A DNA stretch of 64,000 nt from Candidatus Bathyarchaeota archaeon (GTDB lineage: Archaea; Thermoproteota; Bathyarchaeia; Bathyarchaeales; Bathycorpusculaceae): assembly GCA_963780185.1 (NCBI GenBank), contig CAWABA010000003.1:20860-84859 (forward strand). Direction: 5' to 3'. Positions 1 through 64,000 of the stretch are shown one piece after another. The position numbers and the translations under genes are program-made. How positions within the stretch are numbered: position 1 is the first letter of the stretch; each line of letters starts with the position of its first letter. The notes beneath the pieces are model-generated. The model was not told where the DNA came from. It ran no database searches and saw only the letters and a program-made list of their open reading frames with translations.

Positions 1-2
1 TG

Positions 3-473
3 CCAAACCGCAACCAAGACACTATACCATTCCAAATCAACAACACCGCTTTGGTTCCGCTTCTCGGACCAGGCATGGGCATGCAAACCATGATGCCAGC
101 CAACGCCAGACCGATGCCAGTAACGCAAGCAGCAAACATTATGCAGCCTCTGGACATGCAAATGGGAATGAACCGCCAAAACGCAGGCTCTAACATGGGC
201 GGTATGGGTGGAATGGGCAACGGCAATGGAAACCAACCCCTGGGTCCTCAAGGCGGACACGATGACAGAACAGGAAACGCAGCATCTGGATATCTTGCAT
301 TGCAGCCAGGACAAACGGTCACAGTGACTTTCAGCGGAGTAATCGGTTTCCAGCATGGACTAAACTTAGCAGATAGACCCGCATTGACAATGACCCCGAT
401 AGTGGGAAACACCTACACGATACAGCTTACAGGCGAAGGCTTCCAAACCTACACCGTAACAGCAACAGCCTAA
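3..473 (+). CDS. C-terminal part of a Met/Gly-rich, probably secreted hypothetical protein (5' end outside window)
   Basis: Frame is open from position 3 to TAA at 473; MGGMGGMG low-complexity stretch followed by a beta-rich C-terminus. Confidence 0.6.
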   Translation, partial: PNRNQDTIPFQINNTALVPLLGPGMGMQTMMPANARPMPVTQAANIMQPLDMQMGMNRQNAGSNMGGMGGMGNGNGNQPLGPQGGHDDRTGNAASGYLALQPGQTVTVTFSGVIGFQHGLNLADRPALTMTPIVGNTYTIQLTGEGFQTYTVTATA

Positions 474-598
474 ACAAAAAACACTTCCCCAATTTCTTTT
501 TTTTTGCTTTATTCTTTTCAGAGATAGAGTTTCACAGGGTATTTAGTAGAAATAACTTGGGAAAATAATTAAAAAAAGAATTTTTGTCAGGCTTACGT

Positions 599-1288
599 TT
601 AGCCCAACACTTTTTGCTGCATGAACGCTCCGCACCACGAGTAGTACATGACTTGCCCGGTGGTTCCGTAGACGCCCATCATTCCAAGGATGCTGCCGTT
701 TTTCATGACTTGCATGGTGTAGTACCCGTAGAAGGTTGTTACCTGCCCGACGGTTGCTCCAGTGTAGTTTGCGTCAAGGTACTGTTGCGCGTACGCTTTC
801 GCTTGCTCCATTGTGATTGCCATGTTGGTTGTGGGGGTGCCTCTTAGCCAAGTCATCATGCCGCTGCCGCCCATCATGCCTGAGGAACCTGTGGTTGTCA
901 GGTAACCCATCATGCCAGTGCCCGTTGAGCCGTACTTGGTGTTCCACATAAGGGTTGGTCCCTGCATCGGCGTGACAACACCTGTGGTTCTGTTTACGGC
1001 AAGTTCGAATGCGCCTGTCCCGTTGCTATGCTCAACCACTTGAGCGAAGTACATGTTGGAGTACTCCTGCACCATTTTTACTTCCAAATTAGAATAACTC
1101 ATCCTTACCAGATAGTTTCGAGCCTCAGTCGTCGCCTGATTAATAGATATGCCTGCTGTGGTGCCAGGTGACGTGCCCGAGTTGCTCGCTTTGTTTCCAG
1201 CTTGGTAAATTAGGGCTAATCCCGTAGCCACTGAAGCGGCAACAATCACTACCGCAATTATTAGTGCGATTGTTTTTTTCATTTTCAT
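599..1288 (-). CDS. Membrane-anchored Met/Gly-rich protein with two PepSY-like repeats
   Basis: N-terminal TM; two 'I(S/T)xxQAxxxAxxYL' units; GPTLMWNTKYG followed by GMMG repeats. Confidence 0.65.
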   Translation of the reverse strand: MKMKKTIALIIAVVIVAASVATGLALIYQAGNKASNSGTSPGTTAGISINQATTEARNYLVRMSYSNLEVKMVQEYSNMYFAQVVEHSNGTGAFELAVNRTTGVVTPMQGPTLMWNTKYGSTGTGMMGYLTTTGSSGMMGGSGMMTWLRGTPTTNMAITMEQAKAYAQQYLDANYTGATVGQVTTFYGYYTMQVMKNGSILGMMGVYGTTGQVMYYSWCGAFMQQKVLG

Positions 1289-1515
1289 TTTTCTTGCACT
1301 TCCTCTGTCTTACCTTAGGGGCTTGGAAGGATATGAGGGTTCAGTGAAACAGCGATGAAACAAGATTGAAACGGTGAGAAGGGTGATTTGCCTCTTTGGC
1401 GAGACACTGTATAATATGACACTTGTCATAAGTCGCTTATAGGGCTTCTCCCCAAAAAACAACAAACCACCAACAAACAAAGCCATTCCCAAAAACGCCC
1501 AAAACGGGTCGCAAC

Positions 1516-2166
1516 CTAGTAAAAACAAGCAATATACTCTCTTACCCTAAACGCAACGCCCAAGCCGTCAGCAACCGCCTTTGCCTTTGCCAGGTCAACT
1601 TCAGGCATCCTAACCGTCGTCGCTTCAACCTGCAAATGGGATTTGGCGGTTTGGATAAAACTGATGGCTGCTTCGTAGGCGCCCTCGAACGTTGGCTTAC
1701 AAATCTCCATGTAAGTTTCCTTGTCGCCAGCGTTTAAGCTGACGCTCACCTTGTCCACGCCCGCCGCCTGCAGCTCCGCCGCCACATCCCGCCCACGGTT
1801 AAGCACAGAGCCATGCCCGTTCGTGTTCAGCCGAATCTTCAGCGATCTGCCCTGATGCTGCCTGATCCAGCGTGCAACCGCCAGCAAAACGTCAAGCCGC
1901 TCCGTCGGCTCCCCGAAACCGCAGAAAACCACTTCATCCCAGTTCCGCATGCTCAAAACCTGCTCAAGCTCAGCCACAATCTGGTCAAGGCTTGGTTCCT
2001 CGGCGAGTTTAAGGTTGAAGCCGCCGACTCCGCGTTTGAAGTTTTTGAGGCAGAAAAAGCAGCTGTTCGAACAGCGGTTGGTTATGTTTAGGTAAAGCTT
2101 GTTGTCCATCCAATAGACGGTTTTGGGTTTCTTGTCTTTAGGCATGCGGTTCACGTTTGATCCCAT
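1516..2166 (-). CDS. TatD-associated-type radical SAM protein
   Basis: YLNITNRCSNSCFFC (CX3CX2C), EVVFCGFGEPT, RLNTNGHG. Confidence 0.85.
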   Translation of the reverse strand: MGSNVNRMPKDKKPKTVYWMDNKLYLNITNRCSNSCFFCLKNFKRGVGGFNLKLAEEPSLDQIVAELEQVLSMRNWDEVVFCGFGEPTERLDVLLAVARWIRQHQGRSLKIRLNTNGHGSVLNRGRDVAAELQAAGVDKVSVSLNAGDKETYMEICKPTFEGAYEAAISFIQTAKSHLQVEATTVRMPEVDLAKAKAVADGLGVAFRVREYIACFY

Positions 2167-2178
2167 GTGAAGTTGGTT

Positions 2179-2466
2179 TTAGCCGCCTGTCATGAGCGCC
2201 ATGATGATGACGTTGTCGCCGTCTTTGAGCGGCGTGTTGATGCCTTGCAGCTGGTCCATTAGGACGCCGTTGACCATGGTTACGAAGGTTGGCTTCATCT
2301 CCCTTTGGGCTGGGTCGAAGACTTCCTGCGTGAAGGGTTTGCCGTATTTTTCTGCGACACCGCAGAGCAGCTCCGACAGCGGCGAAGCTTCCGCCATGTT
2401 AAATTCGTCCTGCCCCGTCTTTGTGAAGGTTTTAACCAGGCTTAAGTAGTGAACTTTGACTCTCAT
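2179..2466 (-). CDS. MoaD/ThiS/SAMP ubiquitin-like sulfur carrier
   Basis: 95 aa, beta-grasp pattern, LKDGD, C-terminal GG; divergent from aor. Confidence 0.9.
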   Translation of the reverse strand: MRVKVHYLSLVKTFTKTGQDEFNMAEASPLSELLCGVAEKYGKPFTQEVFDPAQREMKPTFVTMVNGVLMDQLQGINTPLKDGDNVIIMALMTGG

Positions 2467-2562
2467 CTTAACACACTGCTACGACGGTTATGGAGTGGAT
2501 GGGGCGCCTCATATCTTTTTTCCGCGCCAAACCCTCTTTATCACGCGGCTAAGGCGGAAAAC

Positions 2563-2586
2563 CGTTATGTTTACGGGTTCATGACG
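2563..2586. promoter_or_regulatory. Putative ModE-type operator
   Basis: CGTTATGTT-N6-TTCATGACG resembles the ModE dyad CGNTATATA-N6-TATATANCG; lies between moaD and aor. Confidence 0.4.
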
Positions 2587-2688
2587 TGAACCTTAAAACC
2601 CCGTTTTAGCCATGAATTTCAAAAGTAAAATCCCATTAACTTAATATACTGTTCAACTGACTAATAATTCTAAATTTAACGGAGGAAC

Positions 2689-4552
2689 ATGGGTTTGCTC
2701 GGTTACGCAGGAAAAATTCTACGCGTCAATTTATCCACAGGCAAAATAACTGCGGAGAAACTAGACGAGGAAACAGCCAAAAAATACATCGGCGGCATTG
2801 GCCTAGGCATGAAGCTTTGGCTTGCCAACTCGAAAGCAGGCGTTGAGGCACTTAGCCCTGAAAACCCGCTGGTTCTAGCCGTCGGACCCGTTTCAGCAAC
2901 GATGTTCCCAACAGGCGGAAACGGACATGCCTTCATTTCAAAGTCACCTGAAACAGGCGCTGTCGGCGAAGCAGTAAGCCACGGCACCTTCGGAGCAGAA
3001 ATAAAGCGGGCAGGCTACGACGCCATAATTTTAGTCGGCAAAGCCGAAAGACCCGTTTACCTTTGGATTGATGATGATTCAGTCCAGCTCTTTGATGCAG
3101 AAAAAGTCTGGGGAAAATCACCCAGCGAAACCGAAGACGCAATTAAAGATGAACTCGGCGACTACTACGTCCGCGTCGCATCCATCGGTTTAGCAGGCGA
3201 AAAACTATCCAAAATCGCCAACATAATTAACGAGAAGACCCGTGCAGCTGGAAGAACAGGGCTTGGCGCAGTGATGGGGTCAAAGAACCTTAAAGCCGTC
3301 GCTGTGCGAGGAACCAACGACATTGTTGTTGCGAAGCCTGATGAATTTATTGAAATGGTCAAGGAATTTCATGAGAGGATGAAGGGTCCAGCCGCACAGA
3401 AATACCGAACGCTGGGATCCTCAGAAAACGTCATGATTCAAAACGCACTGCACTGTTTGCCCACACGCAACTACAACAACTCATATTTTGACCGCGCTGA
3501 GAGAGTAAGCGGCGAAATCCTCAACGAACGCTACGTCGCAAAAATAATTGCTTGCAACTCATGCGCGATGCGGTGCGAGCATGAAGCCGTTGTCCATGAT
3601 GGACCCTACAAGGGAACCATGGCGCGGATGGAGTACGATAACATTTGGGCTCTTGGCCCCAACTGCGGCGTCGACAAACTTGACGCAATAATCAAAGCCG
3701 CTGACCAATGCAGCTTCTATGGTTTAGACGCCACAAGCACAGGCGTAACAATCAGCTTCGTGATGGATTGCCATGAAAAAGGCATCTTGACACATGAGGA
3801 ACTCGGCGGAATCGACGCTCACTTCGGCAACTCAGAAGCACTCCTACAGCTTATTGAGAAAATAGGCAAGCGGGAAGGAATCGGCGATGTTTTGGCTGAC
3901 GGCGTAAAGGCAGCCGCGGCGAAATTTGGCAAAGACTCAGAAAAGCTTGCCATGGAAATCAAGGGTTTAGAAGTCACAGGCTACGATTTGCGATGCTTAA
4001 AAACTGCGGCTTTAGGGTTTGCAGTTTCTTTCCGTGGAGCGGACCACAACCGAAGCGGCGCCTACACGTTCGACCTATCAGGCAAAGTTGACCGTCTTAA
4101 AGCTGAAAAAGGCCGAGGCAAACTCGTCAAAGACTCCGAAGATGTTTACGCCCTAATCGACTCACTAATAATCTGCAAGAACGCCAAAGGCACCCTCTAC
4201 AAGGAGCTGCCAGACATGTCTAAGCTGTACACTCTGATAACGGGGTACGAGATGACACCGCAGGAAATCGCTCTTGCAGGCGAACGCATAAACAATCTTG
4301 CGCGGCTAATCAACATCCGAGAAGGACTTAAGCCGCAAAGACGACACATTACCGTGGAAAGTTATGAACCAGCCAATCTCAGACGACGGCCCAGCGAAAG
4401 GCTCCGTTGTAACCCAAGCGGAACTGGATTTGCTTTTGGACGACTATTACGTTTCACGCGGCTGGACACATACGGGAGTACCTACAAAAGAAACCCTTGC
4501 CAAGCTCGGGTTGGAAGAATTCTCAGGATTAGTTGAAGGGAAAGAGGATTAA
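2689..4552 (+). CDS. aor: Aldehyde:ferredoxin oxidoreductase (W/Mo-pterin), frameshifted near 4330
   Basis: GYAGKILRVNLS, AAGRTGLGAVMGSKNLKA, CNSCAMRC; canonical C-terminus LDDYYVSRGW..GVPTKETLAKLGL continues in ORF 4364-4552. Confidence 0.92.
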
Positions 4553-4554
4553 GA

Positions 4555-5058
4555 ATGGTCAGAATTCACGAAAGAAAATTCGTTTCAGTTGACCCAGAAA
4601 AATGCGTAGGCTGCCAAGTTTGCGAGTACGCCTGCTCATTCACCAAGGAAAAAGCGTTCAACCCGCTTAAGTCACGAATACGGGTGGTGCGGGTTAACCA
4701 GTTGGCTAACATGTCTGTTACCTGCAGGCTCTGCGAAGACCCCGCTTGCGTGGCGGCTTGCCCAAGAGATGCGTTGTCGCAGTCGACGGATACGGGAAAC
4801 ATTGTTCTTGACAAAGACAAATGCAATGGCTGCGGATGGTGCATCGAAGCATGCGACTACGGCGCCATAATGCTGCATCCCGAAACCAAAGTAGTCTACG
4901 TCTGCGACCTCTGCAAAGACAAACCCGACGGACCCCAATGCGTCAAATGGTGCCCAGAAGAAGCAATAACCCTAGTCACAAGCGACACCCTAGCCCAGAA
5001 ATCAAGACTCAGCGCCATCAAGAAACTGTTCCAAGAGCCATCAGAAAAAATAAGTTAA
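4555..5058 (+). CDS. 4x[4Fe-4S] DmsB/CooF-like electron-transfer subunit
   Basis: CVGCQVCEYAC, CRLCEDPACVAACP, CNGCGWCIEAC, CDLC..PQCVKWCP; 2 bp after aor. Confidence 0.9.
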   Translation: MVRIHERKFVSVDPEKCVGCQVCEYACSFTKEKAFNPLKSRIRVVRVNQLANMSVTCRLCEDPACVAACPRDALSQSTDTGNIVLDKDKCNGCGWCIEACDYGAIMLHPETKVVYVCDLCKDKPDGPQCVKWCPEEAITLVTSDTLAQKSRLSAIKKLFQEPSEKIS

Positions 5059-5088
5059 CAGAAAAAAAGGCGAGAAACCCACTCGTCT

Positions 5089-5244
5089 TTATTTCTTGAG
5101 CACCTCATCCAAGGGAACACATTCGCCCTGCTCCGCTTCATGCTTGAGAGTTTGCAGCTTCTCCATTTCTTTAGGGCTGATTTTTTCCTCAGGAATCAGA
5201 GATTCAACCAAGCTGTCAAGCCTATCCCTTAGGAGGATACCCAA
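5089..5244 (-). CDS. Small acidic antitoxin-like peptide, 51 aa (not in ORF track)
   Basis: TTG-LGILLRDRLDSLVESLIPEEKISPKEMEKLQTLKHEAEQGECVPLDEVLKK-TAA; end resembles archaeal RelB-like 'GE.VPLDEV' termini. Confidence 0.45.
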   Translation of the reverse strand: MGILLRDRLDSLVESLIPEEKISPKEMEKLQTLKHEAEQGECVPLDEVLKK

Positions 5245-5349
5245 AGCGACCTAATAACTTTTAACCAAGACAAAATCCAGAAGGCGCACGTAATGCTCGA
5301 TTATTATCTGAAAAACAATTTATGTTTCTGGTAATGCTTGGTTGCTTGT

Positions 5350-5568
5350 CTATTCGGCTTCGGCAGATGTGGTAAGTTGGATTCTCTTTTCAAGAAAATT
5401 GTCGATACCGACCGCTACGAAAACCCAAACAAACCACAGAGTAAGAGTCATAAACATAACGCCTTGCTGACCGTAAAAGCCGAAGTACACAAAGTTGAAT
5501 GCAACCCAAACACACGAAACCACAAGCAGAATTTTCAAAACCCTGCGGGCAACACTAAATCCACCCAT
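5350..5568 (-). CDS. Small two-TM membrane protein
   Basis: Two hydrophobic segments; purine-rich GAGAGGGGGAG upstream. Confidence 0.45.
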   Translation of the reverse strand: MGGFSVARRVLKILLVVSCVWVAFNFVYFGFYGQQGVMFMTLTLWFVWVFVAVGIDNFLEKRIQLTTSAEAE

Positions 5569-5851
5569 TTACGTCTCCCCCTCTCTCCCCTCTTTCCTTG
5601 AACAAAACGGAATCTACAACCACCAGCAATATTAAATCTACCCAATTCCACCTCCACACCCCTACGACCCACCGCAAAACGAAAACTGAACATTGCGCAC
5701 CCGCTGCGGCAAAACCATCCACGCGCTGGCGTGTGCGTTAACAAAACATGTTTAATCGACATTTTAGCATAGCAGATGGTTCAATGTAAGCAAACTTGCA
5801 AAAAAGAAAGAGAGCAAAAAACTATAAGCGAATCAGAGAGTTAGGACTGAA

Positions 5852-6673
5852 TTGGAGGAAGAAATCTTGAGTCAAGAAGATAGGATATTGAAAGAGTGGT
5901 GCGAAAAAGATGAAACTGATTACGAACTAACGAAATCTCTTAAAGAAAAAATTTTTCCTCTATTGGAGGAAGCTCATAAAAAACAAGGGCAATCATTTGA
6001 CAGAGCATTTCTTGAACAAAATAAGGGAACGCACATTCGATTAGACAACTCAGCGAGATTACTCAATATTTTGCATAACAAAATGGACCCAAAGAAATTC
6101 ACACTTCAAGAGAGACAAGCACTAAGTTTACATCTTGAATTCCTTCCACTCGTGGAAGGTTTTTTTGCTACTCAGGTTAATTTCCTGATTTTTATCCTTA
6201 TTGCGGACAAACACGATTTTTTCTCCATCCGAAAAGAACGATACGTTAAAACGTTAATAGAAATAGAAGAAGAGGACTTATCTAGGAAGTTAAATTTTTT
6301 GGAACAACACAATTTTGCCGAAGTGTCTGAAAGCGAAGGGACAGTCCGCAAACTAAGGAATAGTTCTGCACATGTTTTTTATGAGTTCGACTCGAACAAT
6401 AATATTCTTGTTAAGCAGGAAAAAATAGACAAAGAAACTTACGAATCTAATTATCAACGTTTACGAAATGTTTCTTGTGCAATACAGAATTCAATTAACC
6501 TCTTTTACTACTTGCATATGTTATCGCTTTCATCAGAAGAAATAGAACGTACCAAGAACGTAAACCTTGAGCAAGTCAAATGCAAATGCGGATATGTTAA
6601 TTTACTTCCCGATAATCGACAGAGTATTGGGCAGAAGTTCGTATGCACTAAATGCAAAAAAACTTTAAGTTAG
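5852..6673 (+). CDS. Helical protein with HEPN-like RX4H motif and C-terminal zinc ribbon
   Basis: LRNSSAH; CKCG...CTKC; AT-rich. Confidence 0.6.
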   Translation: MEEEILSQEDRILKEWCEKDETDYELTKSLKEKIFPLLEEAHKKQGQSFDRAFLEQNKGTHIRLDNSARLLNILHNKMDPKKFTLQERQALSLHLEFLPLVEGFFATQVNFLIFILIADKHDFFSIRKERYVKTLIEIEEEDLSRKLNFLEQHNFAEVSESEGTVRKLRNSSAHVFYEFDSNNNILVKQEKIDKETYESNYQRLRNVSCAIQNSINLFYYLHMLSLSSEEIERTKNVNLEQVKCKCGYVNLLPDNRQSIGQKFVCTKCKKTLS

Positions 6674-6710
6674 CAAGAAAGCGTGGGCAAATATCTAAAT
6701 CTGAAAAGCC

Positions 6711-6787
6711 TAGAAATAGACTAATTCTTAGTCCAGAAACTTTGACTTACTTTAGTCAAGGAACTTTTACGAATAGCCTTTTATCGC
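6711..6787 (+). repeat. Conserved double-dyad upstream element, copy 1
   Basis: agtccag-aaac-tttgact-tacttt-agtcaag-gaac-ttttacg-aatagccttttatcg; ATG at 6808 lies 23 nt after TTTTAT. Confidence 0.85.
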
Positions 6788-6807
6788 CTATAAGTTGAAT
6801 GGTTATT

Positions 6808-8031
6808 ATGGGTAGAAAGACTAAAACTTTAGCATCGTTGCTTGTTTTAATATTCCTAATATCCTTAGTTCTATTTTCACCTGCTACCGTAAAAGCAAGT
6901 TCCAAAACTCTTGTCGTTCCAGACCAATACCCAACTATTCAACAGGCAATTAATAATGCACGTACAGGAGATACGGTGTTTGTGAAAGATGGAATATACG
7001 ACCAACCAATAGCAATAGACAAGCCGCTATCTCTTGTGGGGGAAGATAACCAAAAGACCATAATTGCTGAAGAAGAAGCAGTTACCGTTCTGAATCATGT
7101 AACAATAACCATAGGAGCGTCCAACGTATTTCTCTCTGGATTTGCAATTAAAGATTCTAACCGTGCAATAGGTCTATATGGAAATCCGAATGGAGTTAAA
7201 ATAGCTGGAAATAGAATTGTCAATAATTCAATAGGCATACAGCTTGATTCAACCAACATAAACTGGATTATTTCAGGAAATGTTTTTGAAAATAACTCCT
7301 TTGAGGGTATAGTATGCGATGATTCAACAATCAATCTTACAATAACTCAAAACTCGTTCTCTGGTAATTATGCAGCTATAGAAGCTAATGGTGGCAAAAT
7401 AACGATAAGTAACAACCAAATCTTAAACAACTCTTACGGGATATCACTGTACGACACCTCAAACGTAGACATTTTCGAAAATTCCATAACAAACAACAAT
7501 AGATATGATGCCTTGGAATCGGAGTTTGGAGAAACATATGGATTCGGAATATCGTTTGGTTGGAGTTGCAACAACACCAGCATTCACGATAATCTGGTTG
7601 GGAAAAATCCTTACGGTTTCTATCTTGCTAATGTCCAACTAACCGATAAAATGGGAAATAACTATCAGGGTTCAAACAACTTAATTTTTCGCAATAATAT
7701 TATAGGTAATTCCAAGAACGCTTACGTTAGCACTATTTTCCCGAACAACGTTACAGGTCTTTCAAATTTTGTAAATGGGACTGCCCAAGTTTTATGGGAT
7801 AATGGCAACACTGGCAACTATTGGAGCGATTATAATGGTGTTGGAAGCTATGTTATCAACAATAACAATATTGACCACCATCCTCTAACTCAACCAGTCA
7901 GTATTTCCTCTACACCAACTGTTGAACCTAACTTTTCGCCATTACTAATGGTTACTGCTATTGCAATAGTTTTATTGGTAGTAGCCACCGTTTCCCTATT
8001 GGTTTATCGAAGGCATCGAAAAAACAGCTAA
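6808..8031 (+). CDS. NosD/CASH right-handed beta-helix surface protein with C-terminal TM anchor
   Basis: Signal peptide, VPDQYPTIQQAIN, GDTVFVKDGIY, Asn-rich repeats, GNYWSDYNG, DHHPL, TM+RHRK. Confidence 0.85.
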   Translation: MGRKTKTLASLLVLIFLISLVLFSPATVKASSKTLVVPDQYPTIQQAINNARTGDTVFVKDGIYDQPIAIDKPLSLVGEDNQKTIIAEEEAVTVLNHVTITIGASNVFLSGFAIKDSNRAIGLYGNPNGVKIAGNRIVNNSIGIQLDSTNINWIISGNVFENNSFEGIVCDDSTINLTITQNSFSGNYAAIEANGGKITISNNQILNNSYGISLYDTSNVDIFENSITNNNRYDALESEFGETYGFGISFGWSCNNTSIHDNLVGKNPYGFYLANVQLTDKMGNNYQGSNNLIFRNNIIGNSKNAYVSTIFPNNVTGLSNFVNGTAQVLWDNGNTGNYWSDYNGVGSYVINNNNIDHHPLTQPVSISSTPTVEPNFSPLLMVTAIAIVLLVVATVSLLVYRRHRKNS

Positions 8032-8263
8032 CTTGCAAGCTACAGGCATAAACTTTTGGAATATTCCAAAAGTAGCAGGCAAAAACCCACTGTTCTTACG
8101 TTTACCCACTCAAAATCATCCAAAGAATCAAGTCCTAAACCAAAAAAGCAACCCAACCCGAACCCCAAGCGGAACCCGCCGACGAGGGGAGGGGTCTAGT
8201 ATTTACATCAAAAATCCATTGTAAATATGGGTAGCTAAGCGTGGTAAGTGGCGGGTTTTTTGG

Positions 8264-8854
8264 TCAGGTTTTTGTGACGCTGTCTCTTCCTGCTTGGAAG
8301 GCTTTCAGGTTCAGGTTGATGTATTTTTCTTTTAGCCTGCCTGCGATGGCTTGCTTAAACGACTCCTCCGTAACGGGGACTTCTGGAAGAGCGGAGAGTG
8401 CGCCGAGCAGGATGGTGTTGACGACCAGCAGGTTTCCAAGCTTCTGGGCGATTCCTGCCCCGTCGACTTCATGCACCTTTGCCTTCTCCCGCAGAATCGC
8501 CATAAGCTCATCCATCTTCTTCGGCTTAACGCCCACGCCCGCACTGCATGGCGGAATATACTTCATGTTAACAATCACGTCGCCGCCCCGCCTAAGCATC
8601 GGCAAAGCCCGCGCAGCCTCCAAAACCTCAAAACCCACCAGAACATCCGCCCGACCCGTTTCAATCAGAGGAGACTCAACTTTGTCGCCGATTCGCGCGT
8701 AAGCAACGATGGAGCCGCCGCGCTGAGCCATCCCGTGAATCTCAGCCTTCGCCACATCAAAACCCTCCAATATGGCGGCTTCACAGAAAATATCGCTCAA
8801 CACAACCACGCCTTGCCCGCCGACGCCACTGAAAACCGTGTCCAAACGATTCAC
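8264..8854 (-). CDS. iorB: Indolepyruvate:ferredoxin oxidoreductase beta subunit
   Basis: GVGGQG, EIHGMAQRGGSI, NTILLGAL; GTG start overlaps the iorA stop (GTGA). Confidence 0.92.
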   Translation of the reverse strand: MNRLDTVFSGVGGQGVVVLSDIFCEAAILEGFDVAKAEIHGMAQRGGSIVAYARIGDKVESPLIETGRADVLVGFEVLEAARALPMLRRGGDVIVNMKYIPPCSAGVGVKPKKMDELMAILREKAKVHEVDGAGIAQKLGNLLVVNTILLGALSALPEVPVTEESFKQAIAGRLKEKYINLNLKAFQAGRDSVTKT

Positions 8855-11043
8855 TGCTCTTTCCTCCTGATTGCTTGGTTGGGGCAGACGGCTTCGCAGA
8901 CGCCGCATCCGTAGCAGAGCGACGCGTCAACCGCGACTTTGCCGTTTGCTTTCTGGATGGCTGGGCAACCGAAGGCTTTGGTGCAGACTTCGCAGTCATT
9001 ACATTTCTCCGTGACTTCTCTGGGGTTGCCTCGTTCAACCAGAAGCGGACAGGCTCGCTGAGAAATGACGACTGAGGGACCATCATAATCGATAATTTTC
9101 CTAAGCGCGGAAATGGTGCCGTCTATGTCGTAGGGGTCAACAACAACCACTTTGTCCACTCCGAGACCCCGAACAACATCCACCAGCTTCAGAATTTTGG
9201 CGTCCGTGCCCATCGCGGTTTTTCCCGTTTCAGGCGTCGGCTGATGCCCAGTCATCGCAACCGTCGTGTTATCCATAATGACCACGCAAACATCAGCCCG
9301 ATTCCACACCAGATTCATCAAGCCGGGCATGCCAGCATGGAAAAACGTTGAGTCACCGATAACCGAGAAAACCTTGTCTTTAACGCCAGCATGAACCATG
9401 CCTGCAGCCTGCGAAATCCCAGCGCCCATGCAAAGGCAAGATTGAACCGTGTTGATAGGCGGCAAGACGCCAAGGGTGTAGCAGCCGATGTCGCCTGTGA
9501 CGATTTTGTCGTTTGATTTTCCCGACAAACTCAGAGCGCCTTCGGGGCAAAGGGGGATGCATTTGGGGTCTCCGCCGCAGGTGTCGCATATCATGGCTTT
9601 GCGGGTAGCGGGGTTTAGCGTTACGGCGCCGAACTTGCAGGCTTCTATGCACCAGTCGCAGCCCTTGCACTTATCCATATCAACCAGAATCGCGCCTGTT
9701 TGGCTTGAACGTGTCAACGCTTTTTCGGGGCAAGCCGTGGTGCAGGGGGCTTCAATGCAGGCTTTGCAGGTTATCGCTGTGTTGAAGATTTGGCCAAGCC
9801 GCACTGAGCGAATCCGCGATTTAAGCGGGTTAAAAACATGTTCCTTCTCGAAGGAGCAAGCGTATTCGCAGATGTCGCAGCCGACGCATTTGTCGTTGTC
9901 GCAGTTAACGTATTGGTTCACCATGTTCAACGAGTAGTAGAATGCTCGGTGGGGGCAGCCGGGGCACAGGTTTGGCGGTCTAGGCTGCAAATCCAAAACC
10001 TCGGGGGCTTGCGCTTTCTCCGTTAGCTTTAGGCTTGCGAAGGCTTGGCGTACATTGTCGGGTGTTAACTCGCCGATTTCCTCCAAGCCCAATTGAGTTT
10101 TTCCTAGGGCTTGCAGACCCAGCCGCTGAATGTTTTCTTCCAAGTAGGGCCGTAGCTCTTCGATTACTATGATTTTTTTTACTTTAAGCGCAAATCTTTG
10201 AACAATCTCATGGGGAAAAGGATGCACAAAACCCAGCTTCAGCCACGAAAACTTTTTGGTGTCAAGCACTGAGCGGGCATAGTAGTAGCCTACGCCGCTG
10301 CCGATGATTCCGACGTCGCTGCCGTTGTCTTCAATCACGTTGAATTTTGAGTGGTTAACAAAAGTTTTTGTTTCCGCCAACTTCACCTCTAAAACACGGT
10401 GCTGCCGAATGGCGTTAGAGGGAACCATCACCCATTTTGAACCTTGCTTATCAAAATCAGCTCTGCGGCTCAACTTATGCAGACGACCCAGTTTTACCCG
10501 AGCCTTCCCATGAGCAACCCTCGTTGTTAAACGCAAAATGATGGGCAAATGCAGGCTTTCACTTATTTCAAACGCCTCTCGAGCCATATCCAAGGCTTCC
10601 TGCGGGTTACCTGCATCCAGCAGAGGCAACTTGGAGTGAACCGCAAAGTACCGCGTGTCCTGCTCGTTTTGGCTACTATGCAACGCAGGGTCGTCGCACA
10701 CCGCAATCACCATTCCGCCTTCAACGCCAGTGTAAGCCAACGTCATAGCGGCGTCTGCAGCGACATTTAAGCCGACATGTTTCATAGAAACAATGGAGCG
10801 CACGCCAGCCATCGAAGCGCCCGCAGCTACCTCGGTGGCGACGATTTCGTTTAGGCTCCACTCTGCGTAGATGCCGAATTCTTTTGAGGCTTCAGCGAGG
10901 GTTTCCAAAATTTCTGTGGCGGGTGTTCCAGGGTAGGAAGCAGCTACTTTGACGGCGGCTTCAATTGCGCCTCTTGCAACTGCTTCATCGCCGTTAAGCA
11001 AGGCAAAACTGCCCGGCTTATCTGCAGCAATTTTGGAAGTCAT
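8851..11043 (-). CDS. iorA: Indolepyruvate:ferredoxin oxidoreductase alpha subunit with inserted polyferredoxin domain
   Basis: YPGTP, MKHVGLNVAAD, SSQNEQDTR, RPPNLCPGCPHR, GDIGCYTLG, IGDSTFFH, TAMTGHQP-like motif, C-terminal ferredoxin. Confidence 0.93.
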   Translation of the reverse strand: MTSKIAADKPGSFALLNGDEAVARGAIEAAVKVAASYPGTPATEILETLAEASKEFGIYAEWSLNEIVATEVAAGASMAGVRSIVSMKHVGLNVAADAAMTLAYTGVEGGMVIAVCDDPALHSSQNEQDTRYFAVHSKLPLLDAGNPQEALDMAREAFEISESLHLPIILRLTTRVAHGKARVKLGRLHKLSRRADFDKQGSKWVMVPSNAIRQHRVLEVKLAETKTFVNHSKFNVIEDNGSDVGIIGSGVGYYYARSVLDTKKFSWLKLGFVHPFPHEIVQRFALKVKKIIVIEELRPYLEENIQRLGLQALGKTQLGLEEIGELTPDNVRQAFASLKLTEKAQAPEVLDLQPRPPNLCPGCPHRAFYYSLNMVNQYVNCDNDKCVGCDICEYACSFEKEHVFNPLKSRIRSVRLGQIFNTAITCKACIEAPCTTACPEKALTRSSQTGAILVDMDKCKGCDWCIEACKFGAVTLNPATRKAMICDTCGGDPKCIPLCPEGALSLSGKSNDKIVTGDIGCYTLGVLPPINTVQSCLCMGAGISQAAGMVHAGVKDKVFSVIGDSTFFHAGMPGLMNLVWNRADVCVVIMDNTTVAMTGHQPTPETGKTAMGTDAKILKLVDVVRGLGVDKVVVVDPYDIDGTISALRKIIDYDGPSVVISQRACPLLVERGNPREVTEKCNDCEVCTKAFGCPAIQKANGKVAVDASLCYGCGVCEAVCPNQAIRRKEQ

Positions 11044-11055
11044 AGGTTTAGTCCA

Positions 11056-12375
11056 CTACATTTTGCCTTTGCGTAAGTCCAGAACTCTCTTTGCTTTTCC
11101 TTCAGTTCGCGGAAGCTCACCCGGCTTCACAATTTCCACGTCAGCCGAAATGCCGGTTACGATGTGGATTTGTTTGGATATGCCGTTTTTCAGCGCGGTC
11201 ACATCGACTTTCGGGTCTTTAGCGGCTTTGTCAGATAATTCAACCTTAACCACAAACGTGTCCAAAGCGCCTGGTCTATCGACGACAATCAGGTATTGAG
11301 CGGCAAGTTCCGAGAAACACATAACCGCGTACTCAACCTGCGATGGAAACACGTTTACTCCACGAATAATGAGCATGTCATCTGACCTGCCGGTAACCCG
11401 CATCATCCTGGCGTGCGTGCGTCCGCAGCCGCAGGTTTCGGTTTCTATTTTGGAGATGTCTCGGGTTCTGTAGCGGAGCATCGGAAGCCCACGCTTAGTC
11501 AAGCCGGTGAAGACTATTTCGCCTTCTTCGCCTGGAGGCAGAACCTCGCCTGTGTCAGGGTCGATTGTCTCAACGATGAAGTGGTCTTCCCAAACATGCA
11601 AGCCCTTATGCTCGGCGCATTCAACTGCGACGCCTGGACCGCAAAGCTCAGTTAATCCGTAAACGTCAAAAGCCGTGATGCCTAAGTCGCTCTCGATTCG
11701 CTCCCTAATCTTGTCTGACCACGGCTCCGCCCCAAACATGCCCAGCCTGAGTTTAAGGTCTTTTCTTGGGTCTACGCCTTCCTGAGCCATGGTTTCAGCC
11801 AAGTAAACCGCGAAGCTCGGGGTACAAGCCAGAATTGTGACGCCTAAATCTTTCATAAGCTTGATTTGGCGCTGAGTCATTCCGCCGCTTGCAGGAACTA
11901 TTTTTGCTCCGAGTTTTTGGGCGCCGTAATGGAAGCCTAAGCCGCCGGTGAATAAGCCGTAGCCGTAGGCGATGTGTATGGTGTCTTGGCGTCTTCCGCC
12001 TGCAGTGTAAATGGACCTTGCCATCAACTCCTGCCAAATAGCCATGTCGTTTTGAGTGTAGAGTCCAACGATGGGGTTTCCCGTTGTGCCGCTGGAGGCA
12101 TGGATTTCCACTATCTCGTCGGATTTTGCGGCAACCATCCCGAAGGGGTAGTTTTCTTTCAGATCGTTTTTTATGGTGAAAGGAATCTTTGTGAGGTCGT
12201 CAAGTGAACGGATACTGTCAGGTTTCAACCCGACGCCGTCAAATTTTTTCTTGTAAAAAGCACTATTTTCGTAACAATATTTCACCAGCCCTTTTAGTTC
12301 TTTTAGCTGGTGTTGTTTCAGTTCCTTAGCAGGCATGGTTTCGATTTTCTTGTTCCAGTATGTTGCGTCTACCAT
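11056..12375 (-). CDS. paaK: Phenylacetate-CoA ligase family
   Basis: HASSGTTGNP, YGYGLFTGGLG, GAEPWS, YRTRD, GRSDDMLIIRGVNVFPSQ. Confidence 0.93.
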   Translation of the reverse strand: MVDATYWNKKIETMPAKELKQHQLKELKGLVKYCYENSAFYKKKFDGVGLKPDSIRSLDDLTKIPFTIKNDLKENYPFGMVAAKSDEIVEIHASSGTTGNPIVGLYTQNDMAIWQELMARSIYTAGGRRQDTIHIAYGYGLFTGGLGFHYGAQKLGAKIVPASGGMTQRQIKLMKDLGVTILACTPSFAVYLAETMAQEGVDPRKDLKLRLGMFGAEPWSDKIRERIESDLGITAFDVYGLTELCGPGVAVECAEHKGLHVWEDHFIVETIDPDTGEVLPPGEEGEIVFTGLTKRGLPMLRYRTRDISKIETETCGCGRTHARMMRVTGRSDDMLIIRGVNVFPSQVEYAVMCFSELAAQYLIVVDRPGALDTFVVKVELSDKAAKDPKVDVTALKNGISKQIHIVTGISADVEIVKPGELPRTEGKAKRVLDLRKGKM

Positions 12376-12801
12376 ATTTGCGCCCCTCTCTTTAGAGCCG
12401 TCAGATAACATTCTCTTATGCGTCTATTAGATAAAAGTTCCCAATTTAGCCGCCTTTCACGGCATTTTTACGTATGGGAAACCCGGCTGCGGGCAAAAAG
12501 TCTGGGTGCAAAAAAGTTGTTACTTTTGGCTTATAGTTGCTGCAGAATTTGTGATGCCTCCTGTGAGATGGAAAAAGCTGTTTTTGGGTTTTTGGTTAAA
12601 AAAACATTTTTAATTTGCTGGCTTGACAGGCGTGCTCTTACCTGAGGACGGGGTTTGCTGAGGCGGGCGCATTTCGAAGGAAGAAAAGAGAAAAATGCAA
12701 ACTAACTGTGAGAATGTATCCGTCGTCTTCTCAGCCCGTGGTCTTCTTGCCGTTTGCGATTCAGATACAAAAAAAGGGAAAAAATGGTTGTGTGTGTTTG
12801 T

Positions 12802-15747
12802 TTATGGTTTTTTCCTGAGCATCAGAACAACTGCGACGGCGAGTGCGATGATTACCGCGATGGCTGAGCCAAGGGTGTAGGTCATTAGGTCTGAGGTCGT
12901 GGCGACATTGTTCATCGGTGTAGCGGTGGGTGTTACCGATACCGCATTTTGGATTGTCATGCCTGTTTGCGCTGAGGATCCCCAGTAAGCGTTGGTGCCT
13001 CCGAATGTGGCGGTGATTAGATAGTTGCCAGGAATGCTTGGAGGCGCCCACGTGTAAGTGTATATGCCAGTGTCTGTTGTGTTTGCATCGCCTATGTGGA
13101 TCAGGTTGTTGTTAGGGTCGATTGCGTCTATGGAGACAGTTACGCCTTGGAAGCTTGTGGGTTTAGCTTGCTGCTGGTAAACGTAGCCCATCCAGCCTTG
13201 CATTATTGAATCCGCTGCACATGGCACTCCGTTGGGGAAGTCCGATGCCTGCTGATCCTGTTTTGTGCCGGCTGAAATATCCAACACCGTGCCTTGAATT
13301 ACGACGTTGGTTCCTGCAATAACAGAAGTCTGAGGTGCCTGCACTGTTGCGGCGCTTGGTCCTCTGCCAATGCTGTAGATTTGGTTGTTGTAGCCGTTCA
13401 TGGTCGCCACGTAGCCGTTTGCAGTTGCCCATGAATAGCCGCTGGTGGGTGACCACTCGCTCGGGTAACCTGAAAGCGACCATATCAGTTTTCCAGTGGT
13501 AGCGTTGACGGCCTGATAGGTTGCGCCCTTGTAAAGCGGATCGGGGATTGTGTGTTCGGTTGTGGCTATGTAAACAACGCCATTGGAAATGGATTGTATG
13601 AAGGTTGGATAATCGCCGTAAGAAGTGTTGAAGCCAGCGTAGGTACTGTTGCCTGTGCCTCCGTTTCCGTAGGTCCACGTCAGAGTTCCAGTTAAATCGT
13701 TGCGGCAGTAGAGTACTCCTCCGAAGCAGCAGTCGTAGAGATTGCCGTAAGCCATTTGACCGGCGTATCCGTTTGGTGTTTCATAGTAGTCGAAGGGTAC
13801 TTCTGTTGCAGTTGGACCCCATAGAGAATTGCCGTTATCCAGATTGAATCCTACCCATTGCATGGTTTCGTGGTAATAGGCAGTGAAGGCGCGTGTTTGG
13901 AAGTCGACTGCGCCCCATTCTATAGTGAGGTTGCCTGCTGGCGGGTCATAGGTCTTCATCCAAAGTATTAAACCGATTGCGCCTTTAGACGCGTTGAGGT
14001 TGACAGCGAACATCGTGAATGGAAGCTGCGGATAGCCATTGCCGTTTCCCGCAAAGCCTGAGGGTAAGGAGCCGTTTCTGCAGAGCATAATGTCGCCGTA
14101 GTCGGCTGCAATTATTGTTGCAGGGTTTGTTCCCGCTGCCGGTGTGGTATATTGACCTGTTACGCTGTTGTACGTGGGTTGTAAGGGCATGCTGTTTAGC
14201 CATGACGCGGATACGTTCCAGTCATAAGTTGTCAGAGAACCGCTGTTGATTTTAGCGATTGAAGTGGTTGTTGACCCAGGGGCAAGTGCATTGGAGTTCA
14301 GTGGAATGTTGCCGTTGACGGTAATCGGTGACCCATATAGGACTACGCTGCTGGTACCGGAGGGTGCGCCTGGCGGTAGAGTTCCAGTTTCACCTGCAAG
14401 CGGAATTGGAATTGTCGGAATTAAGAGTCCATTGGAGCCATTTATTATTGACGGTGATAAACTTCCGCCGCCTGTGTACGGGTTAGTGTCGTATTGCCAC
14501 AGTTTAGAAGAGTTCCACTCGGCTAAGATACCAGTTTGGGTTTGAAGCTGTGCCAGCATTATTGAAGACGAATCTTAGTTGTTCACCGCTTGGACCCGCT
14601 GCGGATGTTCCTGTCGGGACGCCTGTTACGTTGAAAAGCGGCAGTCCTGTGTATGCGTCGAAGGCGCGTGCGAAGTTGGCTGTGAAAAGTATTGGTGCAA
14701 AAGTGCCGTGTTGGTCAGGGTCCCAAAGGTTGTAGATGTAGCCGAATGAGATTGGTGGTATAGTTGAGAAGAAGACCAGAGCACTTTCCCTGTCTGCAAG
14801 TTAACGCAAACTTCTGGGCCGCTGTTCGGTCCTGTGTAGGACACAGGTTGTGTGTAGTAGAGGTATCCGTCGATTATTATGGGGTTAACGAACCTTGGCT
14901 GATATGCCGTACCCTCGAAATAGGACACTCCGTAAGCCGCACCGCTAGGGTCGGAACCTCCTGCGGGGTACATGTTTCCACCCACAACTCCACCAAATTG
15001 GAGTTGGCTTGTCCACATGATGTGCCCAGTTAGAGGTCCTACGGCGTCGGGATGGTAATATGCACAGCTTGTGTAGCCTCCCAGAATTGGCGATCCTGAA
15101 CCAAGCCAATTTGAAGCCAAGGTATACCAATTGGAGTTTTCGCCGTAAATCGGGGTTTCCCAGTAAGCAATTGGTAGCGGTTCGCTAGTTGTAGCTGGAG
15201 GAATTGGTGTTTGCTGAACAGTGAGGGTTGTTGATGCAGTGCTCGGCAGGTAAGTGTCGCCCATCAACGATGATTGGGCGTAGCCGTTGCCGTTCGCTCC
15301 GTAAACTTGTCCTTGATAAGTAAAGTTAAGATTGTAAGTGCCAGTCATTGAAGGAGTGAAGGCGTAGAGTTGTGATGATGTTGAGTCTGTGATAATAGGC
15401 CAGGTTTGAGACGTAACTTTTCCGTCAGGGTCAGTAATGGTGAGCTGATAGTTGTGGAATCTGTAGTTGTTTGACATTAAAGCTGTGCTCGCTGTTGTAC
15501 CGTTTGTCCCTACTGCCGCGGTTGAACCGCCGGCGGCGCCGTAAACGCAGTCAAGCCACATGTAAATGATCATTGATTGGCCGACACCGATGGGGTTAGG
15601 TTCTGCATTGATGTACGCGTATGTCGGAATACTCCATGTAGGCGAATGTGCGCAAGCATTTGGGAATAGCGTCATCGAAAATGTCAATGAAAGCATAAAG
15701 GATAAAACAATCATTATAGCTGCTATCTTTTTTTTATTATTTTTCAA
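12802..15747 (-). CDS. Large secreted PQQ-type beta-propeller surface protein; two apparent frameshifts (~14755, ~14525)
   Basis: PNPIGVGQ, PIYGEN, HIMW, GELIW-type repeats (TGKVLW, TGKLIW), C-terminal IQGTVLDISAGTKQ..FPNGVP and TM+RKKP; intervening frame reads SFGYIYNLWDPDQHG..NWYL. Confidence 0.8.
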
Positions 15748-15911
15748 TTGCTTTTTCTCCTTTTTTTATGGCTCCCGTGTTGTCTGCGAAGAAATTTAAG
15801 CACTTGTAAGGAGCGCATCTTCCAACATGATGGAAGAAACAGGAGCGATTTGAGAAAAATCTTTAAACCTTCACCAGCTTTACAGAGCAAACTGGTGTTG
15901 AGACGGTTCAA

Positions 15912-16743
15912 TTGATTCATGACAATGAATACATTCAACGGCTAATGGATTTGGGATTAACATTACTTCAGGCCAAAATCTACCTGAGTCTCAGCGAGTT
16001 CGAGAAAGCAGAAATAAGAAAAATGTCAAAAGCTTCAAACGTAGCACGAACAGACATATACCGGTTAATGCCCGAACTGGAAAAACTGGGGTTGGCAGAA
16101 AAAATAATAGCGTCACCCACCAGCTACAGAGCAACCCCGCTAAACGAAGGCTTTTCAATTCTGCTTGAAAACAAAAAAAAAGGAATACTCAGAAATAGAA
16201 ACAAAAACCAACTTGCTTCTCAATAAATATCCGAGCAATGCAGTAGATGATCTGCAGGATGATTCGCAGTTCATAATCACTTCCGAAAGAAAGCTTCTTT
16301 CTAGATCGCACAAGAAGGAAATCCAGATTGCTCAAACAAGTATAGACCTTATGGTCTCATCAGCAAGAGCTAATGCGATGGTGTTTTTTGACCATCTTGC
16401 GAACCTTGAAAGAGCGATGAAAAATGGAGTAAAAATTCGTTTGGTCACACCGGAAGCTGATGCACTTTTCTCTGGAGAGCTTGATGCATTAGCAAAGAAT
16501 CCTATGTTTGATTTTAGATTTTCGTCTAATCCTGAAATTTCTGGAATGTTCATTTTCGATAAGAAAGTAATGACTCTACGCATGTCTGAAACCGATCGCG
16601 TACCCAGTTTATGGTCAAATAATCGCTATGTCCTAAGGTTGGCTCAATCTTTTTTTGACAACATCTGGAACACGGCAAGAAACCAAGACGAATTTGAGAT
16701 GGAAAAAGCCTATCATGATTATGTTTCCCAGAAACATTCATAG
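15912..16743 (+). CDS. TrmB-family transcriptional regulator; frameshift in the A-run near 16175
   Basis: LGLTLLQAKIYLSL, VARTDIYRLM..LEKLGL wHTH; PLD-like C-terminal half (GVKIRLVT, IFDKK, LWSNN). Confidence 0.82.
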
Positions 16744-16924
16744 CCAGAACCCCTTCGATGTTAAAACAAAAAAGAATAATGGGAAAGTGCGGCGCGGGGT
16801 GAATTCCACCACCAAGCAGGCTTGTAGATAAAATTCCCCACTTCCGCCTTATAACATGATTCATACAAAAACCGAAAATCAACGCTTGCTTCGCTAGAAA
16901 ACTAAACCAAAAGAGGCTGGTTAG

Positions 16925-17587
16925 TTAAACTCCCTGCCCACGCGACATTCTGCGCGTTATGAGCTTGATTTGCCGCTGCAAAGTAAGCGTGAACGGGATA
17001 GGCTGCCCAAAAGGCTCACATTGCCCCTTCAGAATCGCCGCAACAATCGCGTCAACGGTGGGTTCGGAATCAATAGCTGTGTACCCGTAGCCGATTGTTG
17101 GACCATAATGAGCGTCTGTTCCCCCCGTCTGGGGGAGCTTGAGTTTCTGCGCTATTTCCGTTGCCTTGCGTTTGCAGCGACCAAACGGGAAAGCGTTAGC
17201 GTTCAAAGTTTCTACAGCGTCAAATTTCGCCTCCTCCACATGGCTTGCCAGGCTGCCTTTGAACCATGCGTAGGGGTGAACGGCAATGGCTATTCCGCCT
17301 GCCCGATGGATTCGATCAACCGTTTCCCCAGCGGTTAAGCCTCGGGGAATCAACTCTTTGAGGTTCAATGCAACTATGTGTCCGTCTGCGCTTGAAACTT
17401 CCATGCCTGGAATTACGAGAAAGTCGGCTTCTTTAGCAATTTTTAGGCTGCCTTCAATCTGGTTATGGTCGGTCACAGCGACGGCGTTCAACCCGCGTTT
17501 TTTGGCGTAGTAAACGAGGTCTTTGGGGGTTATCAGCGAGTCTTTTGAGTAGTTACTGTGAACGTGAAGGTCAGCGTTGACTCGCAT
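16925..17587 (-). CDS. PHP-domain metal-dependent phosphoesterase
   Basis: DLHVHSNYSKDS, AVTDHN, GMEVSSADGH, GGTDAH. Confidence 0.9.
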   Translation of the reverse strand: MRVNADLHVHSNYSKDSLITPKDLVYYAKKRGLNAVAVTDHNQIEGSLKIAKEADFLVIPGMEVSSADGHIVALNLKELIPRGLTAGETVDRIHRAGGIAIAVHPYAWFKGSLASHVEEAKFDAVETLNANAFPFGRCKRKATEIAQKLKLPQTGGTDAHYGPTIGYGYTAIDSEPTVDAIVAAILKGQCEPFGQPIPFTLTLQRQIKLITRRMSRGQGV

Positions 17588-17601
17588 GGTTTAGTCTCAT
17601 T

Positions 17602-19305
17602 TTATTTTGGCTTATTAGGCAGTTTCTTTCTAACCTCAGAAAGTTGCTCTTCCAACTTTGATTCGTCACCCTCAATTTTGTGGAAAAGCGGTTTTGGCTT
17701 GGCTATTTTGTGTCCCGCTTCAATGGGGTTTGTGGCGTCGCTCCAGCCGCCGCTTTTACTTACGTTTCCAGGCAGGTTGAGTGTTTGCCAAAGCTGCTCT
17801 GCCGTCTCGGGAATAAACGCCGCAGAAACCACGGTAGCGGCTTTAACCACTTGGGCGGCGACGTAGAAGATGGTTGCGGCTTTTTCTTTGTCTGTTTTCA
17901 TCAGGTTCCACGGTTCTTTATCGTTGAGGTATTGGTTTCCGATTCGGCTTATTGAAATCAGGGTGTTTGCTGCGGATTGGAGTTTTGAGGCTTCGATTTC
18001 TTGGGCGGCAGCTGCCACTTTTTCCTTGATTGCCGCAAGGATTGCTTCGTCGTCTTTGTCAAGTTTTGTCGGCTCGGGGATTGTGGAGTCGAATTTTGAG
18101 GCGATAAAGCTTAGGGTTCGGTGGATGAAGTTGCCGAAGGTGTCGTTGAGGTCGGCGTTGATTTTGTCGATAAACGCGGTCCAGGTGAAGTTGGTGTCTT
18201 TGCTTTCGGGACGGGTCGCGATGAGGAAGAAACGCCAGTAATCTGCGGGGAACATTTCTAAAGCTTCGTCGATCCAGATGCCGACGCGTTGGCTTTTTGA
18301 GGCTTTTTGCCCCTTGAACTGGAGGAATTCTGTGGCAGAAACGTTCCATGGCAGATTGTAGCCTTGCCCCGAAGCTAAAAGCAGCGCGGGGAGGATTATT
18401 GTGTGGAAGGGGATGTTGTCTTTTCCGACGAAATAGAGGGTTTTGGCTTGATTGTTAAACCAGAATTCACGCCACTTCTCAGGCTCACCTAGGCGTTGGC
18501 ACTGCTCAATGGTTGCTGACACATAGCCTAGCACCGCGTCAACCCAAACGTAGATGGTTTTGCCTTCTGCCCCAGCGAACGGCGCAGGGATTCCCCATTC
18601 GACGTCGCGGGTGACGGCTCGGGGTTTTAAGCCTTCGCGTATCCAGTTTAAACTGAAGCTTTTGACGTTGCTTGGAAGCTGCTGGTTGTTTTGCAGGTAG
18701 TCTGTGAGGGGTTCGGCGAGTTTGGAGAGGTCTATGTACCAGTGCCGCGTGGTTTTCACGGTTGGCTTGTTCTTGCAGATGACACAGTACGGCTCTATCA
18801 GGTTGGTTGGCTCCAGCAGTCTGCCGCACATGTCGCATTGGTCGCCGCGGGCTTTTTCGCAGCCGCAGTATGGACATTTGCCTTCGACGAAGCGGTCAGG
18901 CAGAAAACGCTGGTCATGCTCGCAGTAAAGCATCTGGGTTTCCTGCTCGAAGATGTACCCGTTCTTTTGGATTTCAAGCAAGGTTTTCTGGACAAACTGC
19001 TTGTGAATGGGGCTCTCCGTGCTTGTGTAATTGTCAAAGGAGGCTTCCCACCGATTGAAGAGCTCGGCGACGCGGGCGTGGTTTCGGTCGGTTAACTCTT
19101 TAGGTTTGATGCCTTGTTTGATGGCTTCGACCTCGATGGGTGTGCCATGCGTGTCTGAACCGCTGACCATCAAAACATCGTCGCCTCTTAGCCTGTAGTA
19201 CCGTGCTGTAACGTCGGCGGAAAGCACTGAGCCTACGAGGTTGCCCAGATGCGGCGTCACGTTGATGTATGGCCAAGCGGATGTAACTAAAACTTTTTCA
19301 GGCAA
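17602..19305 (-). CDS. metG: Methionyl-tRNA synthetase (short form, no C-terminal OB domain)
   Basis: SAWPYIN..HLGN (HIGH), zinc knuckles, GKDNIPFH, KASKS (KMSKS). Confidence 0.96.
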   Translation of the reverse strand: MPEKVLVTSAWPYINVTPHLGNLVGSVLSADVTARYYRLRGDDVLMVSGSDTHGTPIEVEAIKQGIKPKELTDRNHARVAELFNRWEASFDNYTSTESPIHKQFVQKTLLEIQKNGYIFEQETQMLYCEHDQRFLPDRFVEGKCPYCGCEKARGDQCDMCGRLLEPTNLIEPYCVICKNKPTVKTTRHWYIDLSKLAEPLTDYLQNNQQLPSNVKSFSLNWIREGLKPRAVTRDVEWGIPAPFAGAEGKTIYVWVDAVLGYVSATIEQCQRLGEPEKWREFWFNNQAKTLYFVGKDNIPFHTIILPALLLASGQGYNLPWNVSATEFLQFKGQKASKSQRVGIWIDEALEMFPADYWRFFLIATRPESKDTNFTWTAFIDKINADLNDTFGNFIHRTLSFIASKFDSTIPEPTKLDKDDEAILAAIKEKVAAAAQEIEASKLQSAANTLISISRIGNQYLNDKEPWNLMKTDKEKAATIFYVAAQVVKAATVVSAAFIPETAEQLWQTLNLPGNVSKSGGWSDATNPIEAGHKIAKPKPLFHKIEGDESKLEEQLSEVRKKLPNKPK

Positions 19306-19480
19306 ACGTAATCATCACAAGGGGTTTGGTACCGCCCTTATTTAAAATTACTAGCCCCAATTTGGCAAGAAGAAAGCTGGGCAGGTCTGTTCTTTTTGCA
19401 GCAATCCGCAGCAAAAGTAGACTTAACCTTCACCAAGAAATCGTCTAATGAATTCGTTGTGGACTCTTAGACAGACCTAC

Positions 19481-19861
19481 TTATTGAAGAACTGATCGCG
19501 CCGAAACTATCGGGGCAACCTGCATTCCGAGGTTGTTGTCGCCTGACAGGTTTTTGCAGATCAAGTTAAGTGAGTTTTCTGTGAAGCTCAAGACGCTTTT
19601 TCCATCGTTTGTGAGTTCGTACATTTTCCGCGGTCTTTCCGAATTCATGTTCCAGACGCTTTTCAGGTAGCCTTTTTTCTCGAGTAGTGCCAGCAGGGGG
19701 TATATGGTGCTGGGTCCGAAGTAGACGCCGTAGGTTTTGCGGATTTTGGTGATGAGTTGGTATCCGTGCATGGATTCTTTTTCTAGGTACTGGAGGATTA
19801 TCATGTCTAGTAGGCCTTTGGTGAGTTTTGTTTGGGTTTCTTTTTGGTAGTTGTTGATCAT
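19481..19861 (-). CDS. PadR-family transcriptional regulator
   Basis: MHGYQLI, GPSTIYPLL..LEKKG, RKMYELT..G. Confidence 0.9.
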   Translation of the reverse strand: MINNYQKETQTKLTKGLLDMIILQYLEKESMHGYQLITKIRKTYGVYFGPSTIYPLLALLEKKGYLKSVWNMNSERPRKMYELTNDGKSVLSFTENSLNLICKNLSGDNNLGMQVAPIVSARSVLQ

Positions 19862-20205
19862 TTTTGTTTTTTCTCCTGTTGTTGTGTCGTACAGATGTAC
19901 AATATGTCTTTTTAAGACATATTTCTTATGTCTTCATAGTGTCAAAACAGCCACTTAAACCCTCGCACATACCCCACACATACCAAAGCATACCCAAAAA
20001 CTTCAATTGTACAACACAACTACACATCAATACGTAAAACAAGTCCAAAAAACCAAAATTTCAACCAAGCCAAAGCCCAAAACCAACTGTACAACACATA
20101 AACAGAAAAATGAGCCAAAGCCTAAGCAGGCAGCGGCGAAAGGTCAAATTTAGCTAATTTTATTTAAGTTAGTTCGGCATTAGCACGAGTTGATAGGCGA
20201 AGAAC

Positions 20206-20568
20206 ATGAGGGGACAGGACTATTTTGCCGATGCATTAGGAATCCAGCTGGTTGAAGCCAGAGACGGCTACTCAAAAGTGACTATGAAAGTTGAGAAAAC
20301 TCATACCAACGCGTTGGGCTTCACGCATGGCGGCGCAATCTTCTCGTTGGCAGACTACGCCTTCGCACACGCATGCAACTACGGGGACAACGTTGCAGTC
20401 GCAGTCCAAGTAAGCATCAACTTTTTGAAGCCGTCGGTTGAAGGCGACGTTCTGGTGGCTGAGGCAGAGCGGGTTTCAGATGGAAAAACCACGGGTTTGT
20501 ATCAGGTGACAGTGAAGAGCGGGGAGAAGATGGTGGCTTTCTTTACTGGTTTAGCGTTTAAGAAATAA
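20206..20568 (+). CDS. paaI: PaaI-family hotdog thioesterase
   Basis: NALGFTHGGAIFSLAD, SINFLKP. Confidence 0.88.
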   Translation: MRGQDYFADALGIQLVEARDGYSKVTMKVEKTHTNALGFTHGGAIFSLADYAFAHACNYGDNVAVAVQVSINFLKPSVEGDVLVAEAERVSDGKTTGLYQVTVKSGEKMVAFFTGLAFKK

Positions 20569-20614
20569 CCTGTTCTAAAATGATTGATGACTGTTCTAAA
20601 ATGTAGAGCTAATA

Positions 20615-21214
20615 GTGGCTCGGCAATCTTTCAATTTCATGAACCCACAGAAGCTCGCCGTCGGGATAATCCTCATAGTTGTCGTTTCAGCTTTTACGCT
20701 GGCTTTTCTTTATGGCGATATGAACAAAAATCACAGCCTAAACACCGATGAAGTTGCAGGCAATCTACAAACCGATGCTTCATGGGTTAGAAGCCTCAAC
20801 CAAATGCTCAGCAAAACCGTTCCCTACCCCAACGGCACCGAAAGCAGCAACCCCAACGTTTTGCTTTCATATTGCAGAACATACCTTTACGAAAACGGTT
20901 CCTCAGAGCTGCTAGAATTCGGCGACGCCCACAACAACTCCACAAACCCAATCAGCACAACGCTAAACGGATTCTTGGTGAAAGCCAACGTACAGTTGAA
21001 CGGTTCCTTGACGAGCCAATTCGTCAGCAACGTTCTGGCAAACGACAAGGTGGTGGCAATCGTCTATCGGTATTCAACATTGCAATTCGGTGGGCAGCAG
21101 AGATTCTACATTGGCTATTTCGTGTTGCAGGATAATTTAAATCAAGGTTTAGCGGGAACAATCATAACCTTGGATGTCAACCAGACCTACAGCCTCTGGG
21201 CAATACCCAAATAG
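20615..21214 (+). CDS. Hypothetical membrane-anchored protein
   Basis: N-terminal TM; 199-aa ORF. Confidence 0.6.
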   Translation: MARQSFNFMNPQKLAVGIILIVVVSAFTLAFLYGDMNKNHSLNTDEVAGNLQTDASWVRSLNQMLSKTVPYPNGTESSNPNVLLSYCRTYLYENGSSELLEFGDAHNNSTNPISTTLNGFLVKANVQLNGSLTSQFVSNVLANDKVVAIVYRYSTLQFGGQQRFYIGYFVLQDNLNQGLAGTIITLDVNQTYSLWAIPK

Positions 21215-21411
21215 CGCAACGGCTGCAAAAACAAGCAAGCCCAGTATCAGCTTTGGCCAGTCGCTTAAACTCACCTCCTCAGCGGTTGATTTCAAACACC
21301 GTTTTTTTTCTCTGGCAGCCGCGTGGAATTTGGTTTGCGGTTAATTGCCTTTTTGAAGTTTTGAGGTGTAAACGGTAACGCTTTTACGTTGAAGTGGCGC
21401 ATTATAGCGCT

Positions 21412-22086
21412 ATGAGCCCTGCCAAGAAAGCTCCTCCGCCAAAAAAGCGTCGGCAAACCCGAACGTGGGTAACCGTCGTTTCCGTCGCGCTTATTGCTGT
21501 AACGGTGCTGGCTGCCGTGCATTTTTGGCCTGCCGCAAGCAACAAGGCTTCCGCAGACAACCAATCGAACTCCGCAAACCTCGACCCAGCTTTCGTGGCT
21601 TTCACAAATCATTATCTTGCGGTAATGCAGAGTTTGAATTCAAGCTCGACAGAAGCCAAGATGCTGCCTATGCTTAACCGTGGCGACAATCAAACTCAGC
21701 TTTTCAGTTGGGAAGGCGGCAAGCTGACGTTTGCTAATGATCCAACAGGTTTTTTTGAGGACCCTCTCCAGATTCTGAACAGGGGCGAAGGCATCTGTGT
21801 GCAGTGGAGCATCGTTTACGTTTCGGCTTGTTTGGCGCTTGGGTACCAGAGTAGGCTTGTTGTGGCGGTTGACACGCAGGGTTGGAGCTATATTCATGTC
21901 TGGGCTGAAGACTACTACCACGGAGCATGGGTTCATGTCGACCCCTCGGACAAGGTTTGGAATTCTCCTCACAGGTACCTGGGCCCAAGCTGGGATTGGG
22001 GACAATTCATCGGGTCAACCGTGAAAGTCTACGCTTTCGAAGACAACAAATACCAAGACGTGACATCCACCTACAGCGCCCATTAA
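21412..22086 (+). CDS. Transglutaminase-like (Cys-His-Asp) exported protein
   Basis: GICVQWS, HVWAE, WVHVDPS; N-terminal TM. Confidence 0.85.
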   Translation: MSPAKKAPPPKKRRQTRTWVTVVSVALIAVTVLAAVHFWPAASNKASADNQSNSANLDPAFVAFTNHYLAVMQSLNSSSTEAKMLPMLNRGDNQTQLFSWEGGKLTFANDPTGFFEDPLQILNRGEGICVQWSIVYVSACLALGYQSRLVVAVDTQGWSYIHVWAEDYYHGAWVHVDPSDKVWNSPHRYLGPSWDWGQFIGSTVKVYAFEDNKYQDVTSTYSAH

Positions 22087-22209
22087 AAAGAACACCGAGT
22101 GAAACGGTCGAAAAATGCCGCGCGGGGGACAGCAATTTCTTAAAATAAGCGTCTGAGCACAGAATACGTTAAGACACAAGTTAATTCAAAAATTGAACGG
22201 AACCGTAAA

Positions 22210-23217
22210 ATGTTTACTATAACTCGACTCAGGAAATACGAAGGTGGCCAATGGCGCTCAGACAATTTAGAGAGTTTGCCAGCCCAAATCGAGGAAGACT
22301 CAATTCTTTGGGTTGACGCAGAAAATCCTTCGGAAGCTGAAATGGACCAGCTCAAAAAACATTTTGAATTGGAGAATTTCAGCCTGAAGGATTTTGAAGA
22401 GGAAGGACGACGCTCAAGGATTGAAGAGGTTGAGGATCGAGTTTCCTGTTTTGTGAGTTATCCAAGCAGCGACCAGTTTATCCCAGATGCAAAGCCAAAA
22501 TGGGTTGCCTTGACCATAAGTAGCCGATGGATGGTTTCCGTTCACGAGGGCCATTCTGACATCACGTGTGAAATCTACAAGAAAATCAGCACTCACGGCT
22601 ACTTTGCCCTCTCCCTTCAACCATCCACCGATATTCTGCTGTACATCTTTTTGGATCTGATTATGAACGAGTGCTTCCTGTGTTCAGATTTGGCTCATGA
22701 AAAACTTCAGCTTTTAAGCCAAGAAGCCGCAAAGGGTTTTAGGCAGAGACCAAAGGACCAAAACAGGAACATCGGATTGGAAATTGCCAAGTCAAGAGAA
22801 CTGGTCTTAGCCCTTAGGCAGGCCATTGGACCCCTCCGTGAGGTTGTGGGAAAAACGGCAAGAGGGGAATTCGCTATAGTTTCAAGTGCTACGCTGCCCC
22901 GTTTTGAAGACCTCTACGACAGGACAATATCGCTTATAGACGTTGTTGACACACACCGAGAAGAAATCCAGGACATCGTCGACATCGTCATTAACGCTCA
23001 AACATTAACTACTAACAACATAATCAGGGTGCTAACCATCATTTCAGCAATTTTCCTGCCGCTCACGTTGATAGCTGGCATTTACGGGACAGACTTCGGA
23101 CGCGGATTCACAGTGCCAGGTTCCAACTACTCTTACGGCTTCTACATCATGGTTGCTGTAATGATAGGAATTGCAGTGGGGCTCATCTCCGTTTTCCGAA
23201 GAAAAGGCTGGCTTTAA
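22210..23217 (+). CDS. corA: CorA-family Mg2+/Co2+ transporter (variant signature)
   Basis: WVDAENP, NNIIRVLTIISAIFLPLTLIAGIYGTDF (GMN appears as GTD), FRRKGWL. Confidence 0.85.
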   Translation: MFTITRLRKYEGGQWRSDNLESLPAQIEEDSILWVDAENPSEAEMDQLKKHFELENFSLKDFEEEGRRSRIEEVEDRVSCFVSYPSSDQFIPDAKPKWVALTISSRWMVSVHEGHSDITCEIYKKISTHGYFALSLQPSTDILLYIFLDLIMNECFLCSDLAHEKLQLLSQEAAKGFRQRPKDQNRNIGLEIAKSRELVLALRQAIGPLREVVGKTARGEFAIVSSATLPRFEDLYDRTISLIDVVDTHREEIQDIVDIVINAQTLTTNNIIRVLTIISAIFLPLTLIAGIYGTDFGRGFTVPGSNYSYGFYIMVAVMIGIAVGLISVFRRKGWL

Positions 23218-23296
23218 AAAAAGACCAAGTCGCAAGGCAAATGGAAAGGTCAAGAAAAACCCAGCGGCATTCCAAGCGTCGACAATTTTTTCTCTT

Positions 23297-24001
23297 TTAA
23301 AGCCCCAGATAAACCTGTTTTATGTGGCTGTTAGAAAGAAGTTCTCGGCTTTTTCCTTCCAGAACGATTCTTCCTTCCTCAAGAACGTAGCCTCTGTCCG
23401 CGATTTCCAGTGAATCTTGGATGTTTTGTTCAACAAGCAGAATGGTTACGCCTTCATCGTTGATTGTGCGGATAGTGTCCAGCACCTTTTCCACAATGAT
23501 TGGCGCCAACCCCAGTGAAGGCTCATCCAGAATCAGCATCTGAGGGTTACACATTAGGCTTCGGCAAATAACAAGCATTTGCTGTTCTCCGCCGCTGAGT
23601 GTTTGAGCTAACGATTTTTCTTTCTTCTTCAAGACAGGAAAAATCTGAAAGACCTTCTCCATGGTGTCGCTGATTTTACCTTTGTCTTTGGTCGTGTAGG
23701 CGCCGAGCCGCATGTTTTCTTCAACGGTCATGCGGGGAAAAATTTCTCTGCCTTCAGGAATCATCGTGATTCCCTTCTTAACTATGTCGTACGTGTGCAG
23801 TTTCGCTATGTTTTCGCCTTTGAACATGACTGCGCCGTTTTTTGGCGGGATGAAGCCCATTATTGTTTTTACAAGCGTTGTTTTTCCTGCGCCGTTGGGG
23901 CCGATGATGCTGACGATTTCTTTTTCATCAACTTTAAAGTTGACGTCGTAGAGTATCTGCACCATTCCGTAAGCTGAAGACAAATTCTGGGTTTCTAACA
24001 C
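23297..24001 (-). CDS. livF: Branched-chain amino acid-type ABC ATPase
   Basis: GPNGAGKTT, LSGGEQQM, LDEPSLGLAP. Confidence 0.9.
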   Translation of the reverse strand: MLETQNLSSAYGMVQILYDVNFKVDEKEIVSIIGPNGAGKTTLVKTIMGFIPPKNGAVMFKGENIAKLHTYDIVKKGITMIPEGREIFPRMTVEENMRLGAYTTKDKGKISDTMEKVFQIFPVLKKKEKSLAQTLSGGEQQMLVICRSLMCNPQMLILDEPSLGLAPIIVEKVLDTIRTINDEGVTILLVEQNIQDSLEIADRGYVLEEGRIVLEGKSRELLSNSHIKQVYLGL

Positions 24002-24003
24002 TT

Positions 24004-24741
24004 TTAATCCTCGCCAAACTGGTACTTCTTGCCTAAGTAAACCTTGACAACGTTGTCGTCGCTGCATACTTGCTGGGGGGTTCCTTCACAGATTTTTTCG
24101 CCATGATGCAGCACAATTACGCGGTCACACAGCCCCATCACTACCCGCATAACATGTTCAACGATGAGAACCGTTACCCCCTGCTTGTTGATCTGCTTTA
24201 TCAGCGCCGTCGCCTCGTCGGATTCCGCCGGGGTTAAGCCTGTAAGCAGTTCATCCAGGAGAAGAAGTTTTGGGTTTGTCGCCAAAGCTTTCGCAAGTTG
24301 AATGCGCCGCAGCTCCACCACATTGAGGTTTTTTGCTTTAACATCAAACTTGTCTTTGCCTAAATCAACAAAAACCAAAAGTTCCTCAGCTTTCAGCCTC
24401 ATGTCGGTTTTTTTCTCGGCTTTTTTCTCGTTGAAAAGTACGCTGGTTAAGACGTTTTCAACGGCAGTCATTTCTGGGAATGATTGGACGGTTTGGGCTG
24501 TTTTGGTGATGCCTTTGGCGCAGATTTTGTATGGTGGAAGCTTTGAGATGTCTTCGTTTAGAAACAGGATTTGTCCCGAGTCGGGTTTGTAGACGCCGCT
24601 GATAAGGTTTAGCAGCGTTGATTTGCCTGAGCCGTTAGGTCCGACAAGCCCCGTGATTTCGCCGCTGTTCACTGTGAAATCCACGTTTTTTAATGCTTGA
24701 AGCCCCCCGAAACGTTTTGAGACTTCGGTACACCTTAGCAA
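24004..24741 (-). CDS. livG: Branched-chain amino acid-type ABC ATPase
   Basis: FGGLQAL, GPNGSGKST, LLLDE, IVEHVM, VYLG. Confidence 0.9.
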   Translation of the reverse strand: MLRCTEVSKRFGGLQALKNVDFTVNSGEITGLVGPNGSGKSTLLNLISGVYKPDSGQILFLNEDISKLPPYKICAKGITKTAQTVQSFPEMTAVENVLTSVLFNEKKAEKKTDMRLKAEELLVFVDLGKDKFDVKAKNLNVVELRRIQLAKALATNPKLLLLDELLTGLTPAESDEATALIKQINKQGVTVLIVEHVMRVVMGLCDRVIVLHHGEKICEGTPQQVCSDDNVVKVYLGKKYQFGED

Positions 24742-24906
24742 ATTTAGCGTCTCCGATTAGCATGGAATAATCAAGTTGGAAATATAAGGTTTGGTAAAAA
24801 CGAAGATTGCCCCCGAATGCCGCTTCATTCAGATGTTTTGCTGTGTGGGTGGGGAGTTTGGTTAAAGTTAAATATTATTTGCGTCTATTGGGTATCGGTG
24901 TAGCGT

Positions 24907-25353
24907 GTGCCTATAACTCAAGTAAGCGTTTTCTTGGATAATCATCCAGGGTCTCTTTTTGATGTGATGTCGCAGCTTGACAAAAACAAAGTCAAAGTTT
25001 TCGCCTTGTCAATTGCCGACGCAGGCGAGTTCGGCTTAGTAAGATTGGTGACCGAAGACCCAGCTAAGGCAGCGAAGTTGTTGGAGGACGCCGAATTTAA
25101 CCTTGCCAAATCCAAAAAGAACACGGAGGTAACAGCAGTTTTCATGTCGGAGAAAGATACGCTGTCGAAAATAACCAAAATTCTGGGCGACGGAAGCTTC
25201 AACATAGAATATGCCTATTCTTCAGCGGTGCACGTGGGCGGAAAAATCGCTTTGATAATGCGCACCAGCAACGTTGAAAAAACGGAGCAGGTGCTGACTG
25301 AGAACGGCGTTTCAGTTCTGTCGCTGGAAGAAATCAAAAAGTATTTCCAGTGA
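24907..25353 (+). CDS. Tandem ACT-domain protein (type usually found beside paaK)
   Basis: QVSVFLDNHPGSL, SIADAGEFGLVRL, NIEYAY. Confidence 0.85.
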   Translation: MPITQVSVFLDNHPGSLFDVMSQLDKNKVKVFALSIADAGEFGLVRLVTEDPAKAAKLLEDAEFNLAKSKKNTEVTAVFMSEKDTLSKITKILGDGSFNIEYAYSSAVHVGGKIALIMRTSNVEKTEQVLTENGVSVLSLEEIKKYFQ

Positions 25354-25409
25354 AAACGGCTAACCTCAAAATAAAAACTGTGGATGGCTCAGGTAGTCGC
25401 TTGGTTTTT

Positions 25410-26474
25410 TTAGGAAACCAGGTATTTGTAGAATTTGCGGAATAGCGATTCTAACCCTTTGGGGCTGAAAACGACAATCACGATCAGAATTACACCTATG
25501 AACACGTAAGTCAGGGGCGGTCCAACGTACCCGACTTTGGGGAAGAAGGGTCCCAACGTATTGCTCAACCCTTGGGTGACGGACTGTGTTGTGAGGATTT
25601 GCATTATGGACGTTAAGAAGATTGAGCCGATTATGGGTCCGCTTACGGTGCCTAAGCCGCCGATGACCGTCATTATAAGCGGCAAAAACGAGTTTTCAGG
25701 CGAGAAAATAGAGTTCTGCACGTACCCAATGAAGTAAACGTATAATCCTCCAGCGATGCCCGCGAAGAATGTGCTGATTGTAAATGCCATAAGCTTGTAT
25801 TTTGCGGTGTTGATGCCGATCATTTTGGCTTCGGCTTCGTTGCCGTGTATAGCTCGGAAAGCTAGGCCCATCCGAGACTTCATTATGCCGTACATTACTC
25901 CGACGGATACTACGGTGAATGAAATGACCAAGATGTAAAAAGGAAAGCCGGTGGGCACAAACGTCACGGGCGGGAACCCGTTTGTCCCTTTGGTGAAGGA
26001 GTCAAATTGGCTTGAAAGCGCATCCGCTATGACTGAAAAACCAAATGTCACCATAGCCAAGTACCAAGCTTTCAGTCGAACGCATGCCAAACCAATCAGC
26101 AAGCCGATGCCTGCTGAAAGCAAACCGCCGAGAAGAAGGACAAAAATCTGCAACGTAACCGACAAAGCTCCGATCGGAAGCGCTTCGAGCTTCAAGGCTG
26201 TAATTATAATCAGGGAGAGTCTTGAGCCGATGATGGCTGACGCGAAGCCTCCGATTCCTAAGAAAACAGCGTGGCCAAGGGAACCTTGTCCTGAATTTGC
26301 AAGGAAATTCCAGCTTGCCGCGTAGAGGGCATAGATAAAAATCAATGTGAAAACGAACAAAAAGAAGCTGCTTCGCACCAAGACAGGAATCAACGCTAAA
26401 ATAGCAAACGAAGCTGCCAAAACGAGGAAGCCCTTCGAATGCACGAATGCGGCGAGTTTCTGTGTGTTAAGCAT
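25410..26474 (-). CDS. livM: BCAA-type ABC permease
   Basis: SLGHAVFLGIG, YLAMVTFGF, IGGLGTVSGPIIG. Confidence 0.88.
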   Translation of the reverse strand: MLNTQKLAAFVHSKGFLVLAASFAILALIPVLVRSSFFLFVFTLIFIYALYAASWNFLANSGQGSLGHAVFLGIGGFASAIIGSRLSLIIITALKLEALPIGALSVTLQIFVLLLGGLLSAGIGLLIGLACVRLKAWYLAMVTFGFSVIADALSSQFDSFTKGTNGFPPVTFVPTGFPFYILVISFTVVSVGVMYGIMKSRMGLAFRAIHGNEAEAKMIGINTAKYKLMAFTISTFFAGIAGGLYVYFIGYVQNSIFSPENSFLPLIMTVIGGLGTVSGPIIGSIFLTSIMQILTTQSVTQGLSNTLGPFFPKVGYVGPPLTYVFIGVILIVIVVFSPKGLESLFRKFYKYLVS

Positions 26475-27354
26475 TTTGTTCCCCTTTCTCACCGAATAAC
26501 CCGTTAGGTCTAATGATTAAAACAGCAATCAGTAGGGCAAATGCAACGGCGCTTGACCATGTTCCGCCTAGGAATAAAGCCGCCATCTGCTCCGCGATGC
26601 CGTAGAGCAAACCGCCAACGATTGCGCCTCGGATGCTTCCTAAGCCGCCGAGAATGATGATTGCGAAGGCTATGATAGTCATCATGGCGCCGCTTTGAGT
26701 GTTAAAGGAGAAAATTATGCCGTATAATCCGCCTGCGGCAGCCGCCATCGCTGAACCTAAGGCGAAGGTTATCATGTAAATTCTCTCGGTGTTTATTCCC
26801 ATAAGAGTAGCCGTGCCATTTTGTTGGCTTGTCGCCCTCATCGCCAACCCAATCTTTGTTCTGTAAATTAAGAGTCCGAAAGCAACTAGAATCACGGCGA
26901 CAACAAAAATGGCGATTACACGGTCGTAAGTGATAGAGAAAGCGGGCAAAGCAAAGCTCATTCCAGAGAAGGGACTTGCGATACGTTGCGACTGGTCTCC
27001 CCAAAAAAGCAAGGCAACGTTCTCAAAAATATAGATTAAGCCGAGGCTGACGAAAATCTCGTTCAGCTTGTCACCGCCGAGAACCCTACGGAAAGTGAGA
27101 CGCTCAACGCCCACTCCGAGCACAGCCACCAAAGCCATCGAAACAACAATGGCTTCATAGGCGTTCAAGCCGCTCCAAACTGATATGGTCCATGTTAGGT
27201 AGGCGCCAATCATGAGGAGTTGCCCATGTGCAAAGTTCACGAGTTTCATGACGCCGAAAATTATGTTGAGTCCGCTTGCGAGAAGCATGTAAACGCAGCC
27301 AACCGCGACGCCCCAAAACAGAGTTAGAAGTATTGCTCCCGCGGTTATATCCAT
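26467..27354 (-). CDS. livH: BCAA-type ABC permease
   Basis: GLNIIFGVMKLVNFAHG, GLAMRA, ILGGLGSIRGA, RPNGLFG. Confidence 0.9.
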   Translation of the reverse strand: MDITAGAILLTLFWGVAVGCVYMLLASGLNIIFGVMKLVNFAHGQLLMIGAYLTWTISVWSGLNAYEAIVVSMALVAVLGVGVERLTFRRVLGGDKLNEIFVSLGLIYIFENVALLFWGDQSQRIASPFSGMSFALPAFSITYDRVIAIFVVAVILVAFGLLIYRTKIGLAMRATSQQNGTATLMGINTERIYMITFALGSAMAAAAGGLYGIIFSFNTQSGAMMTIIAFAIIILGGLGSIRGAIVGGLLYGIAEQMAALFLGGTWSSAVAFALLIAVLIIRPNGLFGEKGEQNA

Positions 27355-27471
27355 GTGAAACCCTTTTCCTTTTCTCCCAAAGACGATTGGCTTTTGCTCA
27401 AATAACTGCACTTAGCTATTTAAAATATTTCACATGTAAGGAAAAATAAAAAGAAAAGGTTGAGCGGAAGC

Positions 27472-28845
27472 TTAGCTTCCGGGTTTGTAGCCTTGTGGCA
27501 GAGTAAATGTTGCGGGAGTTACGCCGTGTATTGCTGACGGGGCCCAAACGATCTGCGACTCCAGCTTGCTTGAAGTAGAGTTCCAGATAAGCTGTTCGAT
27601 GAATGTGTTTGCTGCTATTTCATGCCAGTTAACGCCTGAACTGAACTGTATTTTGCCAGTCGATGTCAAGATGTTCATGTCGTTGATGTTGACGTTCTCT
27701 AATGCCGTTCGAACTGAAGCTTTATCGACTGTTCCAGCGCTTTCGATTGCCGCTTTAGCGATGTAGAAGGCGTCGTAGGTGTCAGCGCCCATCATGCCTG
27801 GGTAAACGCCATATTTCGCGTAGAATTTCTGTGTGTAAGACTGCACTGCCGTCGAGTATGAAGGTGTCATGAATGGATCCATCTTTGACTCCATAAGTTG
27901 ACCGTTACCTGTGTCTCCTATCATCGAGTAGAATGCTGGGTCCTGATTGTTTTCGATTGCGATGTAGACCGTTTTCAATCCAACGTCGTTCCATCCTTGC
28001 TGAATTATTAGTGGTGTCTTGTCTGGGTTGTCGACAACTATCACTACATCTGGATGAGCGCTTTGAACCGCGATTAGGTCAGCTTGGTAGTTGGTTTCAG
28101 ATGGGTCGTAGCTTCTTTGGATTACGAGGTTAATCGGCAGGCTTTCATTTTTCACCCAGTATTGAGCGGCTTGGTCAACTCCCTGTCCGAAGGCGTCATT
28201 GCGGTAGAGTACTGCAATGCTGATGTTTCGGTCAGGTGCTACCATGGGCTTCATTTGTGTGGCAAAGAAGTCAACTATGGTTTTAGTGTATTGATAGGTA
28301 GTTGTGCAATAATGGAATACATAGCTCATTTGATCTGAATCTGCTATTCGGGTGGTGTCGCCTGGAGCAAGACCGCCGAAGTCTCCCTGGGGTCCCCTTC
28401 TGGTGACAAGCTGGTTTGAGGCGCCGGTTATTATGAAGGGAATTTTGTTGGAGGTAGCTACTGTTTCGTCGGCGAGGGTTCCTGCGCTTCCGTATCCACC
28501 GATGTACATGTCGACGGAGTTTGTGGATTGAAACGTGGTCATGGCGGTTTTCGCATTGGCTGGAGAGTCATCAATTGTGTCCACCGTTGACAAAGTGATG
28601 TTTACGTGGGCGTGCCAACCTGAAACGTAGACGCCGCCGGCTTTGTTAATTTCGTTCACGGCGAGTTCTGCTGCCCTCTGCATGTCTTCTCCGACAGGCG
28701 ACTTCGATACCGGAGCGACCAAAGCGATGTTGATGTTCCGCGCGTCAGCTGAAGGTTTTGTGGCTGGTTGAATTAATTCTACTGTTGCAACGATTGATAC
28801 GATTATAATGATGGCTACGACTAATGCCAGTATTTTCTTGTTCAA
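27472..28845 (-). CDS. LivK-type periplasmic binding protein
   Basis: N-terminal TM, AELAVNEINKAGG, GGYGS, NDAFG, YDAFY..KAAIESAG. Confidence 0.87.
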   Translation of the reverse strand: MNKKILALVVAIIIIVSIVATVELIQPATKPSADARNINIALVAPVSKSPVGEDMQRAAELAVNEINKAGGVYVSGWHAHVNITLSTVDTIDDSPANAKTAMTTFQSTNSVDMYIGGYGSAGTLADETVATSNKIPFIITGASNQLVTRRGPQGDFGGLAPGDTTRIADSDQMSYVFHYCTTTYQYTKTIVDFFATQMKPMVAPDRNISIAVLYRNDAFGQGVDQAAQYWVKNESLPINLVIQRSYDPSETNYQADLIAVQSAHPDVVIVVDNPDKTPLIIQQGWNDVGLKTVYIAIENNQDPAFYSMIGDTGNGQLMESKMDPFMTPSYSTAVQSYTQKFYAKYGVYPGMMGADTYDAFYIAKAAIESAGTVDKASVRTALENVNINDMNILTSTGKIQFSSGVNWHEIAANTFIEQLIWNSTSSKLESQIVWAPSAIHGVTPATFTLPQGYKPGS

Positions 28846-28991
28846 ATTTTTTCCTCTCTCTTTTTTGTAACCAATATCAATGAGAACTGCTAATAAAACT
28901 AACTCAAAAACAACCATCTATAGACTGGAAACCAAAACAAAAATGGCTTTAAAACTCGAATCTGAGGCGTTTTCCACTCTTTAGCAGGTTT

Positions 28992-29700
28992 TTAGTTTAG
29001 TTTGAAATAGATGCGCCTGTTACTTTTTCCCTTGTTTTCGGTTTTCAAAAGCTCAACTTGACCGACTTCCCGCAGGTTCTTCACATGCGTTCCCCCGTCC
29101 GCCTGTCTGTCAACACCGACGATTTCCACGATTCTCAGCGAAGGCAAATCTGGCGGGAACGCGCCAGCCATCTTGACAACGCCAGGGATTTTCATGGCTT
29201 CTTCGCGGGGCAACTCGTACCATTTCACAGCGACGTCGGTGCCGAAAAGCCTGTTAGCCTTCGCCAAATACGTTTCCAAGACTCGGCGATCAAACGTTTC
29301 CAAGTTGAAGTCAAACCGAATATGGTCTACGTCAAGCTGGTTGCCCGTGATAAGTGCGCCCGTGCCTTGATTAAGCAGCGAAGCGACAACGTGGGCGGCG
29401 GTGTGACTACGCATAAGCTTGTATCGTCTATCCCAGTCCAAAACCAGATGAACTTTGTCGCCTGTTTGGAGTCCGGCGTGGTCAACTTCATGGGAAATTT
29501 CGCCTGAAAACTTGCCTACATACACCACGTTGTAAACGTCGGAGCCTTTGATTATTTTGCCCGTATCATACGGTTGTCCCCCGCCTTTAGCGTAAAAGAT
29601 TGTTTGGTCTAAAACAACGAATTTGCCCTCTTTAACTGCAACCACCTTTGCATCGGATTCTTTTAGGTAACTGTCAACCAAGATATAACGCTTTAGTCAT
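28992..29700 (-). CDS. alaX: Alanyl-tRNA editing protein AlaX-M (1-bp indel near the 5' end)
   Basis: DQTIFYAKGGGQPYDTG, MRSHTAAH, DGGTHV; ATG at 29700 reads MTKALYL out of frame with VDSY. Confidence 0.9.
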
Positions 29701-29812
29701 GGCCCCCGACTACCGTTAAGCCGTCTATGCGCTAAAAAGCGTATATCAATTTTGCGCATTTAAAAGAAAAATCAAAATACCACTTACCCAGACAGTAACC
29801 TGTTGAATGCCA

Positions 29813-31079
29813 ATGCAGCTGACGAAGAGCAGAAAAAACCTCACTGACCCATACTTCTTAGTTCTATGCGTCATGGGAGCCTTCGCCATCTTAAGCTCCA
29901 CCATGTCAAAAGACCCCGTGCTGCAACCTTTTTCGCTCATAAACTCAATACACCCGCACGACTTCACCGGGATCATCGCAGCCGCCTCCACCATTCCGGG
30001 AATCCTCGATCAGTTTGCCAGCCGCTTCATTATCAGACCATTTCGGAAGAAGAAAAATCGTCCTACTCTGCAACATTCATCTTCGCATCGGCGCCTTTCC
30101 TCTATTTACTGTGTTACGGCTGTGGTGGCAGCTTGCACTCGTGAGGTTTTACCACGGCTTTGCAACCGCGATTTTCGTGCCTGTTGCAGAAGCCACGATT
30201 GCGGAGCAGTTCCCGGCAAAAAAAGGCAGACGCATCTCCGATTTCAACGCTGCGACCTACGTTGGAAGGGGACTTGCACCAGCGCTGGGCGGCTACATTT
30301 TACTCTTAACGAATCAAGGCATGGCAACCCCGAGCAACTTTGCAACTTTGTACATAGCTGTCGGCGTGTCAGGCATTGTCGCGTTTGCAATTGCGCTTCT
30401 TTTGCTTCGGGAAACAAAAACCGCGCCCGCTGAATCGACGAAGGCGCCGTTTTCAACTCGGAAACTGTTGAGGGGTTGGCTTGAGGTTGCAACAAACAAG
30501 GGCACGTTAGTTGTTACATTTGTTCAGTCCGTGCAGTACTACGTTTTCGGCGTCGTAGAATTCTATTATGTGCTGTACATGCAGCAGGTTGCAGGTTTCA
30601 ACTCGTTTGCGATAGGCATCGTCATGACCGTGCAGATCGTCTCCTTGATAGTGTCTAGACCCGTAATGGGGCGCTTTTCAGATAGAACCAGCCGACGCAT
30701 ACCCGTTGTCATAGGATGCCTCCTAAGCGGAGCACTCCTGTTCATAATTCCATTCACCACGCAATACTGGGTGTTCATTCTGGTCTCTATTGGCTACGGC
30801 CTAGGCTTCGCCATGGTAATTTCGTCAACCTCGCCAATCATGGTTGAGGTTAACCGTGCAAGCTTCGTTGGCACTTCAATGGGTTTCTTGAGCACCATGA
30901 TGGACATTGGGCAAGCCATTGGACCCATAATAAGCGGCGTAATCTTAGCGTCAATCCTTGGCTACAACGGGCTCTTTACATCGTTGACGTTGCTACTTGC
31001 TGCTTCAGCCGCCGTCTTTTTCGTATCAGGCATAGCCAAAACAAGAGAAAACAAAGAAAAAGTTGCTGTAGCCCACTGA
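29813..31079 (+). CDS. MFS transporter (frameshifts in the 5' part)
   Basis: SDHFGRRK and GRFSDRTSRR motif-A, DIGQAIGPIISG; N-terminus in the overlapping ORF at 29807. Confidence 0.82.
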
Positions 31080-31094
31080 ACAAATGTTTTTCAA

Positions 31095-31508
31095 TTAGGC
31101 TTTAGGTTTGCCGCTGAAGTATTCTTTTAGCGGGTTCCAGTAGAATTCCGTCCAGCCATCGGCAATCTCGTCGGCTTGGTCTTTAGGAACCCCAGAGTGA
31201 ACCATGCAGATTTCTGTCCCGCCGGGAACCGCTTTAAAAGTTAACTCCAGCTTGGAAGCGGGGTAGCCTTCTTCCCAATCCGTCGAAGTCCACTCTTGAA
31301 CTATGCGTTTGCCATCTTCAAGCTCTAGGTATTTCCCAATAATGTAGCCGTCCCAAGCCGTCATTTTGCCGCCGACAACCGCTTTGCCAGTGGCTTTGCC
31401 GCCTGTGAATTTCGCGTGTTTTTTTGCGTCAACGTAAGCCTCATAAACTTCCTTGGGTGAGGCTGGAACGACAACGGTTTGCTTTATCGTGGTTACTTCG
31501 GGTTTCAT
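31095..31508 (-). CDS. SRPBCC/AHA1-like domain protein
   Basis: ASPKEVYEA, GKRIVQEW, GWTEFYW. Confidence 0.85.
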   Translation of the reverse strand: MKPEVTTIKQTVVVPASPKEVYEAYVDAKKHAKFTGGKATGKAVVGGKMTAWDGYIIGKYLELEDGKRIVQEWTSTDWEEGYPASKLELTFKAVPGGTEICMVHSGVPKDQADEIADGWTEFYWNPLKEYFSGKPKA

Positions 31509-32078
31509 GAAAATCAACAGTAAGGCTAGAGGCGACAACCCTTTTTAACTTTAACGCTTACTAGCCATTGACCAAAAATGGGAAGATGCACCGTAACTAA
31601 GGGACAACGCAGAATCGGCAGAACAATACGCAAGCTTGAAGGAAGCGTGGAGCTTAAGTTCTAAAGAAAGCAGCGCCAAAATAGCTGAGAAAAACTTCAA
31701 GCAGAAAACCCAAGCATCCCAAGGCTACACGAATGATTCGCCCGTGCAGAATTTGCGTGACCCCGCAAAATGGAAAAAGACAGATAACAAGTCAGCAGCA
31801 ACCTTAAAAAAAATATTTGCCGAAGAACGAATTGGTCAGCGAATCACACGCTTAACAAGTGGTGGGCAAGACTTGGGAGTCTATCGGTTAGGGATATTAT
31901 ATGGGATGCTTGTTAAACGCTGATTCGCTGAACCTTGTTTTCTAATCGGCTGCTGTTCTCGGCAAAAGAAACATCCGTTTTTAGGCTCTTAATAGTTTCA
32001 CAAATAATCTATAGAAAATCTATAGCGAGGTGCCTTTAAGTTCTTTAAGGCGGAAGCGTCTAGTTTTGATGTGATTTT

Positions 32079-32438
32079 ATGTCAGCTTCTTTGGATATTG
32101 AGAGTAACTGGAATTTCAGGATTTTTGACAAACGCCTCATTGTTGTAAAAACCAAGAGCGAAAGCATACGGAAAATGGCTGTTTTAGACGTTTTAACCAG
32201 CTTGATGTTTGCGGTTGAGGTGCCAGACATGGTTTCAATGGCGGAGCTTGACGTCGAAAAAGAGTATTTGGCGAACCTTAGAGTGTACACCTCCAAAAAC
32301 GTTGAAGGCGTCGACGCGGACTTTCTTAACTTTTTTGAAGCCGTAGACATTGACCAAAACATAGAAGACTTCATCAAAGCCTACTGGGTTTACCCAAACA
32401 AAATCCTCTTCGAACTAATCGACCTCGAAGAACCCTGA
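32079..32438 (+). CDS. Hypothetical protein
   Basis: 119-aa ORF with TTTAAG boxes upstream, ending beside the ftsY stop. Confidence 0.55.
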   Translation: MSASLDIESNWNFRIFDKRLIVVKTKSESIRKMAVLDVLTSLMFAVEVPDMVSMAELDVEKEYLANLRVYTSKNVEGVDADFLNFFEAVDIDQNIEDFIKAYWVYPNKILFELIDLEEP

Positions 32439-32439
32439 C

Positions 32440-33345
32440 CTATCGCAGTACCATGTTGACGAATTTTTCAGGGTTAAACAGTTCCAGATCCTTGTAGGTT
32501 TGCCCAACCCCGATGAAGAGAATAGGCTTCTGAGTCACGTACGTTACGCTAAGCGCTGAGCCGCCTTTCACGTCAGCATCAACCTTGGTCAAGATGGTGG
32601 CGTCTACGCCGACTGCCTTGTTGAATTCTTCCGCCTGCATTACCGCGTCGTTGCCGATCAGCGAATCCACGGTTAAAATGGTTAAGTCGGGGCACACGAC
32701 ACGTTTCACTTTGATGAGTTCGTTCATCAGGTTCTGGTTAGTCTGCATTCTGCCTGCCGTGTCAATCAAAACAATGTTGATTCCATGAGCCTTGGCGTGG
32801 TTAACCGCGTCGTAGGCGACTGCTGCTGGGTCGCCGCCGTAGTTGCTTTTGATGATGCGTAAGCCTAAACGTTTAGCATGTTCCTCAAGCTGCTCGATTG
32901 AGCCAGCACGGTAAGTGTCGGCGCCTGCAAGCACCACAGAGTAGCGTTTGTCACTGAAAAACTGCGCCACCTTAGCTACAGTCGTGGTTTTCCCCGTGCC
33001 GTTGATGCCGACAAACATCAAAACAAACGGCTCACCCTTCTTGCGTTTTTCGTCAGCTAACTTGAGCAAGTCAATTCTGACGCCTGTTAACATGACTTCC
33101 AAAAGAACCTGCCGCAGATTTTCCTCAACAACTTTTTTCTTGTCATCCATCCGTTTAACTTGGACGCCGACAAGACGCTTTTCAAGGTCCTCGCTGATTT
33201 TATCCGCTACTGGAAAAGCAACATCGTTTTGGCAAAGACTCATCTTAAAATCTGCTAAAATAGGAGCAAGATTTTCCGATTTAAACTCGGCTGTAGTGAC
33301 CTTGGTTACTAAGCCTTTAAAACCCGACTTGAGCTTCTCAAACAT
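32440..33345 (-). CDS. ftsY: SRP receptor FtsY
   Basis: GINGTGKTTT, DTYRAG, DTAGR, TKVD, GVGQ. Confidence 0.95.
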   Translation of the reverse strand: MFEKLKSGFKGLVTKVTTAEFKSENLAPILADFKMSLCQNDVAFPVADKISEDLEKRLVGVQVKRMDDKKKVVEENLRQVLLEVMLTGVRIDLLKLADEKRKKGEPFVLMFVGINGTGKTTTVAKVAQFFSDKRYSVVLAGADTYRAGSIEQLEEHAKRLGLRIIKSNYGGDPAAVAYDAVNHAKAHGINIVLIDTAGRMQTNQNLMNELIKVKRVVCPDLTILTVDSLIGNDAVMQAEEFNKAVGVDATILTKVDADVKGGSALSVTYVTQKPILFIGVGQTYKDLELFNPEKFVNMVLR

Positions 33346-33349
33346 CGCT

Positions 33350-33790
33350 TCAAGGTTTCCCTTCTCTGCCCGATGAAAGCAAAGTTTCAAGCCTGCTTCT
33401 GCCCGTGTTTATCCGTTCAGCCACCTGGCTAAACTGGTTCTGGGCTGCATTCATGGTTTTTTCAAGTTCATCTAGCCGTTCTTTAAGGGTTGCTCTTGCT
33501 TCAGCCAACGTTTTTTCCACGGAAACGCCTGCGCCCATACCGACGATAATCGTGTTGGTGTCGGATAGTTTCGCTTTAACGTATGCGCTTCCGCCGATGG
33601 GAACCAGAAGTTCGGTGTTTTCTTTCTCTTTTTCAATTCCGTCTAAAGTCAGGTTGGCGTAGGTTAAGTCTGAGATGGCGGCGTTCACCATGCTGATGCG
33701 TTGCTGCAGGGTTTCTGCTGTCTGCTCAAGATACCGCATCTCCATGCTGAGTTTACGAAGCTCTTCTTCTGATTTATTTGGCTGAGCCAT
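33350..33790 (-). CDS. pfdA: Prefoldin alpha
   Basis: LVPIGG, VGMGAGVSVEK, coiled coils; conserved synteny. Confidence 0.93.
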   Translation of the reverse strand: MAQPNKSEEELRKLSMEMRYLEQTAETLQQRISMVNAAISDLTYANLTLDGIEKEKENTELLVPIGGSAYVKAKLSDTNTIIVGMGAGVSVEKTLAEARATLKERLDELEKTMNAAQNQFSQVAERINTGRSRLETLLSSGREGKP

Positions 33791-33802
33791 ACGTCTATTC
33801 CC

Positions 33803-34030
33803 CTACATTTCAGCGACTATTTTCTTCAAGATGGGATTTTCAATTTGGTCAGCGGTAATTTCGTGGACATCGCTAATTTTGATGTGGCATCTCTTAACGC
33901 GGTGCCTGCTGCCTATTTCGGCGTAAACCTTCTCAACCGCATGCTCGCTCTTTTCAGCTAACAATTCCCTGACGAACGGGGTATTCAATCTCGGCTTGAA
34001 GATTTGGCCGGTAACTTTGAAAGCTTTCAT
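33803..34030 (-). CDS. rpl18a: Ribosomal protein eL20 (L18a/LX)
   Basis: EKVYAEIGSRHRVKR; between eif6 and pfdA. Confidence 0.9.
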   Translation of the reverse strand: MKAFKVTGQIFKPRLNTPFVRELLAEKSEHAVEKVYAEIGSRHRVKRCHIKISDVHEITADQIENPILKKIVAEM

Positions 34031-34194
34031 TTCTAATCTTTCCGCACAACAACCACAGCGTTCCCAATAATAAACATATTCACCGAAAAAGGCAGGTCTA
34101 AGCTATTTAAGCTGGGCATCTTTTTGCTTAGTCCATCGGGTTAACGTGCCCTTGCTTGCCAAACGGTTTGGCTGTCTGGCCCGAAAAACCTTTC

Positions 34195-34320
34195 TTAGCT
34201 GCTGATGGTGAAGGCTTTTCCGCATTTATCGCACACGTAATATTCGAGGTGAAACATGCGGTTGTCAATGGTTTTTTTGGGTTTTGCAACATCTTTGCCG
34301 CAGTTAGGGCACGTAGCCAC
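34195..34320 (-). CDS. 41-aa zinc-ribbon protein, Cren7-like pattern
   Basis: GTG-ATCPNCGKDVAKPKKT...YVCDKCGKAF; GAGG upstream. Confidence 0.6.
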   Translation of the reverse strand: MATCPNCGKDVAKPKKTIDNRMFHLEYYVCDKCGKAFTISS

Positions 34321-34462
34321 AGAAACAGCCTCGGAGGAGTCAGGAACAGACAAAGTACAAATAAACTTTACTTTTTCGCCTTTCCTAAGCAACCAGACAA
34401 CGGCTTGAACTCTTGTGCCCTCTGAAACGGTTATTTCTTCACAAAACAAAAAGGAAAAAATT

Positions 34463-35131
34463 TTACAAAGTTCCCAAAGCATGCTCAATTATGAACATTT
34501 CAGGACCAGTCGTCATGGAGCCAGCCACGGAAGCATGCGAGTTGGCAATTAAGCCTGTTCCAACGTAGGGGACACCGCAGTTAACTGTGCCGACGTCGAC
34601 TGGAACTTTGAAAACGTCTTCCAATATCTTTCTTTCTTCGTCTTTAAGCAGCGGGTGAGCAAGCAAGCCTTTGTTGGTTGCCACAGCTAAGGAGCCGACG
34701 TAAGGTAACCCCGCAATCTCAGTTGGGACAACTTCGACACCGAAGGTTTCGCTGATTTTCTTAATCTCAGGCGCCTTCAAACGCGGATCAACCACCGCGC
34801 CCCTGTCGTTGACTAGAATCAGGTTGCCGAAGGCGGTCTTTTTTGATTCCATAATTGTGATGGTTCCTTCGAAAGCGGCTTTTATCTGCGAAAGTTCTTC
34901 TTCGCGAATCGCGGCGGACAGCAGCATGCCGTTGGAGTTTGCACACGCCAAGACGCCTGCAAGAACTGAGCCGCTTATCGCGGTGTAAACAAGCTTAACA
35001 TTGAGCCAACCTGCGATTTCTTGGGCTTTTTCCAGCGGCACCATCCGCGGAATCATCACTACGTTTTCGGTTGCCAGTGTGTAGACGCCTATGCTTGCGC
35101 TTCCAACGATGCTTGATAAGTAAACTGTCAA
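34463..35131 (-). CDS. eif6: Translation initiation factor 6
   Basis: ANSNG, GNLILVND, TNKGLLAHP, GTVNCG, TTGPE. Confidence 0.95.
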   Translation of the reverse strand: MTVYLSSIVGSASIGVYTLATENVVMIPRMVPLEKAQEIAGWLNVKLVYTAISGSVLAGVLACANSNGMLLSAAIREEELSQIKAAFEGTITIMESKKTAFGNLILVNDRGAVVDPRLKAPEIKKISETFGVEVVPTEIAGLPYVGSLAVATNKGLLAHPLLKDEERKILEDVFKVPVDVGTVNCGVPYVGTGLIANSHASVAGSMTTGPEMFIIEHALGTL

Positions 35132-35438
35132 GAACCAATTCTCCTACGAAAGCTCACGTGTCGATGTTTCATGCAAACACCCTATTTTAGATTGCGGTAT
35201 CCAACGCAATTTTCAACAGGCACACGTTTGCCTTTGATTTTTTTGATGTCGAAACCCAAAACTGAAAAAGTTTTAAAACGCGCAGGATGTCATCCATAAA
35301 AAATTGGCTGTTTCTCAACCGCATAATAATTTGACAAATGTTTTTTCTTTTGTCCACATTCCCTAACGGCGTTTGTCAAACATTTGACTATAAGAAGGCT
35401 TTTGAGTGAAACGTGGGCTTCTTTAGACGGCGACTAAA

Positions 35439-35756
35439 ATGGAAAATTGGTTAAAAGGAATATTGGGGGGATCCGTTGGTCTCCTGATACTCGGAACAAC
35501 AATTGCCATCGGCTATTACATAAGTATACAAGGTGCAATAGTTGCTTTCATCTGCGCAGTGTTGGTAGGCGGTGCTTTTCTGAGTCTTATTTACGCTATT
35601 GAAAATAATGACTTCAAAGCTGGTGCGTTCGTCCCAATTCTTTTGGCTTTAGCTATAATCACTGGAATTTTTGCACAACCACCGAGTGCTCCGACTTTCG
35701 GACTATGCATATTGACAGCAATTTTTGGAGCGGTCATGATTCAGCAAGGGGAATAG
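35439..35756 (+). CDS. Small four-TM hypothetical protein
   Basis: Hydrophobic 105-aa ORF. Confidence 0.6.
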   Translation: MENWLKGILGGSVGLLILGTTIAIGYYISIQGAIVAFICAVLVGGAFLSLIYAIENNDFKAGAFVPILLALAIITGIFAQPPSAPTFGLCILTAIFGAVMIQQGE

Positions 35757-35787
35757 AAAAACGTAAAATACCAAATAATCAAATAAC

Positions 35788-36423
35788 ATGACCGATAAAA
35801 GGGGGTGCATGATGATTAATCGAAGGTATAAGGGAATACTCGCTCTTACAGAACTAATCATAGTTTATGTAGTATTTCCTATTTTTAGCACCTTTGTACT
35901 TTGGTTAGCGATCATAACTCGAAGTACTTTCCTTCTTGCTTTTGCTGCGAGTTACTTCATCCTATTTGCTTTTGTGGCAGTTAGAAAAGTCAGATATGAC
36001 AGCCACTTTTTGGCTTCAATAGACATCAAAGAGGCGCCATCAAACATAACCCAGTTACTCTCTGAAACTACAAGCAGAGGGATTCTTATCAATCAGCTAA
36101 TAATTAAGACAATAGACCAAAACCCACGAATTTCGCAAACTGAATTACACAAAAAATTACCTATTCAACCGCAGATGTGCCCGACAAAAGAACGCGTGAG
36201 ACAGTTCGCCGTGGAACTACAAAAGCTAGAGATTATCCGTGATATGGCCTCAGACTTAAGTGAAGGAAAAAAATGCGTTTACATTTTGACTAAACGCGGT
36301 GAATGGTGCCTATTGGCAATAAAGCAATATTACCCAAGATATTATGTGCAATTTCTTGTTAGGGACATTCTGAAAACACATTTCCGCAAAAACTTGGTCT
36401 CCTTTGAGTCACTAAATAACTGA
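35788..36423 (+). CDS. Two-TM protein with C-terminal winged-helix-like domain
   Basis: NPRISQTELH, LQKLEII, YILTKRG. Confidence 0.6.
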   Translation: MTDKRGCMMINRRYKGILALTELIIVYVVFPIFSTFVLWLAIITRSTFLLAFAASYFILFAFVAVRKVRYDSHFLASIDIKEAPSNITQLLSETTSRGILINQLIIKTIDQNPRISQTELHKKLPIQPQMCPTKERVRQFAVELQKLEIIRDMASDLSEGKKCVYILTKRGEWCLLAIKQYYPRYYVQFLVRDILKTHFRKNLVSFESLNN

Positions 36424-36565
36424 TAGTGACTTACCTTGCCCTTTTTTTACTGTTGCGCCCAAATACAGCAACGACAGCAAGATGGCGGCGGCGGGAGGCT
36501 CGTCGACTGAAACGCAAATGCGTCCGCAATTGCTTTGCTTCAAGCAAGAATTAGGCGGGGACCAG

Positions 36566-36964
36566 TTATACCCATTTTGTTTTGAGGTTTGGGATTCCTT
36601 TGAAATGAGCGTCGTCTGTAATGAGCGTACACCCGTAGGTTTGGGCCGTTACAGCTATTATGCTGTCAGCCATAGGCATTTGGCGCTTGGTTCTTAACTC
36701 GGCACTTTGCACCGCAACCTGAAAATTCACGTCAATAATCTTGCAGTCAGCTTTGATAATATTGCTTCTCAAGGTTGCGACCTCCCGTCCTTCGTGCGTC
36801 ATGTCGATGCGGTACAGTTCATGGATTGTTAAGACGGAAACCATTTTTTCCTTTGGAGGCATTAATTCATGCTTAAGTTTACGTAAGAGCGCCGTGTCTT
36901 CGGAATAGAAATACTCCACGAAGAAGCGAGTGTCATAGAGATGTTTTTCAGGCATCTTCGTCAC
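36566..36964 (-). CDS. vapC: PIN-domain VapC toxin
   Basis: YDTRFF, SVLTIHEL, MADSIIA, TDDAHF. Confidence 0.88.
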   Translation of the reverse strand: MTKMPEKHLYDTRFFVEYFYSEDTALLRKLKHELMPPKEKMVSVLTIHELYRIDMTHEGREVATLRSNIIKADCKIIDVNFQVAVQSAELRTKRQMPMADSIIAVTAQTYGCTLITDDAHFKGIPNLKTKWV

Positions 36965-37178
36965 GCATCTGATCTAGCTCCTTCTTCAGCTCTTTGACAT
37001 CGGCTTTCCCGGCGCTGGCTCCTGCTAAGTCAAAGATGCTTGGGCATTTCTTTATTACGATCTCGCCGTTTTTTTCCACTATCTGCACTCTAGAGTTTTC
37101 TTCTATGTGGAACTTTCGTCTAAGTTCAACAGGAATTGTGACTTGACCTTTCCTTGTGACTGACATTTCGCAGGTCAT
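36948..37178 (-). CDS. vapB: AbrB/MazE/SpoVT antitoxin
   Basis: VTRKGQVTIPVELRRK; overlaps vapC. Confidence 0.9.
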   Translation of the reverse strand: MTCEMSVTRKGQVTIPVELRRKFHIEENSRVQIVEKNGEIVIKKCPSIFDLAGASAGKADVKELKKELDQMRDEDA

Positions 37179-37308
37179 ACTTGCACCTTAGTATACCTTT
37201 GGTTAAAGTATTACTTAAGGATTAACTGTGCGCGGAATAAAGCGCGTGCGAAACATGGCGCGAACCCTGGGAATATCGGAAAAGGAAGAAAGAGAAAAAG
37301 TTGGGATT

Positions 37309-38944
37309 TTAGCCCATGATGGCTTTGAGGTCTGCGTCGGGTGTGGTGATGGGCATGATGTTGAATTTTTCAACCAGCACGTTGAGTATTCCTGGCGTTA
37401 TGAAGGCGGGTAGGCTGGGTCCTAAGCGGATGTCTTTTATGCCGAGGCTCAGCAGCGACAGCAAGATGGCGACGGCTTTCTGCTCGTACCATGACAGCAC
37501 CAGCGAGAGCGGCAACTCGTTGATTGACACGCCGAAAGCGTCTGCGAGTGCCTGCGCGATTTTGACGGCTGAGTAGGCGTCGTTGCATTGTCCGATGTCG
37601 AGGAGCCGCGGGATTTCGTCGATTGAGCCCAGGTCTTTGTCGAAGAAACGGAATTTGCCGCATGCCAACGTTAGGATGATGGTGTTGCTGGGTGCTTTTT
37701 CCACGAATTCGGTGTAGTAGCTTCTGCCGGGTTTTGCTCCGTCGCATCCGCCGACCAAAATGAAGCGTTTGATGTGCCCGCTCTTCACTGAGGCGATGAC
37801 TTTGTCCGCGACGCTCAACACCGCGTTTCTGCCAAAGCCCACCAAAACCGTTTTTCCTTCGGCGTCTTCTTGGAAACCTGGCAATTGCGAGGGCTTTCTG
37901 GATTACTGGCGAGAAGTCTTTGCCGTCGATGTGTGGGACGCCTGGGTAGCCGACGGGTCCTGAAGTGAAGATGTTGGCTCTGTAGCTTTCGATGGGTCTT
38001 TGGATGCAGTTGGTCGTCATCAAGATGGCGCCTGGAAACTGCGCGAACTCTTTCTGCTGGTTCTGCCAAGCCGTGCCGTAGTGCCCGTAGAAATGCGGGT
38101 ACTTTTTGAGGGCGGGGTAGCCGTGGGTTGGCAGCATTTCGCCGTGAGTGTAGACCGTGATGCCTTTGCCTTCGCTTTGCTTAAGAATCGCCTCCAAATC
38201 GATGAGGTCATGTCCCGAGACAAGTATGGCTTTGCCTTTCTTGTGCCCCAAAGGCACCCGCGTCGGAGTCGGATGACCATACGTTTCAGTGTTTCCCGCA
38301 TCCAGCAACTCCATTGCCCGAACGTTGACCTCGCCGCACTTGAAAACTAAACCTACAAACTCGTTAGTTCCAAGCGATTTGTCAAGTGGAGCTGCGAGTC
38401 CCTGATTTACGAAATCGAAAACCTTGTCGTCTTTTTTGCCCAGCAAAGCCGCATGGAACGCGTAGGCGGCGACCCCTTTAAGCCCGTAAGTCAGCAGCCA
38501 CTGAAGCGAATGCTGGTCAGGGTCCATGGTTGAATCGGAGTTTATCCCGAAAAGTTTTCCTTGCTGTATCAAGCCGGCGGTTGTTTTTTCAAGTTGCAAA
38601 TTGAATGTTGAGTTTACTTTGCCTTTTAGGGCATATAGTCTGCTGCGGAGCTGTTCCTGGTACTGCGCTGTTTTCCTGATGTAGGCGCTTATTGCCTCTG
38701 GGTCGAAGTTCACATTTGTTAAAGTAACGAATAATGCCTCAGCCGTGAAAAGGTCAACGTCTTCATCTTTTACCCCTGCCTTTCGGGCTTCAGTCGAAAG
38801 TTGCCCGAGTCCACGAAGCATGTAGACAAGCAAATCCTGAAGCGCCGCGACATCGGCAGTTTTCCCGCAGACACCCGCCACCGTGCAGCCTTGCCCCTTA
38901 GCGGTTTGTTCACATTGATAACAGAACATTTGATTTTGACTCAT
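37309..38944 (-). CDS. hcp: Hybrid cluster protein (hydroxylamine reductase), frameshift near 37880
   Basis: [49 protein letters not shown]. Confidence 0.93.
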
Positions 38945-39624
38945 AACTTACACCTTTGCAAGATAATAGGCTCCTTTGCAGATAGACATTGCCCCGAACA
39001 TATCAGGGATTTTGGTTAACGACCCCAGTTAGGAAAACACAGAATGCGCAAGCTGTAAAAAAAATCCGTGGCAAAAGCTGGTTCTAAAATCTTTTAAGCA
39101 AATAGCAAATACAAAAGTATTAGTGCTAGGTTATGAATAAAGAATGTTGATTGCTAAACTAAATCGAAATCGATAATTATAGCGATGGTTTAGTTTAATT
39201 CTGGTAAACAATGTCATTTTGATAAATCAAATTTTAGAAAATTATTTCACATGCATCTAGATACATTCGCCTTTACTATATTGGTTTTTTATTCGGACAT
39301 GATAATTCTTTTATTTCTGGTTTATTTTAAGGAGTAGTCATAATAAAAGCAAGTAAACCCTTCTCAGAATGCCCCTCTGCCCTCGTGAGAATTTATTCTT
39401 TAGAATTGGTGAATAAAATTTGGGTAAAGAACATAAGTTTAGGAAAGACTTTACTCCAGAGCAATATGCTTCATATTTCGAACGAAAGGCCAAGAATCCA
39501 GACGCGCTAATATCTAAAAACAATGAAACGCGGAATTCAAAATTTAAAGACAAAAAGAGCAAGGCATAATTTTTGTTTTTTCTTACGTTTTAACCCAAAA
39601 AGTACCTATGCGGGTACGTGTTGC

Positions 39625-40578
39625 CTAGAATTTGGTTAGGTCAAAGCCGACTCTGTTAGACAGCTGAGGCAGGTCGTTTAGGATATAGACGAAAGCCAAG
39701 CCCCGCCAGTCGCCCCATCGTTCCTCCGCGACTTTTTTGAGTTCAGGAATCGCTTCCCGCGGGTCAGCAGGTTTCTTGCCGTGGAACAGGACACCAAAGA
39801 TTTTGGCGCTCCAGACATCAAGCGGAAAACCCATCCGCGGCATCACCAATTCGGCTGAGTACTCGCCGATTCCCCGCAGCGTCCGAAGTTTTTGTTTTGC
39901 TTCTTCAGGAGCCATAGCCCACAAGTCATCCATGCTTGGGAAACCCTGATTCAACGCCTCCGCTATTGCCTTGAGGTTTTTGGCTCTGTACCCAAGTTTA
40001 GCCTTCGCCATAAGCTCCTCAACCGACGTGTGGGCAATTGTTTGGGTGGATGGCCAGTATCGCATGGTTTTTCCGTCGAAGCTGGCTTTGTCGCCGAACT
40101 CTGTAATCAGGGAGTCCATCATTTGGTTGCTTCGCTTCATGGGCGCCATCTGCAGGGTAACAGCTAAAATCAAGGCGGGAAACAGCTCGGGCCAACCCAC
40201 GGTGTGCATACCGTACAGGTCTTTGACTACGGCGCGGAGAATATCGTCTTTGCTGCTGAGCTTGTAGAATTCTTTGAGGTCTTCCTCGGCTTTCAGTGCT
40301 CTTTTTAGCATCCGCGTCACGGCTTGCTTTTCGGTGGCTTCAAAGGCGGTTTTGGAGTAGGCGGTGCATTGGATTTTTGGTTTCTGCACGGTTCCTGTGG
40401 ACCATATTTTCAAGCCTAAAAGGTCTCCGTTAAAACGCGTGAGTGTCCAGCAGGTTCCTGATTCGTAGACTTCGTCGGGTGTTGACCACCACCAGCCAGC
40501 AGGCTTGCGCAAAGTAAGGTCAAAGCTGTAGGGTGGAATTGCCTCAAACTCATCTGAAAATGCTTCTCTCAAATTCAC
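39625..40578 (-). CDS. HhH-GPD DNA glycosylase (AlkA/Ogg-like)
   Basis: LGYRAK, LRGIGEYSA, PLDVW, WRGLA. Confidence 0.85.
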   Translation of the reverse strand: MNLREAFSDEFEAIPPYSFDLTLRKPAGWWWSTPDEVYESGTCWTLTRFNGDLLGLKIWSTGTVQKPKIQCTAYSKTAFEATEKQAVTRMLKRALKAEEDLKEFYKLSSKDDILRAVVKDLYGMHTVGWPELFPALILAVTLQMAPMKRSNQMMDSLITEFGDKASFDGKTMRYWPSTQTIAHTSVEELMAKAKLGYRAKNLKAIAEALNQGFPSMDDLWAMAPEEAKQKLRTLRGIGEYSAELVMPRMGFPLDVWSAKIFGVLFHGKKPADPREAIPELKKVAEERWGDWRGLAFVYILNDLPQLSNRVGFDLTKF

Positions 40579-40711
40579 ACTGGAACCCTAAATATTCAAG
40601 ACGGAGCTGAGATAAAAAAGATTAGGGTTCTACGGTGGATTAGGGGCAAGTTTGCAAGAATACCTTATTAGCGATGCCCAAGTTGAATCTTCATGCTTGA
40701 TGGCGATGGGT

Positions 40712-41498
40712 ATGAATATCGGCGAAGAATTTGACGGTATTTCTGAAATTTACGACGAAACAAGACCTGCAGCTACACAGACTGAGCTCAAGGTGCTTTC
40801 AGGCGAACTTGAAAGATTGCCACACAATACTCGACGTTGGCGTAGGCACAGGCAGGTTCGCAAAGCCTCTTTCAGAATGCGGGTTTGACATTGTCGGGAT
40901 TGATTTGTCGCGTAAAATGATTTTGAAAGCCAAACAAAAAGGGCTCCACAGCCTCATCTTAGCTGACGCCTGCAACATGCCATTTAGGGACGGAGCGTTT
41001 GACGGCTCCATAATAATTCACGTTTTCCATTTACTGCCCGATTGGTTGACCGTCTTGCGGGAGATGGGTCGCGTGACAAACAAAAAAGTCGCCACTTTGC
41101 TAGGCAACAGACCCAGCGGAAGGGGCAGCACAGCGAACGTTTCTGGAGGTGCCGCGTCTTCAGCGCACCCGGAGATTTGGGTTCAATATGCCAAGTTAAG
41201 GGCGGAAGCAGGGTACCCGATGCAGCGTAATACGCGAAGGTGGCAAAACGAAGCCGATGCCAAGTCAAAATTGCCTCCGAGCAAGCTCATAGAAGTAAGC
41301 AATGAGGTTGTCACGACGAAGATTAGCGATTTAATCGAAAGATTTCTGCAAAGAGCGCCATCTTCGAATACAGGCATACCCGTAGAGGTTCATCGAAAGA
41401 TAATTCAGCAGCTCTTAGCGTCTGTCGGCGACAAACAGATTACGCGAACCGTAACCGAGGAGCTTGCCATCTGGCAACCTAGCCAGCTTAGATTATGA
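40712..41498 (+). CDS. Class I SAM methyltransferase, frameshift near 40810
   Basis: FD.ISEIYDETR, then ILDVGVGTGRF, GIDLS, PFRDGAFD. Confidence 0.82.
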
Positions 41499-41698
41499 GC
41501 AAAATTGTGTATATGGAAAGTGTATATGGTTTCCGTATATGCTTCGCCTACCTATCGGGTGCCTTGCGTAAAGACAAAAACGCTCAAAACGAAAACCACA
41601 CCAGACAATCTTTGAAGAAAAACTACTTTTTCAATATCGCAAAATAGAATCAGATAAAGGCATGAAAAAGGCTTAGGTATTCAGGTGACGCAGACTTC

Positions 41699-43399
41699 GT
41701 GAATCACAGGAAAATCTGGCTTGCCGCGGCTCTTATAGCGATAATTGTTGTGTCTTTTTTTGTAGCGTCCAACCTTCTTGCGCCCGCGAAACAAACAGCT
41801 GTGTCTAAGCCTTTTTACGTGGGAATCGAAACGGGGTGGAACGCCACGGCTGCCCAATGTGAAGCTGTGATTAACCAAGTCAAAAATTACTGTAACCTGT
41901 ACATTGTCGCGTCGCCGCAAGTCATCGTGAACGAAACAGCGCTAAACGAGGTGTGTGACTACGCTTACGCGGCGGGAATGTCCTTTATGCCAGAGTTCTA
42001 CCAGCAGTTCTTCGTTAACCCAAACGGCTACACCCCACACGACTGGTTCGTCGCTGCAAAAGCACGCTACGGCGACCGTTTACTCGGCATATATTACTAC
42101 GATGAGCCAGCGGGAAGCCAACTGGATACAACTCAAATCATAAAAAACCCAGTTATAACGCCGACTTCCCCAGCGAAAAGCTACCTGGATTACACTGACT
42201 ACTTCTTTTGGCTTTGGACACACGGCAGCGACGGCGGCTTAACTGCAACTTCAGCTTTCTTTAAAAACGCAAATTCTTCCCTGTTCACTTCAGACTACGG
42301 CTTATACTGGTTCGACTACGACCTCGGATACAACACCGTTCTGGCGCAGTTCGGCTGGAACAACAGCAGACCCATGCAGATTAGCTTGGTCAGAGGCGCG
42401 GCAGAGGCTCAAAACCAAAGTTGGGGCGCCATCATAACCTGGACATACAACGGAACCGAGAACGGAGGCACCTATTTGGAGCCGCCCCCCGAGATGTACA
42501 GCGACATGGTTTTAGCCTACAATTGCGGCGCGTCATACGTATCCATCTACGACTCATCCCAAAACTACGTTGGCACCACACTGAACAGCTCATACTTAAC
42601 GAAACTGCAGGAGTTTTGGAACTACGTCCAGCAGAACCCGAGCAAACAAGGCAGCCTAAAAGCAGACACCGCCGTGGTGCTTCCGCAAGATTACGGCTTC
42701 GGCTTCCGCAGCCAAGACGATTCAGTTTGGCAGTACCGCACAGCCACCGCCTGGACACAGCAACTCTACCTCAACGTCACCACCCTTCTTGACAAATACA
42801 AGTCACGCTTAAACATCGTCTACAGCGACCCCCAATTCCAAAATGCGATCCGCAGCGATTACAGCAAAATCCTGTATTGGCCCAAAAACTTCGACAATGG
42901 CGTAAGCTACCAAATCGTAGACTCAGATAACGGTTTAGGATACAGCACCATCCAAGACGCAGCGTCTTCCTTCGCAACCTATCAAGGACACACCCTCCTA
43001 GTCAAGCCTGGAACCTACCAAGAAAACGTCGCAGTAACCAAACCCGTAGTCTTAGCCAGCCAAAAAACAAACGCCTCCATAATCGAAGGCTCCGCAGACG
43101 GAACCGCGTTAACGATTGAAGCCGACAACGTAACCGTAACTGGGTTCACCATCGAAAACAGTAACCACCCCCTGTCCACGACGGGCACCGGGATCCTGCT
43201 CCAAAACGTCCACAACTGCACGTTAACCAGCAACACGGTAACCTACAACAACGTGGGAGTTTTTCTTGTGAACTCAACCTACAACGTTTTCAGAGGCAAC
43301 GAAATCAACGGCAACATCTACAACCTGCTCTTCCAAAACTCAGAGCCAAACAGCATCGACAGCACCAACATAGTCGGCGGCGAACCATATGCTGGATAA
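41699..43399 (+). CDS. Exported protein: glycoside-hydrolase-like N-terminal domain plus NosD beta-helix C-terminus
   Basis: N-terminal TM; YYDEP, FTSDY; YSTIQDA..VKPGTYQENV..VTVTGFTI. Confidence 0.7.
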   Translation: MNHRKIWLAAALIAIIVVSFFVASNLLAPAKQTAVSKPFYVGIETGWNATAAQCEAVINQVKNYCNLYIVASPQVIVNETALNEVCDYAYAAGMSFMPEFYQQFFVNPNGYTPHDWFVAAKARYGDRLLGIYYYDEPAGSQLDTTQIIKNPVITPTSPAKSYLDYTDYFFWLWTHGSDGGLTATSAFFKNANSSLFTSDYGLYWFDYDLGYNTVLAQFGWNNSRPMQISLVRGAAEAQNQSWGAIITWTYNGTENGGTYLEPPPEMYSDMVLAYNCGASYVSIYDSSQNYVGTTLNSSYLTKLQEFWNYVQQNPSKQGSLKADTAVVLPQDYGFGFRSQDDSVWQYRTATAWTQQLYLNVTTLLDKYKSRLNIVYSDPQFQNAIRSDYSKILYWPKNFDNGVSYQIVDSDNGLGYSTIQDAASSFATYQGHTLLVKPGTYQENVAVTKPVVLASQKTNASIIEGSADGTALTIEADNVTVTGFTIENSNHPLSTTGTGILLQNVHNCTLTSNTVTYNNVGVFLVNSTYNVFRGNEINGNIYNLLFQNSEPNSIDSTNIVGGEPYAG

Positions 43400-43532
43400 G
43401 CCAGCTTCGCGGAGCAAACCCGAAATCCGCCATTTTTTACCCCTCGGTTTCCTTTAGAAGCATCTGTTGTAGGCAAGGTACAGTCACAACTTTTAAAGAG
43501 CCTAAGCCGAATCCATGTTTTGAGGTAAAACC

Positions 43533-44111
43533 ATGAAAATCGCAATCATCGGAAAAGGCAATGTTGGCAAAGCCTTGAGCCGTGGCTTAAGCGGCAAGCA
43601 TGAAGTGAAATTTGGTCACCGAGACCCAGAGGAGCCAGTTGCTGACGCCGCAAAATGGGGAGAAGTAATAGTTTTGGCGGTGCCCCACGACAACGCTGAA
43701 GAAGCAATCAGAGAAATCAAGCCTTACGCCGACGGCAAAGTAGTCATCGACGTCATTAACGCCGTAGGGTCGAAGATGGAGCTTGCAATAAGCTGCGCGA
43801 CCTCCACCGCCGAGGAAACCCAAAAGAAGCTGCCTGAGGCGCGGGTGGTGAAGGCGTTTAACACGGTTTTCGCGGGCAACCAAAGCTCGGGCAAAATAGG
43901 CAATGAGCAGTTGACAGCTTTTATCGCAGGCGACGACTCCAAAGCCAAGCAGACAGTTGCCCAACTGACAAGGGACATCGGCTTCGACCCCGTGGACTGC
44001 GGACCCCTCCAAGCGGCACGGTATCTTGATGCGATGGGCATTATGATAATCAATCTTGCCTTCAGCTATGGCATGGGCACAAAAATAGGCTACAAACTGG
44101 TCAGAGACTAA
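43533..44111 (+). CDS. F420:NADP oxidoreductase-family dinucleotide-binding enzyme
   Basis: IIGKGNVG, VLAVP, VVKAFNTV, AGDD, GFDPVDCGPL. Confidence 0.87.
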   Translation: MKIAIIGKGNVGKALSRGLSGKHEVKFGHRDPEEPVADAAKWGEVIVLAVPHDNAEEAIREIKPYADGKVVIDVINAVGSKMELAISCATSTAEETQKKLPEARVVKAFNTVFAGNQSSGKIGNEQLTAFIAGDDSKAKQTVAQLTRDIGFDPVDCGPLQAARYLDAMGIMIINLAFSYGMGTKIGYKLVRD

Positions 44112-44188
44112 GCATCCACTTTATACGATTCTCCAACAAACTTCACGGAAACCTCTGGAACATAAAGGCACCCAACCGTGGGAAAGGG

Positions 44189-44864
44189 TCAATGAGCTGC
44201 ATAATTAGTTTTCCGATGCCTAACTATCACAGCAGCAAAGAGCACGAAAAGAAGTAAAGGCACAATTACCAGCCAAGAAAACTCTGGAATGGCAGGAGTT
44301 GGTGTAGGTGATATAGAGTTTGCAGGTATGGTTAGTGTTTGTGTGCTACTCCAATCGCTTGTTCCAATAATGTCAAAATTTAGGGTTTGGTTAACCAAGA
44401 ACGATTGCACTCTAAAATCCAATGGAACACCGGTGGGAAGGGATTGTACTGATTCGGATATGATTGTGTATTGGGAATCGGATTGGGGAAGTAGACCTGA
44501 TGGAGAGTTTGGGACATAAGGAAGAAGGTTTGTCCAATTTTCAACTAAGTGGCCTTTAATTTTGAACGTTGTAGTACAAAGAGAATAATTTGCCGAGGGA
44601 AGATGCAAAATTGCTGTTTAGAATTGAAATTTTTACAGTTCTGTTATCTACGTGATACCCTTGATTAGTTATGTTTTCTCCTGTGTATGGATTCGTTGAA
44701 TATGTTGTTGGCACTTACATAGGATGCATCAATAAATTTTAGAGTAAACTGTGGGATAGGCGACTGAGTTTTTGTCTGAGCAAATACGGTTTACCCATAA
44801 TTAGGGTAGTGGCAAATAAGATAACAATGAGAAGTAATGAAAAACCCTTGCATCTGCTTTTCAT
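44189..44864 (-). pseudogene. PEF-CTERM-like surface protein, frameshifted in the 5' half
   Basis: ATG at 44864 MKSRCKGFSLLLI; SDWSSTQTLTI..IPEFSWLVIVPLLL..RHRK; paralog of 46809-47585. Confidence 0.7.
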
Positions 44865-44885
44865 ACTTAAGGCAAAGAATGGCTT

Positions 44886-44943
44886 GCGATAAAAGGCTAT
44901 TCGTAAAGGATTCTTGACTAAGAGGAGTCAAGTTCTCTTGACT
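44886..44943 (-). repeat. Conserved double-dyad upstream element, copy 2
   Basis: agtcaag-agaa-cttgact-cctctt-agtcaag-aatc-ctttacg-aatagccttttatcgc; overlaps the last codons of the upstream gene. Confidence 0.85.
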
Positions 44944-45685
44944 TGTTTTTTCGATGGCAAAATATCACGGCAGCAGAGAACAAAGACAGAAGAAAAGGCA
45001 CAATCACCCACCAAGTTAGCTCTGGAACGGCAGGAGATGAGGTTGGAGTTGGCGTTGGTGAGGTTGAGGTAGAACTTGCAGGTATGGTTATTGTTTGGGT
45101 TGGGCTCCAACCACTTGTTATGTATGTCCAAGTGCCAGTGTCTCCGTGTGGAGCGAATGGATGAAAAGTTACTATGATTGCTTCAACTTGTAAATCTATT
45201 TGACCATATCCTTGGTAATATATGAAACGATATTCCTGTGCTTCAATTTGATTTTCAGATAAATATAGTGAAAGTGAAGTATTTTCAGAGGAATTATTTT
45301 GGGGAACAAGAAATTCTCGCGCCTCTGAATCTGTAAAAATCTCTGTCCAATTTTCTTGTGAATGCCCCTTGTAGCGGACATTGTAATTAAAACTAGTTAA
45401 GTCATCAGGTGGCAGAAAAGGTTGGTTTTTTATGATTATTTGCACGGTCTCATTTTGCACTTGTTTTGTAGTACTCTGCCCTGATGCGTCAATGGTTGTT
45501 ATGTTATTGGGAACAAGAGCAAATTTAGCGGTAAATTGCGGAACAGATGGCGTAGGTATGGGAACAGAAGAAGTTGTAGGTGTAGAGGTCTGACCGCTTG
45601 CAGGTTTAATCATCAATAGATTTAGACTTGAAATAGCCATTATTAGAATCAGAATTAATGCGAAACTTTTACCTGAACTTCCCAT
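44918..45685 (-). CDS. PEF-CTERM-like surface protein
   Basis: Signal peptide, PSVPQF, IKNQPF, YNVRYKGH, SGWSPTQTITI, VPELTW-TM-HRK. Confidence 0.82.
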   Translation of the reverse strand: MGSSGKSFALILILIMAISSLNLLMIKPASGQTSTPTTSSVPIPTPSVPQFTAKFALVPNNITTIDASGQSTTKQVQNETVQIIIKNQPFLPPDDLTSFNYNVRYKGHSQENWTEIFTDSEAREFLVPQNNSSENTSLSLYLSENQIEAQEYRFIYYQGYGQIDLQVEAIIVTFHPFAPHGDTGTWTYITSGWSPTQTITIPASSTSTSPTPTPTSSPAVPELTWWVIVPFLLSLFSAAVIFCHRKNKSRELDSS

Positions 45686-45706
45686 ATTATCTCTTAGAAC
45701 CTGTTT

Positions 45707-45767
45707 GCGATAAAAGCCTATTCGTAAAGGTTCCTTGACTAAGCTGAGTCAAAGTTTCTTGACTAAC
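45707..45767 (-). repeat. Conserved double-dyad upstream element, copy 3
   Basis: agtcaag-aaac-tttgact-cagctt-agtcaag-gaac-ctttacg-aataggcttttatcgc. Confidence 0.85.
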
Positions 45768-46093
45768 TAAGAGAAGTGTCAATTTCTCATGGCAGAGAGG
45801 CATTCTGAGAAGGGGTCTGTTCTGTTTCCTTGCTTCTTTGAAGTCTGTAGATGAAGATTAGGTTCATTGCCACTGTGATAAAGAATATCCAAAAAGGAAG
45901 GTTAGGCAAATTTATTATACCGTGCAGGTCAACCCATGTGCCACCCGAAAATACCATGCTCTGCGTAAATGTAAACCAAAAAGGGTCTGCATGGACGCTC
46001 CCAATAATCGGGTATTCCCCAATTGATTCTTTCCCATACGTAGGCGCTTGTCCCCCAAAAAATCAGAGCCAAAAAAGCGTCAATGTAAAACGT

Positions 46094-46714
46094 TCAAGAG
46101 GCTCTTGGAGTAACTATCATCTCTAAACCAATTCCTGAATAGTAAGTTAAGAGTTGTGAGTTCTCATTGGCATTAAGTTGTGTGGCTTTTCCTAAGCTTA
46201 TGTCGATTGAGTATTGACCAATTGGTGCATTTTGGGCTAGGTTAATTGTAAGAAGGATTGAATTAGACATGTCAGGTTGCAACGTTACCTGATTTTGGCT
46301 AAATGAGTAGTTGAAGGCTTGTTGCTGAATAGCAGAATAGTTGCCATTGCTATCTATCCAACGGTGCAAGTCTACTATACTGCTGAAGTAAGTTACGGTG
46401 AGGTTTTCAATTGGTATTCTTATCGGTTGGTTAGTTAATGACATGAAGGTTATGTTTACTTCCAAAGGTAACCCTTGAGAAACATTATTGTAGAAACCGT
46501 TGTATCCAGACACTTCCGTAACTTGGGGATTTAGAACGGAACAATTATGATCGTACAGAGGGACTGGAGTAGGCGTAATTTTCGGATTAACGTTTCCTGT
46601 TCTTGCTTTGCTGCTTTCAAAAAGATATACTGCTACAGACGCTACAACAACGATTGCAATTAACAAGAGAGCAATTGCAGTTTTTCTATAGGAAAGCTTC
46701 TGCATCTGTTTCAC
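46094..46714 (-). CDS. Membrane-anchored Ig-like hypothetical protein
   Basis: N-terminal TM; LTINLAQNAPIGQYSI. Confidence 0.7.
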   Translation of the reverse strand: MKQMQKLSYRKTAIALLLIAIVVVASVAVYLFESSKARTGNVNPKITPTPVPLYDHNCSVLNPQVTEVSGYNGFYNNVSQGLPLEVNITFMSLTNQPIRIPIENLTVTYFSSIVDLHRWIDSNGNYSAIQQQAFNYSFSQNQVTLQPDMSNSILLTINLAQNAPIGQYSIDISLGKATQLNANENSQLLTYYSGIGLEMIVTPRAS

Positions 46715-46808
46715 TTTCTTGTCATATAGGCGGTTTAGTTCTTTAAACTATATTTTAGAACAAGTAGTCATCCGCATTGGCACAGTATGCATTTGCGTGG
46801 GAAAAAGT

Positions 46809-47585
46809 CTATTGCTTCAAGTTATCGGTTTTTCGATGCCTAATCAGGATGGCGATGCAGAAGACAGAAAGAAGCAAAGGCAAAATCACCAACCAAGGCA
46901 ACTCAGAAACAGTCGGGGTTGAACTTGAACTGGAAACTTGACCTATCGTTATAGTTTGCGTGTCGCTCCAATCGCTTGTTTGGCCAGTAAAGAAATACCC
47001 TGAACCCATTCCGACCGAGTAGGCTTCGCTATATATGTACCCGAATTGTGCTTGCACTTGAAATTCAACTTGGGTGCCTTCAGGTGGTGTTTCTGCGCCA
47101 GTATATTCTGTTAACTGCTCTAGAGTAATTGAAATGTTAGTGTAATCTGCGTTTGAAGCCGAATAATAGATGAAGGACGGACCGCCTAATCCTCCATAGG
47201 TATGTGTGCTTACGTTTCCGTCAAATGGGTAGTAAGTCCATGAGTTTCCATGTGTCCCCTTAAATCTAAAGTTGTAGTATAAATTTGTATAATTCCCACT
47301 TGAATCATCGAAAGAAATGAAGGGTTGATTCTTGATCGTAAATTCCACGCTTCTACCATCTACATGGTAACCTGCTTGGATTGTGATGTTCTGTCCTGTG
47401 TATTGGTCTACGCCATATTTGGGTGGAACATCGTACGAATAATCAACATAATTGACTATAAATTGCGGGACAGATGGTTTAGAAGTTGACTGAGCAAATG
47501 CTGGCCTAATAGCCAACAGACTTAGGCTTGGGATAACCATTATAAGAATCAGAAGTAAACCCGAGCTCTTACTTAGATTGCTCAT
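46809..47585 (-). CDS. PEF-CTERM-like surface protein
   Basis: Signal peptide, KPSVPQF, IKNQPF, YNFRFKG, SDWSDTQTITI, VSELPW-TM-RHRK. Confidence 0.82.
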   Translation of the reverse strand: MSNLSKSSGLLLILIMVIPSLSLLAIRPAFAQSTSKPSVPQFIVNYVDYSYDVPPKYGVDQYTGQNITIQAGYHVDGRSVEFTIKNQPFISFDDSSGNYTNLYYNFRFKGTHGNSWTYYPFDGNVSTHTYGGLGGPSFIYYSASNADYTNISITLEQLTEYTGAETPPEGTQVEFQVQAQFGYIYSEAYSVGMGSGYFFTGQTSDWSDTQTITIGQVSSSSSTPTVSELPWLVILPLLLSVFCIAILIRHRKTDNLKQ

Positions 47586-47608
47586 GATTTATTCTTATGA
47601 ATTGAAGT

Positions 47609-47668
47609 CGATAAAAGCCTATTCGTAAGGGTTTCTTGACTGGGCTAAGTCAAGGTTTCTTAACTAAC
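47609..47668 (-). repeat. Conserved double-dyad upstream element, copy 4
   Basis: agttaag-aaac-cttgact-tagccc-agtcaag-aaac-ccttacg-aataggcttttatcg. Confidence 0.85.
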
Positions 47669-47735
47669 AATCACTAATATTTTTAGACATGAAAAGTTTG
47701 AAAATGACCCATTTTCGATGCCTCAGAAAGTCTGA

Positions 47736-48641
47736 TTACTTATTACCAATTATTTTTTTCGTCGCCTTTCTTTTTATAAGAATAGCAATAGTGATAACTG
47801 CTAGAATTAAAATAACGATTATTGCTATCAAAACGGGATACAAGGGATTTATGATTGTAAAGTAAATGGTTTTTGAGGCTACCGTGTTTCCCACGGTGTC
47901 ACTGGCATAAACAACTATGCTGTGGTGTCCATCAGACAAGTTTGTCAGAGTTGTGTTTCCATTTATTGTTGCGTTGGCGCGGTTGTCGAGGCTGTAATTC
48001 AGGGAGGCGTAATCGCCATCAACTCCAAAATGAAGCGGAACACTCCTCCAGTAGTACGTTTGGTTACCGGGAGACTTCATCGATATCGTTGGAGGCGCCG
48101 CAACAGTGAAATTCAATGTTTCACTGCTTGCCAACGTAGCATAACCGAAAACTCCGCCCCAATACAACGCAACCTTCGTGACTGTAAAGTTGATGTATTG
48201 ATGCCCAAGGGGGATATCTGTCCAAACCAAGCTTTTTGTCACAGAGCCTGGCGGTCCGTTTCCGGTCCATTGGTTGAGTTCAGCTGGGTTCCCACTCCAA
48301 CGGTAAATGGTTACTGGAGAATATGGTATCCAACTTGCTTTGTATGAAACTTGTAGAACGCCTACGGCTCTTCCCTCTGGAGAAGTGTTGGCAACCGCCG
48401 TTAAGTTCAGCTTGAAGGGTTGATTTGCTTGCAGGTTGAACGACGGATTATTATACCAATATATAGTTGCGCCGTTTGATAGGGTGAATGTGAAGAATGG
48501 AGACCACTCATCGGAAGTTGGGGGTCCTTGTTGGATTTCTTGTGCTGAAACGTTACGTAAGGCTGGAATTATTAATCCTGCCAAAAGACAGAGCGCAATA
48601 ATGAACGCTAATGTTTTCTTCATGCTGTTGCCAACTGTCAT
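47736..48641 (-). CDS. Secreted Ig-like domain surface protein with C-terminal TM
   Basis: SPGNQTY..YSLD..GNTTLTNLSDGHHSIVVYASDTVGN. Confidence 0.8.
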   Translation of the reverse strand: MTVGNSMKKTLAFIIALCLLAGLIIPALRNVSAQEIQQGPPTSDEWSPFFTFTLSNGATIYWYNNPSFNLQANQPFKLNLTAVANTSPEGRAVGVLQVSYKASWIPYSPVTIYRWSGNPAELNQWTGNGPPGSVTKSLVWTDIPLGHQYINFTVTKVALYWGGVFGYATLASSETLNFTVAAPPTISMKSPGNQTYYWRSVPLHFGVDGDYASLNYSLDNRANATINGNTTLTNLSDGHHSIVVYASDTVGNTVASKTIYFTIINPLYPVLIAIIVILILAVITIAILIKRKATKKIIGNK

Positions 48642-48660
48642 TGCTTAAATCAATTTAAAG

Positions 48661-48729
48661 AGGCTTTTCATCAAAATTTCTTGACTAAGCTTCGTCAAGG
48701 TTTCTTGAGTAAGAATTAGTCGATTTCTA
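48661..48729 (-). repeat. Conserved double-dyad upstream element, copy 5 (shares TAGAAATxGACTAATTCTTA flank with copy 1)
   Basis: tagaaatcgactaattctt-actcaag-aaac-cttgacg-aagctt-agtcaag-aaat-tttgatg-aaaagcct. Confidence 0.8.
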
Positions 48730-48731
48730 CG

Positions 48732-49404
48732 CTATGCGGATTTAAGAATTATCGTGCTTTCAAAAAGGGAAAAACTGTGGCTTGCCGTGAGAAAAGGTCT
48801 AGCTAGTAACCTTTCTTTTTTCGTGCTTTTTCCATAAATTGTAATTCCCATTCCCGACAAGGCAACAGCTACTCCAACATAGAGAACCTGAAAGGGAAGC
48901 AGAGGAACATTTTGAGTTCCACTTCTATAATGGGTTTCATTCCATAACTGCTCTATTTGCCAATGCACATCGTTTGCAGAAACTGTCCCTGAACTGTGGA
49001 AAACAAAGTTGTAGGTTGAATTCTTAGGAACTACCCAATCGGTGTTAACCACAGTTACGTTTGGATAGGATAAGTAGGGTGAGGAACCAGCATTGCTGGT
49101 TAGGCCTTTGCTTCCATCACCTACGTAAAAATCAATTTTCTGACCCGAAGTGACGTTAACCTGAATATTCAAAAAATCTCCTGCACTAAGGGTAATTCCA
49201 TCAGCCCAGTCTGCGGTTGGATCCACTACTCCAAACGAAGGACCCAGAAGACCAAAGCGGTCTACGAGGACGGTTGATTTTGGAACTTGGTATGCCTCGG
49301 TTTTGTTTTGGGGAACGGCAACAAAAGTGAAGGCGCTAAATAGAATCCCGAGGGCAAGGATAATAATTCCAATCGCCGCTGCTGCTTTTTTCGTTGCTTT
49401 TCAC
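48732..49404 (-). CDS. Membrane protein with GOLD/emp24-like beta-sandwich; indel in A-run near the start
   Basis: Frame open upstream of 49226 through a TM (AAAIGIIILALGILF); IDFYV, TYNFVF; C-terminal TM. Confidence 0.55.
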
Positions 49405-49547
49405 CAAAGATGCCTAGCCGCTAATTCGGCTTTTAGTTCTATTGTTGGAACATGCTGTTCCTATTATGGAACACTCAGCAGCGGATTTTAATGGATAAGA
49501 TGGCTGCGTCGCATCGCTGGAAAAGGCCAAGCATCCAAGGTCCTATT

Positions 49548-49596
49548 TGGTGCGAAACGCGATTTGAACCCTCTACCCTGAGATTTAGAAGGCTCG
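49548..49596 (-). pseudogene. Degenerate 3' half of a tRNA-Arg(UCU)-like sequence
   Basis: Minus strand cgagcCTTCTAAatctcaGGGTAGAGGGTTCAAATCgcgtttcgcACCA: anticodon loop, T-loop and CCA present; stems broken, 5' half absent. Confidence 0.45.
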
Positions 49597-49607
49597 CCCC
49601 GCACTTT

Positions 49608-49893
49608 GCAGAAAACCAAAACCCACGCGAACCCGCGCTTGCCACTGAGAAACGCTGCGCCCAAAACTGACAATGCCATCTCAATTGAGTCAATATAGCA
49701 AGCCTCATTCCGCCCATAGCAAAAGTCGCAACGCCCATCCCGCAACATGCCACACGAAGCACCGCCCATCCGCCAACATAGAACACGACCAAACACGACC
49801 AGACCTACAAGCCCTACAAGCCCCAAACCAAAAAAGCAACACAGAAAACAAACAGAAAAAAGTCTCAACTTTTCACAGGACAAAAGTCGCAAC
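49608..49893 (+). repeat. Dispersed non-coding element, copy A
   Basis: Matches 52608-52843, e.g. CACGACCAGA.CTACAAGCCCT.CAAGCCCCAAACC and AAAAGTCTCAACTTT.CACAGGACAAAAGTC.CAAC. Confidence 0.85.
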
Positions 49894-49944
49894 AAAAAAT
49901 CTCTTCCAAAACCCGCCCGAAAACCCCGCGGAAAACAGCCCCTC

Positions 49945-50290
49945 CCAGTCGCCGACGACGGGCACAGGAATCCTCCTCCAAAACGCCCACGGCTGCTTCA
50001 TCGCCGACAACCTCGTCACGAACAACTACAACGGCGTACTCCTCGTCAACTCTACAGCAAACACATTCAGAAGCAACATAATCAACGGGAATGTCAACGG
50101 CTTCCTGTTTCTGAATTCTTCGCCCAACGACATCGACGCCTCCAACATAGTAAACGGCAAGCCGTACAGCCCGTAACGAAGCTCTTCGAAGCTAACGAAA
50201 CCGAAGCGGTAACCCCTCCTCTTCGAATAGAAGCCCCCTGTTATAGGCACCATACAGTCACAACTTCTAAAGAGCATATCAGATCCTGAA
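49945..50290 (+). pseudogene. 3' fragment and downstream flank of a paralog of 41699-43399
   Basis: TTGTGILLQNAH..IDASNIV vs TTGTGILLQNVH..IDSTNIV; shared downstream TACAGTCACAACTT.TAAAGAGC. Confidence 0.75.
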
Positions 50291-50325
50291 AGTAAATAAA
50301 AAAGAAGGCAGAACCAGAAAAGATC

Positions 50326-50570
50326 ATTGATTTAAGTTACTGTTTTTTCGATGCCTAAGTATCATCGCAACAGAGAGCATAGAAAGAAGTAAAGGCACAA
50401 TCGCCAACTAAGAAAACTCTGGAACGGCAGCAGTTAGAGTTCGAGATGTAGGCAGAGTTGGGTTTGAAGAATTCGGATCTGTTGTTGCAGAAATTACTGA
50501 TGAAGGAGTTAGAGATGCAGAGGAAGGAACTGAAGAAGCCGTTGGAGGTGGGGCACCCTCCTCGCACCTA
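50326..50570 (-). pseudogene. Orphan PEF-CTERM-like tail remnant
   Basis: Ser/Thr/Pro linker, then AVPEFS*LAIVPLLLSMLSVAMILRHRKNSNLNQ; TAG stands where paralogs have TGG. Confidence 0.7.
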
Positions 50571-50625
50571 AGGACTCTGGTTTCGCTATTGCGAAAAAAA
50601 TTCGTAAAAAAGAAAAGTTTGGTTT

Positions 50626-52443
50626 CTAATGGAAAGCTGCTTTTAAGTGTTTGTTGAAGTGCAGGTTGCTGAGTTTTGTCTTGAAGACTGCATAAGCTAT
50701 GAAAACGATGAAGCATGCTCCAAGTGCACCTATTGGACCCAATGTGTATTCTGGTAACGCAAAAGGCGAAGACAGAACCGTCACTGAAACAGCAGTAGAA
50801 TTCACTGCAACGCCGTTATTGTCAGTTACTTGAAGTATGAAGCCCCAGCTTCCCGGAGCCGTTGAAGATAAAGTCGCAAAGTTGTAGCTATCTGAATTTG
50901 CTCCGTCAATAGATATGTAAGAGGATGCACCAGGAGCCTCGGCAAACCATTGATATGTATAAGGAGAAGCGCCTGAATTTACAATAGACGATAGAGTGCT
51001 GCTTTGACCTAGATTGATCGTGTTTGCAGAAGCAGAAATCGAGGGAGCAACCAAAACGTTACTTTGCAGGTTTATGTTGAGGGTTGTGTCGCCGCTAACC
51101 GTCACCGACTCCTGAGCACTAACCAAGTTAGACCCAGAAGAAGGAAAAACATACAGCGTATAAGACCCAACAGGAACACCCGCAATCACATAATGACCAG
51201 ACGAATCAGTATAACCACCTCCAGCCAAGCTGCCATCAGCGGCATTATACAAGTCAACTTGAGCGTTATTGACGCCTGAACCATCAGGAGCCAAAACATA
51301 ACCAGAAACCGTATACCCAACTTGCAAAGTTATCGTGGGTACGATTGTGTCACCGCTAACCGTCACCGACTCCTGAGCACTAACCAAGTTAGACCCAGAA
51401 GAAGGAAAAACATACAGCGTATAAGAGCCATCAGGAACACCCGCAATCACATAATGACCAGACGAATCAGTATAACCATCTCCAGCCCCGTTGCCATCAG
51501 CGGCATTATACAAGGCGACATAAGCATTGGCAACGCCTGAACCATCAGGAGCCAAAACATAACCAGAAGCAGTATACCCAACTTGTAAAGTTATGTTAAG
51601 GGTTGTGTCGCCGCTAACCGTCACCGACTCCTGAGCACTAACCAAGTTAGACCCAGAAGAAGGAAAAACATACAGCGTATAAGACCCAACAGGAACACCC
51701 GCAATCACATAATGACCAGACGAATCAGTAGAAACATCTCCAGCCCCGCTGCCATCAGCGGCATTATACAAGTCAACTTGAGCGTTATTGACGCCTGAAC
51801 CATCAGGAGCCAAAACATAACCAGAAACAGTCTCCAAAGTGATATCAATCGTCATGCTGCCTGAAACCGTCACAGAATCTGTATATGCGAGAAACCCATT
51901 ATTCGAGTAAACGTTCATAGTGTATGTTCCCGCTGGAACGCCGGATATTGAATAATAACCAGAAGAATCAGAATAAACAGCTCCAACCAAGCCGCCAGAA
52001 AGACCATACATGTTAACCCAAAAATTTGAACAGCCTGAACCGTCAGAAAGCAAAACATGGCCAGAAACCGTATACCCAACTTGCAAAGTTATCGTGGGTA
52101 CGATTGTGTCACCGCTAACCGTCACCGACTCCTGAGCATAACCGAGGCCAGACCCCGAAGGAGGATAAACATACAGCGTATAAGAGCCATCAAGAACACC
52201 CGCAATCACATAATGACCAGACGAATCAGTAGAAACAATTTCAATCGAGCTGCCATCAGCACTATACAAGACGACATAAGCATTGGCAACGCCTGAACCA
52301 TCAGGAGCCAAAACATAACCAGAAACCGTATAAGTCGATGTGCCGCCTCCATCTGCTTTAGCCATGTGTATTGTTCCAAATACGGAAACTGTGATTATTA
52401 AGAGACTTAGTAATAGAATTATCGGGATTGCTTTCTTATTCAT
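50626..52443 (-). CDS. Surface protein with five carboxypeptidase-regulatory-like (transthyretin-like) repeats and LPEY-TM anchor
   Basis: SGYVLAPDGSGV..TDSSGHYVIAGVP.GSYTLYV repeats; signal peptide. Confidence 0.85.
   Translation of the reverse strand: MNKKAIPIILLLSLLIITVSVFGTIHMAKADGGGTSTYTVSGYVLAPDGSGVANAYVVLYSADGSSIEIVSTDSSGHYVIAGVLDGSYTLYVYPPSGSGLGYAQESVTVSGDTIVPTITLQVGYTVSGHVLLSDGSGCSNFWVNMYGLSGGLVGAVYSDSSGYYSISGVPAGTYTMNVYSNNGFLAYTDSVTVSGSMTIDITLETVSGYVLAPDGSGVNNAQVDLYNAADGSGAGDVSTDSSGHYVIAGVPVGSYTLYVFPSSGSNLVSAQESVTVSGDTTLNITLQVGYTASGYVLAPDGSGVANAYVALYNAADGNGAGDGYTDSSGHYVIAGVPDGSYTLYVFPSSGSNLVSAQESVTVSGDTIVPTITLQVGYTVSGYVLAPDGSGVNNAQVDLYNAADGSLAGGGYTDSSGHYVIAGVPVGSYTLYVFPSSGSNLVSAQESVTVSGDTTLNINLQSNVLVAPSISASANTINLGQSSTLSSIVNSGASPYTYQWFAEAPGASSYISIDGANSDSYNFATLSSTAPGSWGFILQVTDNNGVAVNSTAVSVTVLSSPFALPEYTLGPIGALGACFIVFIAYAVFKTKLSNLHFNKHLKAAFH
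51065..52330 (-). repeat. Intragenic ~255-bp tandem repeats (four near-identical, one divergent)
   Basis: Blocks such as CCGCAATCACATAATGACCAGACGAATCAGTA and GCCTGAACCATCAGGAGCCAAAACATAACCAGAA recur four times. Confidence 0.9.
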
Positions 52444-52607
52444 TTTTTCCCCTTTCCTTTTTGAAACTTAATGCTCTCTAAGCACCAATGCAAGCGTTAA
52501 TATGTTTTGCCTATACAAATCTTTTAGTTTTTGCTGAAGGACTTTAGAATTTATCCGCTCAATATAGCGAGCGGAAAAAGTTTATTACTAAGAAACAACA
52601 GTGCGGG

Positions 52608-52843
52608 GTGGAAAGCCAGAACCGAATTAAAACAGAGTTTGCCGTCGAATTGGCCGCAGCGCCCGTAACCGACAATGCCGCCGACATTGCGTCAACATGG
52701 GAAAGTCGCATCCGCCCATCCCGCAACATAGAACACTGCCAGACACGACCAGAACTACAAGCCCTTCAAGCCCCAAACCGAAAAAGCAACAAGGGAAACA
52801 ACCAGAAAAAAGTCTCAACTTTCCACAGGACAAAAGTCTCAAC
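52608..52843 (+). repeat. Dispersed non-coding element, copy B
   Basis: Direct-orientation homolog of 49608-49893. Confidence 0.85.
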
Positions 52844-52974
52844 TTAAAAAAACACAATCCAAAGAAGGACAATACTTCGACTAAAAAAGCCAAAGTTCAT
52901 GTGTTCTGAGGGAAAAGTTTAAGGGTTAAAGTTAGTTATGGTTTGCCGTATTCCCGATCTTTGAGGTTTATAGT

Positions 52975-53532
52975 TTGTCAAATAAACTTGGAACAATTGA
53001 AGAACGCAAGGCAGAAGTCCTTATTAAACTTCGAAAATACAAGCTTATTGAAAAAGAAACAGGCAAGTACGAAGGCGCCATATCCTACATCATCGACATT
53101 CCGCAAGACAAAGAAAAAGCCCTAATCTGGTGCATTCTAGGCGAAGCAACCGTAGGCATAGCAGCAATGAACACCCTGTATAAAGTGATGAAAGAAAAAG
53201 AAATCGACCGCGCAATAGTCGTCACGGAAGGACGCTACACACACGCAGTGAAGCTTGGCGCAAAAAAGAAGCAGGTTGAACTGCTACCGAAGTCTTTCCC
53301 AGTCTTCGACATATTCGAACACGCCCTTGTCCCGCTACATGAAATGCTAAGCGAAAAAGAAAAAACCGCACTTCTCACCCAATACAAGGTCAAGCCGTAC
53401 CAGATGCCGCAGATAAAGTCAGGCGACCCAGCAGTCAAAGCGATAGGCGCAAAACCCGGTGACGTTCTAAGAATCACCAGAAAAAGCACAACCGCCGGCG
53501 AACACATAACATACCGATACGTGGTAGAGTAA
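52975..53532 (+). CDS. rpo5: RNA polymerase subunit Rpo5/RpoH with Rpb5-like N-terminal extension
   Basis: C-terminal [14 protein letters not shown]-like..[29 protein letters not shown]. Confidence 0.92.
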
Positions 53533-53653
53533 AAAAAACTCTGCCGCCAAACCCGTTTTGGCGTCTGAAAAGTTTTCTTTCACAATTCTATGCAGGTTAG
53601 CTTGGCTTTTAGGTATGGTTCGGAAAAAAATAGCTGAAAGAAACTTGATAGAA

Positions 53654-54211
53654 TTATTTGGCGATCATTACTTCTGTTGACTTCACGATTGCTTCAACTT
53701 CGTCGCCTACCTTAAGGTCAAGGTCCTCGACGGCGTCTTTAGTGATAACGGCAGTTACGGTTACAGGCATCTTCACTTCAACCTTCACTTTAGCAGTAAT
53801 CACGCCTTTCTCAACAGCCACAACTTTACCTTTAAAACGGTTCCTTGCACTCAACTTCAAACCTTTCACCTCCACACTTCCCGAACTTGACAAAACCTTA
53901 TCCAAATAGCTCTCAGCTTGCTTATACTCAACCAGCAAGCTCCGACCCAAATCCGTCAGATTTGCGCCGCCTCCCCCAGCTTTCCCGCCTTTGAAAGTTT
54001 CAACTATCGGCTGATCAAGAGTCTTCTGAATTTCCTGCAGGTAATTCCACACGTAACGATACGACATGCTTAGGGTTTGGGCAGCTTTCGAAATGGAGCT
54101 TTCTTTGTCGACGGCTTCAAGAATCTCTGCTCCCCCTTTACCTATCAACGGCTGATCTTTGTATTCCAGCCAAACCTTGCATGAGAGCTTATGTTTTTTG
54201 TCAGAAAGCAT
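53654..54211 (-). CDS. modE: ModE-family regulator (wHTH plus TOBE/Mop)
   Basis: SISKAAQTLSMSYRYVW, GGKAGGGANLT, SARNRFKG, AIVKSTEV. Confidence 0.9.
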   Translation of the reverse strand: MLSDKKHKLSCKVWLEYKDQPLIGKGGAEILEAVDKESSISKAAQTLSMSYRYVWNYLQEIQKTLDQPIVETFKGGKAGGGGANLTDLGRSLLVEYKQAESYLDKVLSSSGSVEVKGLKLSARNRFKGKVVAVEKGVITAKVKVEVKMPVTVTAVITKDAVEDLDLKVGDEVEAIVKSTEVMIAK

Positions 54212-54297
54212 TCTACATTATGCATAGTTGACTTCACCATATAAATCTAGTTCACCTACTTGCACTGCTCCCTACATAGCCCTCAGATGCTGGGAAA

Positions 54298-54690
54298 TTA
54301 GAACTCCAACTCGCCTTTCACAAATTTGCTGGAAATCTCGCATTTTGGGTTCTCGAAGAAGTCGTTGGCGGATGCTGCTTCCACTATTTCCCCGTTGTAG
54401 ATGTGCACTATCTCGTCCGCTATTCTTCTTGCCTGAGTCAGATTGTGCGTAGCCATCACTATGATACGTTCGGGGCTTTTCTGGCTGACAATGGCTTTCT
54501 CAATTATCGCTGCACTGTTCGGGTCCAAGTTGGCTGTAGGCTCATCCAGCAGCATTATGTGGGGTTCAAGCAGGAACGCTCTTGCAAGCGAAATTCTCTG
54601 CTGTTCGCCGCCTGAAGTTTTCTTTGCCCTTCGCTTCTCGAACCCTGAAAGCCTCAATGCCTGCAACTCGGCGCTAACTCTTCTTAAAAA
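54298..54690 (-). pseudogene. C-terminal half of a TupC-like oxyanion ABC ATPase
   Basis: SGGEQQR, LLDEPTANLDP, ATHNL, FVKGEL present; no Walker A or permease. Confidence 0.7.
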
Positions 54691-54720
54691 AGCACAGGAG
54701 TCCACACAAAGCACAGGCAT

Positions 54721-54945
54721 CTAAACGGGTATTTTCCGCTCTTCCAACAGCTCGCTGAGAATCACAAGCGCTTCGCCCAGCGGCATGCCAAGCCTTTCAG
54801 CAAGCTCAGACGGGGTTACATCGGCTTTTTGCGGCAGAATGGTTCCGCGGGTGTAAGCCTTATGGGTAGGGTACATAACTGAAGCATGTACTGATTCAAC
54901 AAGCAACTGCCAAAGCTTCTCTTTTGAGTACTCTTCCAAATTCAT
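54721..54945 (-). CDS. Small HTH-like hypothetical protein
   Basis: TPSELAERLGMPLGEALVIL. Confidence 0.6.
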   Translation of the reverse strand: MNLEEYSKEKLWQLLVESVHASVMYPTHKAYTRGTILPQKADVTPSELAERLGMPLGEALVILSELLEERKIPV

Positions 54946-55164
54946 AGGCGTTCAAACATGCATGCACCATTATCGTTATTAACTTAACGCAAGGCGCATT
55001 CGGCTGAGTGCAATATGCTTGATTCATTGCGGCTGATGCTTGTGGATAAGCCAAATCGGCGCGTCCAGAGGCTCCTAATAGTCACACAAGTAAGTGTTAT
55101 GTTGCTTGCTAAAATCTCAACATTTTATAATATAAACTGCGCCTTATACGTAAGAGGAGCGCCT

Positions 55165-55965
55165 GTGTGGGAAGCATTTTTGCCCATTATCGGATTCTTC
55201 ATCGGGCTGGTTTCGGTTATGGTTGGCCTTGGAGGAGGATTTCTAGTTGTACCTTTGTTGACTTTGGTCTACGCTTTCTCCCCAGCAAGTGCAGTCGGAA
55301 CCAGCTTAACAACAATTTTTGCGACGACAGTTGTTGCCTCAGCGTACTATTCAAAACAAAAGCAAACTTACTATAAGATGGGGTTGATTCTAACGGTTGC
55401 CGCAGTGCCAGGTGCAATATTTGGAAGCTACTTGACGACAGAGGTGTCAGGACAGATAATAGGTTTGCTTATCGGTGTTTTCTTGGTTTTTGTGGCATGG
55501 CAAATGATCTACAGAAAAGGGACTGCAAACAATTGTGAAAATTCAGAACGTGATTCTGGTTTTTCTGAAAAAGAACTGCTATCCCAAAAAGGGAAAGTGT
55601 TTCTAGGGATTTTTCTCTGCTTTTTTGCTGGTTTATGTGGTGGTCTGCTTGGCATTCCAGGGGTACTATTGGTGCCGATCATGCTTTTGGTTTTGCACAT
55701 GCCATTTAAGGCAGTAGCGGCAACGTCGGTTTTCACGATGGTTTTTATTTCGTTAGCGGGTGTGGCTCAACATTTCAGTTTAGGAAACATCGATGTTGAA
55801 TATGCATTGCTGATAGGATCTGGCTCGATGTTCGGAGGGTTACTCGGCGCATATCTTTGCCAAATCTCGAAAAGCAGAACTTTGCGTTGGGTTTTATCAG
55901 GATTGCTTCTCTTCATAAGTTTACAGATGTTCCTAAAGTTTGGGTTAGGTTTAGTTTTCAGATGA
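55165..55965 (+). CDS. TauE/SafE (TSUP) family membrane protein
   Basis: GLGGGFLVVP, AVGTSL, AVAATS; AGAGGAG before the GTG. Confidence 0.87.
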   Translation: MWEAFLPIIGFFIGLVSVMVGLGGGFLVVPLLTLVYAFSPASAVGTSLTTIFATTVVASAYYSKQKQTYYKMGLILTVAAVPGAIFGSYLTTEVSGQIIGLLIGVFLVFVAWQMIYRKGTANNCENSERDSGFSEKELLSQKGKVFLGIFLCFFAGLCGGLLGIPGVLLVPIMLLVLHMPFKAVAATSVFTMVFISLAGVAQHFSLGNIDVEYALLIGSGSMFGGLLGAYLCQISKSRTLRWVLSGLLLFISLQMFLKFGLGLVFR

Positions 55966-56085
55966 AAGGTAATTGGAAAAGCAATCTGTCAAATTGCCAT
56001 CAGCTAAAGTCTTTTCGTCGCATTCAGAAACGCTTTTTAGGAAAGAAAAGACAGGGTATACAATTTAATCCATCAGGGGATGTAA

Positions 56086-59000
56086 ATGGAATCTTCTAAT
56101 GTTGCTTCTCTTCGAAACTTCGGCATTGAACTCGTTGGTTCGGTGACGTGGGGTACGCATCTTTGCCAGTTTTATGAGTCAAAACAAGATTTAATCGATA
56201 TTTTGGTTCCTTACTTTGCTGAAGGTCTGCGCAGCAACGAGTTTTGCATGTGGGTTACTTCTCCGCCTCTGGAAGCTGAAGAAGCTAAAGAAGCGTTAAG
56301 AAAAGCTGTTCCCCACTTGGATATGTATTTGGAGAAAGGTCAGATAGAGATTGTTTCATACAAGGACTGGTACTTGTCAGGAGGCAAATTTGATTCGGAC
56401 CGTGTGCTGCAAGGCTGGGTGAAAAAAGAAACTGATGCAATAAAGCATGGTTTTGAAGGACTTCGACTTACGGGAAATACTTTTTGGATTGAGCGCAACC
56501 TTTGGAAAAGTTTTGTAGATTACGAAGAAGCCGTCAACGCGGTTATCGGTCAGCATAAGATGCTGGCGTTATGCACTTATTGCCTTAAGAAAACAAGTGG
56601 AACTGACGTTGTTGACGTAGTTAGAAATCATGTTGGCACTTTGCTTAAGCAAGGCGAAAAATGGGTTTTAGTCGAAAATGCAGTGGAACGCAAGAAAGAG
56701 CAAGATGCTTCAGTAGAAAGAGAGCAAAGCTGGCAGACGACTCTGGGCAGTATTGGGGATGCTGTTATAGCGACCGATTCAAAGGGCGAAATAACTTTCA
56801 TGAACAATGTGGCAGAAAAGTTGACGGGGTGGACCCTGAATGAGGCATCAAAAGAACCTTTGGAAAAAGTCTTTCACATAATTAACGAAAAGACCCGTAG
56901 AGAAGTTGCGAACCCAGTAACACGCGTGCTTAAAGAAGGCAGGATAGTAGGATTAGCTAATCATACAGTGCTGATAACGAAAGATGGAAACGAGGTTCCG
57001 ATTGACGACAGCGGCGCACCCATAAAACATAAAGACGGAAAGATTTCAGGTGTAGTGCTAGTATTTCGTGACATAACTGAACGCAAAAAGGCGGAAAAAG
57101 ATCTATTTAATCTTGCAAAGTTTCCGTCAGAGAATCCTTTTGCCGTGCTTCGAATCAATAGCGATGGCACGGTTATGTATGCTAATGCGGAAAGTTTGCG
57201 GCTTCCAAAACCAATCAGCACACAGGTCGGTCAAATTGTCCGCCCGCTATGGCTTAACTATGTTTCCGAAGCTTTGATGTCTAACCGCCGGTTAGATTTT
57301 GAGGAAAATGCTGGGGGGCGTTGGTTTGAGTTTAAGCTGGCGCCAATTCTTTCTGAAGGGTACGTCAACATTTACGGGGCAGATATCAGTGAACGCAAGA
57401 AAGCTGAAGAAGCAGCCAGAAAAAGCGAAGCTTTAACCGTCGTTTCAAACTATACCAGAAGCCTAATTGAAGCAAGCTTAGACCCGTTGGTTACTATCAG
57501 CCCTGACGGAAAGATTACTGACGTTAACGAGGCTACTGTTAAGGTTACAGGTGTTTCGCGTGAGCAACTTATCGGTACTGACTTCTCCAACTACTTCACA
57601 GAGCAGGATAAAGCCCGTAAAGGCTACCAGCAGGCATTCGCCGAGGGCTCCGTTACGGATTATCCTCTGACTATCCGGCATAAGGACGGAAAATTGACTG
57701 ATGTTCTTTACAACGCCAGCGTTTACAGGGACACAGGAGGAAACGTATTGGGTGTCTTTGCCGCTGCTCGAGACGTCACTGAATCAAAGCGAGTTATGCA
57801 TGATTTCACCGAGACAAAGAATCTTTTGGATAACATCTTGCAAAGCTCGACCAAATATTCCATTATCGGCAAAGATCTTAATCGTAAAATTCTCTCCTGG
57901 AACGAAGGCGCTAAGAGAAATTACGGTTATACAGCAGAGGAGATTATCGGTAAGGATTCAAGCATACTTCACACTCCTGATGACATAAAATCCGGGCGTG
58001 TCGATCAAATGCTGAAGGTTGCATATGAGAAAGGCGTAGCTGAAGGCGAATTCCAACGTGTTAGGAAAGATGGTAGCCGTTTTATGGCCAGCATCGTCGT
58101 GACACGACGAAATGACTCTAATGGTCGCCCTGTTGGTTATCTTCTCATCAGCAATGACATCTCAGAGAAAAAGCAAGCAGAGGAACAACTAAAGCAGGTC
58201 TCTGAGTATTCTAGAATCCTGATTGAGGCAAGCCTTGATCCACTGGTAACGATTAGCGCTGAAGGCAAAATCACTGACGTTAACAAAGCCACTGAGGGAG
58301 CAACTGGGTGCACAAGACAAGAATTGATTGGCAGTGACTTCTCAAACTACTTTACCGAACCAGAAGAAGCACGCAAGGGCTACCGGCAAGTCTTCAATAA
58401 AGGCTTCGTCAAGGATTACCCGTTAGCAATTAGGCACAAATCCGGTAAAATAACTGATGTACTTTACAATGCTACAGTTTATAAGAACGAGCGAGGGGAA
58501 ATTCAAGGAGTCTTTGCCGCCGCTAGAGATGTTACTGAACGCAAGCAAGCTGAAGAGCGACTACGGAGAGTTTCGTTGTATTCACGCAGTCTAATTGAGG
58601 CCAGCCTTGACCCACTTGTCACAATTAATGCCGAGGGAAAGATTACAGATGTCAACAAAGCAACGGAAGAAGTCACTGGTTATCCGCGAGGGCAATTGAT
58701 TGGCAGTGATTTCTCAGATTATTTCGTGGAGCCAGAAAAAGCGCGGGCAGGATACCAACAGGTTTTCACAGATGGCTTGGTGCGGGATTACCCATTAGCT
58801 ATCCGCAATCGAAACGGCAACATTACAGATGTGCTTTACAACGCCACAGTATACAGAAATGAAGCCGCAGAGATAGAAGGCGTTTTCGCCGCTGCCAGAG
58901 ATGTCACAGTACAGAAACAGGCGGAGGAAAAGCTCCGTGCAGCTTCACTCTATGCGAGGACGCTTATCGAAGCCAGTTTAGACCCGCTGGTGACTATCAG

Positions 59001-60384
59001 TGCAGAAGGAAAAATTACTGACGTAAATCAAGCCACTGAAACTGTGACGGGTTTGGGTCGTGACCAATTGATCGGAAGCGACTTCTCGGACTATTTCACC
59101 GAGCCGGAGCAGGCTAGAAAAGGCTACCGGCAGGTCTTCACAGACGGCTTTGTACAGGACTACCCATTAGCCATAAGGCATGTCTCAGGAAGAATAACCG
59201 ATGTTCTCTACAACGCTACCATCTTCAAAAACGAGAAAGGGGAAGTTCAAGGCATATTCGCCGCGGCAAGAGACGTCACTGAACGCAAAAAAGCTGAAGA
59301 AGAACTTAGAACTGCATCTCTGTATTCACGCAGCTTACTTGAAGCAAGCCTTGACCCCTTGGTGACAATCAGCCCCGACGGAAAAATCACCGACGTCAAC
59401 AAAGCAACCGAAGACGCAACGGGCTGTTCACGTGAACAATTAATCGGAAGCGATTTCTCAGAATACTTCACCGCGCCCCAAGAAGCCAGAGCAGGCTACA
59501 AACGGGTTTTCACCGACGGCTTCGTCAAGGATTACCCCCTCGCCATCAGGCATAATTCTGGAGAAATAACAGACGTCATCTACAACGCATCGGTTTTCAG
59601 GAATGCTCAGGGACAAATTCAAGGGGTCTTCGCTGCTGCGAGAGACATTACTCAGCGGAAAGCCATGGAGAACAAGCTTAGAGAAACCCTTGAGAAACTT
59701 AAGCAGTCCAACGCTGAGCTGGAGCAGTTTGCCTACGTTGCGTCGCATGACTTGCAGGAGCCGCTGCGGATGGTTGCAAGCTACGTCCAGCTTCTTCAAC
59801 GCAGGTACCAAGGAAAACTTGACCCTGAAGCCGACGAATTCATCGCGTATGCAGTGGACGGCGCAAATCGGATGCGCGGGTTAATCGACGACCTCTTGAC
59901 GTATTCGCGGGTTGGAAGACTCGGCAAACCGTTTGAACCCACAAACCTCGAATCTACCTTGGACATCGTTCTTAAAAATCTCCAAGCGTCAATCGCGGAC
60001 AACAAAGCCACCGTGACACATGACACGCTCCCGGTTATCAAGGCAGATGGGTCACAGCTTGTTCAACTATTTCAGAACTTGATTGGCAACGCCATCAAAT
60101 TCCACGGCGAAGAACCGCCTCACGTGCATGTTTCAGCTGTGGATAAGGGTTCTGAGTGGGAGTTCGCCGTGCGCGACAACGGCATCGGCATAGACCCCCA
60201 GTACTTCGAACGCCTCTTCAAGATTTTCCAGCGCCTCCACACAAGAGAAGAATATCCAGGGTCAGGAATCGGCCTTGCAGTATGCAAAAAAATCGTGGAG
60301 CGTCATGGGGGACGCATCTGGATTGAATCGCAAATAGGGAAAGGTTCAACTATTTACTTTACACTAAGTAAAAGGAAAGCGTAG
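56086..60384 (+). CDS. MEDS plus multi-PAS sensor histidine kinase
   Basis: WGTHLCQFY (MEDS); about 8 PAS domains; ASHDLQEPLR, QNLIGNAIKF, DNGIG, GSGIGL. Confidence 0.93.
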   Translation: MESSNVASLRNFGIELVGSVTWGTHLCQFYESKQDLIDILVPYFAEGLRSNEFCMWVTSPPLEAEEAKEALRKAVPHLDMYLEKGQIEIVSYKDWYLSGGKFDSDRVLQGWVKKETDAIKHGFEGLRLTGNTFWIERNLWKSFVDYEEAVNAVIGQHKMLALCTYCLKKTSGTDVVDVVRNHVGTLLKQGEKWVLVENAVERKKEQDASVEREQSWQTTLGSIGDAVIATDSKGEITFMNNVAEKLTGWTLNEASKEPLEKVFHIINEKTRREVANPVTRVLKEGRIVGLANHTVLITKDGNEVPIDDSGAPIKHKDGKISGVVLVFRDITERKKAEKDLFNLAKFPSENPFAVLRINSDGTVMYANAESLRLPKPISTQVGQIVRPLWLNYVSEALMSNRRLDFEENAGGRWFEFKLAPILSEGYVNIYGADISERKKAEEAARKSEALTVVSNYTRSLIEASLDPLVTISPDGKITDVNEATVKVTGVSREQLIGTDFSNYFTEQDKARKGYQQAFAEGSVTDYPLTIRHKDGKLTDVLYNASVYRDTGGNVLGVFAAARDVTESKRVMHDFTETKNLLDNILQSSTKYSIIGKDLNRKILSWNEGAKRNYGYTAEEIIGKDSSILHTPDDIKSGRVDQMLKVAYEKGVAEGEFQRVRKDGSRFMASIVVTRRNDSNGRPVGYLLISNDISEKKQAEEQLKQVSEYSRILIEASLDPLVTISAEGKITDVNKATEGATGCTRQELIGSDFSNYFTEPEEARKGYRQVFNKGFVKDYPLAIRHKSGKITDVLYNATVYKNERGEIQGVFAAARDVTERKQAEERLRRVSLYSRSLIEASLDPLVTINAEGKITDVNKATEEVTGYPRGQLIGSDFSDYFVEPEKARAGYQQVFTDGLVRDYPLAIRNRNGNITDVLYNATVYRNEAAEIEGVFAAARDVTVQKQAEEKLRAASLYARTLIEASLDPLVTISAEGKITDVNQATETVTGLGRDQLIGSDFSDYFTEPEQARKGYRQVFTDGFVQDYPLAIRHVSGRITDVLYNATIFKNEKGEVQGIFAAARDVTERKKAEEELRTASLYSRSLLEASLDPLVTISPDGKITDVNKATEDATGCSREQLIGSDFSEYFTAPQEARAGYKRVFTDGFVKDYPLAIRHNSGEITDVIYNASVFRNAQGQIQGVFAAARDITQRKAMENKLRETLEKLKQSNAELEQFAYVASHDLQEPLRMVASYVQLLQRRYQGKLDPEADEFIAYAVDGANRMRGLIDDLLTYSRVGRLGKPFEPTNLESTLDIVLKNLQASIADNKATVTHDTLPVIKADGSQLVQLFQNLIGNAIKFHGEEPPHVHVSAVDKGSEWEFAVRDNGIGIDPQYFERLFKIFQRLHTREEYPGSGIGLAVCKKIVERHGGRIWIESQIGKGSTIYFTLSKRKA

Positions 60385-60391
60385 TGAAAAC

Positions 60392-60832
60392 ATGAATGAA
60401 GTTAGACCAGTTGATATATTGCTCGTTGAGGATAATCCTGGAGACGTTCGTTTAACCAAAGAAGCTTTAAGAGACGCAAAAGTACTAAACGAAATCTACG
60501 TTGCTAAAGACGGCGTTGAGGCTATCGAATTCTTGCGTAGAAAAGGTCGATTTTCGAAGGTGCCTTTGCCTGATTTAATACTACTTGACCTTAACCTGCC
60601 GAAAAAAGATGGGCGCGAAGTTCTGGCTGAAATAAAAGAAGACCCAATCTTAAAACACATCCCAGTTGTGGTCCTGACAACCTCCAAGGCTGACGAGGAC
60701 ATAGTTAAAACATACAACTTGCATGCCAACGCCTACATCACAAAACCAGTTGACCTTAACCGCTTCGCAGAAATCATACATGTACTGAACGAATTTTGGT
60801 TCACAATAGTTAAACTGCCACCGAAGGAATAA
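60392..60832 (+). CDS. Single-domain response regulator (Rcp1-like)
   Basis: LLVEDNPGD, LLDLNLP, LTTS, YITKP. Confidence 0.93.
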   Translation: MNEVRPVDILLVEDNPGDVRLTKEALRDAKVLNEIYVAKDGVEAIEFLRRKGRFSKVPLPDLILLDLNLPKKDGREVLAEIKEDPILKHIPVVVLTTSKADEDIVKTYNLHANAYITKPVDLNRFAEIIHVLNEFWFTIVKLPPKE

Positions 60833-60849
60833 AATCGACAAAAATTCTT

Positions 60850-62251
60850 TTGATTGAAGATAACCCCGGCGATGCCCGCCTAATTGTCGAAATGTTAAAG
60901 GAAGAAAAGTTCTCAGTGGAAAACATCGAGCATGTTGATAGACTTTCAAAAGGACAAAACCGCTTAGCCGAAGGCTCCGTAGACGCTGTTTTACTGGACC
61001 TCGGTTTGCCTGACAGCCAAGGACTCAGCACATTTGAGAACATACATTCAGCCGCCCCGCAGGTGCCCATTGTGATTTTAACCGGGTTCAAAGATGACGC
61101 GCAAGGCGTTGAAGCAGTCCGCAGAGGCGCACAAGACTACCTAAGCAAAGGAAAACTAGACGGACCCCTTCTTAGCACGCGCCTTAACCTACGCGGTTGA
61201 ACGCAAAAAACTAGATGAAGCCGTCCAGAGGCAAGCCGCCCTAATAGACCTCAGCCCGGATGCCATCATAGTAAAGAACCTTGAGGACACCATCACTTTT
61301 TGGAGTTTAGGCGCAGAAAAAATGTACGGCTATACAAAAGATGAAGCTATTGGGAAAAAAGGTTGGGCGCTTTTCAAAACAAAATTCGTTTCGCCCCTTG
61401 AAACCATAGAAGAACAGCTTAGGAAAGAGGGAAAATGGTCAGGCGAGCTTTGCCATGAAACAAAATCTGGGCATGAGCTGTCGATTCAAAGTTATTGGCT
61501 AGCGAAATTTGACAAGGATGGCAAGATAGTCGAGATTTTCGAGTCGAACGTTGACGTAACTGAACGCAAAAACTCTGAACGGTTAGTTGCCATCGGCGCC
61601 ACTGCAGGCATGGTTGGACATGATATCCGTAACCCTTTGCAGACAATTGCCGGCGAAGTTTTTTTGGCTCAGGGTGCATTAGAAGGTCTGCCAGATGGCG
61701 AATCCAAGAGAAACCTCAAGGAAAGCCTGGACACCATAGAGCGCCAGACCGAGTACGTGAACAAGATAGTTCAAGATCTTCAAGACTACGCCAAACCTAT
61801 TAAGCCGAGCGTAAAAGAAATAGACCTGCAGAATGTCTGCGAAGAACTGCTTTTAAAAACCAAAATTCCACAAAACGTTTCAGTTTCATGTCAAGTTGAA
61901 CCCGACGCCAGGCAATTGCTTTCTGATCCTCTCATACTAAAACGGGTTATAGTTAACTTGGTAACTAACGCCGTTCAAGCTATGCCTCAAGGCGGGAAAC
62001 TCAGCTTAGAAGCCTACCTAAACAAAGGCGACACTGTATTGTCCGTTAACGATACAGGCTGCGGGATTCCCAAGGATGTGAGCGCAAAATTATTCACGCC
62101 CCTTTTTACAACGAAGGCTAAAGGTCAGGGATTCGGGTTAGCCGTTGTCAAACGTATGACTAACGCGTTGGGCGGCACTGTCACGTTTGAAAGCGAAGTG
62201 GGAAAAGGTACAAGATTCTTCATACGGTTACCCAAAACAAAAAGCAATTGA
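60850..62251 (+). CDS. REC-PAS-histidine kinase hybrid, frameshift near 61180
   Basis: IEDNPGD, LLDLGLPDSQG; then PAS and GHDIRNPL, NAVQAM, DTGCGI, GQGFGL. Confidence 0.85.
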
Positions 62252-62389
62252 AAACTTGTTTCTTTTCGATTCAGATTCCTCGAACTTTCTTGAAATTATG
62301 CAAAAATTCGTAAATAGAATTTTACCGCAAAGTATATTGCTGTTTGAGCGGGTGTTAACCCAGTTTCGCATTGACAAGGAGCCAACATT

Positions 62390-63080
62390 GTGCCTGTAGA
62401 AGCGGTAATATTTGATTTAGACGGGACACTTGCCCACTTTAACTTGGACTTCAAAGCCCTACGCGGCGAAGTGCGAGGCTACCTCATAAGAGTTGGCGTC
62501 CCCACCTCAGTTGTAAACGTCAACGAAAGCATCTTTGAAATGCTCATAAAGCTGAAATATTCTTCAAAAACGGCGACAAACCGAACTCCGCCCGAGTGTT
62601 TGAAGATGTTCGAAGCGGAACTTTAGCCATCGCCGAAAAATCAGAAGCAAGCCGCCTTAACAACAAGCTTGCAGACTGGAGCCGTTGAAGCGCTAAAGGA
62701 GTTAAAGCCATGAAGCTGAAGACGGGTTTATGCACCACCAACAGCGAAAAAGCAGCAAAATACATTCTGGGGCGCTTCAAGATTGAAGACTTCTTCACAA
62801 CCGTCGTTTCCCGAGACAAAGTCAAATATGTGAAGCCGCATACGGAGCAGTTTGAGTTGGCGCTCAAAGCTTTAGACGCTCAGGCGCGGGGAACCGTTAT
62901 CGTTGGGGACAGCGTTGTTGACATGCAAAGCGCCAAGGAACTCAAAGCAATCGCCGTGGGAATCTCAACAGGCACAGCTACGGTGGAGCAACTTAAGAAT
63001 CACGCGGCAAACTACATCATCACTTCTCTAGCGACCTGCCACGCCTCATCAAAGAAATAAACAGACCCAAACCAGCCATT
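62390..63080 (+). CDS. HAD-superfamily phosphatase, frameshifted
   Basis: IFDLDGTL, CTTN, KPH, VGDSVVD split over frames. Confidence 0.8.
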
Positions 63081-63122
63081 TAACCCGGTGGCTAGCCATC
63101 CCACCTGCTTTAAATAAGCAAG

Positions 63123-63907
63123 TTAAGCTACAACTGCTTTTCCGTGGTTTGCAAAAAAAGAATCTTTTTTACCGCATCCACACCGTTCGGCGTTATGATG
63201 TAATCGCCCTTGTTATCCTCTTGGGCTATCAAACCCGAATCAAGAAGCTTTTTGAGATGAAAAATTAGGTGACCTCCCTTCAACTCCATTGTTTGAGACA
63301 GTTTAGAGAAGTTCTTTTTTCCTTGCGTGCCAAACTAATAAGAATCTTAAGCCGCACAGGATTAGCCAGCGGCTCAAGAAAATTTTCCACAGTGAAAGGA
63401 ACATCTATCACTTCCTGACTGCGGCTATCAGGTTTTTCGACAAGAACAATTGTTTGGAAGGCTCTTTTTTCTCTTTTTAGTTTTTTCTGGAATTTGGTTT
63501 GACAGGCTTCGCATTGCGTGCCTTTAGCTTTTTCCGCCTGGCTTCCTACTTGGTTTATTCTCGTCCAGATCAGCCAAAGCCTCCTTCGATCCACGCGACT
63601 TGGCTATCAGCAGGTTTTCAGCCAATTGTTCTTTAAAGTATTAGTGGCATTTTGACCTTTTTCCGCAATCAGCACTTAGCAGTTTGTCAATGTCTTGGTT
63701 GGCCTCTTCATTTAGGAGGTCGGCGTAATGCATTAGGCGGTTTTGTGAGAGTGCCTCTTCTACGGCGCTTAGTCGGTCTTTGAGGATTACGCTTTCGATC
63801 CTGCCTAATTCGGCTTTGAGGCTGCTGATTTCTTGTAATAGTTCACGGAGAATGTTTGTCATGGTTTCTTGGTCGGTTTGCTGGTTTTGTTTGGTCGTTG
63901 TGAGCAC
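63123..63907 (-). CDS. ArsR-type wHTH regulator with N-terminal coiled-coil/Cys region, frameshifted
   Basis: EPLANPVRLKIL then GGHLIFHLKKLLDSGLI..GDYIITPNG across frames. Confidence 0.7.
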
Positions 63908-64000
63908 CTGTGTTTTGGTATATTATTGTTACCTAAAACTATATAAAAGTATTTTGTTTTTTAGTATCCGTAAAATGGGAGGTGAATACATGCCAAAAGT

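Follow-up and report, generated by a model that had tools for sequence, protein, structure and literature searches.

The binding sites of Ptr2, an Lrp-family regulator of Methanocaldococcus jannaschii, are tandem palindromes just upstream of the core promoter. The core sites of integrons (attC/attI) and of Xer/dif systems are inverted heptamers around a 6-bp centre, which repeat at each array junction. As described in PMC6396743, the -43 to -84 region of the flaB promoter of Sulfolobus acidocaldarius holds a pair of inverted repeats of 15 bp each, and the membrane-bound HTH activators ArnR and ArnR1, controllers of surface structures, need both of them for binding; the same account gives Lrp sites as 13-17 bp long and AT-centred. 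Archaeal activation through TBP or TFB recruitment is presented as established for Ptr2 and TFB-RF1 (PMC11705074), and a haloarchaeal case of general-factor paralogues directing gene sets is reported in PMC2396416. The archaeal core promoter, as outlined in PMC7289017, comprises a TATA box, an A-rich BRE and a T(A/G) initiator, which overlaps the start codon in leaderless mRNAs.

The DNA stretch analysed here (the window, 64,000 nucleotides of a Candidatus Bathyarchaeota genome) holds five copies of a ~56-nt element, all present at the positions given by the first-pass annotation. They are listed with their nhmmer E values against a profile of 65 copies (see below):

Copy A, 44889-44943, minus strand (E = 1.3e-16): distal dyad 44926-44943; proximal dyad 44902-44919; AATAGCC 44895-44901; TTTTAT 44889-44894.
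Copy B, 45710-45764, minus strand (E = 5.5e-20): distal dyad 45747-45764; proximal dyad 45723-45740; TTTTAT 45710-45715.
Copy C, 47611-47665, minus strand (E = 9.2e-18): distal dyad 47648-47665; proximal dyad 47624-47641; TTTTAT 47611-47616.
Copy D, the most diverged, 48654-48710, minus strand (E = 7.6e-13): distal dyad 48693-48710; proximal dyad 48669-48686; AAAAGCC 48662-48668; TCTTTAAA 48654-48661.
Copy E, 6730-6786, plus strand (E = 7.7e-19): distal dyad 6730-6747; proximal dyad 6754-6771; BRE-like AATAGCC 6772-6778; TTTTAT 6779-6784.

The 65-copy profile finds these five copies in the window and nothing else. A profile made from the five alone returns the same five (E <= 1.7e-16), their reverse-strand self-matches (E 0.003-0.007) and a next best match at E = 0.26. 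AGTCAAG-N4-CTTGACT with at most two mismatches occurs eight times in the window compared to a mean of 0.17 in 100 shuffles, none of which had eight, and this excludes a chance origin of the copies; seven of the matches lie inside the five elements, and the eighth, at 22790, stands alone. The N6 strings reported earlier are correct, the BRE/TATA part of copy D has diverged to AAAAGCC-TCTTTAAAT, and the array is indeed co-oriented and AT-rich (40.3% GC vs 46.4% in the window).

An exact-pattern scan of one genome per species (185,579 species) yielded 61 loci (labelled L), 59 of which are titled Bathyarchaeota or Bathyarchaeia; chance expectation is ~4 matches (uniform model, 19 specified bases in 596 Gb). 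L018 is plainly a chance match and was rejected; L028, from a MAG titled as bacterial, carries the complete element on a contig of 5 kb. The element recurs in 31 public Bathyarchaeia MAGs; together with the window these hold 65 real copies. Profile scanning added 23 copies in 18 loci, all on the strand of the primary copy. Most copies are single and lie between ordinary housekeeping genes (RuBisCO, thermosome, glutamine synthetase, Cdc6, proteasome, fibrillarin). The readable flank is 2 kb on each side of a match, hence the regulon size is a lower bound.

The consensus reads TTAGTCAAGAAAnnTTGACTAA, 2 nt, TYAGTCAAGrAAnyTTTACGAA, TAGsC and TTTTATC: two tandem imperfect palindromes of ~22 bp each (TTAGTCAA-N6-TTGACTAA, 24 bp centre to centre), immediately followed by a conserved BRE-like stretch rich in A and by the TATA box, TTTTAT(C). 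The 65 copies of the logo were collected with a pattern fixing 19 positions and the spacing, and invariance at those positions is no evidence; GTCAAGAAA at positions 2-10 and CTTTTAT at 49-55 are near-invariant although they were free in the pattern. The conservation edges are sharp, with information content at background upstream of position -1 and past the TATA box. The earlier description of conserved arms around a variable N4 fails at the family level: the first three N4 bases of the distal dyad, not imposed by the search pattern, are AAA in 63-64 of 65 copies. The bases of the seventh arm pair are complementary in just 9/65 distal and 24/65 proximal dyads, which leaves TTAGTCAA-N6-TTGACTAA, rather than 7-nt arms with N4, as the true symmetry. 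The proximal dyad is kept as an imperfect repeat (TTTACG instead of TTGACT, two conserved mismatches), and no compensatory change was found for any pair of arm positions in the 65 copies. In profile-found copies the dyad centres are either 23-24 bp or 34-35 bp apart, the longer spacing, greater by one helical turn, being seen in L001, L026 and L054 and for the third dyad of L036, and one to three dyads may be present, while the gap between the last dyad and the T-run is constant at 6-8 nt, spacing variants included. Isolated dyads away from promoters are at chance level (17 vs ~11 expected). The lack of compensation, the helical-turn spacing and the chance-level isolated dyads suggest that the dyads act like protein sites.

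In four window copies the gap from TTTTAT to ATG is 24, 24, 25 and 23 nt, matching the 23-25 nt noted earlier. An ATG ORF follows 55 copies; in 39 of them the start codon is 29-33 nt past the first T of TTTTAT (30-31 nt in 33), and a pyrimidine (T or C) precedes it in 38 of these 39. The fixed distance and the preceding pyrimidine agree with the core-promoter description of PMC7289017 and fit leaderless mRNAs, with transcription presumably starting at or beside the A of the ATG. Judged from this geometry, the dyads would occupy about -80 to -62 and -56 to -38.

The genes behind the window copies, and one gene inside the array, are:

Gene A, 44189..44864, minus strand: VPEF/VPQF family, ATG at 44864, frameshifts and in-frame stops.
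Gene B, 44918..45685, minus strand: VPEF/VPQF family, 255 aa.
Gene within the array without an element, 46094..46714, minus strand: 206 aa, N-terminal TM segment.
Gene C, 46809..47585, minus strand: VPEF/VPQF family, 258 aa.
Gene D, 47736..48641, minus strand: 301 aa, Ig-like region, C-terminal TM and KRK anchor.
Gene E, 6799..8031, plus strand: NosD/right-handed beta-helix protein (Pfam NosD 1.3e-14, Beta_helix 5.3e-12).

The reading frame of gene A shifts after ...IMGKP and again further on (three-frame read); its anchor-tail DNA (44209-44305) is conserved, and intact relatives exist in L038 and L058. The distal dyad of copy A lies within the coding end of gene B, whose stop codon (44918-44920) falls in the flank of the proximal dyad. 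Gene B encodes a signal peptide, a linker rich in T and P, and a tail made up of VPEL, TM and HRK, and its ATG is 30 nt past the first T of TTTTAT. For gene C, AlphaFold2 (22-sequence alignment; pLDDT 78.5, pTM 0.65) predicts a beta-sandwich flanked by a signal helix at the N-terminus and a TM helix at the C-terminus; all PDB matches of the model are weak and fall on FN3-type receptor domains (best E = 0.008). Genes A, B and C are paralogues, thus part of the similarity between element copies reflects shared descent. The 46094..46714 gene has no nhmmer match upstream and no Pfam family. The signal peptide of gene D probably begins at the second ATG (48623); the gene is a singleton in clustering, with weak matches below the cut-off (Big_13 2.8e-4, OmpL47-type 8.5e-5). 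Gene E encodes a signal peptide and a C-terminal TM with an RHRK anchor, clusters with L017, L026, L036 and L060, and likely starts at its second ATG (6808), 29 nt past the first T of TTTTAT, as is usual in the family.

The earlier claim of at least three unrelated folds is secure in the window for two, the beta-helix and the beta-sandwich, while across all loci it is amply borne out. The 54 downstream proteins of at least 100 aa fall into 18 unrelated BLAST clusters (VPEF family 25, NosD beta-helix 5, two more families 4 each), and beta-propellers are also among the element-headed products. A signal-peptide-like N-terminus is found in 50/54, and a C-terminal uncharged stretch with a basic cluster in 42 of the 51 complete proteins. 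In 26 of these 51, PE[FL] stands ahead of the anchor stretch, and these tails, which follow a Thr/Pro-rich linker, are often PEF-CTERM-like: similarly to PEF-CTERM/archaeosortase signals (TIGR03024 and relatives) they consist of (V/I)PE(F/L), a hydrophobic helix and an RHRK-type basic cluster. TIGR03024 is among the matches listed for 10 of 14 tails; however, only one of the 14 reaches its curated cut-off (L027, 26.7 vs 23 bits), and other CTERM models (Heimdall-CTERM, PEFG-CTERM) give similar scores. Window genes D and E differ from PEF-CTERM proteins in having a plain TM and basic anchor without PEF, and no archaeosortase gene is present among the window ORFs.

The nearest analogue of the element is the ArnR box pair of Sulfolobus. 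Both are tandem inverted repeats upstream of BRE/TATA (here inferred at about -80 to -38), both have surface targets, and the DUF7347 lead (see below) is, like ArnR, a membrane-tethered HTH protein. The two differ in archaeal lineage and in sequence, the 15-bp TCGAC-N5-GTCGA of ArnR contrasting with a 22-bp TTAGTCAA-N6-TTGACTAA; ArnR is described at a few type-IV-pilus promoters, whereas the Bathyarchaeia element heads at least 18 unrelated Sec-exported, anchored families in 32 genomes; and binding and activation are demonstrated for ArnR (PMC6396743) and predicted for the Bathyarchaeia element. Recruitment of TBP/TFB is proposed here as for Ptr2 and for TFB-RF1 of Pyrococcus (PMC11705074). 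Unlike for Ptr2, an Lrp-family gene linked to the element was not found, and the 22-bp site with its non-palindromic GAAAnn centre fits poorly to the 13-17-bp AT-centred Lrp sites described in PMC6396743.

We propose that the element is probably a lineage-specific composite promoter of Bathyarchaeia, in which tandem regulator sites abutting BRE/TATA recruit an activator and define an envelope-protein regulon. Comparative data support this reading, the first of two offered by the first-pass annotation: it is favoured by the occurrence in 32 genomes, the register with BRE/TATA and the start, the 18 protein clusters, the housekeeping neighbours and the helical-turn spacing. A putative dimeric helix-turn-helix regulator would bind each palindrome, so that two dimers would share one face of the helix; the dimer nearer the promoter would contact and recruit TFB/TBP, and the entire set of envelope-protein genes would thereby be turned on jointly. 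Activation rather than repression is suggested by where the sites lie, upstream of BRE. The core promoter itself is highly conserved, which implies that the activator may be dispensable, and synonymous conservation in the first codons and anchor tails points beyond a simple upstream operator. A gene for a membrane-tethered wHTH protein (DUF7347) lies near four loci, and provides a lead to a candidate regulator. The search for co-occurring transcription-factor genes thus gave a lead at these four loci and no linked candidate in the window, where no regulator gene adjoins the array and the TrmB-, PadR- and ModE-like genes are 5 to 30 kb off, without a link to the element.

Many archaeal regulators activate or repress according to the position of their site. 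If the dyads were operators, a dimer on the BRE-abutting proximal site would keep TFB/TBP off until released by a signal; 7 nt separate the end of the proximal dyad from the T-run, the dyad continues into the BRE-like ACGAATAG, and the strongly conserved BRE/TATA may suffice alone. We consider repression unlikely, as both sites are entirely upstream of TATA, a distal centre near -71 gives a repressor little, and the ArnR boxes (-43 to -84), the documented example of this arrangement, serve an activator (PMC6396743).

Similarly improbable is that the constant ends, besides their promoter role, are recombination handles, the 5' module (element and first codons) and the 3' module (linker and anchor tail) both being kept at the DNA level while homologous recombination swaps or duplicates surface-protein cores between slots. 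Where amino acids are identical, codon choice agrees at a fraction of 0.63 of sites within the first 11 codons vs 0.35 expected (223 between-MAG pairs) and at 0.58 vs 0.33 in the anchor tail (317 pairs); for the conserved VPEF-family core motif the values are 0.45 vs 0.45. Anchor-tail DNA is 72-85% identical across unrelated genes and genomes, copies occur in tandem arrays and in several cases are truncated or frameshifted, and L010 and L021 share flanks (RuBisCO 81%, AMP-phosphorylase-like 78%), element (84%) and tail (81%) around unrelated central coding parts. Codon-level conservation and this one slot with a replaced core could reflect homologous exchange. However, it is the only replaced slot among pairs with conserved flanks, and ongoing homogenisation is weak, copies being 79.2% identical within and 77.0% between genomes (permutation p = 0.012, largely due to one MAG). 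The synonymous conservation could also come about by selection on leaderless initiation, membrane-segment codon choice or overlap of the tail with the next promoter, and the frameshifts may be assembly errors.

In some archaea, sets of genes are directed by paralogues of the general factors, and the BRE-like stretch and TATA are conserved as strongly as the dyads; the 56 nt might thus be an extended core promoter for a paralogous TFB/TBP pair, or simply be inherited with duplicated genes, with no separate regulator. This is very unlikely: TFB/TBP contacts span ~15 bp, while the dyad symmetry, the tandem unit, the one to three dyads and the helical-turn insertions mark sites of a dimeric regulator, and 18 unrelated gene clusters, 32 genomes and sharp conservation edges speak against mere descent.

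In the second reading of the first-pass annotation, CTTGACT-N6-AGTCAAG is a tyrosine-recombinase core site of an integron-like system moving promoter-bearing surface-gene cassettes. As in attC/attI and Xer/dif sites, inverted heptamers flank a 6-bp centre, and co-oriented tandem arrays with junction repeats are common (23/23 extra copies on the primary strand); several upstream genes enter the next element at a fixed junction, inter-locus homology often stops at the element 3' edge (L021, L047, L060), and a Phage_integrase gene lies ~650 nt upstream at one locus (L060:447-1343). Tyrosine recombinases require matching overlap regions, and this reading is hardly tenable given that the 6-bp centres are all distinct within a genome (window 5/5, JBJKPJ 7/7, CAVYHV 5/5, JBEKWR 4/4) and 16-17 bp long in L001, L026 and L054 with outer dyads intact, that sequence rather than structure is conserved, without the compensatory changes that preserve attC hairpins, that every gene has its own BRE/TATA promoter, that copies are mostly solitary among housekeeping genes, that the second breakpoint of the replaced slot is in anchor-tail coding DNA outside any element, and that integrase domains occur in 1 of 235 neighbour ORFs and, as already stated for the window, in none of its 71 scanned ORFs.

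Copies D and E share an additional conserved upstream stretch, U1, of ~37 nt:

U1 of copy D, 48711..48750, minus strand: its sequence can be aligned to that preceding copy E and to L045, L051, L056 and L058.
U1 of copy E, 6693..6729, plus strand: its sequence can be aligned to that preceding copy D and to eight loci (L005, L020, L042, L051, L053, L056, L058 and, in part, L038).

The U1 of copy E looks like a degenerate third repeat unit.

All five copies of the element that the first-pass annotation had placed in the window were recovered, four on the minus strand (copies A to D, 44889-48710) and one on the plus strand (copy E, 6730-6786). The five align without gaps over about 58 nt, with similarity decaying at both sides. 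A single-dyad pattern allowing up to two mismatches gave eight matches against 0.17 expected from 100 dinucleotide-preserving shuffles of the window, none of which reached eight; seven of the eight fall in the five elements, the remaining proximal dyads having three mismatches. The profile scan proposed in that annotation, built on the five copies, returned those five only from the 64-kb window (E <= 1.7e-16), the next best match standing at E = 0.26, reverse-strand self-hits (E 0.003-0.007) aside. Neither the profile nor the dyad searches found further element copies or single dyads in the window. The window DNA is archaeal, its genes including RpoH, eIF6, prefoldin, FtsY/SRP54, and aldehyde:ferredoxin and 2-oxoacid:ferredoxin oxidoreductases; its G+C content is 46.4%, compared with 40.3% in the array (44100-48760) and 36.7% in gene E. 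Over the whole window, Rfam at the gathering threshold gave no match and ARAGORN no gene, and the element was on this ground rejected as a described RNA.

A pattern of 19 specified bases that fits all five window copies was run against one genome per species of 185,579 bacterial and archaeal species, for which about four chance matches are expected (our own uniform-model estimate). It returned 61 loci (L001 onwards), 59 of them titled Candidatus Bathyarchaeota or Bathyarchaeia. L018, from a Firmicute metagenome-assembled genome (MAG), has neither distal dyad nor TATA and is a chance match; the element in L028 is complete and sits on a 5-kb contig from a MAG whose title is bacterial. After removal of overlap duplicates, 65 real copies remained, 60 public ones from 31 MAGs and the five of the window, with up to seven copies per MAG on different contigs. 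None of the loci matches the window identically; local identity reached 90-91% at best (over 80-145 nt), so that the window's own genome is apparently not one of the species genomes scanned. A profile of the 65 copies added 23 more diverged copies in 18 loci, all on the strand of the primary copy; element arrays are thus frequent. In several arrays, for example at window copy A and in L009, L024, L029, L033, L043, L052 and L055, the anchor tail of the upstream gene runs into the next element with a fixed junction. The element is dispersed through the ordinary chromosome: a Pfam scan of 235 ORFs in 59 loci, up to 2 kb from the elements and with the element-headed genes counted in, listed RuBisCO large subunit, AMP-phosphorylase-like glycosyltransferase, thermosome, glutamine synthetase, Cdc6, proteasome alpha, SBDS, fibrillarin/Nop, SepSecS and ammonium transporters as neighbours. 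Concerted evolution within genomes was considered and set aside, the excess of within- over between-genome identity being small (79.2% vs 77.0%, permutation p = 0.012); since copies of one genome are only slightly more alike, strong ongoing homogenisation is unlikely. Full-text searches, which cover journals other than subscription ones, gave no description of the motif or of Bathyarchaeia surface-gene promoters.

With position 1 as the first A of the distal AGTCAAG and lower case for weakly conserved bases, the 65 copies give the logo (T)(T)AGTCAAGAAA(c)(t)TTGACT(a)A n n (T)(Y)AGTCAAG(R)A(A)(c)(y)TTTACGAATAG(S)CTTTTAT(C), in which the 19 positions and the spacing fixed beforehand by the pattern bias the picture and carry no weight. 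Conservation is high at positions that the pattern left free as well, namely GTCAAGAAA (positions 2-10, 57-64 of 65 copies), T18 (61 of 65) and CTTTTAT (49-55, 57-63 of 65), and information content is at background directly upstream of position -1 and beyond position 56. The four bases inside each dyad, which had been described as variable, are AAA and one free base. The seven-base arms stand in part: the symmetric portion is TTAGTCAA-N6-TTGACTAA, and the seventh pair is complementary in merely nine of 65 distal and 24 of 65 proximal dyads. This unit is directly repeated with a 24-bp period, the proximal unit being a conserved imperfect copy, with C:T at one pair in 53 of 65 and A:G at another in all 65, the latter forced by the pattern. 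Two or more tandem dyads stand directly upstream of BRE/TATA in all 65 pattern-found copies, a layout that the pattern fixes.

In archaea, the TATA box is centred about 26-27 nt before the transcription start. Of the 55 copies with a downstream ATG ORF that is at least 45 codons long or reaches the end of the locus, 39 have their ATG 29-33 nt beyond the first T of TTTTAT (33 of them at 30-31 nt), and in 38 of these 39 the ATG is preceded by T or C. From the TATA distance and the pyrimidine at -1, we infer that transcription starts at the ATG. The TATA box would then lie at about -31 to -25 with the BRE-like ACGAATAG just upstream, and the dyads at about -56 to -38 and -80 to -62. Archaeal promoters, as described in a review (PMC7289017), have a 7-8-bp TATA box, a juxtaposed A-rich BRE and a T(A/G) initiator, which overlaps the start codon where mRNAs are leaderless. 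The features of a leaderless promoter are present in the element, with TATA CTTTTATC at positions 49-56, the BRE-like stretch before it and the pyrimidine before the ATG. Eleven copies, the chance match L018 included, have no qualifying ATG ORF; among them L011 and L045 have TTG starts. Truncated or frameshifted genes are headed in L014, L029, L053 and by window copy A, and in L006 the element has no visible gene.

The dyads are best read as protein-binding sites. Selection on a hairpin or cruciform was rejected, no compensatory change between the arms being found: none of the six core pairs of each dyad shows more than one Watson-Crick type, the inner and flank positions, which seldom pair, stay at three or fewer, and the mismatches of the proximal dyad are themselves conserved. 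The profile-found copies, which are free of the pattern constraint, carry between one dyad (L041) and three (L036). Dyad centres in these copies are spaced either 23-24 bp apart or, in L001, L026 and L054 and for the third dyad of L036, 34-35 bp, with no intermediates among those examined, and the last dyad keeps a constant 6-8 nt to the T-run. An insertion of one helical turn leaves both sites on the same face of the DNA, and the helical phasing expected of cooperating dimers is present. Dyads do not occur alone outside these promoters, loose ones numbering 17 in 288,545 nt vs about 11 expected. What we say of function is inferred from sequence: the predicted pair of regulator sites would work like the ArnR boxes or the upstream activating sites of Ptr2 type. 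It resembles this functional kind, that of the ArnR box pair (PMC6396743) and the Ptr2-type sites (PMC11705074), in site layout, helical phasing and core-promoter features. By this analogy, the element would be a new and unusually well-defined regulon element in an uncultivated archaeal class, its presumed mechanism not being surprising.

The 54 downstream proteins of at least 100 aa, trimmed of their first 35 and last 45 residues, group into 18 BLAST clusters. The frameshifted window gene A is unclustered and belongs to the VPEF/VPQF family by sequence.

Clusters of proteins encoded downstream of the element
VPEF/VPQF family, about 250 aa: 25 members, window genes B and C included
NosD-type beta-helix: 5 members, window gene E included
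Second beta-helix-like family: 4 members
WQK...IQTSDGG family: 4 members
Two small clusters: 2 members each
Singletons: 12, window gene D included

The products include PQQ/BamB-type and YVTN beta-propellers, a GH32/43-like domain, a GOLD domain and a DUF998 membrane protein. Simple sequence rules assign to 50 of the 54 a basic N-terminus followed by at least 14 uncharged residues; a C-terminal uncharged stretch with a basic cluster occurs in 42 of the 51 complete proteins, preceded by PE(F/L) in 26 of the 51. TIGR03024 (PEF-CTERM) was listed for 10 of 14 tails (E 4.6e-6 to 1.7), one of the 14 reaching the curated cut-off, and for whole proteins one of 56 gave E below 0.01, so that the predicted anchor tail is PEF-CTERM-like and no more. 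No archaeosortase gene was found in the 64-kb window. An AlphaFold2 model of gene C (22-sequence alignment, pLDDT 78.5) places a beta-sandwich between the signal helix and the membrane helix. Compared with the PDB, it gave weak matches to FN3-type domains, none at E <= 0.001; the fold of the VPEF family is confidently modelled as a beta-sandwich, of an FN3/Ig-like kind and no closer. With 50 of 54 signal-like N-termini, 42 of 51 anchor-like tails and 18 unrelated clusters, what these genes have in common is predicted export to the cell surface and anchoring there, rather than a fold or an enzymatic function. Three surface-protein genes of the window have no element:

41699-43396, NosD-like gene
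46094-46714, gene within the array
50626-52443, CarboxypepD_reg gene, with anchor-tail DNA at 50344-50435

Bathyarchaeia are abundant, and hardly any genetic or transcription data exist for them. A sharply bounded promoter module, about 56 nt long and common to dozens of envelope-protein genes in many species, would give the class a first concrete regulon and cis-element, and is of interest to the field. The element could serve as bait to fish out its regulator, and together with signal peptide and anchor it offers a ready native promoter set for expression work. Its fixed ATG distance would mark true leaderless start codons, and its presence would flag surface proteins that have no database family.

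As to the regulator, the DNA-binding candidates of the window were set aside, none of them adjoining an element:

15912-16223, TrmB-like
19484-19861, PadR
53657-54211, ModE-like

Winged-helix genes of the DUF7347 family lie up to 2 kb from an element in three loci:

L019:2134-3045 (-), N-terminal wHTH, one membrane segment and an outer domain
L036:3683-4033 (+), 117 aa, the ORF ending at the locus edge before any membrane segment
L052:2836-3579 (-), wHTH with several membrane segments

Over 114 aa, the proteins of L019 and L036 share 76% identity, and a C-terminal fragment of their type stands at the edge of L002 (1-75). DUF7347 genes thus adjoin different element-bearing genes in four different MAGs, an adjacency which, taken without a background frequency for the domain, is suggestive of a candidate regulator family. 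No element or dyad lies upstream of the DUF7347 genes, and their self-regulation was rejected on this ground; tblastn with the candidates found no relatives in the window, and an ESM Atlas look-up of the L019 candidate gave no usable match. The parallel with the ArnR and ArnR1 proteins of Sulfolobus, which are membrane-bound (PMC6396743), makes DUF7347 a reasonable first candidate, and nothing more.

Several observations do not follow from a plain operator model. Between MAGs, the same codon is used at identical amino acids in the first 11 codons at a rate of 0.63 vs 0.35 expected from codon usage (223 pairs), and in the anchor tail at 0.58 vs 0.33 (317 pairs), the control, a conserved core motif of the VPEF family, giving 0.45 vs 0.45. 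This synonymous conservation could stem from selection acting on leaderless initiation, from codon choice within membrane segments, from the tail overlapping the promoter that follows, or from recombination. In L010 and L021, the two flanks correspond (81% and 78%), as do the element (84%) and the tail DNA (81%), but the central coding parts are unrelated; the replaced slot lies between RuBisCO and the AMP-phosphorylase-like gene, and the upstream flank recurs in L032, there with a VPEF gene after it. Only three locus pairs have at least 250 nt of conserved upstream flank, too few for synteny-break statistics. The excess synonymous identity at both ends, the one replaced slot and the frequent tandem arrays would fit a modular surface-protein system of which the promoter would be one half, a reading that we consider unlikely: a 5′ module (element and first signal-peptide codons) and a 3′ module (linker and PEF-like anchor), both kept alike in nucleotides, would let homologous recombination act on the variable core in fixed chromosomal slots, replacing it, duplicating it or silencing it. 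If the constant ends did also drive core exchange, the element would point to archaeal surface variation, and such a system would be an archaeal way to vary the cell surface.

Far less probable still is the integron-like interpretation of the first-pass annotation, in which inverted arms form a tyrosine-recombinase site and promoter-bearing cassettes are shuffled, and which we hold to be very improbable. Two points alone speak for it: the arrays, which are co-oriented, and a tendency of inter-locus homology to end where the element ends on its 3′ side, which selection on the element alone would also produce. Partner sites of such a recombinase would have one identical central overlap of fixed length, 6-8 bp. 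However, the central 6-mers are all distinct in eight of nine genomes with at least three copies (four of five in CAVXXA), including five of five in the window and seven of seven, five of five and four of four in other MAGs. The centre is not of fixed length either, being 16-17 bp in L001, L026 and L054, where the one-turn insertion destroys the central inverted repeat that had been taken for the recombinase core. Sites of the attC type keep their structure by compensatory change and vary in sequence, whereas in the element the sequence is conserved and hairpin covariation absent; each gene has its own promoter, and a recombinase linked to an array is absent. That the window holds no recombinase was borne out, none of its 71 ORFs of at least 90 aa having an integrase, recombinase or transposase domain, and the 235 ORFs of the 59 loci include one Phage_integrase (L060:447-1343) and three transposases (L048, L054, L059).

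Upstream extensions of the element likewise do not follow from a plain operator model. The first, U1, is about 37 nt long, precedes 10 copies including window copies D and E, and resembles a third, degenerate repeat unit with a centre 2 nt shorter:

6693-6729 (+), U1 upstream of copy E
48711-48750 (-), U1 upstream of copy D
L005, L020, L042, L051, L053, L056 and L058, further loci with U1

The U1 copies of different genomes resemble one another as much as those in the window do, a sign of selection on the sequence rather than of recent duplication. Read from its other strand, U1 resembles an ACG/BRE/TATA-like arrangement that faces outward from the gene; a divergent gene is not consistently found beside it. 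In L036, L045 and L049, the interval from the end of an anchored-protein gene to the element that follows holds a run of four closely spaced G(G)TACC motifs, 10-50 nt before that element; these look like a second, different cluster of putative binding sites. A conserved stretch of some 90 nt, which includes a 10-bp inverted repeat (CTTTAACTAT...ATAGTTAAAG), is found upstream in L021, L032 (+ copy), L047 and L060 and partly in L010; it lies between the RuBisCO gene and the element in L010, L021 and L032, and no RuBisCO is near it in L047 and L060. Directly 3′ of the stop codons of anchored-protein genes, a motif of about 25 nt, (T)AGAC(C/T)TTTT(C/T)CCACGG..., may be a shared 3′ end or terminator signal:

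46790-46808 (-) and 48765-48795 (-), the motif in the window
L002, L014, L027, L028, L041 and L059, the motif upstream of the element

Truncated genes, and genes broken up between overlapping reading frames, were also seen in the window:

29807-31079 (+), MFS transporter
44189-44864 (-), gene A
49673-50289 (+), NosD-like
50355-52443 (-), CarboxypepD_reg tail
54298-54720 (-), ABC ATPase fragment

Similar breaks are present behind elements in L012, L014, L029, L040, L050 and L053; such genes are pseudogenes or assembly errors, and many may be the latter. At 8011-8155 (+), 145 nt are 91% identical to L010 1056-1199, with differing neighbouring genes and no Rfam or tRNA match in the stretch; it takes in the final 21 nt of gene E with the stop codon and a further 124 nt beyond, the L010 counterpart likewise covering the end of the element-bearing gene and the DNA behind it. 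The gene at 52975-53529 (+) fuses an N-terminal Mrr_cat / NA-iREase1-like domain of the restriction-endonuclease fold (aa 17-104) to an RpoH/Rpb5 C-terminal domain (aa 111-183, E = 7e-30), a long subunit H that recalls full-length eukaryotic Rpb5. Some 7 kb from the array, 56086-62251 (+) encodes a 1432-aa sensor kinase (MEDS, seven PAS, HisKA, HATPase), followed on its 3′ side by two receiver-only response regulators and a second histidine kinase.
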